Counted from the whole stretch's first letter, positions 1 to 63,194 are shown. The stretch is DNA of 63,194 nucleotides, filler included, from Phoronis australis (GCA_002633005.1; 5 parts of 5 records of this genome joined end to end with filler, not necessarily neighbours in it), one strand, 5' to 3'. The notes: generated by a model not told the origin, from the sequence alone. Numbers and translations are program-made.

Positions 1-39
1 GTGGTATCAGCCTGACAACCTATTACGCAACTGCTACTC

Positions 40-236
40 TAGCCTAAAAATAGCAGCCGACCAGCTGGTCGGCTGATGGCCGGTCGGCTGAAGGGTCGGC
101 TGAAGGGTCGGCTGGGGAGTCGCCTTATGAGTCGGCACTGCGGGCGGCTGCTGGTCGGCTAATTTTTAGCCGACCGGTCGGCAAATTAGCCGACCGGTCG
201 ACGGCTAGTCGTCGACCAATTTCCGACCGGGCGGCC
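40..236. repeat. Array of short self-complementary repeats (AGCCGACC/GGTCGGCT), probably subterminal region of a non-autonomous DNA transposon
   Basis: Many copies of agccgacc and ggtcggct in both orientations, e.g. agccgaccagctggtcggct (55-79). Confidence 0.5.
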
Positions 237-1953
237 AAAAATTCGTGATGTGTGCTGTATTGTAGTGCGAATCTGAATTTCATTTGCCATAGCAGCAATA
301 TCTTGTTTGGCATTTTTCGAACTAAACGGCTAAAACAATCGAAGAAAATAACAGAATACATGTACACTCTGCTACCGTATTAGACAAATGGCCAAACGAC
401 AAGCTTTTGCCCCACTTCCCGTGACGTCACAGTTAAGTCTCAGATAATGTCGCGTTATTTTTATAAACTTGCACTAGGACTATTGGATACTGTAGTTCTT
501 AAAACATAGATTACATTGTTTACAAATGAGCTCAGTTCCAAACGACTAGTTCTCAAGCAGGGACAACATCTGGGGCACGGTTTTAGCTGCAGGAACCAGC
601 GGCGGTTTTAAATTTAATAAGACTGAATGGGACCCTCCGACTTCGTGAAGATTGGCAAAGTAGCCTAATGACTGCTTTTAGTTTTCACCCGGTCGTGCGC
701 GTGGTTCCGGTGAGTGAGGTGGGGCGTAGTCTTCCTAAACTTTCTAGTCACGCTGTGAAAGGATGCGATCTTGACATGGTTTTGATGCATCGTGGCTGAT
801 AATTCATCAATGTTCCTACTTCATATTGTTTTAAACATGCAAGTACGTGCTCATTTTTCCCTATTCTTAAGACATGCGAGCATTGTCCCGTGCGCATAAA
901 ATCCCGACCAAACAAACGGTTTTAGTACTCGGGCATTGTTTTCGGTATAGTTACACCACTCGATGCATTTAATAACCGAAGTACCATTCATGTTTACATG
1001 TTAAAGTATAAAATTTACACCTGAGACCGAAATGATAAATACTTTTGGAGTAGTGAACCTTTGAAGAAGTGAACCTTCGGAAAAGTCATTTTTGGAGCAG
1101 TGAACCATCGAAATACTGGACTGTTCTCAGTTGTGTTTTGATGTTGAGCGCAGTCGGGCGGGTTCATTCAAAAACACAAAATACTAAAAAGAAGCCATAC
1201 AATTACGGAACATCCCCCTCCGAGCTTTAACATCGTTAAACAAGCAACCTTTGTCCAAGTATCTCAACTAAGTTCTCATGTACTCAATGTCTTATCACTA
1301 TGGCGTAAACTGTCCAAACTGTCCCTGTAAATATCCAGTCCAACACCGATACGTTACTCCGCAAACAAACTAGTGATAGGGAAATGTATCTAAATAAAAC
1401 AAGTAAAATACGACTTAAAAATTAGTCTATAAAACTAAGTCTAATCACAAACCCGAGGTGGACTACCCAGGAAAGTCGAGTCAAGGCGGATATCATTCTT
1501 TACCCAACACTGCCTCGCACATAAACTACTAGTACGTAAACCTAAATATAATCTTTTGACCAAAAAGTCGGCTTGACCAGTCGTTCTGATCCTGTCGTGA
1601 CAGTCGGTCGATTCGAAAATTCCACAGTAGACGATACATTAGATGGCACAGTCGTACGTAGCTGTCTGCTGGCTGACTGATGATTCTGCAAGAGATGCTT
1701 TTGGACTCGATGAATGCGTTTTCTTAGGCGTACTTGATGGTTGTGTCGGTATGCTCTGAAGATGACGGTTGTTTGTGCGGTATTCTCTATCATCTTCTGT
1801 ACGTACAGTATGCGATCTCGGCGCACCGTGTGCTTGTACAACAGTCGCATGCTGAGACCATAGTTTTTTGCCGTCGTGTTTGACACGAACTTTACTGCCA
1901 ACTTCCAGATTTGGAAGAGGTGAAACACCATGAAGTTGGTCGAACTGACGTTT

Positions 1954-2636
1954 TTAGACTTGCTGTGTAGAGTTAACTCGTTTCGAGATGGTTTCCTTGT
2001 TTGGCCACTGGGGCTGAAGTTGATTGGGCATGGTCGGGATGTCAGTTCGGAATTCACGATCCATTAACAACTTAGATGGACTAAAACCAGTCGCTGAAAC
2101 TGGTGTGCCGTTCTGTACCAATATTTTCTCAGCAATTGCAACACCTCTTTCCGCTTGACCATTAGCCTGTGTGTTGTGAGGACTAACTGTGGTAAGAACG
2201 ATACCATACTCTGTAGAAAAACGCCTCATTGCTTCAGAATCAATTGGGGGACCATTGTCCAATACGATTTCCTCGGGGATTCCAAAGCGCGCGAACACTG
2301 CTTTTTCATCTGCAGTTACTCGAGATGCTGTTGTATCGGTCATACGAATTACCTCAAACCACTTGGAATAATAGTACATAATAACACGATATTTCACCTT
2401 GTGTACGTCACATAAGTCAACGGCCAGTTTTTGCATTGTCTATTAGGTTGTGGTGTAACGATAAGTGGCTCTTTTTTCTGCGTTGGTCGTTGTACTTGAC
2501 AAAACTCACACTCACGAATATGTCTCTGTATGTCGTCGTTAATGCCGGGCCAAACCACGGACTTGTTTGCTCTTTCACGGCATTTGTTTATTCCCATATG
2601 TCCATCGTGAATGCGACTTAGAACATCTTTGCGCAT
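1954..2636 (-). pseudogene. Gypsy integrase remnant (HHCC zinc finger + rve core), frameshifted
   Basis: IHDGHMGINKC...WPGI...CEFC; FARFGIPEEIVLDNGP; SPHNTQANGQAER; TPVSATGFSPSKLLM. Confidence 0.9.
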
Positions 2637-2639
2637 AGT

Positions 2640-3028
2640 ATCATCTCGTCCCTGTCTTGGAAGTCGCAGTGGTCGGTCTGTTCATACAACGCTCGTAAAA
2701 AAGACTCAACATTGTCATTGGCATGTTGGACTCTCTGGTTGAATATGGCTCGTTCGTGTATAATGCTTCTTTTTGGGTTGTAGTGGGCATCAATTTTTTC
2801 TATGACAATATCAAATTCAGCATCAGGATCACTCAGGTGAAACGTTTTGAAAACATTTCCAGCATCGGTGCCCATGCTGTAAATAAGCGCGGCTACTTGG
2901 ACTTCCCCGTCGTCTTGTTTGTTCAGTTTGGATGAGAGTCGATATCGCACGAAACGCCACTCAGGCCACAGTGAGGGTTTGTCATAGGGGAAAGCGTCTT
3001 TTTGCCATTGTGACTTGTATTCACCCAC
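2640..3028 (-). pseudogene. Gypsy gag N-terminal remnant
   Basis: KPSLWPEWR..FVRYRL..SKL...QVAALIYSMG...ERAIFNQRVQ...ESFL..L...CDF, typical of metazoan Gypsy gag. Confidence 0.8.
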
Positions 3029-3837
3029 CTTTTATCAGTTTGACAAACACAATTTGAAGATTTTTCGCAGTTGCCACCATGTTTTGATGATAAGCTCCAT
3101 CTGGCGGGTTTATTCAAAAACACAAAATACTGAATATCAAGCCATACATTTACGGAACAATTTGCAGCGATGCAAGCAAGCAACACGCAAAAATACAACC
3201 GGATAACAAATTTCGTAGAAGTCATTCTCCGACTAAATATTTCCGCCCGAGAATTTATGATTTGAATGTTTGGCAGGAGGGAACGCGAGAACGTTTTCTT
3301 TTTGGATCACATTACATCCAAATTTATCCCGTTCTTTGCGATCGAGCAACCTTCACGGCATCCTCATTTTGATATTACTGTACGAATGCCGTGTCTTAGC
3401 CAGCCAGCTAGGTGTATGAAAACTATCGTCAAAACACAGCTAGGTAGCACTGCACACCGCCAGGGTAGTTCTGCTCGTCCTGCTAACCGGTATTTAAAGA
3501 TAGTGTTTGCAAAAGACTTTCAACAATAGTCGTGAAGCAGATGTATTTTGTTTAAAATACTTTCACCAAAAACCTTCGAATGGAGGAAAAGGGTTGACGT
3601 TCAGAACAATTAGACTTATCTTTCACTTGTTGATTCCTTTGTGTGACTGTAAGCTCTGACCAGCTTAAGTAAAGTATTGTGTGCCAAAACAAAATTCTTG
3701 TTTGACATACTTAATCGAGCGTGTTCTGGATTAGATAGTGATAGTCGAAGCTTTTTGATTTTTACACTCCTGGAGAATGGTACCTAATGAAGAATGAAAT
3801 TCGCAGTTAATACCAAGAATGAGGCCTTTGACCGAAA

Positions 3838-4716
3838 ATGTTCTGTTCAAAATGAATTACTTTCATCCTAATCAATGCCAATATGAAACTCGAACAAAGT
3901 GTCAAGGTGGGTCTCAGTAGATACAAATTGCAACGCTTTAGCAGTGTTTGTGAGTGCAATGTTTTGAGAAATCCAGAATGAGTCATTCTGAGTTACCGGC
4001 TTGAAATGCAATGAAATTACTTGACCGTGCATTTGCCCATGTTCGCTGACAGAAAGCTATAACTGTATTTTATATGCTACGGGAAGCTGTTAGAGGAATC
4101 ATCATTAAGATATACATGCATTATTGCACTTCTTTTACCCGTACGGTTCTGTGGGGGAACATGGCTTCGGAGCCCCCAACGACTAAGGAGATTTGCAATT
4201 TCGCAGCGAGTTCATCTAAATGTTCCCGTGCACATTATTTCTTTGGTTCACTAGTCTAGTCTGTTCGTGTTTGGAAGCTAAGTGTTTAACTTTGGCATCT
4301 GACTAACCCTACTGGTTATGTTCGTAATACCTCCAGTCCGGCCGTCACCGAGCAACTGGGTGATAACGAGTGTTTTGCAAGTCTAAAACTACATCACACG
4401 GCGATGCTCTCTTGTCCATATTCCACGGAAGAATAATTCTGATTTATCATCGAACAGACTTCAAACTTCCCGAGACAAACCTCAGGTAATTTGGACTACC
4501 GAATTTTGTAGGGTACGGTACGTTCAAAATTAAGTTGAAACCATCTTGTGAACTGCCGAGCAGACTGTGTTAGAACTTCTGACGCCATTGGTTAATTTCG
4601 GAACCTCCGTCTACCGTCTGGTGTCAGGTAAAAGAACTCAATTTGCTGTTATGGACTGGAACTACTCGCTCTAAATTGATACAAAATACGTTGCTTTTCG
4701 GTGTCGTTCTCGTTAA
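3838..4716 (+). mobile_element. Truncated, diverged copy (right part) of Kolobok-like family 1
   Basis: Aligns by eye to ~11576-12679 and, in its right part, to ~31970-32569; degenerate right TIR near 4700-4716. Confidence 0.7.
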
Positions 4717-4718
4717 TA

Positions 4719-5054
4719 GTTTAACCACGGTTTACGCGACGCGAAAATAGATAACGTTTGCAGTGATGTGTTTGGAAAGCGTTGGTCGTTCAAGTGCAGC
4801 GTGAACTGAATACGGATCATATTATCCGACACACATAAAAATATGGATATTCTATACGCCACCTTATCAACTGTGAAATACGGAAAAGTAGAGCCAATCC
4901 GTATATCACGGTAGAAGCCGTATTCAACGATAGAAACCGGATTTAACGGTTGATGTGCTGTATGCTGGTAGACTAAATTTGCATGTACGAACGCCAAATT
5001 TTATTGGGCTCGATCATTTGGATTGGCTATATATTAATGCAAACCGTGGTTAAA
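4719..5054. mobile_element. MITE-like element
   Basis: Terminal inverted repeat tttaaccacggttt / aaaccgtggttaaa. Confidence 0.45.
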
Positions 5055-7379
5055 AGGAAGTTTCACTGCTCTAAAACATACACGATTTAGCGATGAAAAT
5101 TCCAACGCACGGTGATCAGGCAACTATTTTTATGCCTCTCTCGTTTCAATCTAGGTCATCATACATGTTCCTGTAAATAGGTCAAGCTATATGTATGTAG
5201 CGTCCCCTGCCAGCAAAATCGGTCAAAATCTAATTCAAATGCAATGAAAACGTTTCGTTACTGTTGCATACAGTATATTTTCTCTGAGAATTGAGTTCTT
5301 AACAGGAAATTGAGAGGAAATAACTAGTATGTCTTTTTATTGAGCCAATCGTCTGCTCACAACGTTCAACTCTCCGTTCCTGCTGGCCGTAGCGTAAAAT
5401 CTGTTTTTTGTGATACAGTCAATGGCGGTTATTTCCCAATTCTGTGATCAACACGGGCAAATGTTTCTATTACTATTGATAGTACAGAAGCTAAAACACG
5501 AAAAAAGACCAAGAAAACTTAGAAATTCACTGAAGCTAAAAGGGCACACTGCTACACAAGTCGCTCGCCGGTTCCCTGCGTTTAGAGATCACACGCGTGC
5601 TTGCTAGCCACCTAGCGTCACGCAGGGAACCAGCGAGTCCAACTTGGTTCAGGGAATGTTTCAATTTTTATATACCCGGATGGATTGTTTCAAAGTTTCC
5701 GAAAAAGTTTTGATATTATTGAATGGTTCAGTGCTTAAAGTTGTATATTTTACACACTAAATTCGGATCAATTTATTATGAAATAGAACTTGCTGGTAAT
5801 TCAACATTTTCCCATTGTCTCGTCGCTTTATCGGCTTGGGTACCGTACCTGGCATACATATGGCGTCACCAACAATCCAAAGCACATGGCCACAAGGTAT
5901 TGCCACCACGATGCAAATAAGTGGAATAAATAGGTTTTGGTCTCGCTGGAACATTCTCAGATGAAATGAGTTCTCGATAGGATACATCTATGGCAGTAGT
6001 ATTTGTATATATGTGGGGTAACCATGGGCGGCGCATCACTAAAAAAGCCCCCTATGGTGCTGCGCCCGTGATTATTGAATGTTAGTTGTGAATCCTGCGT
6101 GCATCTTATGCGAACCTTTAGTGCGAAAGTGGAAAATCCGTGCCTTGGTCATACAAATCTGTGATCATACAAATTCTTGTGGATCGTGTCAACTCTGTGC
6201 AGGCATTGTGAGAACTGGTGAGACTGTAGTGTAAGTTGCCATAAACCAGGACTCCAGACTCTTGTTTTTGTATTAACATATTCTCCCAGTTCAAATTTCC
6301 AAGACTGTGAAGAAATTACAACTGTCGTGAGTAGTCATCATGGCATATACACGTTGTAAAAGCGATGTAAACAGGGGTTTGGATCTGCTACATAACGATT
6401 ACTACACCCCATACGTTCTTGCAAAAATTCGTAATGAATTTCCACACATAAATAATTACATCTAGTTGCAACAAAAAGTCCCAATAGGAACTCAGCTGTG
6501 TTCTCTAAATTTCCAGTCCATTTGTGGATTTACATGTATGCAAAAACGGACTGTACTTTCTATGTTATCTTCAGTCCTACAGTACATTTATGTCAAGTTT
6601 TAGCCTTGGTACAGCCCTAGATTGAAAGGTATAATTCAATCTTACTAATTTAGAGAATCATGTATATTTTTATGCAACACCTTTAACTCAAATTTCAGTG
6701 CTGGGAGAGTTTATAACAACAATAAAGTGTTACAAAACACGGATGAATAACAAAGTCCTCAATTACTCTGAACATTTAGGGAACACAGTTGAGTCTATTT
6801 GGGACAGTTTTATGCAACCGGGACCTGAAGTGCCAAGTCATTCTTTCTGAACCCTGATGCAAATCAGTGCTGTAATATCACTGAAATGTCTTCTAAATAC
6901 ACACGTGGTGCCCTTCCGATCGCTTAAAACTGACCTACAACTGTAATCTGACGTCCCACTGTACTGTGTCACACGAGCTGCATCATCTCGACAGTCACGC
7001 TCACATCTTATCCATGTAATTCGCTCAGTTCGTATCACTTTCACAATCGTTAAAACGTTTTCGAAGTCAGTGCGGTCATTGTGCGATTGTATACGCCTAA
7101 ATAAGGTGGCTGTAATATATGTGTGCGAAGTTGCGAAAATACGCAAGAATTGCGTGCTAACATTCTACATTTGAACATGTATGTACTGATACCCAAGAAA
7201 GCAATCCGTAGATTACATGTTGCTCGCATTTGCTAATTAAGGCTTGTTGACAACTAATTTCCAACGAATGTAGGACGTGAGTGTTGCATGTGCACGACAT
7301 ACTTGATATTGCAAATTGAACTTATTTTTGTTGTGAGGGATATGCCATGTCGGGACACCTATGGTATCTCTGAAACATC

Positions 7380-7517
7380 AAATTTCCCCTCACATTCTGC
7401 GCATGTGCGAACTTCAATTATATCGCCAATCAATCACTAGTTCGAAAGTCACTTGAGTTACCGTGTGATTGAAGTCCACACATGCGCAGGAAACGCACAT
7501 CTCCAAGGGGAAATTTG
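7380..7517. mobile_element. Palindromic MITE-like element
   Basis: aaatttcccct..gcgcatgtg..acttcaat mirrored by attgaagt..cacatgcgc..aggggaaattt. Confidence 0.5.
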
Positions 7518-8374
7518 AGGCTAATAAAATACCCTAGATGTTCTGGATGATGGCAGTCTAAACAGTTTTCGCATCTTTTGAACCTACATGTATCTTTAGC
7601 GATAACAACACTAATGAGAGTGAAATCGCACACCTAAACTTCGACTTTGAAATGATGTTTTCATCGTCAAAACCAATTTATTGTCTTTGCCGTTGACAGT
7701 TGGGAGTTCAATTGGTTTTTCGAAAACACCGTTGTATGGAGGTGTCTATTACAGTTCATGCGCACACCCCCAGGGGCGCTTGGGGGTCTCGAAGGAGCCT
7801 CCATATGGCGAAGTGGGCAAAAAGGTCCGCCTCAGAGAAACAAAAAGCCCGAGAAACGAAACAAAAGTCCAAAGGAAGTCGACGCGAATGCACAATTCAT
7901 GAGCCTGAACGCGAGTTTTTTTCAATGAAACGTCCGCATTTCAAAAAATTCGAGCCGCCCTACTTATCTATTTTAGGCTGGGTGCGCACATGCAGTTTAT
8001 TTGCATCAATCTGAAATAATGCGTCTTTTCATTTAACACATTTTGATCACATGGGCGCATGTTCCCAAGCCCATTTAACCATGTAGGTGACTAACCCTAC
8101 GTGATATTCGTGTGGGCTTTGTCCAGTCGTAATAGATCTACTAATTTGCAGCGGATACGTCCAATTAGTTACATCCGCAAAATATTTTAGTAATGTCAGT
8201 GCTCCTCAGTTTTTCTCGAAAGAATTTTGGTACATATAGGTGTAAGGAAACCGCCGCAGCTGCACTAAGAGGCTTGGACATCAATTTATAGTACATCGTA
8301 TTCGTGTTTCCTTTCTCAAGTGTCAGTGAAATGTACGGTTTTTCACTTTGAGTCTTGCCTTACATATTTTTCAG

Positions 8375-8506
8375 TTTGCCCAGACAAAAAGTATGGCGGA
8401 CTGTGTGAATACGACTGTCCTATCTGTTCAAACGGCGGGATATGTCACGATATAACCGGCGAATGCATCTGTCCTCCAGGATTCAAGGGGAGGGACTGTT
8501 CCGAAG
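8375..8506 (+). CDS. Tie-like/RPTP-like receptor exon A: EGF module 1
   Basis: tttttcag acceptor, gtacga donor, phase 1-1; CPDKKYGGLCEYDCPICSNGGICHDITGECICPPGFKGRDCSE resembles Tie2 EGF1. Confidence 0.93.
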
Positions 8507-10754
8507 GTACGAGTAATTTTCGAACTTTTCCTCTTCAACGAGCGTGACGTTAATGCACTTGAAGAAGAAAAGGTAAAATAAAGCGGCCTTTATGTTCGCC
8601 GAAGTGTTCGATCCTATTTTGACTTGTGAATGAAATAAATTTCAATTGGTCACCTTGTTTTTATTCCGTTTCCCGTCTACTTATTCATCTATGTTTATGT
8701 TGGTGACCACTACAATTTGTATGCTCAATGTTTACGTAGGTCACTACCTTCAAAACTTGGTAAAATACTCGACTAGAAAACTCGCATACTCGTAAGAGAC
8801 CGAGGTCCGAGTGCACGGAGACCCCCGTCAGTGGAATTGGGGGAAGCGGCCCCACCCACCGAAGCTTGCAGAAAGGGTATCTCTTTAAAGCTTACCTCAG
8901 TGTAAGGACAACCAATATGAGATCATCAATGACCCTTATGGGGCTTATCGGTCATTTCACGAAACCATGAATAGGTCGACTCTTGGGTCATGGGCTCAGA
9001 TCTGAAACAAATGTGTACATTATCCTGGTGGGATATGTTCAAAACCTTTATTGGAATTTTGGTCGAAAATTTTGGACCAAAATAGCGCATTTTTGTTAAA
9101 AAAGGTTCAGTTAGTGAGGTTAATTGAAAACGAACGCCGGTTAAAAAACGGAGAGATAAAACTTTATTACATTTATGAAGACATTAAACCTCTCTAACAG
9201 ATGACAATCTTTAAATTTTTAAGGGGGTTTCCGTTACCTCACTGGAGTGTCAAAATTCTGAAAATTTTGCTTGATTTTGTGTACTTGATTTTTAGTCATT
9301 TTTGAAGTGCTCTGGGGGCCAGTTTGCGAAGTGCTGGTGATTTCCAGATACTTTTTATCAATTGCTGACTGACCAAGAACATACAATGGACATCTAAGAC
9401 ACAAACAGTATTCAGTGTCCCCAGCCCCGCAAACTGGCTTGTGGAAACACTTTCAACACTTCACAAACACTTCCGGATCTATCACGTTATGAATACAGCG
9501 TCATAATTAATATTAAGTTTATTTGGTGGTCCCCATGCCCCACTTCCTAATTCCTTTAAGTGTTTTCTCTCATTGCATTTAATCTACCTGTTTTTCATAT
9601 TTGAAATCGCTGTTTTCGGAATACGAAAACGTGTCATTTTCTTAGTAAATCTATGGAGGCCTATTGGTAAAAAACTAAGACGTCAATAACTGAAACTTGG
9701 TGATTTTTGTGAAAGACGAACACTTGAGTGACTTTTTATTTCTTTTGGTTTTCTCTTGGAAGGACTCTCGAGTTGTGATTCTAAGGGTCCTCAAGGTTTC
9801 GGTTTGAGATCGGCTTAGGATTTTGTAACTGTTGTTTTTCAGAAACATAAGACGAATAACAAACCTATGCACTTTGACAACAATGTGAATATCAGCTGAC
9901 CCTGACTTAGCTGGATCGATGTCTTGTCTACGTGATGTGATTTTTTTTGATGTACTACTGGAGCTGTGTAATCTATTAAGCCGTTTAAATAATACTAAAA
10001 CGCTATTCGTAGGTTTTCGAGAACACCATCAATGGAAATATTAGAATGACCGAAATAACGAGGTTTTTAGTTCACCACATGTCACATTGGTCTTGTTGAA
10101 CATAATGCAAACAAGAAAAATTGAGACCTAAATTTTCATGAAACGGAGCTCAGGTCATCATGCGCAAAACATGAAATTATACTGAATCATATGTACGTAC
10201 GAACTACACTGAGCGTCATACACAAACCACGGTATGAATCACTTGGTGGACGAGATTTGAGCTTGCGATCTGGTGGTTTGGGGTATGATTTGACGTTTAA
10301 CTGCCGGAACTTCGGTTATTAATGGAGAAAATAGTTTTGGTTCGTAAAACGAGGTGACTACTATTCGTGACTACATGCAGGCGTGGCAGTGACAGGAAAG
10401 TGGTGTGCGGGTGACACGAGTAGACGGATGTGGTGGTGACCAAAGTATGGAACAGATATAGATTGCCGAAAACACTAGCTACTGAAGAATGCGTGATGCT
10501 TTCACATCCTTTGCAGTCGATAGGCATCCAGGACATCACCGCCTAACCATTCTTTCCCTCGCGAATGAAAAAATCATGCTGATATAAAACTCATAAATTA
10601 CTCAATAAATAGAAAATACACGTAACGGAAAAACGCCAATGAAATCTACTAAAGTGAACCATATGCCCTACTGATTCATGTACCGTATGCTAAAACTATT
10701 CATGCCGCATTGTATCTTGTCTTGTGATGTTTCAACTAATATATCAAATTCCAG

Positions 10755-10901
10755 CGTGTGGTCCAAACAGATTTGGTTATGACTGTGCCTCGCAGTGTTC
10801 TGATGACGAAGACACAGGGTGTAGAAACCGACAAGTATGTACCATAGACCCGTATGGATGTTCATGTGCCACTGGCTTCAAAGGAATTGGCTGTGATCAA
10901 G
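10755..10901 (+). CDS. Receptor exon B: EGF module 2
   Basis: ccag/gtaata, phase 1-1; CGPNRFGYDC...CTIDPYGCSCATGFKGIGC (DPYGCSCATG is the Tie EGF2 signature). Confidence 0.93.
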
Positions 10902-11194
10902 GTAATATGGTGCATTTCATTTAGTACATATACATGTAGCTCTGCAGACGAGGTCGCCTGCCTGCATAGTATGTTTAAAAAGATGAAGACCCGATGCTCA
11001 TTACCCGATTCGATTGCTTTGCAGAAATGGTTTCTGTTAAAGGATAATGCCTCCCGTTTTAATTAGTCTTTTTTACCGTCTTAATCGGTCTATATCCACA
11101 TCGCCTTCCCATGCCGAGAGGTGTTGCGTTAACCTGTGAGGAAGGTGAGAGGCAACGAAGCGACGGCAGTGGTTCATTTGCAGTCAATGCCGCT

Positions 11195-11323
11195 ATGTTG
11201 CGGTGCATAGTTCCCGCTTGCTCGAACTATGCAGCTGCGAGGAATGCGGTTATATCGTTTTTTCGTCTTCCTCGACAGCCCAAAATGTTTAGACAATGGC
11301 TCGTGGTAGTGAAGAATGAAAAG
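11195..11323 (+). pseudogene. THAP zinc-finger first exon of transposase (family 1)
   Basis: MLRCIVPACSN...SFFRLPRQPKMFRQWLVVVK followed by a GT donor; CxxxxC, F-x-x-P and W of THAP. Confidence 0.75.
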
Positions 11324-11364
11324 GTTAGTACGCTGTGAATAGCAAGTATGACGCCGTGAAACAT

Positions 11365-11556
11365 CTCCGTGTTTGTGGCCGGCAGTTGTCTACAGTGTCG
11401 AATGCCGGCTGTTGTCTGTGGATGTTCACGGCGCCTCTCTAGTATTTCTTGATCACTGTATTCCGGTTCGAACTGAAAGCCGGTGAAACTTAACGATCCA
11501 CCTGCGAGGTCTTCGTCGGATGAGCTCTCGTCTAAGTCGGGATTGCGAGTTGCCAT
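11365..11556 (-). pseudogene. KolX-like accessory protein N-terminal remnant (family 1)
   Basis: MATRNPDLDESSSDED...GFQFEPEYSDQE: acidic leader and FEPEY motif, shared with 48308-48605. Confidence 0.6.
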
Positions 11557-12730
11557 GTCGCCGTTTATCATTCTGCGTTCTGTTTCAAAAAGAATTATTC
11601 TTTCTCTAACCAATGCTTATATAGAAGTTAAACAAAACCTGTCTCTTTAGATACAATTTGCAATTCTTTTGGAGTATTTGTGAGTGCAAATGTTTTGAGA
11701 AGCCAGCAATAAACCTCTGCGTTACCGGCTTCAGATGCAATGAAGGAAATTCAGCGGGCACCGAGGCCGTGTGAGCGCATGCTAATTTAGTGTTTGCTGA
11801 CAGAAAGCTGTTGTGAAACAATAACTCGATTTTATATGCTATGGTCACATATTATGGGAATCTTTATTTAGATATACAAATACATTATTCACATCATTGT
11901 TACTATACAAATTTTGCCCTGTAAAAGGGCAACTTGCCGACTTTGCGGCCCCCGACAAGTACATGTAAGTAGATTTGCAGTTTCGTGATTATTTCACCAA
12001 AATAATTACGTGCACATTATTTCTTTGTCTCACTAGAAAAAGTATTTTTGTGACTGGAGGTTTATTTTCCAGTTAAGCTAGTTTGTGTTTGTGATGTCCA
12101 CACCCGGCGGCCGCGACGGGCCTGATCGGGTTCCGAGGCGCTTGCTGGGATAACAAGCGTTTTGTGTGTTTAGAACTGAAAAAATCGCAAGTCTAAAAGT
12201 ACAACGCAGAGATATCTTTCTGTATATTTTTGAATGATTCGAATTTAGCACCAAACAGACCCAAACTCCCGCGATCGACCCTGATAGATTGACCTACCGA
12301 ACCTAGGAGTCTACACTCGTTAACCGATCTCAGTATGCTGCCATGCGTTTAAATACATCTACCTGTAAACGTGTAACAGTGAAATAAATCAACACATTTG
12401 TTCAAGAACTCGATGTATTTGTAAGGGTTTTTCATCGAAATTTGGTGATTTATTGGTGTAAAACGATGCATTATGTGCTATAACTTGACACCAATAAGCG
12501 TGTTGTGAACGGCTGCGGAACAGACTGCGTTCGAACTGATTACGCCTTTGGTTAATTTCAACACCTCTGTCTGCCGTCAGGTGTCAAGTAAAACAACTGA
12601 ACTTGCTGCTATCGAGTAGAACTATTCGATCTAAATTGATACAAAATGTGTTGCTTTTTTGGGTGGCATTCTCCTTTAAAATTGTTATCCTACAAGTGGA
12701 TATGTTTTAAATTATCTCTATGTATTGCAG

Positions 12731-12862
12731 AATGTCCAGACAACTACTATGGCGCAGACTGCCTTCAGTCCTGTGGTCACTGTCTGAGTGGAGCATGCAA
12801 CAAGTTTAGAGGTCACTGCACGTCATGCCAGGAGGGATATAAGATGCCATATTGTCAAACTG
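12731..12862 (+). CDS. Receptor exon C: EGF module 3
   Basis: ttgcag/gtagga, phase 1-1; ECPDNYYGADCLQSCGHCLSGACNKFRGHCTSCQEGYKMPYCQT. Confidence 0.92.
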
Positions 12863-14629
12863 GTAGGATAACTCACTTTAACTGTCACAGTCATCACTTG
12901 TGGGTCCCATTCCAACGTAGTTAGTTTCCATGAGTATTAAGTAGCAATTTCTTGGAGCACCTATGGGTGGTTCTACATCTGCAGTCACTGATTTGCGTGA
13001 AAATTTGTGAGGGCTTGGTCTGCCCCTAGATATGCACTATGTCACCTTTGGTTTTCTGACACAAGCCTCGTTTTGATTTTTATGCTGATCTTGCAAAAAA
13101 GGGTTTTCGACACTTGTTTCTGTAAAAAAGTTGTTATCTTAAAAACTAGGAATAACTATAGCTATATTTTCCTGTGAATGTATCTGACTTTAAGACCCAG
13201 AAACACATTTGATATTTGTGATAGACATTTTAGAATTTAGGTAGTACTTTCTTTTCTAAAGTTGAGAAAATCTGCAAATTTTCACGAGATGATTTTGACA
13301 ATTTTCAATGAGAAAGCGATCAAAAGATATAGCATGTGCGAATATGAAACCAGCGTGATAGGGTAGTATTGCGGCGGATTAGTACACATATAAAGTCAAC
13401 AGTCATTTGCCCGCTTGGTACTTTGAATGAGTATACGTTGCACTATTTAGCTTCGCAACTTCAGTGATTATACAGCGGTTTTATGAGAAAAGGCACTACA
13501 GACATTACGATTTGAACATGTGAAGTGGATATTAAGGTGTTCTTTTAATTTAAAAGGTTTTGAAGCCTAATAAGGCGGAAAGGGTTTGGGGGTTAAGGTT
13601 GGAGCTGTTTCCCCTTCTGTTTTCGAGTTTTGTACGTAATCCGTTAACAGCTGTTCGAATTTCTTCAATGTCCTTGAGAGTTATTATAAATAGGCCAAAA
13701 CTGTAACTTTACTATTTGGGGCTTTCCAACTTCAAGCTTCAAATTACTTCTAATTGATGAAAATAATATATGAGTCTATCAATTTTCGTACTGTACAAAC
13801 ATAAACATGCAAGTCAAAAGCCAATCAAATTGTTTATTTATTTATTCTTGCAAGAATAGCTTCTATTTGATGAAAGTAATATATGAGTCTATCAATTTTA
13901 GTAGATACATAAACATGTATAATAAGTCAGAGCCAATCAAATTGTTTATCAAAACAAAACATTATAAGCAATTTCCACAAGCATGCTTTTAGATTTTTGA
14001 CGGCTAACCAGGGGAACATGGTAGATGAGGTATTCGCATTGAGGTGTATTTTCTTCACTGCAGAGGTACTTACATGTATAACGGTAAGGAGATAAACTTG
14101 AACCCCTCCAAATATGATTGCTAGAGTACTTTGAGCCCCGACTTTTTCGACAAGCGGGGAATTTCTTGAAACAACTCCTTGTAATGATCTTCAAAACAAA
14201 TGCTGTTCTTGTGACTCTATGGGAAAAAGGTGAAATTATTTTGTAACTAACCGTCGGAAGTGGTCCTTTTGTGTCATTCACAAATAGTGGAAATAATGTT
14301 CTTCAAAAACCCATCTTTTCTATTGGCGGTAAATCCTATTGTATTTTTCACATTTTTGCTTGAGTGGAATGTTTTGATAATGACTGTTGTACTGTGCACG
14401 AATGTTTTGGGTTTTTTGATGAATTTTTGGAATCTGGATTTCCGCTCGTGAATACTTTTTCAGATATTTATTATCATTTATAAGCAAGTACAAAAACAAA
14501 CATAGAAGTACACCCATTCACGCATGCGCACCTCAGGAGAGACCATTCTCGTATCTCATATAAAGTAAACAACTGCTACATGGAGTTAACGTGGACAATA
14601 AATATCCCCATTTCACACAGAAGCTGTCA

Positions 14630-16730
14630 TATACACACTTTTTATATGCAATTAATTTTTTCAGCATTATAGTACCCATAAGTACACATTAACAAACTTG
14701 TGAAACTTATGTATGTTTTTGTGACATCTGTACTTGCAGATGTACTGTTTGGCTAGTAGAAGCAAAAAATTAAATAGGAAATCGTGCGTCTCATAAAGTC
14801 CAAGAATAACACGTTCGTAAGAGAGACATTTGGGAATTCCTTCCAGAAATCTTGTACAAAGCGACATGTCCAAAAAAGGTGTGACAGCGTCTCCGGATCT
14901 TTATGACAAAAGGAACATAAATTAGAATTCCGAACACAGATTTTGACTAAAAAGGTATTTGTTGCATAATCCTGTGTAGTATTCGAAATTGGAAACATCC
15001 AATGTTTGATCCTTTGTAATTTCATAAGGCAATGCGTATTTTTTCTTCCAATCTAAACTATCTCCTAACTCTAGTTCACATTTACACTCTGACGTAGAAT
15101 GTTTCTTAACGTTATTAAAGACTCAATGAATATGTCTACAACCCTTTAAATCTTTCCATACACTGTAAGTGAGTAAATGCCAAAATCATGCAAGGAGAGT
15201 AGACATTAACACTGTTAAATTTACTTTTTTGAAACCTTCCTAGAACAGAAACACCATTATATTCTACAAAGTTGGTGTTTACATGAACATCAAACTCACT
15301 TTAATATGGTTCAAACAAACGAAATCACCATCAGAGGTATATATATCTCTGATAAATCTTGAGCCTTTTACCAACCAAAGCTTATAAAAACACGCGTGCC
15401 TCCGATTGCCCAGTTATTATCAAACCACAAAGGTTGATTCAAAAAGTCCTTTTATTCGCAGCAATTATTATCTTGTAAAACGATGTCATACTTCCAAATA
15501 CGTCGCGCCAGTAGGAATTACCAGTTAGAGTAAACTTTGACTTAATAAAGTCATTTCCAAATGATGCAAAATTCTTTAAGAACGGGTAGAGTGAGTACAC
15601 TAATTTTCACCACTCTTAGATGCAGGGCTTTCAAGATACCTATGGGCCAAGGCGAGCTTTAGACCTTTTCTGAAAGTATGTATATGTAAAATTTGAACTC
15701 CCACTTGATTAAGTCCTAAACAAGCCGTAGTTCATTTGATTTTATCATTGCAAGCCTGCCATACAAATGTAAAGATGTCGTATTCAATTCATCCAAGACA
15801 TTTACTGGTCGATTAAGTAAACTTGACAACCAAAAATTAGCTTAGAAATAGTTAATGTTTTAATTACAGTTACTCTACCAAATTTTGTAGACTCCAACTT
15901 GTTATAACGACTTTATTTCAGTTATTCTTGCAGTGAAGTTCATATGTTTCATACTATCCAAATGAGTGCCAAAATCCACCCCAAAAATCTAAAATATTTT
16001 TTCCAAGACAGTTTTTCTTTTGTAGGAATCACGCCATCACTACCAGTTTTACTTCTAAATAATACGGCTCGTGTTTTATCCATATTCACTTGGAGACCGG
16101 AGCGACCAGTAAACAAATGTAGTACAATCAATGTGCTAGTTAATGACAAATTCGACCCATACAACGTTATTGATATGTCGTCTGCATATTGCAAATTCAA
16201 GTATTCCTTATTTCCTGCAACACACCAGCAATATTTTCACTATTCTTGATTAATTACGCCAAAATCTTCGCACGCATTATGAAAATGTAGGGAGACAAAG
16301 ATGCCACTTTGTCTGCAGTCACGCGAATTATTGAATCAGGAAGATGGGTGACCAATTACGACAACACAGGATTTAATGTTACTGTAAAAGACTTTCACCC
16401 ACCTTCTCATATACCAACCAAAATTAAGGAAAGATAAAGTTTTTTGAAAACAAATTGCAGGACAATGAGTCAAATGCTTTCTCAAAGTCAATCAGTAAAA
16501 GCAATCCTAGTCCGTTTGCTGCCTGGGCATAAAGCTTTAAATCGTATAGCACGCGTATATCTTCGTTCACACGTCTTCCAGAAATGAAACATGTCTGGTC
16601 CTGACTGATTAGTTTTCCCAAAACGATTTTAATCGTTCAGCCACAAGCGAAGAAGCCAATTTATACGTCACATTGAGTAAGGATATGGGTCTCCAGTTTT
16701 TCAAATAATGTTTACTTTTATCTGCATTGC
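14630..16730 (-). mobile_element. Degenerate L1/Tx1-clade non-LTR retrotransposon ORF2 (RT + C-terminal zinc finger), intronic
   Basis: LKNWRPISLLN, DQTCFISGR, LLLIDFEKAFDSL, QYADD, SGLQVNMDKT, CSFC..DPETLSHLFWTC; many stops and frameshifts. Confidence 0.88.
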
Positions 16731-18556
16731 GTGACGTCTTCATGTGTAAGACTTCATAATTTTTCTTTTTCTGTCTCCTTCAGTTTGGAGACACAAACTT
16801 TATCAAGAAGAGTTTCTAGAGCAGGGTTGTTAGAATGTTAATATTTGCATAGATTTTCATAAAAATGTTGGTTTCCTGAATAACCTCTTCTTCCCAATTG
16901 ATTTTAGTATTGCCCGATTTCCTATGAATACTTGGCAGTGTCGGACTTACATGTATATCAAGGGACATTTCCCCCTTCTTCCCCTGCAAGAGGGGGTGCT
17001 GTCTGAAATGGGACACCATAATATAAAAGGGTAAACATTATTAAGCTTGGAAATAAATGTCAGTTCATTCCACCGTCGTGTGGTCAGACGACGCTGCGGG
17101 AAGTGATCTTTCTAAACATGAAAGCCGGTTGCACGATTTCACAAAAACAGGAAAATAGATGAAATCGAGTCCAGTAATTATCCCTCTCTCCGTGAGCACC
17201 CCCTCAAGAATGTGTCAATAAAAACACATCAAGTGGCCAAATGAGTGTCATCAATAGCTTCCTTCAAGGGCTGGGCTACTAGATATAAACAAAATCTATA
17301 TTTTCAAAAATCTGGATATGCGCAACAATTGGTGTTATGTGTCAGGGTCATCAGTTTTTTTCTCATGTGATGTACAATTTCGAGAAAAAAATAGAGCGAC
17401 AGTTGTCTCCATTACCCCTGCCGAGAGGGGTGCCTCTGAAAAATATAGTTTTGCATTCATGAAATTGTCATGTCAAAGTTTAAAATCCAGTAAATTACTA
17501 CGCCCCAAAAAGCTTCACTTTACAAATTTTCAAATTTTTTAGAATTGCATGTATGAATGAATAAGTGCACAATTTTAAGTGCATTTAGACAAACTTTGCT
17601 TCCAAAACTGATACTGAGTTGTCGAATGTTCTCCTAAATTTTCTCTCTTCTCCGTATTTCGCAGTCTTTCCTTTCTCCACTGTCCCGGGCCCCACGCCTG
17701 GGTCGTTTGCCACAGTTTAACCCTGACGCCTCCGCTTTTTATAGCCCTGAAACAGGATCATTGTGCACGCTTAAAAATATTTCTAATGTCTATTATAAAC
17801 TTCCAATCACTGTTTGTATTTTATAGTACTAAGCAATTACAACAAAGTACTTCCTATTTGGCAACAAAAATGCACATTTTCATTTGAACTGGTATTCGTA
17901 AAATCAAAAAAGACCTAAATTTTGACCATTATTATTGTAACTTTTATTCATCACGTACATGTACATACTTCACAAGTCATTTTGGTACGGCTTACTATAT
18001 CCTTACCAATAACATACATGTTCTTAAATTAGGGGTTACGACAAAACAAATGCCCCCATTTCGTTGGGGCAATTTTATTTCTTTGGAAATTAGGTTTTGG
18101 ACTAGGAGATGAATATTATACGTACATGCGAAGTATCGTTTGTCAGTCCCTGAACAACACGCACTAGTGTTGTTCCAAAAGAGGATATTTTTAAACTGAA
18201 ATTTTTGCATGCATCAAGCAAAAGTTTCATTGGGGTATAAAAAGAAAAGGAGAGGTCAATTATGATGGTTGATGTTGTTTGATGTAGATCTGAACGCACT
18301 ATTAAAATTTCAGCCAATTCTGTGACAGTCATGTAGATTAATTTTACATAGGTTCTCTCAGAAATTGCTACTTAAGGTCTGTTTTCATATTAAACGTTTC
18401 TTAGGTTTATCCACTTATCTCAGCTGTAGGTTCAATATGTTATACAAAACAGGCACACGACGAGATTGAAGTTCATTTACAAATTGATCGCTTGATAACT
18501 ACATTGTTGTGGCCATTAATATAAACATTTTAAATTTGAGTGTGTTTGTTTTGCAG

Positions 18557-18853
18557 AATTTGCTCGTCTTACCCATCCACCTAATATATCTCGAAGTCTT
18601 AGTGAGATAACTGTGACTTGGCCTCCGTGGTCAAACAAAACGGACTATGGTGTAGGACCAGTTCACAAATACATTGTGGAGTATAAATTAACGACGGCCT
18701 CTGACTGGACACAAAGCGTTGAGATTGACAATGCTGTCACGTCGTATTCAATTCCATCGACAGACGTCCAAAACCAGTACCAAATAAGGATTAGAATAAA
18801 AGTTGACATCAATGACGTTGGAAATCCAAGTTCTGAAGCGTCAGCGTGTGGGC
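18557..18853 (+). CDS. Receptor exon D: FN3 domain 1
   Basis: ttttgcag/gtaaga, phase 1-1; ITVTWPPW...DYGVGPVHKYIVEYK...YQIRI (Tie-like G-x-GP motif). Confidence 0.9.
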
Positions 18854-19200
18854 GTAAGATATTGAAATGTCATGTTTAAAAATCAGGGAATAGACACATA
18901 TTTTAATCGATTTCATACGAGCAATGTCTAAACCACCTGTCCGATTGTCACAAACACTGACCCAGCCACAACCGCTGGGTTTCTTTGGTGTGAAATATCT
19001 ACTTTTAAATTCCTCGTACAATAAACGTGTCTGTCTCTGTCCTTAGAAAGTGTAGATGTTGTATGTTTTGAAGAGATAGCCCTGTATTGGTCTACGGCCA
19101 ATCGTTTGCATTTGCCATCAGGCGACATTTGCTCGGTAACTTAAAATAAATCTCTGCTACATACACACTGAGGTTTGTGACAGTAAATGTTTAATTTCAG

Positions 19201-19262
19201 TTCCACTACTCCCAACCGTACATCTCGCCCTGGAATCAAGTGCAATTCGCGTCACGTGGAAT
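19201..19262 (+). CDS. Receptor exon E: FN3 domain 2, N-part
   Basis: tttcag/gtaagt, phase 1-0; LPLLPTVHLALESSAIRVTWN. Confidence 0.85.
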
Positions 19263-19529
19263 GTAAGTTGATCGTTAAAAGTACATGTAAGGTTGGTTTT
19301 TGAGCCGGTAGACATAAAAACGAAGTCATCATTTATGTCAAACTGTCATTCAAGCCCCCACTGCACTTCCTGTTTGAGCTTCCTAATAATTTTGCAGTAT
19401 CGGCGGCCAAGTTCAGGTTGCACGTTTCATGTTTAAGAAATTCGCATTGCATGTATGTGTTAATAGGAGAGATCGATTCCAAAAGAGCTCCAGCATTGTG
19501 TAGGACTCACTGGTCGTTTAACGTTATAG

Positions 19530-19752
19530 GTGCCTGATTGGCGATGTGACAAAGTAGGCGGCACATACACCCTGTTCTACAAAAACAGCTCAAACTCGGA
19601 CTGGGCAAGTGAAGCTAGTATACCGTCCAGCACGGTGGAAAGAGTGTTCCCTACCTTAGCATGCACTGAGTGGACATTTAAAATACAAGCACACAACAAA
19701 GAATTGAACTCGGACGTCTCACAAAAGATGTCGTTGACCACCCCCGAGAAAA
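19530..19752 (+). CDS. Receptor exon F: FN3 domain 2, C-part
   Basis: ttatag/gtgagt, phase 0-1; VPDWRCDKVGGTYTLFYK...WTFKIQAHN. Confidence 0.88.
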
Positions 19753-21403
19753 GTGAGTGGACACCACGGGCATTTCGAGGGTGTTAATTTTGATGATGTA
19801 GTTGTTGTTGTTGCTGTTTTTAGTGTTTCTGTTGTCACTGTTTACAGTTTCGCTGGTGCACAACCATCGTTCCAGGTGTCTTTGTTTTTTTTTCGATTCT
19901 TTTTCAGCTCTTTTCCAATCCAAAATGACGTTTGGGTAGCTTCCTTGAATCACCAAATGAAATGAACCTCTTTACTTCGATATGCTCAATATATTTTAAT
20001 CGTCTCATAACTTGCGTTGATGAAACTAAATCGTATTTCTGGTCAACGGAAAATATTAATCGTCCCAGGCCTATCTGGTTGTTATTGTTCTATCAAGCGA
20101 ATAATATAGATTTCAGGTCATTTCATTAATTTGCAGCTACTTTACAGCTTCAATTACCCATTTAAGGGACCTTTAAAGACATGACTAAAAGTATAGGTAT
20201 TCGTGGAATAACATATAGTTACTGGCGTTGTGACAGCCTAGTTTACTAAGAAAGTGTGTTTGGCAAATTTTATGGAATTTTTTGTTTGGGAGAAAAATGC
20301 TTTTGATTTTACGCATTTCCAACCTGCATCAAAGTTCATTGAAACATAAGTTTCTTCGGTATTTTTATAATTGGTAAACTTCATTTCGAATCGCGGTTCT
20401 CTTTTACTGTTACGTCCGCTCCATCCATTTTTGCGTTATCGGAAAGTCTAGCGTACATTATCAAAACCAAAATCACGCTAAGGATCTCCACGTTTTTCAG
20501 CATTGATTAGTCTAAGCATTTAGCTATTTTCAATGTCTGGATAAAATCCCCAAAAGCGATTTTATGCCTCTTTTTGACTAAAAGCAGCACACGTAAAGCT
20601 TTTCTGATGAAGGTGTTTTTGAGAGTTACACTTTTCCAATCTTCTAGCAGGGAACTAGGGTCTCATGTCCCTCAAAACTACTGTCAATAAGGAATGAGAT
20701 GAACATATAAATCTTGGAAGGGATACTATGTTTAAAGTAACCTTTTACCATGTGATAACTTGTTGAATTACCAAATGGCTTACGATAGAGACGGTTTGCT
20801 GTTTTATTAGTCCAGGATGTCAAGAGCACCCATGGTTGTTGAAATCAGTTTATAAATGATGCTAAATTGCCTGCACCTTATAGATACATGTACATGTAAC
20901 TCTAATCGTTTCAAAACTATGAGGAAATAGCAACCGTTCTACATTTTGAGTCAAGCATTACTTAAAATGTCCAGTCACTTAATGTTACACACTACAGCAT
21001 ACACTCACATAAGGATATTGACTTGCTCCCAGTAATTACAGACATATCATCCTTGTCACTCTGCAAGACCTTCCTCTCTGAAAATAGCATATCATTCGTG
21101 TATCAAACACTTAAACCACATTTGGACAGAGAAACCAGTTGATAAATGTATTTGTTTTAGCATGGGCGGCGCACCATATGGGGCTGGGAGCTATAGCCTT
21201 CACTTTTTCAGTGGTGCAATACATTGTACTTTTTGTCAATTTTTCATCTTGTGTTTTATATGCCTTCTTAAATACCCTTTTAAGGGTTATTAAATTATCA
21301 AATCTTTTGTACCATTTTTTCAACTAATCCAAAAAATAATGAAGTTATGAATGTTTTAACAATTAAAATCGAAATTTATTGAGCGAATTATTTTTGTCTT
21401 TAG

Positions 21404-21712
21404 AAGCCAAAAAAGTAAAGGCTTTGGTGAGCTCATCAATCACGCATGATACAGTCAGCCTAACTTGGGAAGCTCCAGTTTACAACGGGTGTCCTGTGAA
21501 AAGCTACATAATCCAGTACAACCTTACCGAGGTGCTAGCGTGTGACACTGCGGACCAACCATCAGAGGATTCAAAGACAGACAACACTAATGAACTTGCA
21601 ACTTCACTGGACAACCTACGTCCGTACTCACGTTATGACATTAGTGTACGAGCTAGAACAGACACCTTGGATGGAGAGGAAGAAAAAATCACCATGGATA
21701 CACATCAGTACC
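21404..21712 (+). CDS. Receptor exon G: FN3 domain 3
   Basis: tctttag/gttagt, phase 1-1; VSLTWEAP..NGCPVKSYIIQY...LDNLRPYSRYDISVRA. Confidence 0.92.
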
Positions 21713-21977
21713 GTTAGTAGATGGTGTTGAGGTTTACATATACTAACCTATTACAACTATTTATTTCAATTAGTAACTTCTAAAAGAATCGTGTATTTTG
21801 AGCGTTCAATAAGTAAGTTGAATTCACTAATTTTTGTACCTTCTCGTGGATGGTTTTAAAAGTTATGGAAATCGAAAATTTGATAATTAAGGTAGTATGT
21901 TGTTTAATGACTTGTCTCTAAAGAAGTATTCTGTATTTTTCGATAGGACTGTAAAAGTGTACGGGTTTTTATTTCAG

Positions 21978-22280
21978 ATCCATCTGAATCCCCGCAAAGT
22001 GTCAGGATTGTAGAACGTTCTAATAACACCTTGAAATTCAACTGGGAACATCCACCCTGTTTATCAAGTAATGGGCCTACTAACAACTTTGACTACCAGC
22101 TACAAAGGCAAGCGTCACCTTGTCGTTCTAAGGAGTTTGTCAACGACTCAACTAATGGACTTTCAAAGACGTTTGACCACCTCCAACCCCACGTGACCTA
22201 CAGCTTCAGAGTGCGTGCCGTAAATGGAGAGCTGGCTGGACCTTGGAGTAATTGGACGCGTAATGTTACTAACGAAAGTG
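21978..22280 (+). CDS. Receptor exon H: FN3 domain 4
   Basis: atttcag/gtaata, phase 1-1; LKFNWEHPPC..NGP...LQPHVTYSFRVRAVNGELAGPWS. Confidence 0.92.
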
Positions 22281-23965
22281 GTAATACTTAAACTTTCAGT
22301 TCTAAATGGACAGTGACAAGTTTTTTCCTGTGGCGAGAGACACCAAAATTAAGTGAACACTTGGGTGTAAATATAAACTCCGGTAAAAACTTCTTCATAT
22401 AAACAGGGGCTTCAAATATCCAATTTTGTAAAGGGCTGCCCACTGTTAAAATTAAATTCTCCCTTTTAGAGACGCGACAAAAGCCCCGTTTACATGGCGG
22501 TGTTTACAACAGTGTGTATATTTACTATATTGAGTCATATGAACGCAAATACATCCGGATGTAAAGGCACACTCGGTTGTATACAGTGTACTGACCTTCC
22601 GATTTCGTGCAAATGTAAGTGTAAGTGCAAATATACACCTGATTTAAATGTGATTTAAACTTACGCATGAGTGTGAAAACAAGATCATTCCATCTAAAGT
22701 GCCATTTGGGCCTCATCTCTTCTCAAAGCAACACTAAGCACTTCCCTTTAAACTACTAAAAGATTCTCTGTTGTCACCTGTGAATTGGTAAGGTTTTTGA
22801 CTGAAATGCTGCCGCTGCCACCACGGCAGCCAATGCTGCTGTGTCAAGCTTTCATGGTTGTTATACCACGGTTTTTCTGAATGTACGTCATCGCTTATAG
22901 GTGCAACATTCATACATATAAATTCATCAGGACAAATCAGCCCTTCGGTTCACCCAAACACATTCGTTGTTTCCGAAAGCCAGCACGTCTTGAAGGCGAT
23001 CCGAACAAGCCATCTTGTGTTTACATCAGTAATAGCACATGAAGACAGTTCCAAAGGCAGTTTCAGGAAATTGTTATATTAGAAAATGTTTTTACTAGCA
23101 AACGTTGCTAGTGTCGAATTCGCTGATAAATATAAACGGTACTTAAAGCAACTGTTGCTCTTCTTTTCTGCCACACGACCTTGATGTAAATTCGCATTTA
23201 CTCGCGGGTGTACATGTACTTCGAATGAAATAAATTGTGCAAATACAGGTATGAGATGAGTTACATCAGTTAAGTTAAACAGTGAAAGTCATGGAACGCT
23301 GGACCACAATGAGTTCTGTTTGTAAAATGCTTTGTAGAGAAATTTGACACCCCAGATTTCAGTGGCTGTTTCGCAGATAGCAAGATATACTCAAAACCAT
23401 GTGTTATCATTTAAAATACACGTCACTATCTCGCCTAATCTCGCGAAGTCTAGATCCTAGCGTTAATGAACGCTCCTCTGGTATTTACAATAAAAACTGA
23501 ATTAGGGACAACACCTTGATCCAGATACAAAATGCGTTTCTGAAAGCAGCTCTTTTGGCCCCAGGAGAAAACTTGGCTACGACCAATGGCACTATAGCCG
23601 ACTCCAAGGCTTCACCAATATACTGACCAATGGTGGTGCTGGCATGCTTCTTCTAAACAATATATTTGTGCCGAGGTTAATGGTCACGGGTTTGATGTTT
23701 TATTATGTAATGATAATGAGTGAATTTTAATAACACCATAGTTGCTAAAAATAAACTATCGTGTTGGTCCAACAAGTGTCCATTGTTTGTTTTTGGCATT
23801 ATATTAGAGTGAAGTTTAATAAAGTGTAGTATTGAATAAGTGCAAGCGTCAAATAGTAAATGTAATCCATTAAGTCATTTATGTACGCTTCAGTCATCAA
23901 TAATCACGATATGATGACGTCCTGTCGGTTGTGTATGCACTTCCCAAGAAGTTGGCGAACATCTC

Positions 23966-24004
23966 TGTGTATATATGTGTGTGTGTGTGTGCGTGCGTGT
24001 GTGC

Positions 24005-24043
<39 letters not shown>
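23966..24043. repeat. (GT)n/(GCGT)n compound microsatellite
   Basis: Seen directly; ends ~90 nt upstream of the exon I acceptor. Confidence 0.95.
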
Positions 24044-24047
<4 letters not shown>

Positions 24048-24131
24048 AGAAGCCTGTCTTGTGACATTCAAATAAACCTACGATTGTCTTCTACTGCTAC
24101 TTGTTATCGTACCGCTTTTTAAATGCTATAG

Positions 24132-24346
24132 CTCCACCACCACCAAAGAACCTAAGCGTGGTAGACATGAACCCAACATTCGTCATTATTGGATGGGTGC
24201 CACCATGCCCCCCTAACGGCGTCATACGGGAATATCAACTTAATTACAAAAGTCGCAACGACAATGACGACAACATAACGACTTGTGCAGACTGTTCTTC
24301 CTTGAAGCTTCTTAATTTGGAGGTCAAGAGCACGTACGAAATTAAG
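24132..24346 (+). CDS. Receptor exon I: FN3 domain 5, N-part
   Basis: tatag/gtgagg, phase 1-0; PPPPKNL...IGWVPPCPPNGVIREYQLNY...NLEVKSTYEIK. Confidence 0.9.
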
Positions 24347-24690
24347 GTGAGGTTGAATTGTTTGTTCCTTCTAGTGCCTTTTGCACCCTTCTTTGGAGCT
24401 TGACTTATTACTTGAGAAGTTTTCGTGCTTTTTTCTATCATCATGGAATCCAGTCCCAATTCTATCTTAGCTTATGCCACATAACAATCAGTCCTGATAC
24501 ATGTACATCGATGTTCATATGTTCGTTCAAATGCTGTCATTGGTTAGAATCAATTATCACCCAAAGCTTTCAAGCATGAACCTAGTGTCGTCACGTACAG
24601 TGTCGGAGTGTTAATATTATCAATCGAGATTTGCACGTTATCACGTGGGAAGGAGAGATGTATATTTATTATCTAATATACATATTCCAG

Positions 24691-24757
24691 ATTCGTGCAA
24701 AGACTACTCACTGGGGCAGTTGGAGCATTCCAATTTATGAGACTGTTGAAGAGGGAG
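24691..24757 (+). CDS. Receptor exon J: FN3 domain 5, C-part
   Basis: ttccag/gtaggg, phase 0-1; IRAKTTHWGSWSIPIYETVEEG. Confidence 0.85.
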
Positions 24758-25315
24758 GTAGGGCTTAAACCTACGTCTTTGTTTGCTTCACGTGGTCGTG
24801 TAAAGTCGTGCGATCTACGTAGCACGTCATGCACTTTCACATCGACAGTGGTTTGTTTACCGGGTATATCCCATAGGCGTATTTTCGGAAATTCTCGGTA
24901 CATGGTTGTTTTATGCTTTGAAGTCACCTCAGAGAGGTCTCGTTGTGACCATTCAGTAAATTGAGAATCCTGAATGAGTCGCGGGGTTTATGACATGGGC
25001 AAAAGCTCATGGAAACTTCGTCAAAATTGCGGACTTGGGTCCGTGACAGCCGATTCGTTAATCAAAACCATGTCCTTTTCACGGAATTCTGGTTGTTTGG
25101 TTCTTTGTATTAATGTTTTGCAGACGATGAAATGTAAGGCGTATGGATTTCTACTTTGCACTACTTTGTGATTCGTCCACGTTATTAACCAGTAGTGCGT
25201 AGTGCCGAACCACATTCCATTTCATGTAGGGAAATCTAATACCACTTGTAACTCGTTTACATGTAGTCAGAAGGGAAGTCAAATGATGTTTGTACACCGA
25301 TTGCACCATTTTCAG

Positions 25316-25422
25316 TTCCTGAAATGCCAGAAAGCGTTTGGTGCAAGGACGGAACAGCAAAGTCACTTACTGTTTACTGGGTTGAACCAAGTCGAAAAAA
25401 TGGATTCTTAACACAATACAAG
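25316..25422 (+). CDS. Receptor exon K: FN3 domain 6, N-part
   Basis: ttttcag/gtatat, phase 1-0; VPEMPESV...SLTVYWVEPSRKNGFLTQYK. Confidence 0.88.
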
Positions 25423-25750
25423 GTATATTAGTTTCCTATTTTCACGTTATAGTAATGAAAATACAGGAATTAAGATTATAAGGCAATTTGCTTACTGTTG
25501 TTGTAGTCTTGCTTTATATATTCGAACAACATGGAATTGTTCATACCTTACTCTTCAAAAAAGTTTCAATGAACAAAAAAAAAACAATCTGGCGAAAATA
25601 ACTTCTGGTTCGTCCATTAAAGGATGTAAACAATCTCTTAAAGTGTTCTTTGTGGCTACAACGGAGTTTAAGCTCGTGACCGGCAAAGAGCAATGGGCAA
25701 TAGTGGAGTGACATTCGTGAATATGTCTAAAGTTAATTGTACGAGACAAC

Positions 25751-25923
25751 TGACCTATCGCCAGGAGTTTGAGTGACAGCTTAACTGACCATGTAGAACT
25801 CATCATTCTTGACACACCTTTGTTTCCAAGTCGCCATTTTATCTGACAAACAACACGTTGCCGGATGAAGCTTATTATTTGTTAGTCAACATTACGCAAG
25901 GGGGCGGAGCTTGCGATAGGTCA
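25751..25923. mobile_element. 173-bp MITE derivative of the THAP element at 42662-47469
   Basis: TIR tgacctatcgc / gcgataggtca; subterminal sequences match both ends of the long copy. Confidence 0.75.
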
Positions 25924-26335
25924 ATTGCACGTGCGGGCTTCAAAGAACACACCACTACTCCATCAACTCGAATATTGAACCAATTCACGGCGTAGTATGC
26001 ATACATGCCAACAAAAATGAGGGAGACTTCAAGTGAATTTTTCTGAATTTATTAATGTCTTGACAATGCTTCGTGAATTTGATTTGTTTGAACGATTGAT
26101 TTTGAGATTCGTCAGTAAAAAGTCTGTTCTTACGCAACATTCATGCTTCTGTGGTTTGTACGTATGATTCACTTGTACGAGTAGATGATATAGGAAATGT
26201 ACTCAAAGAAAAATTACTAGTCATTTTTGTTCCTTGCCGTCGTTACATTTAGAACATCCAAACATTAAATTTTAGCTCGCTAATAACTGTCCACAAAAAT
26301 GTTTCGACCTCAACAAATTGCTTTTTTTCTTTTAG

Positions 26336-26510
26336 ATATCATGGAAAGATGAACAAGAGAAGTCGTCGTTTGAAACCGTGGGACCAACTATCCGCAAGTT
26401 AAAAATTTCTAACCTGAATCCAGGAACGCGATATAACATTCACGTGGAGGCGAAAAATTCAGTTGGTTTTGGACCACCGGCGACTACAATCTGCTGGACG
26501 AGTTTGTCTG
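26336..26510 (+). CDS. Receptor exon L: FN3 domain 6, C-part
   Basis: tttttag/gtaaga, phase 0-1; ISWKD...ISNLNPGTRYNIHVEAKNSVGFGPP. Confidence 0.9.
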
Positions 26511-27138
26511 GTAAGATATCGATATTGCACTTAATGTACCAGTAAAACATCTTTCATTTCCCTACCAAACTCAGGTTTTGTTTTTGCAATTCCAGTACGT
26601 TTTCCCATAATTGGCTAACGTGGTGAAGAATAAATTATTTGGTAAATTATTTGGAACTATCATCCCCTTTAACTGTTTTTGTTGCATTGTTCGGATATTC
26701 AAACGCTTCAAGCAGAAATGTTCGTGAATTGAAGAATCAAGTTTTGTTTCTGTCAAATTGTCCGGTTTCTTCATTCCACAGTTTGACATTAGTTACAACT
26801 AAAAACGCTTTGGTGACGTCCCAACTCTATAGAGTTGTATGTAGAATGAATGTTCTTGAATAGACTTTTGTATCAGTGCGTATGACGTCTGGTGAATGTT
26901 GATATTGTCGATATTTATGAATCGACTTGGATTGTTAGATACACAGCTGTGTGTAAGAGATAATAAGACACTTCGAGGATCTTTGCGGTCTTGAACTACG
27001 TGCCAGTAACCATGAGATTCGCTATGGTAACTGCTTTGTCGGGACCACTGCGCCTCTTGCTTACTTTTGAGGAAGTGGACCTACGATGTTACAGACGTGC
27101 ATGGTATGCCTTTTAATCAAATTTATATCATTATTCAG

Positions 27139-27247
27139 AAGTTCCAAAGCTTCACATATCGAAGATAGACAAGGACGAAGTGACATCAACTACTGTAACG
27201 CTACCTATTGCACCAGTCGCAGGTTATCCAAACAGCAATGATATCGA
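27139..27247 (+). CDS. Receptor exon M: start of RPTP-like juxtamembrane domain
   Basis: ttcag (NAGNAG, alternative start 27142)/gtaagt, phase 1-2; EVPKL...VTSTTVTLPIAP. Confidence 0.8.
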
Positions 27248-28039
27248 GTAAGTCAACACTTTTGTGGGGAAACAAGAGGTTTCAGATTTTTTCCGCTATT
27301 ATATTTTTGTGGAACGCCTTATTTACGAATTTTGTCTACGAAAAAATAATCGAATGTGTATCTGCAATAAGATTAAAAGTTTATACTGAAGAAACACATG
27401 ATATGGTAAGGAGCCTGATGACTCTTCACTCTTGGAAGAAGAAAACATAGCATGGGTGATCTATACTAGAAACATTCAAATCATGAAATAAAAAGATCAT
27501 TGCATGCCTTAAGTTATAAGTACAAGTACTTACAATCAATTGTTGTGAGCCTGCAGTGTTGTATTTACTATATTGTTATCAGCCTCAGAATGTACTTTAA
27601 GCACTCGAACATCTCTAACTCTTTGATGCCAAGTTATCTTCTAAATCTGTTGGCCTTCAATACATGTAAACAGGCAGAAGCATCTGTCACGAGCACTTTT
27701 TCTTTAAGCTTTTACATCTATATCTGCATTTGTAGTTTACGAGAACGTCCATAGCGTCGTGGCACGGCCCATTTCACAAGATATTTCCACAAAATGGCCT
27801 GTATGTGATGGCTGTAGCGCTACCATCTCTACTGAGACTAATCGTCTCGTGAATATTTTGAAACCGGTACTACCATTATGCTGTCATAGTTGTGAAATTC
27901 AAAATTATCAGCCACATAGCAGTTACGTGGATAAAATTCCTGTGTTCCTATTTTCGACATAGAGTGTACAGTAGGCAGATGATATTAAGGTTTATTTTCA
28001 AACCATTTTGTTTCAACTCCTTAATTTACTTGGAAACAG

Positions 28040-28307
28040 GTTTTACCTTATTGTCGTCGAAAGGAAGAAAATTGTCTCCCGTACAAGGAGAGAAACCATC
28101 GACGTCTCCACCTTAAAAGATTATGAGGAGGCGACGTCTAGTGGCAATTCTCGTTATATAGCCGCTAGGTTGACCGCAGCGGAGATGGAAACAAGGAAGA
28201 CTTTCGTTGTAGGAGACCAAAAGACGTACGGTGGATATAAAAACGTGCCACTCATAGCTGGAGATAGATACAGATTCCTGATCGGAGTTTACGTTCAGAA
28301 CGAATTT
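28040..28307 (+). CDS. Receptor exon N: RPTP-type juxtamembrane domain with furin site
   Basis: acag/gtaagt, phase 2-0; YLIVVE...RTRR...YIAARL...FVVGDQKTYGGYKNVPL...Y as in LAR/PTPRM/PTPRK. Confidence 0.92.
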
Positions 28308-28751
28308 GTAAGTATCTGGATGTTAAAATGCTTACATAATCAAGCAATAACTCAAAGCAGATTAAAGGAGTGAAATTGCCTTACTGTTGGTTGTTTGGTT
28401 TGATCATTGAACACCATTCCCTTTGTTTTCTATGTTCTCGTGCATAATCTTTTCGCAGTGTGTAATCCCGAAACACTCTAGAAGGATGCTCTTCGGCAGT
28501 AATTCCAGTTTTGATGTGAAGTACATGAACGTGATTCGGTGCACCAAAGCTGGCTAAATCACCGTCCTGTTGTTTTTTAACTGGAAGAACAGTACTTCAC
28601 ATGTATTTCAAAATTCCAATTTTGAAAGATATTGGTTTGATGAAAACAGACATTGAATTTTTGTTCTGTCTTGTGTCATTTTCCTCACGACGTTGTACAA
28701 AATGGACTTGGTTCTTTTAGTAAAACTGATGTTTGCTTTCTTATGTTTTAG

Positions 28752-28815
28752 GAGAATAAAACTCATTTTCAAGTTATTGAATTTGAAGGACTGGCATCCA
28801 GTGAATTCATAGAAG
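28752..28815 (+). CDS. Receptor exon O: extracellular stalk
   Basis: gttttag/gtgatt, phase 0-1, links N to P in frame; ENKTHFQVIEFEGLASSEFIE. Confidence 0.7.
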
Positions 28816-29356
28816 GTGATTTTATGAACATTTTAATAATATGCTTTTCAGTTCATTAAAGTAACAATGTGGGGTGTCATGTTTACTCCTGTGAAATGTT
28901 CGTAAACGTTTGTATTCGCAAAACACTAGCTTAATGTTCACAGCTTCAACAAGGTTTGTAACCCTCGAGTAAATTTAGAATCAAATGAGTTTAATGGTAT
29001 TCCCAACTAAAATGTTTAGGTGATCCCAAGATTTCAGGCCATTTATTGAATTACCCGCCACATGGAATCGGGGCTTATTGGTCGTACCGGTGTAAAAGTA
29101 CCAAGTCTGCTATGTAACCAGTGTCCAGTGTGCTTGTATTTGATTGGAGCATCGGGACGTTTATTATAATAAGGACTGTATAATAACTCGCTCTCTTTTT
29201 ATGGTTTTCCAGTCTGCCTTGTTATGAAAATGTTATATAAAGTCAAATGATAACCAACTACGTCACTGGTTTCTAAACTCAAAGATTAGGATGAGAAGGA
29301 AAATGTGGGTATAGTGAATAAATTAAAATTAATGTTTTATGCTCCATCTATGTTAG

Positions 29357-29459
29357 CAAAGAACTTTAAACAAGAGAGAATGGCAATGATTGGCGGCGCT
29401 TGTGGTGGTGTTGCAGCATTCCTGTTGGTTCTAGCATTGGTAGTTTTCATTGTGCGGAG
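29357..29459 (+). CDS. Receptor exon P: transmembrane helix
   Basis: gttag/gtgaga, phase 1-2; MIGGACGGVAAFLLVLALVVFIV followed by RR. Confidence 0.9.
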
Positions 29460-29873
29460 GTGAGAACGCAAACTTTCTTACTCAGTCACCTTCAAGGGTG
29501 AAACAGTTGACTGGTATAGATTTTGCAAAAAAACAAGTAAATGACGTAGGATAGTGAGATTGTACATGTAAGTGCAACAATGAAAACAAAGTGACAACGT
29601 GGTCAAAAGTTTTTGGATTTTTTAACTTAAAGGCGGTTTGCAGAACGGCATTATCGACTGCAAATTTATGCATATCTAAGAGTGGCCCAGAAAAACCTGA
29701 AGCGAACACTGAAGTATCAGTTACATCGACAACACTTCATGTAAAACAATGCGTTTTTGTTTAAATGTGTGAACACACATTTCGTGTCATATTTTTCGTG
29801 ATATTACCGTGACTATGCACAATCTAATAATATGGATTAAATTCTTTTCCACTTTCCTCCTGATCATTTGTAG

Positions 29874-29941
29874 GCGAAGACAGAAGGCTGCAAACGAGAG
29901 CACCTCCTCAGATCTGCACTTAGACAACATCAAAACAGACG
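29874..29941 (+). CDS. Receptor exon Q: cytoplasmic juxtamembrane
   Basis: Polypyrimidine tract and tgtag/gtcagt, phase 2-1; RRRQKAANESTSSDLHLDNIKTD (basic stop-transfer). Confidence 0.8.
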
Positions 29942-30786
29942 GTCAGTGTCAGTTGTACTAACTTCTTGGCTTACTGTGGTTCAATGTAATTATCATATCA
30001 CACCTATTACAACTAAGCCTGTTCACAACATTGTAGATGGAGTCTCGTCTCGTTATTGTGTAATGAGATTTCGATAGGCGTCTTGTGAAAGTAGGGTGTT
30101 CGGGCTTCTCCGTTGGTGACCTAAGCTAGTTTACTTAACGGGTAAAAGCCAAAACAGGTCCACAAACCCGCGCGCCAACTATATCTGTGCATCAGACTTA
30201 GCTCAAGCCAGTTCGCCACCTTGTGTCTGCACACATTAGATTGGACTGCTGATTGCAACCTGTACTAGATTTTAAGTGGAAGAGGTCTGTGCTCGGGAGC
30301 GCTAATACCCTCTTGTGCAGTCAGCAGCTGATACAGAGTTTTCACGGGAGTAGGGCCTAAACTTCAGTTTGGCGTTGTCTTAGACTGATTGCCAACCAAG
30401 GCTTACGAGCTTGTTCTCCCCGAAGCTCTGTCAAGGTTTTAGTCATTAGTGTTCCAGGGTTAATGATAGGTTCTTTAACTACATATAGATGTACACGTTT
30501 GAACGTTATAAGATCTCCATGTCGCGAACACATCCACTAAAACAAGAAACTGTAGGAACACCGCATTTATCCACCTTCACTCTTATCAAGCTTCTATTGT
30601 GAGTCAGCATGCGTGAATAATTGGCTGATAAGCCACCTCTGGAACTACTTTTGGCTGAATGCATGACCAGGCCATAAAATGATAATTAGCCAAGACCAGT
30701 TACTATAATACAACAAAGAATAATGTCTTGCATCACCTAGCCTTGGTGGAAAGCTGTATACTGTATAGCGGATTTGCAGCGACGCC

Positions 30787-30886
30787 NNNNNNNNNNNNNN
30801 NNNNNNNNNNNNNNNNNNNNNNNNNNNNNNTTAATTAATTAANNNNNNNNNNNNNNNNNNNNNNNNNNNNNNNNNNNNNNNNNNNN
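30787..30886. other. Assembly gap with artificial TTAATTAATTAA linker (same at 36308-36407, 57990-58089, 60907-61006)
   Basis: Same ~100-nt N-run/TTAATTAATTAA/N-run structure occurs four times. Confidence 0.95.
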
Positions 30887-31429
30887 TCTCACCTGGGGGT
30901 ACCAGCAGTTCCTCCAGTTTGACACTTTTAACACCATCTACCCTCTTTACTTAGCTAAAACGGTACTACACTTACACTTTTTACTCTATGGTTCATGATA
31001 AATCGGTATCACTATATTCGTTACGTTTACCATGAACTTCAAAAGTGATCAGCAGCCCAAGCAAACACTTTAGAATTTATTGGTGTTGCCAAAAATTACG
31101 AAATCAATAGTATACAATAAATTGCGTACATGCGACCTGAGTTTCCAGTTCATTCAGCAAACAACTCAAGATCATATGAGAGTGGCAATGCTTTTAACAA
31201 AAAGCGCATCAATTAAGAATCCAGCACAGGCAGGCAAAGTGAAAGTACGTCACAATATGTTTTAAACGATTTCTCACGAAAGTACCATCTCAGAACCTCT
31301 AGTACAGAGCAGTTCATTTTCGCTGTGAGGAAATTGCCAGATAAAATCACATAACTCACGATTTTTGAAATACGCGTGAAGAAAAACGCTGTGGTTACCA
31401 CAAAGTTTCCTCCCTCAGACTGATGATAA

Positions 31430-31596
31430 ATGCCCTTATACCACAATATTAGGCTCGGATGGCAAACACAACAGTGTAATAACCCATTTAGTTATCTCAC
31501 TAGTGAGAAAACATTTTGGCGGGAACTGAGGCCGGTTTCGAACCCGGTTCACAAGAGTTTCGAGTAGCCAACTTTACCACTACACCACTCAGAAAC
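31430..31596 (-). mobile_element. tRNA-derived SINE head / tRNA pseudogene
   Basis: Minus strand has Pol III A box TGGTGTAGTGG and B box GGTTCGAAAC at tRNA spacing; no clean cloverleaf; extent of the SINE body is approximate. Confidence 0.6.
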
Positions 31597-31629
31597 TGAC
31601 GTCATCGAACGTGAAAATAAAATACTTAA

Positions 31630-32565
31630 AGGAAAATGCCACCTGATTTAATTACTCTTTTTTAAAGTCTTATTCGGTCAATACCCACATCTCCTCGCAT
31701 ACGGTCGATCTTACCTTGCCGAATTGTGTCGCGTTAAGCTGTGAGGATGGTGAGAAACGACGCAGCGACGTCAGTGGTTCATTTGCAGGGTGAATGCCGT
31801 TACGTTGCCGTGCATAGTTCCCGCTTGTACGAACTAAGTAGCTGCGATGAAAGCGGGTATATCGTTTTTTTCGATTTCCGCGACAATCCGAAATGCTTAG
31901 CAAGTGGCTTGCGGTAGTGAAAAATGAGAAGTACGCTGTTATTAGCAAGCATGGCTCACTAGTATAGTTGTTTCGTGACTGGAGGTTTAGTTTTCAGCTT
32001 AAGCTGGTTTATGTTCGTAATGTCCAGTCCCGGCGGGCGCGACGGGCCTGATCGTGTTCCGAGACACTGGCCGGGATAATAAACGTTTTGTTTGCTTAGA
32101 ACTGAAAAAATCGCAAGTCTGAAAATATAACACACAGCTACATTTTATGTCTGTATTTCACGGAATAATGATTCGAATTTTTCACAAACAGACCCAAAAC
32201 TCCAGCGATCAACCATTATAAATTGGCCTAAACCTTGACTGAACTATGTAGGATACCTATAAATCCGTAACAGTGAAATAAAACAACACGTTTGTTCAAG
32301 AACTAGATGTATTTGTAAGGGTTTCCCATCGAATTTTGATGATTTATAGGTGTAAAACGATGCATTCAAGGGATAAGTTGACACCAGTAAGCGTGTTGTG
32401 AACTGCTGAACAGACTGCGTTCGAAACAAATAGGTCATTGATTAATTTCATCACCTCCGTCTGCCGTCAGGTGTAAGGTAAAGCAACTGAACTTGCTGTT
32501 ATCGGGGGGGACTACTCGATCTAAATTGATACAAAATAGGTTGTTTTTTTGGGTAGCATTCTCCT
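31630..32565 (+). mobile_element. Kolobok-type family 1, shorter deletion derivative (936 bp)
   Basis: TTAA flanks; TIR aggaaaatgccacc / ggtagcattctcct; retains a degenerate THAP exon and lacks the KolX segment of 11041-12675. Confidence 0.8.
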
Positions 32566-32744
32566 TTAAATGAGCACGCGCAACAATCGCATGTTCAACA
32601 AAGGGCATTTTGCCGATATTTATACGCTATGAAAAATAAGACACATAATTTCCATAAAAACGATATTTTAGTTACAAGAGCCGAGGCGAGTCGAGAAAGG
32701 TAGATCGATTCATTGCAATATTTCTTGTTCAGTATGTGGTATAA

Positions 32745-32884
32745 ATAGATTATTACATGTTCGCAGTCGTTATCCCCTTATCTAGAACCCTCGTTGATTT
32801 TGTAGAATTATCGCCTGAGGGCGTCTAAAATCCAATCGGCCTCTAGAATTCGGGGGATAACGACTTGGCCATGTAAAAATCTAT
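32745..32884. mobile_element. Palindromic MITE with ATAG...CTAT ends
   Basis: atagattattacatg..agtcgttatcccc / ggggataacgact..catgtaaaaatctat. Confidence 0.6.
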
Positions 32885-34939
32885 ACGAATGCACTCACAG
32901 CCAGTTGTTTGAAGTCCCTTGAGGTCAAAGATCACATTTTCTAAATAAGGGAAATGTGTTACGTCTATGTCTTGCCATACCAAATAAGGAGACGTGCTTT
33001 TGCCTTGTGAGAGTTGACAATCAGAGTATTGGGGAAATAAGTTCTGTAATTGCTGACGACGAGGATTTGTGATAAATCGGACTCACTTTTTTACAAAATG
33101 TTTAATTTTGTCTGCACTTTAGAAAAATACCAGTAAACTGCCTCATTTCTTGTGAACGATAATTAACAAAGCTGGTATTTGTAGCAGTCAAAAGAATTAA
33201 GAAAAACTCAAATATAAATCCTTTTAAGCCAAACGGCATTTCCAAGAAACTGACTAAGTTCATTTTTGAATTAAAAAGCTAAGATTCGTTTCAACTTTCA
33301 AGCTTTGAAACTTCCACATCTGGTAAGATTCAAGACAAACTGAACACGGAACGTAAGTAAAAAAAATATCAATTCTAACTCATGATCACTTTCTGTTAAC
33401 GGACTTTGGACAAATTTAATCCTATCTATGAGGGACAATCGATCAGCTATTTATAATTTCTTAATTTGCAACCCAATGCATCAGACAATAACACACACGA
33501 ACTTCGAGCAATACACCAGAACCAAGGAAAATCGTCTGCATTAAATCTTACGCAGGAACCGCGATACCTTAGGTACAGCTCAGAGCTTCATGCGTGCGAG
33601 CTGCAACATCCTAGGTATATCTGTAATAGCATGTCTAAGTATTGGAATACTTATTTTAGATACTACTTAATTGTATATATCTCTATGTATATAAGTTTCA
33701 TTTATGAATTGTTTACAACCCAGATATAATGCTTCGCGGTTTCTGGGTTTGTTATTATTTCTTTGTATGTTCAGTGTACCCTTCAATAAATATATATCAC
33801 AGTGAAAAAACATCCTAGGTACGAATCACAACATCACACGTACAAATAAAAGTCACATATCCACATTCAAAGAATGATTTTCACATGATTCTTACGAATA
33901 ACACTAAGATCGCCAAGTCTGGATTTTCTTCTAACGGTTGATCGGTTTTTCGACTCGTCAACTCATGTAGGATCTTTTGCTCACTTGCATTATTCTGTTG
34001 TCTGCGCATGGTTCAAGCGGCTGATACAGGGATTGTGTACAATATGAAATGATGTGTGGAAGAAAGTCTGGTGTGTTACCTTCTATCGATTTCCTAATAT
34101 TTTGTAACGAATAGCATTCTCCGTCAAATGTTTATCTCACGTATAGAAAGAAATTTACTAATAAACATCACAAACCCCAATATATCGTATTCTTGCGAAC
34201 TTTCGCCGAGATCTTGTATTTTACCAGACCACCACCACTACGTATACACAATCGCATTGCCTGCCAGTTAATGCGTGAGTTGCATGTAAAACACAAAGTT
34301 CTTATAGAGATTTCAGATGCATCACAACACAAATTTGTTTTAAGGTCATATATATATATATATATATAGGATCGTTTTCTACAGGATTTTTTTCTGGGAT
34401 TATTCGCCAAGAGTTCGCATTAATCACAACACGACTCGAAATCAGAGCCCCAACTTCTTGAAGGAAGGATGTCACTAAAAAGCTTTGATAATATCACACG
34501 AACGATTGCAATTAGCGTGAAGCTGCATTTGGCTCTACTTAGCGGAATAAAAATGTAAGATTTTCAACTTCCACAATGACATACGTACATGCAATGCCTG
34601 TTGGTTTTGTATCGGCACTGGAGTGATCTCATATCAACCATTATCAAGAGGGCGGTTTTGATGAGAATGAAAGGCTTCTTTTCCCCAAGTTTAACAAGGT
34701 GAAATGCAGCTATAAAGTGTACGTGTGTATGATACTTAACAATGTCCATGACACTGAAAATGCCATGATTCTTTTGCAGCCCGAGAAATCGCGAGAAGAG
34801 CCAAACAGACTACAATGAAGCCGGTATATATCATTACCCTTGTGATTGTCACCGTGATGTTTTCGTCAGCAGGCTTTGTGAGTGAAATGTACCCTCACTT
34901 TGCAATAAAGTTGTAATTCCTTCTCCGCTGACTCCAAAC

Positions 34940-35155
34940 TTCCAGTTCCAACATAACTCGCTCTTACTTTACTCGCCACCTTAACTTGGTTCTCGGGTGC
35001 GTCGGTCACGATCCTACATGTAAACGCTACAAATCTCATAGCTTCCGAATTGGCGCAGGCACCTCTCTGTTGCTACCCTCCAAATTCTCGACTCCACCAT
35101 TCTGGGTATGGTTTACTGGAAGCCCGACGGGCTCAGGAACTACATTCGTTTCCCT
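34940..35155 (+). pseudogene. Tyrosine recombinase C-terminal fragment (DIRS-type retrotransposon)
   Basis: YKSHSFRIGAGT (HxxR box II), then after a frameshift W-K...NYIR (catalytic Tyr). Confidence 0.7.
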
Positions 35156-36407
35156 TACTTACACTGTACACTCCCCCGCTACAAACATTTCCACTCACTC
35201 CTTACCATACTCTTTCGTTCGGCCAAATGCACACCTTGCCAATGCTCAACCTCATGGCACCTCTTCTCCACATCGGGGCAACTATATGCCCCGTCTCACT
35301 CACCAACCCCTTTTATCATAGGGGCAGTATTGCTATTAATGAAATGTTTTATTATTTTAATAAAAAAAGCCGGCCGCACATAAAGGACGATCGTCTTACT
35401 TACTGGATATCGGCGCTAGAGTTTCTCCGATCGTAAAATTTTTGTGAACACGAATGCTTGGATTTACAAGGTAATTTCCAAGCCTGAATAACAGTCAAAA
35501 CTTCAAAGTATGATGGTGCATGGTTATACCTAGGGACAGACTATGGCATTTTTAAAATCGACGGTCTTGAAGATTTATTCATTCACTTGGCACTTTTCGA
35601 CCTTCCAACCCGTCTGAGTGGTTACCAACTACTCATTGCCATATATAAAGTAGGGGTATTTAATGCACAAGTCTTCATGAACAATACCTAAATCCCCGAT
35701 TGGAAAGAACTAAGTGAATCAGATTCTGTCGTCGACCGTCGGAGAGTAGGATACAAATACATTCCGAAGTAAGGCCTGTATCTCAGTTGCTTCGAACTAA
35801 TGAATAGGAATTGAATAGTCCCGGAGTTTTGTTTCAAGACAATTTCATTTTCCGTGCAATCCATTTTAAGAGGATATCACTGGAAAAAGCCTGTGCCATG
35901 AATTCGTCCAATCATACATTTCAACTCGCAATATACTGGCCCCTTTATATCTGCCGTGGTTTAAACATATAAATCGAATAACTTTTTTCTTTCACAACAA
36001 AATCAGTCAAATAACATTTATTACCAGGTTTTATTTCCCGAAGTTACCTTTCATAAAACAGCTTTTTGGTCGAGATCATTTACGACATGGAGTCTCTCAA
36101 ATCGAAAATAAAAAATGCAACTCGATCGTGACTGAGTCGACCTAGCTGAATGCGACTTCCATAGATTTTTAGAGAATCTTGCTCAGTGGCGGATCTAGGA
36201 TATCACAAGGGGGGGCCAAACATTTTGTCCGGTTGGAAGCATTTGCGCAAACTGAACCACGAATGTAGATGAGCATAGCAACGAATGGGGGGAGGTCGGG
36301 AGGGGGGNNNNNNNNNNNNNNNNNNNNNNNNNNNNNNNNNNNNNNNNNNNNTTAATTAATTAANNNNNNNNNNNNNNNNNNNNNNNNNNNNNNNNNNNNN
36401 NNNNNNN

Positions 36408-38022
36408 AAAAATAGGTCAAAGGTCATTGAGTGCAAACTAAAATTTTGAGCTAGAGACTTCAGAATTACGTATCTGTTTACTAAGTGTGATTGAGTTTGA
36501 ATTCTAAATTTTCAGGTCATTTGGTGCACCCATGGGGTCATTAGGTGCATTTTTCTTCTGAAAGTTTGACCACTCCATTCATCTTGTATTCTGAAGTGCT
36601 TAAAGTAAAACATCTGTGATTAACCACACTTTTAATCGAGTTAACAATTACTCCCTCATCGGGGCTCATAATGCACCGGAAGAGGTCAATTAGTGGAAAG
36701 GTCATCAAAAAATTAATATGTAATTTCTCCTACAATTTTAAAAAATTCCTTTTCATATTGGTAAACGGGTTGCTGTCAGTAACTTCCCATAATAATTCCA
36801 GTAATACGCACGCGCAGAGTCCGTTATTGTCAGGTCGTGACAATAATCTTTCTAGTTCTCCTTATTCTTCTTCCGACCAACTTCGAGGCTTAATAAATCC
36901 AAAATGGGTGCAGGTATGTTCTTTAAATTCTGCATGTGATTTTTGGCAGCACATAAATTTTGACTCGTTATATAACCATATTCCATATTGCACCGGAAGA
37001 GGTCATTCGGTGCAAAGGTCATGTAAATTTCAAAATGCTTCTTCTTCATTTTTAAAGCTATTCTTTTCAAATTCGATGCACAGCTATAAGTCAGTAAGGC
37101 AATTTGAAAAATTACTTCTCTAAGTAATCGGGTCATCCACGCAGGTTAACCAGGTCAATGGTCATTAAGTGCAAATTAAGATTTTGAGCTAGACACTTCA
37201 AATTCACAGGTCTGATTGGCACAGGTAATTTAATTCGGCATCCAAAGTTTCAGGTCATTTAGTGCAAACTTGGGGTCATTAGATGCATTTTTCTTCTGAA
37301 AATTTGACCTTTTCAATCAGCAAGTATTCTGATGTGTCAACCGTTAGACAACTGTGATTCTCAGCATTAAACACATTTTACACAGGCTTTGCAATAATTT
37401 TCCTAAAGACGCTCATAATGCACCGGATAGGGTCAATTAGTGCAAATGTCATGAAACGTTCCAAATGTTATATCTCTTACGTTTTTCAAGGAATTCTTTT
37501 CAATTTCAGCACTCTGGTGTAAGTCAACATGCCTACTTTGCTTCGCAGTAGGCCTAACAAATTACAAAAAATAGGTCAAAGGTCATTGAGTGCAAACTAA
37601 AATTTGAGTTAGAGACTTCAGAATTACATATATGCTAACTAAGTGCGATTGAGTTTGAATTCTAAATTTTCAGGGCATTTGGTGCTACTATGGGGTCATT
37701 AGGTGCATTTTTCTACTGAAAGTTTGACCAATGCATTCATCTTGTGTTCTGAATTGCTTAAAGTAAAACATCTGTGATTTTTAGCATTAACCACACTTTT
37801 AATCGAGTTAACAATTACTCCCTCATTGGGGCTCATAATGCACCGGAAGAGGTCAATGAATAGAAAGGTCATCAAAAAATTAATATGTTATCTCTCCTAC
37901 AATTTTAAAGAATTCCTTTTCACATTGGTGAACGGGTTGCTGTCAGTAACTTCCCATAATAATTCCAGTAATACACACCCGCAGAGTCCGTTATTGTCAC
38001 GTCGTGACAATAATCTTTCTAG
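36408..38022 (+). repeat. Tandem ~1.16-kb unit with internal subrepeats and a hairpin+CTAG motif; Helitron/Helentron-like
   Basis: 36408-36855 is repeated at 37567-38022; recurrent ggtca..tgca motifs; hairpin ttattgtcacg-t-cgtgacaataa (37991-38013) followed by CTAG. Confidence 0.6.
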
Positions 38023-38049
38023 TTATTATTACTATTCTTCAACTCTGCA

Positions 38050-41000
38050 GAACCATGTCTAAAAGTCAAGGTTAACACCCAACCGCGCCATCTATCAGAA
38101 CAATCAAAACTAAACTAGGTACCGTAAAAACTAAAAGCCGTTGCATGACATCCCAGGGGACATCACTAAGACAGGCATAGCTGAACTAAAATAGTATAAG
38201 AAAATAAACTGTAATAACAAGAAAATATGTCCTTGATACTAATGTATTCATCAATGATCCATGTAAATGACTGGAAGATACAGTGTCTACGCAATGTCCT
38301 TCTGTTCACCGTTACGAACAGTGTGAGTTTGGTTATCGGTATCTTAAAAACTTCACACTAGGATATCTACCATCCACAATACGAGTCAGATTATCAGCAC
38401 TAGAATAAGTGTTTTTTATCTCACCAGTTTCCAGTAACTGAGCTTCACGTTGTCTTCAACGACCAAGACAACATCGTCACGCTCGAGGTTTTCTGTCACA
38501 GAAGACAAACATTTGAATGTTCACCATCCAACGTTTCCATCGACCATCGCGTTGCAAAGTTCACGCCGTTTCCTCGAGTCCCCAATATAGTCGTTTCATG
38601 GAATCGACGGGGAAGGTAGAGAACCTCTGCCAACACGGAAGTGGTTAGGAGTGATGGGAGGGACGACATCGTGGTGGTTGGTCTGCAGTTCAGTAAGCCG
38701 GATATCTGGCAGAAACCTGTTTACCATTCGACTAAGGAAAGCTTGTCTTCTTGTACAAGTTTTCGCATTGACTTTTTGACTCCTTGAACAAGCCGTTCTA
38801 CAACGCCTTGGTGATGAGTACACGGCACACGTGAGCACAGCACAGTAGCTTTTGGACACAGTAAACTTGACTTTCACTGACCCAAGATAGTCCACTACGA
38901 TGGTATAAAACGGCGGAGTGTAAGGTGTTGCACGGTAGTCTGGTAATTTAGTCATTTGTTGCGTAACTGGCTTGTTACGGTGACGTCTGCAAGTGAATCA
39001 CTTGTTGGGCGAGGTTGGTGTCTCCAACCAACCAAAACATTTCCCGAACCTCGAATGCTGCTCTGAAATGTCCCCCATGAAGAGGAAACCTGTGCTTCTC
39101 TTGTACAGTCAGTGGGCTGATTTAACTTTTCTTCGGTAAAAAATATGGATAGCGTATGTCAAAAGAAACAGGAGCCTTGCTGAGGCGGCCTGCGACAGGA
39201 TAGATCATTTCATCTGCGTCGAAAGAAAGGGTTCAGTTTCATCAGGTTTGGGTTGCTAAAGTCGATTTTACGCTGAGCACAACGGATCCAATATAACTTA
39301 ACTTCTTTCATCCTCGCACGGGACGGTCACTATAACACTTGAGTTGTTAGCTGCTTCAGCCACTGAGACTTAAGTAGGTCTTTCAGAGACTGGGTACCGG
39401 CAGTCACCATTAGTAAACGTGACCAACAGGAGAACCTCTTAGGATCAACAGAGGGATTATCAGTGATCTTGGCTGCATAAGACTGTGCGTTCCGGAATTG
39501 AAATTTCTGTTCGCAGTCATCTGGGATCACAATCTTCTTAGGTGTTGTGGGCCATTGGTCTGGTGGAAATCTCAGGTATTCGGGGCCGTTGATGACTTGC
39601 TGCATCTCTGGAATAATACATCCACGTGATACCATGACGACGATGTTCTGTTTGTCTGGTACAAATGGCGGTAAGGCTGTCAGTCCAGATCTTCTTGTAT
39701 GCTACTTCGAATCTCAAAGTGTTCTTTACAGTCACCATTAGACGAGAATGGCTTGAAGTCCTTTCCTTGGTATACTGGACTGTTTCAAAGGGGAGAGCCT
39801 GGACCTCGAACATACGAATGTCACCTCTGCTCCATCGTCACTTTAATTTGACCAACCTAGCCAAACATCGATCCATTTCCAGTGCTTCTTCTGAAGCATC
39901 ACTGGTCCCATGAAGGAAAACTTGAGGCAACGACAGACCCCTCAACTTCACTGGTATGAGACATCGTGTGACATCTTTATTGCTGGCATCTTGCAGATCT
40001 TCGTTAATTCTCTGCAGAATAGCGTAAAGTTCGATTTTTTAGTTTATCCCAGTCCATTTCGAACTGCCACAATTTTTGAAAAAAATTCGGGGCCGGACCC
40101 GCATTCCAGACAGTATGCCAAACACGTCCTAATATGAAACTGTTTGTCGTAGTATACCTCGTTTGGTCGCAGCAGCAACTTCACCCACAACACGTTTTAC
40201 GCTAAGTGTGTCCTTCGATAAGTTCGACTGTGTACCAAAAGTCGTAATTACATTGTCAACTGCCGGGTAGAATTGCGGATCACAAACTAATTTGTCGTTT
40301 GACAACCATTTTCATATAGCAAAATTACCCTTTCCAAGGGTGTCAATGAGTCTTGATTTCAGTTGCTTCACGTCCTGTGCCGTTCTGCGTGACTCGCTAA
40401 GATCATCAACGGAGAACTGGTTATGGACGACCTGTTGGAGGTCCTCGTCGTCCTTTGCGTTCTCAGCGGTGACATTGCGCAGTGCAATGATAGCTACTGT
40501 GTTGATTTGTCGTCAAATGTCTCGGTCGTCAATTCATAGATCTTAGTTGGCTCGTTTGGATGTTTTCGAAAGACGCACCGATGGAACCTTGCATCTCCGA
40601 GGAAAATCTTGATAGCTTGAAACATTTTGATGACATCAGCTATTACCCCAACTCCATATTCTCGAAACGGTTAGGCAACATTGAAGAGGTCGTTGTTGAT
40701 ATTGTTTCCTTTAGCTAGTTAGTCATTCAAGGAGTGTCCCTCGAATCGTGCCTTGCCATCGTAAATGAAGCGCACTGGTCTGGTTGTCGATTCCTTCTTT
40801 ACAGCAAAGTGAAGCAAGAACAACATTATAATGTTTGGACAAATTCTTGAGTTCTTCTGATACCGTGGGTCAACACCACGTGAGATTTGATCCTATGTTT
40901 GCTGGCAATAGACTGACCACTTATGCAGTCTGTTCTCAAACTGTTTCTCTAGAGACAGAAGGCGATTATTTGGCAGGCCTTCCGGAGACTTCTTCCAAGG

Positions 41001-42000
41001 TAGTCGGATCTGGTACTTTCCATCATCACACTCTGTGCCGTTCAAGTAATATTGTTTTCAATGATACATTTGCAAAGTCTCGGAGTTAAACCTGCCCCCC
41101 TTTATGCCTACGAAGTCCTCCAGTTCACCGATGACCGATATCTGGACCAAATTTTTGAGCAGCCTGCATCGCACTTCATCATTGGAGCGTCCCCCTGGAT
41201 GTGCCTCCCGAGTAGGCATATTGCACCAATGGGGTCTTCGTTAGGTCGGTTGGTGTGATCACATCTGAATTAACTGCACCCGCATAATACACCTATCACA
41301 GCATTTGGAGCTTTGGTGATGTGCACATCTTGCAGATGGTTATATTGCTGGACTTGATGACGAGTTAAAATTGGCGTGTCCCCAAAAGGTTTCTTCATTT
41401 CAAAAAGTCGTACTTTTTGGATCAGCTCTCCGTCAAAACACTCCAGGGCGCAGTCGACAATTCTCCATCTCTGTTTTGTTGCGTGTCCTCCAACAGTAGT
41501 GAGTTGGAATTCCTGCATACTCTCACCATTGACAGATTTCGGGACAATTTCTTCTAGGAATTAGTGAAACTTGACTGCCTTGGTCAAGAAGAACACGTAC
41601 CAAACACTTCTTAGATCCTTGTCGTAAGTAAGCCGTAACTGGAGTAATACAGAGTTCGGCACCCTTCTTCCCGTTAGCGAAGATGGATGTAGGATTAGCA
41701 TTGACCAAGTTGAACTCTGACGCATGAGTATTGCGGTAGTATGGGTAGACATTGGGTCACCTACGGTAGGATGGGCAAGCATCGAGCTGCTTACGCTAGC
41801 AAGGGTGAACATTGGTTCACTAACGGTAGGATGGGCGAGCATCGAGCTATTTACGGTAGTATGGGCTGGAGCACTCACGGTGATATGGGCCGGCACCGTA
41901 GTACGGGTAGTGACCAGGGCTGCGTACGGTAGAGATGACGAAGCGAAAACTCTTTGCTGATGGGCCATAAACACAAACTGCATCACCAACCCATTGCATG
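38050..42000 (-). mobile_element. Degenerate BEL/Pao LTR retrotransposon (protease, RT, RNase H, integrase)
   Basis: VLLDQGSQVSLI; HFAVKKESTTRPVRFIYDGK..SLND; SRG...NGPEYL..PPDQWP; KRFSCWSRLL; LPDYR..PYTPPF..VDYLG; ITPNHF; DDVVLV...WKL. Boundaries approximate. Confidence 0.9.
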
Positions 42001-43849
42001 TATATGGATGCCACGATAGGCTAGTAAGATATCAAGCATACTCATGAATCAATCGTCTTTCGCCTTCGTGAGTTTGCGAGGTCATGCGAATTTTTTATTT
42101 TATTGCAAGGAATACTCTGCAGGAGTGGGCGGTGCAATATTATTTCATGCCGAAGAACCCGTATCATGAAACTCTTTCTTTCTTCACTTAGACCGAAATC
42201 AGGGCCCGGTCTCCAATCTCCGTACTCAGACTCGAATCATACTCAAACTCGAATTTCATACTCAACTCGAGTACAGACTCAGCTTTGGTGTATTCAATGT
42301 CATACTCGAAAAATGTGTTCTCGAAATTTCGAGCATGTACTCAATTTTCGAGTATACTCGAACTGAAGTGTATCTCATCTATATTTCGATTAAGATTTTG
42401 AGTAAAATTCCGAGTATATGCTCCAAATTCCAAGTTTGGTCTTGCAGTGTGCTTGAAATCGTACTTGAAAATAAATACATGTACGGGCGAGTGAACAAAA
42501 TATCGAAAGGCCACCGACAGACACAGCAACTCTAAAAAATTAAGTCCTCTTACTATATGTCAGCGCTTCAATTTCAGTTCAGAGATAATAATTTTCTCTT
42601 TAAATCTTCTCATTCTTCACCTTATTAACCCGCCGTATCATTGCATGTCATCGCCGCCAATTGACCTATCGCCAGGATTATGACGGACTGCTTAATTGGC
42701 CAATCAGAACGCAGCATTCTTGGAACACCTTCGTCTGCGTTTCCAAGCCGCCATTTTACCCGAAAAACCACACGCAGTCGAGTACAACTTACTTTAATCT
42801 ATAGCTCAAGAAATTGTCCGCTAAGAATGGGGAAACGGTGTTGATATGACGTGTGTAGCACCGACAGCCGTTATGCTGGTCCAGAATAATATCCCGTCAT
42901 TTTTTGGCATGTCCTAAGCCGAAAAATGATGTTGAAAAGCGTAAACTGAACTGTGCGGCCACACGAACAGCTGAACTTAGCGATGTTGCTTGATAACTCG
43001 AAGGCTATAATAAACACAAATATATTAGTTCCAAGATACGCACTTTTCAGCTTGGTGGCTATATGGTGCTGGGGCCCGTTCCAAGAAAACTGTATTAGCT
43101 AAGACAAATCTTAAACTTAAGTCAATTTTAAGACAAATCTTAAGTTTGTCTTAAGTCCGTTCCAAGAAAGTGATCTTAAGTTCGTCTTAAGTTTTTGACT
43201 TAAAGTCCTTGTCTCACGCGTTGTTAACCCTTATTACATGGTTAGAAGATGTTATAAGGATCCAAGAAGTACCTACCCCATAACTAATACACGATCCGTA
43301 CTCGAAAACAGTTTAAATGAACGCGCCACTCACGATTCGCACCCGAAGAAACACCGCCATTTTGAACTTGCCGCGAACCCGGAAGTACAATTCATTCAGG
43401 AACCCAGGCCGAGAAAACGCCGTCAGTGCCACTCGAGCAGTGCCTGTACTGTTACCAGCCAGCAAACGGGGATAAAATGATCGACAGCGCGCCTTAATTT
43501 TAATAAAATCAAACTGCAGACAATTTTATCGAATTTGCTGAAGAAATGTGGCGAATAAATTTTGACAGAAATTATTTTGCCAGACTCGGAACCGCAGCCT
43601 ATCGGACCCGGTGCGGATCGAGACCAGACACTGGCGAACGGTAAATGCATGCGGTTGCAAGCTGTTTTGTCGAAGTAAAATGGTCAAATGATAAATGCTG
43701 CATATATTCAAGGGTAGTTTCAGATACTTGCATGAAATTACGGGCTGGGTAGTCCTGTGTAACACTGCCGCGGCAGATTTTAGTTAGCCTGTCACCAGCA
43801 ACCAGTGAAGACTATAGTCAAAATACAGCTTGTTAGTAGGCCTATACAG

Positions 43850-44003
43850 GGGTGCGTTCAGTAGACGCTAGGACCTACGCTAGGACCTAGCTAAAAAAAC
43901 CTAGTTAAAGTCACATGTTCTTATTCAAAATACACGGCGAAATCTCACGTATTCTCGCGAAGTCTTGCTTTTTAGCGAGGCCCTAGCGTTACTGAACGTG
44001 AGG
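43850..44003. mobile_element. ~150-bp Harbinger-like MITE, copy 1
   Basis: cgttcagta / tactgaacg inverted ends; CAG on both sides. Confidence 0.75.
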
Positions 44004-45335
44004 CAGCTTTGCGCCAAGACTACCCTTAGGCCTAAGTGGTCGCTGGCCACAAACACAAAAAACACGAAAATTGAACAAAGTTTCTTTTTTGTAGCAACGT
44101 TTGTCAAAATGCCATCAACGTTAAATCTTCACAAATTACAAAGTAGCCGATTGAACATGCCTTTCAGTTCAGCTAAAGTCGACATTGTAGGTGCCGCCAG
44201 AAATGAGACGAAGTCCAACGGGAATTGTGAGCACATTTATCACTTAATGAGTAACAACTGCGAGGCTGAAATTTGGTGAACACTGCTAAATTGTGCAGAA
44301 TAGTAAGTAAAGTTATGTCTAACTAAATGTCACCGTAATTTGTTGGCGAAAACAATTTGCACAAAGTTTTAAACTCGTAACTCATCCCGCTGTCCTCCAA
44401 TGTGGCCGACGAGATCCAAACAAAGTGACCCAAGTTTTGCCACAAAACTTGCAATAACTTTACAGTGCTTGCCCCGATTTTGATACTTTTTCGATTTTTA
44501 CTGAGTAGAATGTACTACCTTTCCGAAGATAGCAAAGTACTTTTTCAAAATGAGGAAAAAAAATAAAACCGAAAAAAATAGGTTCGACCCATATTGGTTC
44601 CTAGGTTCGACCGGCCTACGTAAGGAACTAAACACCAATACTATTTTAACATACTAAGTACGCGTAACATTCCAAAAAAAATCAACGACCACAAACTACA
44701 AACTATAAATACACTGCATATGCAAACGAATCACGATACATTACTAATAAAACAATATAATGAAGACTTTTCGAGCAAGCCATAGCACAATCAGTTACAA
44801 GGAAAAAATGGCGGCGGAAAGGTAGTACATTCTACGCAGTAAAAATCGAAAAAGTATCAAAATCGGGGCAAGCAGTGTAAAGTTATGGCAAGTTTTGTGG
44901 CGAAATTTGGGTCACTTTGTTTGGATGGCGTCGGCCATATTGGAGGACAGCGGGATAAGTTACGAGTTTAAAACTTTGTGTAAATTGTTTTCGCCAACAA
45001 ATTACGGTGAAATTTAGTTAGACATATCTTTACTTACTATTCTGCCCGATTCAATAGTGTTCACCAAATTTCAGCCTCGCAGTTGTTACTCATTAAGAGA
45101 AAAATGTGCTCACAATTCCCGTTGGACTTCGTCTCATTTCTGGCGGCACCAACAATGTCGACTTTTGCTGAACATAAAGGCATGTTCAATCGGCTACTTT
45201 GTAATTTGTGAAGTTTTAACGTTGATACATTTTGACAAACGTTGCTACAAAAAAGAAACTTTGTTCACTTTTCGTGTTTTTTGTGTTTGTGGCCAGCGAC
45301 CAGTTAGGCCAAAGGGTAGTCTTGGCGCAAAGCTG

Positions 45336-45486
45336 GCGTGCGTTCAGTAGACGCTAGGACCTACGCTAGGACCTTGCTAAATCCTAGTCAAAGTCACATG
45401 TTCTCATTTAAAATACACGGCAATATCTCACGTAATCTCGCGAAGTCTTGCTTCTTAGCGAGGTCCTAGCGCTACTGAACGGGAGG
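45336..45486. mobile_element. ~150-bp Harbinger-like MITE, copy 2
   Basis: Direct repeat of 43850-44003; CTG on both sides. Confidence 0.75.
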
Positions 45487-46549
45487 CTGTATAGGCCTAC
45501 TAACAAGCTGTATTTTGACTATAGTCTTCACTGGTAGCTGGTGACTGAGGCTAACTAAGGTCTGCCGCGGCAGTGTGACACAGGACTAACCAGCCCGTAA
45601 TTTCATGCAAGTGTCTGAAACTACCCTTGAATATATGCAGCATTTATCATTTGACCATTTTACTTNCAAGGTGAGAGTTGACTTAAAGTTAAGACAAAAA
45701 CTTAAGTCAGTCTTAGCTAAGATTGTTTCTTGGAACGCAAAATAATCTTAGGATTTGTCTTAAGTCAAAAACTTAAGAAAAGTCTTAAACTTAAGTCAAA
45801 AATGAACTTAAGTTAGTTTCTTGGAACGGGCCCCTGGGCTATCTCAGATTTTAACTCCCGAGTTGGCTAAGTCTGGCCGCTTTTGTCTCGGCACCTGCTG
45901 GATCTCAGCACCCTAGCGGTAGTCCCCGGAAATTTTTATTTTATGTTTTTTTATTTATTTCAACCTAATTAACATTATTTTGTTTCGTATCAGAGGTACA
46001 TTTTTGTTATTCATTAACCGTAAGCTGGCGTTCAACTGAACTTCTCTCCCGGTCAAAATTCAGACATTCGATCGGCACAGCGAAGGGCACTGGATTACTG
46101 CCGGAACTCAAAGCCTTGGTCGAGCTGTTGTCACTAAAAATAAACTGTTGAATTACCTCTAGTATACACTATGTCTGTAGAGTTAGAGAGAGCTCATTTT
46201 GGAGTGGTTCAAACATGATATTTAGATTTATGAAGCTTTAAAAAAGAATTTGAGTTATTTTTGTAAATACCCTATTTTTGCAACTACCACACCAGACTTG
46301 TAATCTTTTGTAACCATACCACGACTTAGTGATCATGCTATCTTCAAAATTAAATGAAAGCTAGCTTTATGGAATGAAACTACAAAACAATGCCAAGTTT
46401 ATTAGAAGGTAGGCCTAATTTAAATGCCCTAATGGTGCAAACAGACAATTCCAAAGGCGGATTTGGGGGGGGGGGCATGAGCCCCAGCCCTCCCCCCCTT
46501 GGCTGCCGCCATCAAAATGAAACAGCAACAGCGTGAGGAAATATTGAGT

Positions 46550-46788
46550 TCAGTGACTAGCACCGGTAGTGGAAGAAGGGGGCTCAGACCCCAGATCGCG
46601 GCGGAATCGTGTTCCTGGTTTTTTTTAGCCCACCGATAGATTCTCTGAACAGAAGTTCCAACGGTCTTCATCCCTACATCCCTGGCCCCTGAAACTTTCG
46701 GGCCGCCTGTGCACATACAATCGCACTTTGCCCAATTCCACGTGGCAACATATGTTGGGCCCCCTGTGGTATCCTAGATCCGCCACTG
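46550..46788. mobile_element. hAT-like MITE (CAGTGGCGGATCTAG terminus; related end at 36184)
   Basis: ctagatccgccactg at 46774-46788 is the reverse complement of cagtggcggatctag at 36184-36198. Confidence 0.5.
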
Positions 46789-48093
46789 AATTCCAGACAT
46801 TAATTTTACTTAGACACAGCCCTAGACCTACCGGAGCTAATGGTTTGCCCAGGACAAGATGAGTGTGTACTTGAGCTATGAAACTGAATTTTTTTATCAA
46901 AATATTTCGTTACAAGATTAGAAAAACTATCGAATAGATCTAGTCAGAGACTATAGTGGCATGTGTTGTCTGTAATCTATGACATACTTTACTCCAGGAG
47001 TCCCACCAGTTGTGACCTACTTTTCATTTGGCGAAATTTAGCAGACGACAGAATAATGCGGTGAATCTTCACTGATTTTATTCGAAAGATCATGAAATCT
47101 ATGGAATAATACAGCTAATTCGACTTTAAGGTACATACCCAGCTTTACATGAACATATCGTATCAGTGGCCTTGTCATTTGTAAGGTGAAGGTGGCCCCG
47201 AGGCCGAGGATTTCTTCGGATTTTCGCTGGCTGCTCGAGCACTTATTTTTTCATCGTCACCTTTACAAATTCCCATATCATGAACATACGATTCACTGTT
47301 GAAAAGCATCGCCTCTTGGTCTCTGTCGACGCGTTTTTAAATAGTGCAAAAACACTCATCGATTCCACCCGGAACGTCGTTTAGCGACAGTGTATTTGCC
47401 TCTGACATCTCGTTCGAATGTCGGGTATCACGTGACTTTTCGCATAGGGGCGGAGCTTGCGATAGGTCAATTCATAAACTCCTTACTCTACGATTCCTGG
47501 CAACTGGCGGACCCTTGTCGGCGAGTCATTACAAGTGTCGAAAGCAGTTGCGGGAAAAGTCGTGTGAGAAGTTTGTGCTGCCCTAATTTCAGTAGGTGTG
47601 TCTACGGTTTTTAGGGTTTCCAAAAGACTAGGAGGCGAGTAAAGTTAAAAAGAGTTTGCTTCCCTGTCAGGTACATTTCACGTCATAGTTTAGTCATCTA
47701 TAATTCCTCAATCCCCGAATGGTATTCCAGATTTGGTTTGCAGATTTCTAACTAGACGTCTCGTCCCGTTCACTGGTGAACTTTGAATGCCTGCACATGT
47801 ATTGTTTTTTAACTCACGCGCCAAATGTCAACTAACTTGATACATCCCGGCAAAATACAAAGATACGGTATCAAAGTTTTGACATCAGCGTTGGCCTACA
47901 CAGCAATGGGACAAGTCTAATTAGCAAGAGAGAACGGGTTCTTTGATGTGATAAGCTGTTACAAATTTCTTAAAGGCGAAGGCAACCTTTTTCCATGTCA
48001 TTTTGAGCTAAAATAAGGTTGGTTGGTTATCCTAGACATATTTTCCACTTAATTACAGCTTTTCGTAATTTTATAAATCACTCGTCCGCTACT

Positions 48094-48106
48094 CCGGAAG
48101 TGACGT
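48094..48106 (+). promoter_or_regulatory. ETS-CRE composite motif CCGGAAGTGACGT in left TIR (mirror copy 49533-49545)
   Basis: Exact motif in both TIRs, ~200 and ~130 bp upstream of the two inward-facing ATGs; function inferred. Confidence 0.45.
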
Positions 48107-48307
48107 TTTAGGAGGCAAGCGTTTCCCGCCACTTGGTTTTGCGTTGACTTTACCGTGCGAATCTGTTCTATTCTACTTTTGTTTTGTGCTCTTTTTCAAC
48201 AGTTGTCGCCACCACTTTCCATAGGCGAGTATTCTGCGGCAAGATAGGTTAGTAGAGAACTCAACTACGTTGGATTTAGGGATTGTTTAGTGTGTTGTAA
48301 GCTGAAA

Positions 48308-48605
48308 ATGGCTGGATTCGGTGACCCGTATTACAGTGACAGTAGTGTGAGTGACGGAGACCTTGTTCACAGCAGTGGTGACGAGGAATTTTTTCACGGA
48401 CATTCAGTGGGTGGGTACATGTTTGAGCCCGAGTATAACGAGGCAGAGTACGCACAGGCACAGGCAGCTGTTGAGAGAAACGAGGCAGCTACTGAGGACA
48501 GACGTGGTGACACATCTTGGTGCAAATGCACTGTGTGCGTTGTTATGCCTACCTCAATGGAATGCTTGTGCTGTTCAGAGTTCGACGAGGCCAAGCCACT
48601 ACTGG
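48308..48605 (+). pseudogene. KolX / P2X7-ballast-like (nanor-like) Cys-rich protein, 3' truncated
   Basis: Acidic leader, YMFEPEY, RRGDTSWCKCTVCVVMPTSMECLCCSE; the ORF then reads through antisense transposase DNA to a stop at 48769. Confidence 0.75.
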
Positions 48606-49400
48606 ACGTGGTTAAGTGGACCTCCGGCATACCACGGACAGAGGAACAACTGTCCCACTTGCCAGAGTGTGCCGCGACACACTCCCACATGGATGGTGAC
48701 CTGAGCACCCAAACTGCTTACACCGTGTCGTGTGACTCCCTCGCCACTAACCTGGCACCTTCGAAATAGCTCCAACACTTTAGACAAGTCCAAAATAAAC
48801 TTAGCAAAGTTTGGCTCACCGATCTGTTCACTGGACGACGAACTGTTCTCTTCACTGGGTGTCGAACTGAGCCTGTAATCACTCCCACTACTCAATATCA
48901 GCAGGGCTGCTTAGAGGGTCTGGGCTTGAGAAAACAGCACAGGGCGAAATACTACTGGTTCCAGGAATTGCACGCTGTGGGGTACGTTCGGAGGCACGGG
49001 TGACAGTAGATGAAGTGCCCCCACTGGATCCAGTCATTGTACTGGCCACAGCTCGCGAGGCTTCTCGCTTCAAAAACGCACTTCTCGGGGGTGGCGACGG
49101 GGCACTGCCCGGAATCAACACAGACGAAATGGCATCCTTCTTCAGACGTTGTTTCACAGGGACCTTCATCAGTTCAGCGTACAAATCCCTTTCGTAATCG
49201 GACGGCAGAAAGTGCTTGCCACACACACGGTAATTCTCCGCTGCTTTGTACGTTGCGTGGACGGGTAACGCTGCGTTCTTCACACGAACGAGCCAAGTAC
49301 GGCGAAATGTGTCATCCATCGGAAAGCGATGCAAAGGTACTCCCAAAGCGCACGTGAGCCGATAATTAGTACATCCTGGTAAGCAGCAACAGTGTCGCAT
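48600..49400 (-). pseudogene. THAP-domain transposase N-terminal half, frameshifted, DDE core deleted
   Basis: MRHCCCLPGCTN...LHRFP...W...VCGKHF...LKKDAISS (THAP C2CH); then KFIL..SKVLELFRRCQV and WEC..HSGKWDS...MP in other frames. Confidence 0.85.
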
Positions 49401-50852
49401 GTTGACTGACTAGTAAATGAAAGCAAACGACGACGGAACTTAACACAACCGAGGTAGAACAATGACTGAGTCGGCAGCTCTTTTAGTCAGACTATATGAA
49501 AAGAAATTGGCGCGAAATGCTTGCCTCCTAAAACGTCACTTCCGGAGTCGTGGACGAGTAATTGATAAAATTACGAAAAGCTGTAATTAAGTGGAAAATA
49601 TGTCTAGGATAACCAACCAACCTTATTTTAGCTCAAAATGACATGGAAAAAGGTTGCCTTCGCCTTTAAGACATTATCGGGAGATGAGGAACTCAAGAAG
49701 TAAAGATTAATAATTGTCAAATGTATCAAAGAAATGGTATAAGCGTATTGTATTGAAACTGAAAAAAATGAATAACGGTTTTAGAACACTCAGAATTCCA
49801 CAATTCCACGTTATACTCTTGTAGTTGTAGCGACAGCAGACGATAATGTAGTTGCTGGGGTGATCTATGCCAATAGGGAGCGATGAATCAGCGCGACCGT
49901 GGTTTTGCATTTCACATCATAAAGAGTTCCATTGCAACTCGAGTATGAGTGTCAGATTTGAGTACGTTTGGAGTCTACTCGAAATGCGACATTAGATACG
50001 CTTTTTTGAGTACGACTCCAGTGAGCACGATTTTGAGTATGAAATCTCGAGTATGAGTATGAGTCTGAGTACGAAGATTTGAGACCGGGCCCGGGTTAAC
50101 TTAAAAACAGAATGTATAACACTGTTTCATTTCATAGGATCAAAATTAAAACCGAAAGTTAACCTCAGCTGCAGAGTAGGCTTAAGATTGGACCTTTGAT
50201 TTAAATGACCAGAATTTACGACTGTCATCTCCACTGTAAACTGTTGAGGGAAACATTGTTGACATTTTTGCAATCTAATATCTCTAAACAATATCAAATT
50301 GAAGGTTGTCGGCAAAACTGCGTAGACTGGTAGAGACAATGCAGTGCGATTTACCTGCACGTACGAAACGATATTTCCCAGCCCTATCACGCAAGGGAGA
50401 TCCCAGTTGTGTCCAAAATTTTGTAAATAAATCCTCATTGGTTTTTCCCGATTATTCAATCAACTGTTCATCTTCCAGGAGGTTGCGTACATGCCACAAC
50501 AAATTATCGGAACTGGTTTCATTTAGTTAATGTTTTTAGTATTTTGATACCAGTAAGCCGAAATTCAGAACAAACTTTGCTGCTGGTGAAGCTTTCGTCA
50601 TCAGTCAAGAGAGATGTCGCGAAGAACTTAGGAAATGGTGCGTGTGCGTGCCACGAGCGCACTTCTTTATTACAAAAGGCGGAGAATTACGCAAGAAAAT
50701 GATGTTCGTTAGATTGTTTTTTCACTTAAGCAGCTGTAACGGGAAAAGTGAGTGTCAGTTGACTCCCAGATTTTGCATGCTCCTCCGCCGGTCGTTAGCT
50801 AAACATGCTGATATAAGTTTCACGACGATGTGACGAACAGAACAACCCGGGC

Positions 50853-52220
50853 TGTGTGGAGCTTCGGGGTATAACGAAGCTCAACACACAGATGTATATA
50901 GCCAATGCTCAGCTCTGTAAACAAGGTTTGTTTATTACCGGCCAAGTGGTACCTAGCTCAATTTTGATCATACACCTAGCTGGTTGGCTAAAATCAAAGC
51001 ACTTTTCATGAAACGTCTGTAATCCTAACTGCGCCACTGCTCTCACAATTGAACTTGTCATCGAAACTGATGTTGCTTACATTCAAGTGGAGCTGAAGCC
51101 GTTGAAGCGTTTCCGCGCCAGGATACTAGGAGCTACAAGGACGTCATCCTAATGAAAGACGTTAGATGTCGCGGCGACGAGTCAAATATCATTTTATGTA
51201 GGCACACACCAAGGCAACTGACCAATATTAACGCCTGCGAAAAGGTGGCAGGAGTCGTGTGTAGTACAGAGCCAGACATTTCCAGTGAGTACCAGACTGG
51301 GTTGTAACGTGGGTACTACTTACAGTGGGGATTTTTTAATCTGATTATATGTTGTCATCACTTTTGAGAAGGATATAATTCATAAGATTAGTACCGCCTC
51401 AGAGTAGACACGTAACCCGTGTGTAAATAAATATTTAAAGACACGCTCCACAAGGTTGTTAAATAATGGAACGCACTTTGGCTCAACTATTGCAAATTNG
51501 AGGCAGAGTACGCACAGGCACAGGCAGCTGTTGAGAGAAACGAGGCAGCTACTGAGGACAGACGTGGTGACACATGTGTGGAGCTTCGGGGTATAACGAA
51601 GCTCAACACACAGAGGTATATAGCCAATGCTAAGCTCTGTAAACAAGGTTTGTTTATTACCGGCCAAGTGGTACCTAGCTCAATTTTGATCATACACCTA
51701 GCTGGTTGGCTAAACTCAAAGCACTTTTCATGAAACGTCTGTAATCCTAACTGCGCCACTGCTCTCACAATTGAACTTGTCATCGAAACTGATGTTGCTT
51801 ACATTCAAGTGGAGCTGAAGCCATTGAAGCGTTTCCGCGCCAGGATACTAGGAGCTACAAGGATGTCATCCTAATGAAAGACGTAAGATGTCGCGGCGAC
51901 GAGTCAAATATCATTTTATGTAGGCACACACCAAGGCAGCTGACCAATATTAACGCCTGCGAAAAGGTGGCAGGAGTCGTGTGTAGTACAGAGCCAGACA
52001 TTTCCAGTGAGTACCAGACTGGATTGTAACATGGGTACTACTTACAGTGGGGATTTTTTAATCTGATTATATGTTGTCATCACTTTTGAGAAGGATATAA
52101 TTCATAAGATTAGTACCGCCTCAGAGTAGACACGTAACCCGTCTGTAAATAAATATTTAAAGACACGCTCCACAAGGTTGTTAAATAATGGAACGCACTT
52201 TGGCTCAACTATTGCAAATT
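50853..52220 (+). repeat. ~646-bp near-identical duplication across a single N (probable haplotype overlap)
   Basis: 50853-51498 = 51575-52220 with few SNPs; N at 51499. Confidence 0.85.
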
Positions 52221-52238
52221 AAAATCGTAGCTGTGGTA

Positions 52239-52547
52239 GTTCTAAGGCCTGAATGAAGCAAAATACAGCACCAGTTCCTAACTAAAACCGAAAAGTCATT
52301 TAATGAAAGAAGTCGACATTTTCCACACACATGTCTTGTTCTCGACGCTAAGTTATACTGCCGTAAGTTGATGTCATGATTTGTGAAAATATNGTTCTAA
52401 GGCCTGAATGAAGCAAAATACAGCACCAGTTCCTAACTAAAACCGAAAAGTCATTTAATGAAAGAAGTCAACATTTTCCACACACATGTCTTGTTCTCGA
52501 CGCTAAGTTATACTGCCGTAAGTTGATGTCATGATTTGTGAAAATAT
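52239..52547 (+). repeat. 154-bp duplication across a single N (probable contig overlap)
   Basis: 52239-52392 = 52394-52547; N at 52393. Confidence 0.85.
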
Positions 52548-53027
52548 GTCAACAGTTAACCTAATGGCCTAGTGTGTACTTGACTGCCTTTGGCTAATTT
52601 AAAAACGAGATCGACTCTCGACATCTTAATCTGACGTAACCGGAAACAAACGTGGAAGTATCCATTTTGAAGGTGGTCTTTTTCTTTACATTTGGGTTGC
52701 TAATTCTAATACAGGGAACGTGAACAGAACAGAGGATAGTTATTCTATAATGCAGGTATGGTTTTAAACTATTGTAAAGCTCGCACAATTTCTTTGGCAA
52801 ACACTGTTTGCAAAATCTGCAATCAAAGCCAGCACACGAGAATAGCAGTGGTTTTTGACTGCCACACATGGAAATTTGGGCTGAGGTCACGTGCCCCTTT
52901 TCAAATTGTAATATAGACCATATTTACGATCACGTGGAGAGCTGCTACTACTGCAGTGGTGGATAGTCCCGACAAAACAACCTGGCCCTCCATAGTATCG
53001 TTGCGGAATCGCCACCAGGGTGAAATG

Positions 53028-54478
53028 AAATATTGCAGAAGCCATTTTGAAGTCTGTACTATCGCAATAGATTATCTTCGAAGTTTTTTACGATAGTTAA
53101 TAAAACTGTTAACATAAAGAATTGTACCGCGCAAAAGGGAAGCAAGCGAAATGTGTGCACACAGCGTCTTATATCCACGATGCCAAGCTTTTTAGCCAAT
53201 TCATAGATTACAACAACCCGTTGACACGCCAAGATTCATCCATGGGTGTCTAGTCGATTTAAGCAGGTGCCACAAATAGTATCAAATACCAGTTTTTCAG
53301 TTAACAATAGTTTATTTTCGGCGTCAAGACTAATTCACGTGCGTAGTCCTCCAGATTTCTTTCAAGAGTGTATTTGGTAAAATTTCACTTCAGCTTATTT
53401 CAAACCTTATTCACAAAAATTGGCAATTACAATATTACACGTGTGTCGAGCAAAATATTTTCATTCTCTTGGAAAAACGAATACTCGTAGCGAGAAAAAA
53501 ATAGCAGAACCACCTTGTAACCGCACAGCCGCATGGATATCTGTTTACTACTTATCCGAGGTCAAAAGTTACACGACTGTCACTCGAATCGAATCTATAC
53601 CGCCATGCAGGTACAGAGCATCAGTCCTTTCATTCACATTGAGTCTACGAGACGTACACATGATTGAACGGTGTCGGGGAAAATAAAGACAAAACGTAGT
53701 TTAGACCCTGGGCTGAGGGAGTTGTGTGTCCACATGCATACGACCGTTGAGANAAATATTGCAGAAGCCATTTTGAAGTCTGTACTATCGCAATAGATTA
53801 TCTTCGAAGTTTTTTACGATAGTTAATAACACTGTTAACATAAAGAACTGTACCGCGCAAAAGGGAAGCAAGCGAAATGTGTGCACACAGCGTCTTATAT
53901 CCACGATGCCAAGCTTTTTAGTCAATTCATAGATTACAACAACCCGTTGACACGCCAAGATTCATCCATGGGTGTCTAGTCGATTTAAGCAGGTGCCACA
54001 AATAGTATCAAATAGCAGTTTTTCAGTTAACAATGGTTTATTTTCGGCGTCAAGACTAATTCACGTGCGTAGTCCTCCAGATTTCTTTCAAGAGTGTATT
54101 TCGTAAAATTTCACTTCAGCTTATTTCAAACCTTATTCACAAAAATTGGCAATTACAATATTACACGTGTGTCGAGCAAAATATCTTCATTCTCTTGGAA
54201 AAACGAATATTCGTAGCGAGAAAAAAATAGCAGAACCACCTTGTAACCGCACAGCCGCATGGATATCTGTTTACTACTTATCCGAGGTCAAAAGTTACAC
54301 GACTGTCACTCAAATCGAATCTATACCGCCATGCAGGTACAGAGCATCAGTCCTTTCATTCACATTGAGTCTACGAGACGTACACATGATTGAACGGTGC
54401 CGGGGAAAATAAAGACAAAACGTAGTTTAGACCCTGGGCTGAGGGAGTTGTGTGTCCACATGCATACGACCGTTGAGA
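53028..54478 (+). repeat. 725-bp duplication across a single N (probable haplotype overlap)
   Basis: 53028-53752 = 53754-54478 with ~1% differences; N at 53753. Confidence 0.85.
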
Positions 54479-57443
54479 ACAAATTCAACTAGTCGCCTCT
54501 GTGGTCACGAACAGCAAGTTGGCAAAAAGATAAAACCTCATCCAAATTCCTTTATTCACTAAGTAATTTAACATTTCGCTGTTTTGATCTCGTGCTAACG
54601 ACGTGCTATAACACCGACTCGATTTCCGTTATCCCTTTCTTACTTGGTTTCGGTACGTGATGTGTACAGAGTTTTTGGGTAACGATGAACTGTTGACCTA
54701 CTTTTAAGTGGGTCAAACAGCAGTAACAGTTGACCCCACGTACCTGTTCATTGGGGACGGTACGTTTTGGCGATTATTACATTAAATACGTAATGCAAAT
54801 TCTGTTGAAATTGCGAGTGAGTGTTGAAATAGCTAGCATGGTTAAGGCACGTAAACGTTTTATCACCGAAAACAAGTTTTCACCGCATAATTAATCCAAT
54901 ACTGATATGTTTACTAGTCCCAGTTTAATCGGCCTCCGCAAATCGACTTCTCGAAAACGGCTCGGTGTATTTCGCTGAAACTTTTAAATTTATTATTTAT
55001 TCATCAATCTAAAAAACGCGCTTAAGATTTTCGATAAAAAGATCTAGTTTTTGCATAATCTAGCAAAGACGAGTACGACTTTTATTTTTTACGATTTGCA
55101 ATTTGATTCGTCATAGAAACCAGACGAAAAGACTAATCCATTATTCCTAACGTGAGTTTCTTTTACTTTAACATATTTATATAGATGAATGTCCGACTGA
55201 TTGTAATTTCTGCGATATCCTATCAGCAACGGACATATACGTTTACCAAATGTCCTGGGTACAATGTTGACATCACGGCGCATGGCGTATTTCATTCCGG
55301 CACCACTGTACAGCACTAAAACTTCTGAGGAGAAAACGCTCTCAATGACATTTTTGCGATTCAATGAAATAGACATTTGAAATCAAGAAAACATTAAATT
55401 AATCACAAAATCATTCACTTTAAAAGAAATGGTGAGATGTCAAATAATCTGATTGATGATTAATTGGAATTATCGTTGCATTTCCGTCCTACTTACTGGT
55501 GGGTTGTTAAAGAAATGCATTGAGTTCTAATTAAGCCGATTGCATTCAAATTTGTTTAACACATTAGTGATAGGGGGCTTAGATTACTGGGCTCTTAGGA
55601 GTGTAAAATTTTTTAGAGTTACTTAGAGGAATCGACACTTTGCACCACTCTTGGTGGAAACATCAGTCTTCACTGAAGCTACANNNNNNNNNNNNNNNNN
55701 NNNNNNNNNNNNNNNNNNNNNNNNNNNNNNNNNNNNNNNNNNNNNNNNNNNNNNNNNNNNNNNNNNNNNNNNNNNNNNNNNNNNNNNNNNNNNNNNNNNN
55801 NNNNNNNNNNNNNNNNGGGCATATCTTGAGAGATCAATGTTGCTTTTGGCATTTGAACTTAGGAAACATTTGCTGTCCCTCGGTCCCTATGACCCAATAT
55901 ATATTGGATTTCCGAAGAAGTGTCGAGAGTACATTTTGGATGCAACGATTTTGTCAAATCGCTTTTTGTTCCCAAAAAGAAACCAGGGCGTTTTTTGTGA
56001 AAAGTCTTCATAGCACAATGATAAAACATGTACACCTTAGGCCTACCTGATGTACCCGGGATTTCCGATAAAGTGCCTAGGACGTTCTTTCGGAAACAAC
56101 ACTTTCTTCAAGCTCCGTTGTTCCCAAAAAGCACAACTGAACCAAAATTGTTTAATCGTTTCGCTATTGCTGTAAAACTTGATACTACTCGTGCCACCTA
56201 TCTAGGTAGGATCTTTTCGTATTTTAGACCGAGGCGGGACTGTACGTTGCGTGGTGACTGAAAATGCAGACACTGGACTAAAATGCGAGTATGACTTGAT
56301 TTTTTTCGTTTGGTGCCATCAAACAAAACATAAATTGTCACCTCATGCACAAAACGGCTCTTATTCAGAACCACAAATGAAAAAAAGGCAACTACAAAAT
56401 TTCAGGGGAAATACGTCCGTCATCAGTAGCTTTTTGGGAGATTTCTACCAGTAGAAAAAGTTCTGTAGAACTAGTTTCTTGCATAGAAAGCGAGATCTCG
56501 CAAGACTTCGCAAAATCACGTTACCTAGAAAAATGGCGGCAGCTGAAGGGGTTGGATGGTGACGTTGAGATGTTGAATTATGGGATCGAATTCGTGCACT
56601 ATGGGATTGAATTCACTGTTTCCATTCCGTAAGCAAAGACTTCTTGCAAGGTAATGCATTGCGGTCTACAGATCTCTGTACTTTATCGAAAGTCCCCGGC
56701 AGTCCTTAGGATCGGTCCGCATTTGCATAATGCAGGCTTTATACTAGAAACCGCCAATTTGAAATGAAATTCAGGGCGCAAAATTCAACTGTGGCTAAAA
56801 ATACAAGTCAACCTAAGTTTATTAGTGTCACTCTATGTAGGAAGTTGTATCCCATTTCAACCAATCAGAACACCGAAGTATCATTTAGAATACCAGTTAT
56901 AAAAAATCATGAAAATTAATAATCGGTCTAATTTAAGTATGTGATGAATCAGTCAGTTCCTCGAACTTATTCGTGATACAAGTGGAAAAGGTAACCTAGG
57001 ACTAACAACCACCCACAGTTCCAGATCAAAACACAAACATTAACGTCGTGCATAATATCCCCTGTGGTGATTGACAAAAACTGGCCGAGGGGAGGAACAT
57101 ACAACATGCTCTTCCAGTTCACGACCCAGGTTAAGTCCAAAACAGCGTGTGTGTAGTTATAGACAAGGGACAGCGTTGTGCGGTAGAACTTATGGTGTGG
57201 TTACCCAATTGGTGGTATAAAAACAAACCACTAGGTTTCCACACACAATCATTGAATTCCCGGCACAACAATTAAGTGCGAGTGAACTAGCTAAATATAC
57301 TTCTTTTAACTTGAAGCTCTGTCTAATTATCATAATAAATCGAAATAGCAAGGAGCAACCCATTCTCAGACAGCGGGTATAATTTTGGCGTTAGCCGTCT
57401 GAACTGAAAAACCTGATTCGCAAATCTTCATTTGTCATTTCAG

Positions 57444-57689
57444 AGGAATGCCTCCGTCCGGACGATAAATTTGGCTTTCTCTACAGAGGATCCTTAAGCA
57501 AAACATGGAGTGGTCGAACATGCCAGGCGTGGCAGGTGCACTCTCCTCATTGGCACACCATGTTTTTAGTGTACCATGACGATCAGAATTATTGTCGAAA
57601 TGTTCCGAACCGTGAAGAATTTGTCCCTTGGTGTTATACTACTGACCCGAATTCCCGGTGGGAAAGTTGTGTCATACCCAAATGCCCTG
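57444..57689 (+). CDS. Single exon encoding a complete kringle domain
   Basis: catttcag/gtacgt, phase 1-1, open frame: ECLRPDDKFGFLYRGSLSKTWSGRTCQAWQVHSPHWH...QNYCRNVPNREEFVPWCYTTDPNSRWESCVIPKC (all 6 Cys). Confidence 0.92.
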
Positions 57690-58099
57690 GTACGTAAGTG
57701 AACGCGCGAGGCGGAAGAATGAGAATATGGCGCTGAGTAGGACATGTAACGAAAGAGATGGAGTTTGAGAACGCATGTGTGGTGCCAAGAAGAGGGATAG
57801 AGGAACTCAGTTTACTTTTCAAAACGATCAAAACAAATGATTGTGGGGATAGACAGAGTACCGCGGGCACGTGCTGCTCAAGCCTCAATCTCAGCCCAAA
57901 TGAAACAACATGGCTAAATTGTGTTCTGTGGTATTTATTCACGGGAACATTTCAAACGGGGGGCTTTTGAGATGATATTGTGGCTGTACNNNNNNNNNNN
58001 NNNNNNNNNNNNNNNNNNNNNNNNNNNNNNNNNTTAATTAATTAANNNNNNNNNNNNNNNNNNNNNNNNNNNNNNNNNNNNNNNNNNNNAACATGTATG

Positions 58100-59205
58100 A
58101 AAATATAAGCTGTATGTGTCCTAATTCGTCTTATTCACTTTTTAAGGGAATCCTCCAAGCTTATAAATTTCAAGTACATGTAAAATCCTATTTTAATCAC
58201 TGTTCTTTGACGTACTTTAATTATGGCAGCTCACTGAGAAAGCCCAGTACCGTGCATTACGCTTTGTGTACCGACGTACTTGTCTTTCTACCCATTACCA
58301 CTGAACTTGGCCAAATTTGTGCAGTTGAGACGTAAAGTCTTATAAACAGAAGTATTCGAGAATGTCAACAGACTTGGTCCAGGTATCTTAGGAAACTCTT
58401 TCAAGCTAAAAGGATACTATAAACACTGTTTTGGTGCTTTTAACCAACCCTCGTCATCACCTGTTAATGCACCATTGTCTCACTTGAAATATAAATGTTG
58501 AATTCAAATAAAAACACACATTGTCTGTGTCAAAATTCGATATTGCGGTTCTTGGCGGGTGGGTTTTCCTTAACAGTTGTTGTGTAACTAGCGTAGGTCG
58601 CGCTTGCCCGTTTAGCAGACTTCGAACGTTTTCAAACTTTGCTCCAAACTTCTGAGGGATGTCGAGGGTTACAACTCATCATTTTCTTTTAGAGAACTGG
58701 GTGAGAAAGTCGTTTTTAATATCTGTTAAAAGGTCGAAGTCGGGTTTGGTATCCTTTTAAAGTTCACCACTGCGCCTTACGAAATGAGAGATCTCTCGTG
58801 CTACCTGACGCCAAGTACCAAAATGATCAAAACTCCTTGGACCGTTATGAAGAAGTAAAAATGTGGAACTGTTCGATCTAAGGCACATTTATGGAATGAA
58901 GGAGTTCTCACTGGCTAACTCAACTTCACAAGGATCTGCAAATGGAATAGCTGTGAAATTTGCAGAATGCTTCCATATACGTTCAGTTTTATGACCTGCA
59001 TACTCATATATTGTCAGGTCATTTTTTTCTTTAAGTGTTTCCTAAGATCTGTACAACCATGGCAATTTTATAAATTATGTTATGTGGTTTTAATTAGTTG
59101 GTCGTAACTAGCATGTGAGTTAATGTTGATGTAGTGTGTATCTTGATCCGATTTTCAATAAAGTTTATCTACTGCTACTGCTGCTGCTGCTGCTGCTGCT
59201 GCTGT
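58100..59205 (+). mobile_element. Possible 3' remnant of a CR1/L2-type LINE ending in AATAAA and a (CTG)n tail
   Basis: SYFNHCSL and LRRK...EVFENVNRLGP.YL-like peptides; caataaag at ~59155 followed by (ctg)n; may be more than one fragment. Confidence 0.45.
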
Positions 59206-62190
59206 AATATAAATCTCCACCTTAGGCTCCCACAACTTGAATCCTTTTAGGGTTCTATATCTTTACAGTTTTGACCTCCAGATCAAACTGGACTTGAACT
59301 GCAGCCTCCGACAATACAAACCAAGGTATTACACAAGTTTAAAAAGACCTACATTGATCACTAAGTACTATTTGCAAGGAAACTGCCTATTCCGACGAAA
59401 ATGGGATCCTAATGTTTGAACGAATTTGTTGCTGGGATACTGTGGCTACAAAGCGATATGCACGTCTCTAATTAAAGTTATTTAACTATGTTTGTACCAG
59501 GTGTTGCAACACGCTTATTGTAACGATAATTGAAAGCGATGTCATTTTCTTGCGTATGGCATTTGTGCCGTGGTGTGCAGGAACACAATGAACAAAAATG
59601 ACGTAATTAGAGCTTTCTCTGGACTCAATGACTTTTCCAGACTATGCCAGTTCTGAACGTCTGGTAGCATCTGGCTCCTTAGTTAACTGCTTAGCACAGT
59701 CTTTTGTTTGGTATGACAACACGCAGGCCAATTCAAAGAGTTTCTGAAACTGCAATGCGTTCAGGCAAAATAGATTGCCTTCTGTGCTTCGAATCAGTTG
59801 ATGAACGCTATTGTTAGGAGTGCTGTTTTGCATTGTGGGCAACATTTTCGTTCCTGCACACCAGGTCACAAGGCCAAAGGGCCATTTTCTGCAAACATTC
59901 TTTATTTGACGTTTTTGAAACAATAACAGACTAGACCACACATTTATTAGAACACCATTCAACAAAATAACAATACCTTACAAGTTTTATTAAATTTAGA
60001 CATAGCATGACCTCATGCATTTTACACTTTAAAAGAACATTATTTTTTAAGATGTCTTTGACTAACTTGGCATATTCTGCTCACTACAACAAGCATTGTG
60101 ACCCTTACCAAGAATAATGGCATGAACATAGAAACTTTTGAAACTGAAAGAGGAGCAAGGAGTAAAGGTCAGGTGGTCTGAGTGAGCTGTGTAGTACGGC
60201 TTTGTCGCCTGACTGGTAACATCCCGAGTGAAGAATTTTTCATCAATTTCGTTTTTAAAGAAATTGAATTGGAAGTTTCAAAATACATTTCAAAGTAAAT
60301 CGAATATGCCAAATTTACCAAATTTACCTAAAAGAATGTAAATTTTCCCCTTAAATGACACCAGAATTGACCTTCATGCAGCTTTTAGTACACGATTTCA
60401 TGAATAAATAATAATTTTCACCACTTCGCTAAAACTACACGAGTGGAAAAATTCCATTGATACTTAATAGACTTATTTAAATTTTAAAGCCAAAGCAAAA
60501 CAATCAAAAATATTTATTTTGAAAGCTGAATACCTGAAAGACAAACCTCTTCAGATGAAGTGTCAACTGACTGGGCACTGCACACACTCTTAACCCATCT
60601 GTGACATCATTACCTGACTTCCAACTCCAGAAAAAACTGAGAGCTTATGTCCTTAAGAATACAAATCACCATTGTTTTGTTCTGGAATTGACCTAATTGT
60701 TGGCAGAGTACTGTTAGGATCCTAACATAAAGCACAATTTTGAAAAGTCTGACATCAGACAAAACGAATTACCATTAATCAGTGAACAGAAACCCAGGTA
60801 TCCTATTTCGGATTACCTGTTATAGTTGCTAGGCAACTGAGAACTTGAACCAGGTGGTCTGCTTGTACTCGTCGCCAGGGCGGATAACTGAATTTGGAAA
60901 GGATGGNNNNNNNNNNNNNNNNNNNNNNNNNNNNNNNNNNNNNNNNNNNNTTAATTAATTAANNNNNNNNNNNNNNNNNNNNNNNNNNNNNNNNNNNNNN
61001 NNNNNNCCCCCCTAGTGGTTTTCTATTGGTTTTGTCCTTTGTCATCTGCCTCCCTATCCTGTAAACTTCTTTAAAATGGTGATGGTGAAAGGTAGCTAGT
61101 GGTCTTCCCATTAGGAGAGCGTTTCTGACTTGCTTCGCTGCCCCTAGAGGCCAGCATTGAGTTTTCTATCATTGCTCCGTTAAGTGGGATTGTTTAAATA
61201 ATGATTATCTCTTGTATTTGCGCTATATGCAATGCAAACGGTGGGTGCATATCCACACTCCATATTGCTCATATTTGGGAAATTAATGTGTGTCTTTTAT
61301 TCAATGTGTTTGTAGGAGTACATTCATCGTGTTGGCCGTACAGCTCGTGGAGAGGGTGGGGTCGGGCACGCTCTATTGATACTACGACCTGATGAGCTGG
61401 GCTTCCTAAGATACCTAAAGCAAGCTAGGGTGCCCCTTAGTGAATTTGAATTCTCGTGGAGTAAAGTGTCCAATATTCAGCCTCAGGTATGCGCCTTACT
61501 GTAGATTCATTTAGTGATGTAAGTTAAGTTGTGTTGTCGTTTGAGATTCAGTCATCTTCACACATTCTCCTTGTTTTGTTTGTGACATGAAAACTTGAAG
61601 TCTATTGTTTGTCACTTATAGATCTACTGGAGTACTTTGGATTGTTACGTAGCAGACATGGGTTTTGCTGTTACTGTGTTGTTTGTTCATGGAACAAGTT
61701 TGGAAGTTGAGAAGCAGGACTTTTTGACTTTTTTGAGTGTGTATGTCTATCTTTAAATGGTGGACGGTTAATTGATACAGAAATCTTTTATATTTGAGTA
61801 CTGCAAGGTCTATTTTTTGGGGTTTTTTTGCTGGTTATTTTTAGAAAAAAGTGATTAGTTTGACATCAGTCAAATATGCAGAATTTAAAGCCAACCTGAG
61901 GTACGAAGTCACACTGTTGTGAGAGTAGAGACATCATTACACTCCAAGTTAGGTTAACTCATGATGAAAACCAACCTTGCCTGACTTTACTGAAGCACTG
62001 TTTCTTCCTATTCCGTTTGTGTTAGCGTATCTGTCTTGGTTTTAAAAAGTTATTCAAAGTTCGTTTTGGAGTATCCAAATTGGCCCAGAAATAATAACGT
62101 GGCATCTTTTGTTTGCTGTAAATCTGAGTTCCAAAAACTTTTGGCTCTAAAGCAATACCGTGAGTCTGTCACCAGCATGATGAAACACTT

Positions 62191-62698
62191 CAGGGCTTGG
62201 AATTTTCCGCGGAAACGCGGATTTCCACTTTTTTCAAATGTTCTGTCCTCGTATTTTATTATATTTCCACGTAAAAAAAATCAAATTTGATATAAAATTT
62301 CCGCTGCAAATTCCCGTCTTACCGCGGCGTTGCAGACGACGTTCACCTTGAAAAGCGGAAGTTGCTCTTTATGTTTCGGAGGAACGTAAATTGTCAACAT
62401 TGCCGGGGCATCTGGGATAGCGTGGTGGGATTTTCAATGGCACCTCGTGTTATTGTAAACCGCGGCGACAAATACTACTGCTCTGCAGCCGAAAAATGTG
62501 GGTTGGGAGTGGACGGACGAGCTAAAAAGACGCAGACGCATGCTACTGATGGTGGTAACGTTTTTTTTTTTAGNTCCTCCCGATTTTTGTCGGGGAAAGG
62601 TTCACATTAACCAATTCAAGGCTGGATATCGGGCATGATTTGGGCCGTAAAAGTTTCAAAGTTTCCGCATTTTTTGTCATTGGTCATTCCAAGCCCTG
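62191..62698. mobile_element. hAT-like non-autonomous element
   Basis: TIR cagggcttggaat / attccaagccctg; ttccgc subterminal repeats; no 8-bp TSD found. Confidence 0.5.
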
Positions 62699-62780
62699 GT
62701 TGGTATCAAAATAACCTTTTGATGGCAGAGGCATTTTTGAGTGATTGCAATCATTCTGACTATCATTTGACATATTTCAG

Positions 62781-62816
62781 ATGGAGTCTGAGGAAGAGAA
62801 AAAATCTGAGTCCGAG
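62781..62816 (+). CDS. Small exon of an acidic/Lys-rich protein
   Basis: atttcag acceptor, gtattt donor; MESEEEKKSESE. Confidence 0.55.
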
Positions 62817-63127
62817 GTATTTACACTTTTTTGTTTCTTTTCACTTTGTTGGTGTTGCGCTGTTAATTTTCAAGCACATTTCCTTGAAACATGGCAGCTT
62901 ACAAGCACATTAATGTATACATTTCCCCCACGTATAATGTGTGTGCATGTGTGTATTAGGATTATGCAACAGGATTCTTCCCAACTTAATCTGCCTATTT
63001 ATGAGAGGCGAAGGTTGGGCACTAGTTCGGTTTCTGTTCTGTAGGTTTTTGCAGTCTGATCTCTCCTTCATTACATATCTGGCTGTCATTATGTGCTTGT
63101 ATTTAAATAATGTTAATGTTATGACAG

Positions 63128-63194
63128 GCATCAGCATCTGAAGATGACAAGCCTCTAAAGAAGAAGGAGAAACCAAAGGGAAAGAAAGCAGGGA
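63128..63194 (+). CDS. Next exon of the same charged protein, runs off the window
   Basis: gacag acceptor, in frame with the previous exon; ASASEDDKPLKKKEKPKGKKAG. Confidence 0.55.

What the first reader, a model, noticed from the sequence alone, without database searches (positions are those of the whole stretch)
47974..49665. Kolobok-type transposon pairing a THAP transposase with a P2X7-ballast-like zinc protein
Seen: a TTAA-flanked element with ~158-bp TIRs carries two convergent genes. One is a THAP transposase (-). The other has FEPEY and WCxCxxCxxMxTxxECxCCxE (+). Established: Kolobok elements duplicate TTAA and encode a THAP-DDE transposase plus an accessory KolX protein. The Cys pattern matches the first zinc cluster of the vertebrate P2X7 cytoplasmic ballast (WCxCxxC...ExxCC) and nanor-like proteins. 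Inference: here the ballast domain is transposon cargo, which supports a mobile-element origin of the P2X7 ballast and suggests zinc- or guanine-nucleotide-linked control of transposition. The link may already be noted in the repeat literature, and this copy is truncated.
Basis: partly seen in the sequence, partly recalled or inferred. Interest (0 to 1): 0.8.

Follow-up and report, generated by a model that had tools for sequence, protein, structure and literature searches.

The report
Gutted Kolobok transposon, abundant passenger family
This is a real but ordinary 1.7-kb jumping-gene remnant of the known Kolobok type that has lost its cutting domain and half of its P2X7-tail-like helper gene and is likely moved by intact relatives, and its link to the P2X7 receptor was published in 2022.

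Summary
The element is real: 47974-49665, TTAA on both sides, AG...CT ends, 167-nt inverted repeats (outer 101 nt identical). It is not a working two-gene transposon. One internal deletion (junction about 48596/48597) joins the first ~96 codons of KolX (+) to the first ~268 codons of a Kol0 transposase (-). All DDE residues are gone, as are two of the seven ballast zinc cysteines and all five GDP-site positions; this copy also has two frameshifts. The same deleted form occurs in three DNA runs and two metagenome proteins, with many insertion sites and an empty single-TTAA site, so it is an amplified non-autonomous family. KolX relatives match the P2X7 ballast (profile E 3e-17; structure Z 9.9), but Kojima and Bao 2022 (PMC9587614) already report this and the transposon origin of the ballast. 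Guanine-nucleotide control is unsupported: relatives keep R546 and R578 but not R574 or K583. Side leads: an ETS-CRE promoter motif in each end, a likely A-to-I editing signal in RNA reads, and a possible KP-like THAP repressor (about 10%). The scan has noted this kind of element before on other genomes.

The parts
47974..49665 (.). Whole non-autonomous Kolobok (Kol0) element, 1692 bp, 48% GC, 5'-AG...CT-3'
   Evidence: RNA reads leave the element at 47970 and 49669 into many different flanks
47970..47973 (.). Left TTAA target-site duplication
   Evidence: contig with the empty site and a single TTAA, joint 47965 to 49666
47974..48140 (+). Left terminal inverted repeat, 167 nt
48094..48105 (+). 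ETS-CRE composite motif in the left repeat; likely part of an inward-facing promoter (inferred)
   Evidence: motif described for human promoters in PMC3464117 (abstract); RNA depth rises from the 48117 bin
48308..48596 (+). 5' half of the KolX gene (about 92-96 codons): acidic leader, FEPEY, and the five cysteines equal to P2X7 C477/C479/C482/C498/C499. The frame runs on to a stop at 48769 through antisense transposase DNA
   Evidence: PF20478 24.5 bits vs cut-off 23.5 for residues 1-96; alignment A1
48583..48597 (.). Deletion junction between the KolX piece and the transposase piece (transposase side fixed at 48597; KolX side between 48583 and 48596)
   Evidence: 55 RNA reads in run X17 continue past 48597 with transposase-like sequence in register with P0153 (read by hand); junction bridged by contigs in X6, X7, X8
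48597..49400 (-). 5' third of a Kol0 transposase gene (about 268 codons): THAP domain (49388-49122), low-complexity linker, CxxC...C...H region; frameshifts near 48898-48900 and at 48689; no DDE core
   Evidence: frameshifts absent from most laid reads
49534..49545 (-). [quoted passage not shown]
49499..49665 (-). Right terminal inverted repeat, 167 nt
49666..49669 (.). Right TTAA target-site duplication

Best explanation
This is an internally deleted member of the Kol0 lineage of Kolobok DNA transposons that keeps both ends but lacks the transposase catalytic core and half of KolX, and it is likely cut and pasted into TTAA sites by transposase supplied by an intact relative. Shown: the ends, the TTAA duplication and an empty site, the lost domains, the same junction in other samples, many insertion sites, and RNA from the family. 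Inferred: the parent had the usual tail-to-tail layout (THAP-DDE transposase facing KolX, about 4 kb in distant relatives); one deletion of at least about 1.5 kb fused the two 5' parts; the shorter element then out-multiplied its parent because the transposase needs only the ends. The two gene stumps are probably passengers kept because they lie next to the ends. Each end likely holds an inward promoter, so overlapping transcripts would form double-stranded RNA that the host edits and probably silences. In intact elements KolX is most likely a zinc-stabilised helper of its own transposase rather than a GTP/GDP sensor (my estimate about 60:15, rest other roles; untested).
For: Ends and TSD. Empty site with one TTAA in run X1. 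Loose ends at exactly 47970 and 49669 in 3 of 3 raw RNA runs, 66-107 reads each, agreement 0.35-0.38, meaning many flanks. Transposase pieces match P0153 in order (tblastn E 1e-25 and 4e-14) and end at profile position 174, while the catalytic motifs sit at 240, 306, 328 and 452. P0153's family shows the same core motifs as the Kolobok_1_XT and Kolobok_1_BF rows of Data S5 (compared by eye). 4 of 4 loci with a related transposase have KolX on the opposite strand downstream; 2 of 4 have TTAA-flanked repeats, 3999 and 4423 bp. The deleted form is bridged by single contigs in X6, X7 and X8 and encoded by P0003 and P0201. Of 19 coding differences between this copy and the read majority, 15 change the residue, as expected without selection.
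Against: The autonomous partner was not recovered: no genome is held, terminal-repeat searches found 0 hits in metagenome and viral contigs, and its only traces are 55 reads in 1 of 3 RNA runs and one contig joint. Most family reads lack the two frameshifts (at 48689, 292-318 of 311-355 reads), so many copies may keep an open THAP frame, which also fits a selected repressor. The 15-of-19 count tests only this copy's branch. Library strandedness is not recorded, so convergent transcription is not shown.
Confidence: 0.87

Rival explanations
1. The deleted family is more than a passenger: like the Drosophila KP element, it makes a THAP-containing stump that binds the ends or poisons transposase multimers and so represses its autonomous parent.
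For: The stump keeps a complete THAP domain and about 170 further codons. Most reads lack this copy's frameshifts and the family is well transcribed, 4479-5653 reads laid per 11-13 million records. The KP repressor shares the first 199 residues of P transposase and blocks it in these two ways (bioRxiv 10.1101/2020.10.06.328815, passages).
Against: Open frames are expected in any young family. This copy is frameshifted twice and its differences are 13 residue-changing to 3 silent in the THAP frame. The A>G/T>C excess in RNA points to double-stranded, edited RNA rather than clean mRNA. Other derivatives with other breakpoints exist (loose end at 48633; P0200), so this junction is not unique.
Confidence: 0.09
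2. One reading: the ballast-like protein here regulates transposition through zinc or GDP/GTP binding.
For: Full-length relatives keep all seven zinc cysteines (18-19 of 19) and R546 and R578. Rump et al. suggest from models that such domains may still bind GDP. KolX is retained opposite the transposase in 4 of 4 loci.
Against: This copy has five of seven cysteines and none of the GDP positions; its model is a single helix with pTM 0.38. R574 and K583 are absent in 18 of 18 relatives. No functional data were found in the papers read.
Confidence: 0.02
3. The 1.7-kb structure is an assembly artefact or one-off damage in a draft genome.
For: The window has N-joined duplicated blocks nearby, and a 76-nt piece of this element is repeated exactly after the N at 51499.
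Against: No N lies inside the element. The junction is bridged in three independent DNA runs and two metagenome proteins.
Confidence: 0.02

Closest known systems
Kol0 (Kolobok0) lineage of the Kolobok superfamily, type family Kolobok-1_XT (Kojima and Bao 2022, PMC9587614; Kapitonov and Jurka as cited there)
   Same: TTAA duplication, 5'-RR/YY-3' ends, THAP-bearing transposase of the same motif type, second gene KolX with the ballast fold.
   Different: No DDE core, half a KolX, 1.7 kb. A non-autonomous derivative. Whether Repbase or Dfam already names this family could not be checked.
Xenopus T2-MITE and truncated XKol copies (Hikosaka and Konishi 2018, PMC6004289; passages; author names recalled)
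   Same: Abundant non-autonomous Kolobok partners with a TTAA target and AG termini.
   Different: T2-MITEs end in AGGRR and are short; this element starts AGGCG and keeps about 1.1 kb of coding remnant from both genes.
P2X7 cytoplasmic ballast, Nanor and other 'ZCD' proteins (Pfam PF20478; PANTHER PTHR36981; Rump et al. 2020, PMC7016195)
   Same: WCxCxxC...ExxCC cysteine pattern; full-length relatives align to rat P2X7 471-586 (Z 9.9, rmsd 3.0, 107 residues).
   Different: The window protein stops before C506; it has no C572 and no GDP site; it carries an FEPEY motif upstream that is typical of free KolX-like proteins (127 of 150 hits have [FYWLH]EP).
Drosophila KP element (internally deleted P element)
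   Same: Amplified deletion derivative that keeps both ends and a THAP-coding 5' part of the transposase.
   Different: A different superfamily. KP protein is a shown repressor; nothing of the kind is shown here. An analogy only.

Membership tests
Kolobok superfamily | 4-bp TTAA target-site duplication | tested here: met
   TTAA at both ends; empty site with one TTAA; read ends at 47970 and 49669
Kolobok superfamily | 5'-RR and YY-3' termini with terminal inverted repeats | tested here: met
   AG...CT, 167-nt repeats
Kolobok superfamily | Transposase of Kolobok type (THAP domain, then DDE core with C/DxxH) | tested here: met
   By descent: THAP and downstream pieces match P0153 and profile A3 (E 4e-9 and 3.5e-11), whose core motifs match the Kolobok_1_XT and _BF rows
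Autonomous Kolobok element | Intact DDE catalytic triad | tested here: not met
   Window piece ends at profile position 174; catalytic motifs start at 240; no tblastn hit of the P0153 core anywhere in the window
Kol0 lineage | Second gene KolX on the element | tested here: met
   5' half present; related transposases carry convergent KolX in 4 of 4 loci
Kol0 lineage | Placement in the Kol0 clade of a DDE-core tree | not tested
   The window has no core to place; only motif comparison of relatives by eye
Kol0 lineage | A full-length element with these same terminal repeats carries both genes | tested here: inconclusive
   No such element retrieved; L001-L004 have other ends (no blastn hit)
P2X7 ballast / ZCD (PF20478) | Profile match | tested here: met
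   Residues 1-96: 24.5 bits vs cut-off 23.5; whole ORF 23.3 bits, just under; 20 of 20 alignment members match; profile hits only P2X7 in the PDB, E 2.7e-17
P2X7 ballast / ZCD (PF20478) | Seven cysteines around two zinc ions | tested here: not met
   Window has five; C506 and C572 equivalents are deleted; relatives have all seven
P2X7 ballast / ZCD (PF20478) | GDP site R546, H547, R574, R578, K583 | tested here: not met
   All absent from the window; relatives keep R546 and R578 only, H547 in 4 of 18
P2X7 ballast / ZCD (PF20478) | Ballast fold | tested here: inconclusive
   Met for the full-length relative P0020 (pLDDT 83.6; Foldseek top 14 all P2X7; VIA Z 9.9, next 3.1); the window half gives a poor model and was not fold-searched
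piggyBac (other TTAA superfamily) | Termini unlike 5'-RR, piggyBac-type transposase | tested here: not met
   Ends are AG...CT, which Kojima and Bao give as the feature separating Kolobok from piggyBac; protein matches are Kolobok-type
KP-type repressor derivative | Truncated THAP protein made and shown to repress | not testable with these tools
   Needs copy-level selection test and a transposition assay

The most novel reading that the evidence does not exclude
The amplified deletion family is a KP-like brake on Kolobok: most copies keep an open THAP-plus-linker frame behind an ETS-CRE promoter in the terminal repeat and make a dominant-negative DNA-binding protein, while the facing promoter at the other end makes antisense RNA that is edited as double-stranded RNA, so the element curbs its autonomous parent at both protein and RNA level.
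Probability: 0.1. Interest if true: 0.5.

Novelty: new member of a known kind. Interest (0 to 1): 0.12.

Why it matters
It matters little as it stands: the KolX-ballast link and the proposed transposon origin of the P2X7 tail are in print, and a copy without the GDP site or catalytic core cannot test what KolX does. Its practical use is as a pointer: the family is young, abundant and transcribed, and reads suggest a longer partner is expressed in the same species label, which would supply a cognate transposase-KolX pair for the open question of KolX function. If the THAP stump proved to be a repressor, it would extend KP-type self-regulation from P elements to Kolobok.

Tried and rejected
No whole genome is held, so the genome-wide search for a full-length copy was not possible. 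Terminal-repeat patterns found 0 matches in metagenome contigs and viral contigs. P0153 found no relative among 124 candidate stretches in metagenome contigs; A3 none among 56 in viral contigs. Alignment A1 was too variable for locus scans. The window KolX ORF alone finds nothing in the PDB by phmmer; the link needs a profile. The model of the window's KolX half was too poor to search with. C-terminal halves of 7 full-length KolX proteins and the P0153 core find no trace in the window, so a spliced continuation of either gene inside the window is rejected. No RNA holder was listed by the index; the RNA runs laid were added by species label. No complex prediction was run: no cognate intact transposase-KolX pair was in hand (L001 has a broken KolX, L004 a broken transposase). 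The ETS core motif is absent from the four distant loci, so it is not a lineage-wide feature; it was noticed after the fact and the two copies are one motif duplicated by the repeat. Four supplement names with hyphens were not found because the file uses underscores. Figure S6 (KolX/P2X7 alignment) is a picture and could not be read; it may show more on GDP-site conservation. Repbase and Dfam could not be searched. No place-based look-alikes among earlier scan findings.

Full report
Observation. TTAA lies at 47970-47973 and 49666-49669, and the 1692 bp between start AGGCG and end CGCCT. The terminal inverted repeats are 167 nt at 94.6%, identical over the outer 101 nt; the longest exact inverted match is 107 nt against at most 18 in 100 shuffles. 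A + strand ORF from 48308 holds FEPEY and WCKCTVC...ECLCCSE. A - strand ORF from 49400 holds a THAP domain (PF05485, 47.5 bits, cut-off 23.9).

The minus-strand gene. It is only the front of a transposase. The closest longer relative, P0153 (391 aa), aligns to three successive frames: 49307-49065 (61%), 48802-48689 (50%) and 48687-48613 (64%). Against a profile of 13 relatives (A3; 13 of the 47 hits) the last piece ends at position 174 of 585, while the catalytic motifs lie at 240, 306, 328 and 452. The P0153 core finds nothing in the window. The family's core motifs match by eye the Kolobok_1_XT and Kolobok_1_BF rows in Data S5 of Kojima and Bao, that is, the Kol0 lineage.

The plus-strand gene. 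Residues 1-96 pass the Pfam cut-off for P2RX7_C (24.5 bits vs 23.5); the whole 153-aa ORF falls just under (23.3). A phmmer search gave 188 relatives at E 0.001 or better; 131 of the 150 listed have the five-cysteine pattern. A profile of the fragment and 19 relatives chosen for length hits only P2X7 in the PDB (4 sequences, best E 2.7e-17). The model of a full-length relative, P0020 (pLDDT 83.6), gives P2X7 as the top 14 Foldseek rows and Z 9.9, rmsd 3.0 over 107 residues, next hit 3.1, among 48161 chains. So the homology is sound. The window fragment keeps the equivalents of C477, C479, C482, C498 and C499 but not C506 or C572, and none of the GDP positions (numbering from the rat alignment). 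After about residue 96 the ORF is just the reverse strand of the transposase piece.

The junction. In RNA run X17, 55 reads (agreement 1.0) leave the window at 48597 and, read by hand on the minus strand, continue the transposase frame in register with P0153 residues after the last shared motif. This was seen in 1 of 3 raw runs among the loose ends shown (676 more were not shown). A contig of X5 joins 48583 to 48597 with unknown sequence between, and P0200 departs from the KolX frame after residue 92. The KolX side of the junction therefore lies between 48583 and 48596. At least about 410 transposase codons and about 90 KolX codons are missing.

A family, not one damaged copy. Single contigs bridge the junction with few differences in X6 (48460-48670), X7 (48213-48758) and X8 (48529-48754), runs labelled as two organisms and a marine metagenome. 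P0003 and P0201 from ENA encode the same fused form. In X1, 6927 contigs were laid and depth in element bins (99,000-509,000) exceeds the left flank (15,000-55,000); the tool warns this is no copy number, and the flanks are themselves repeated. One X1 contig joins 47965 to 49666 with a single TTAA; it may be the empty allele or a paralogue of the flanking repeat. RNA reads leave the element at exactly 47970 and 49669 into mixed flanks in 3 of 3 raw runs. The extra base at 48689 is absent from about 9 in 10 reads, and two bases are present near 48898-48900 in many, so the frameshifts belong to this copy or a small subfamily. I classed 19 high-frequency differences that fall in the KolX stump or THAP frame (taken from the 40 rows shown of 312; I left out rows outside those frames and three mixed-frequency rows): 15 change the residue and 4 are silent, close to the neutral share. 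A second derivative, with an inverted copy of the THAP start joined at 48633, shows in 113-130 reads per run.

What intact relatives look like. A scan of genome contigs with A3 gave 4 loci out of 140 candidate stretches. All 4 have KolX hits on the opposite strand downstream of the transposase; L001 (3999 bp, 181-nt repeats) and L004 (4423 bp) are TTAA-flanked with AG starts; no such ends were found for L002 and L003.

How it likely works. Shown: ends, target duplication, loss of the catalytic core, many insertions, transcription. Inferred: it is moved in trans by a cut-and-paste transposase from a longer partner, which recognises the ends through its THAP domain (established for THAP transposases; my own knowledge). 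Each repeat contains CCGGAAGTGACG (48094-48105 and 49534-49545; 2 matches, 0.04 expected), the ETS-CRE motif enriched in human promoters (PMC3464117, abstract), and RNA depth rises about threefold inside these points. Related families that share only the interior could also cause that rise. First mates map to both strands about equally in X15 and X16 and about 1:2 in X17; strandedness is not recorded. Places with A>G or T>C outnumber C>T or G>A by 111:41, 109:44 and 118:56 in the RNA runs, against 38:44, 41:54, 36:50 and 33:27 in DNA contigs (Fisher p 7e-5 to 1.5e-3 against X1, but 0.12-0.45 against X5). This fits ADAR editing of double-stranded repeat RNA, which is common in animals (PMC5625713, abstract), but the runs are from different individuals and were laid with different thresholds.

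KolX and nucleotides. In the 19 relatives, the seven cysteines are kept (18-19 of 19). Of 18 that reach the GDP region, R546 and R578 are kept in all, H547 in 4, R574 and K583 in none. Rump et al. (PMC7016195, passages) found the same pattern and suggested from models that GDP binding may persist. It is neither shown nor excluded for intact KolX, and it cannot apply to this copy. I think a zinc-stabilised helper role is more likely than nucleotide sensing; this is a judgement, not a result.

What is known. Kojima and Bao 2022 (PMC9587614; I read the abstract, background, section 10, passages of sections 12 and 16, and supplement passages) define Kolobok by TTAA and RR/YY ends, state that KolX adopts the ballast fold, and conclude that P2X7 arose by fusion of a P2X4-like gene with KolX and that Nanor is a domesticated KolX. 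It was the only paper returned for Kolobok+KolX and for P2X7+ballast+transposon. Abundant non-autonomous Kolobok partners are described in Xenopus (PMC6004289, passages). I saw no report of a KP-like Kolobok repressor in the listings, and 'repress' does not occur in PMC6004289; this was not an exhaustive search, and Repbase could not be checked. The original Kapitonov and Jurka report and McCarthy et al. 2019 were not read. Earlier scan notes list several intact and broken Kol0 copies in other genomes; I formed my reading before seeing them.

Context. The host is an animal: fibronectin-III and receptor-phosphatase-like exons lie at 18.5-28.4 kb, SRCR exons at 51.1 and 51.8 kb and a kringle exon at 57.4 kb, all on +. 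The element sits in non-coding DNA, inside another repeat.

Verdict. A real, ordinary non-autonomous Kol0 Kolobok element. The headline idea is correct but published, and the regulatory idea is unsupported. Novelty: new member of a known kind. Interest 0.12.

Noticed in passing
window 51499-52220: After a single N at 51499 comes an exact 76-nt copy of 48440-48515 joined to a 646-nt block that duplicates 50853-51498 (98%, SRCR exon). Similar N-joined duplicates at 52393 and 53753. Likely scaffold or haplotype artefacts, so the second SRCR exon may not be real.
   Followed up: partly
window 47940-49700, runs X15-X17: Two- to threefold excess of A>G and T>C places in RNA reads over DNA contigs; likely A-to-I editing of family transcripts; needs DNA from the same individual.
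   Followed up: partly
window 48633 joined to 49352-49420 (reads): A second derivative family in which the transposase piece is joined to an inverted copy of its own start, 113-130 reads per RNA run; it would lack KolX altogether.
   Followed up: no
L001-L004: Kol0 transposase plus convergent KolX in records titled as bacterial and archaeal MAGs. Low coding density and CA microsatellites suggest animal DNA mis-binned or joined into them; L003 and L004 lie in contigs of 2.57 Mb and 0.78 Mb, so these records may be chimeric.
   Followed up: partly
P0099: A pipefish protein model with a THAP domain at the start and a complete KolX/ballast domain at the end; could be a real fusion or an annotation join of two transposon genes. 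Rump et al. note a similar case in a tick.
   Followed up: no
window 43673-44525 and 44815-45665: An 865-nt inverted repeat pair at 88% identity, ending at the N at 45666; probably another foldback or MITE-like element.
   Followed up: no
window 47968-47973 and 49666-49671: The empty target reads TCTTAAGA, a longer palindrome around the TTAA; may reflect target preference.
   Followed up: no
window 18520-28373 (+), 1954-2439 (-): Fibronectin-III and receptor-tyrosine-phosphatase-like exons, and an integrase-core (rve) fragment near the window start.
   Followed up: no
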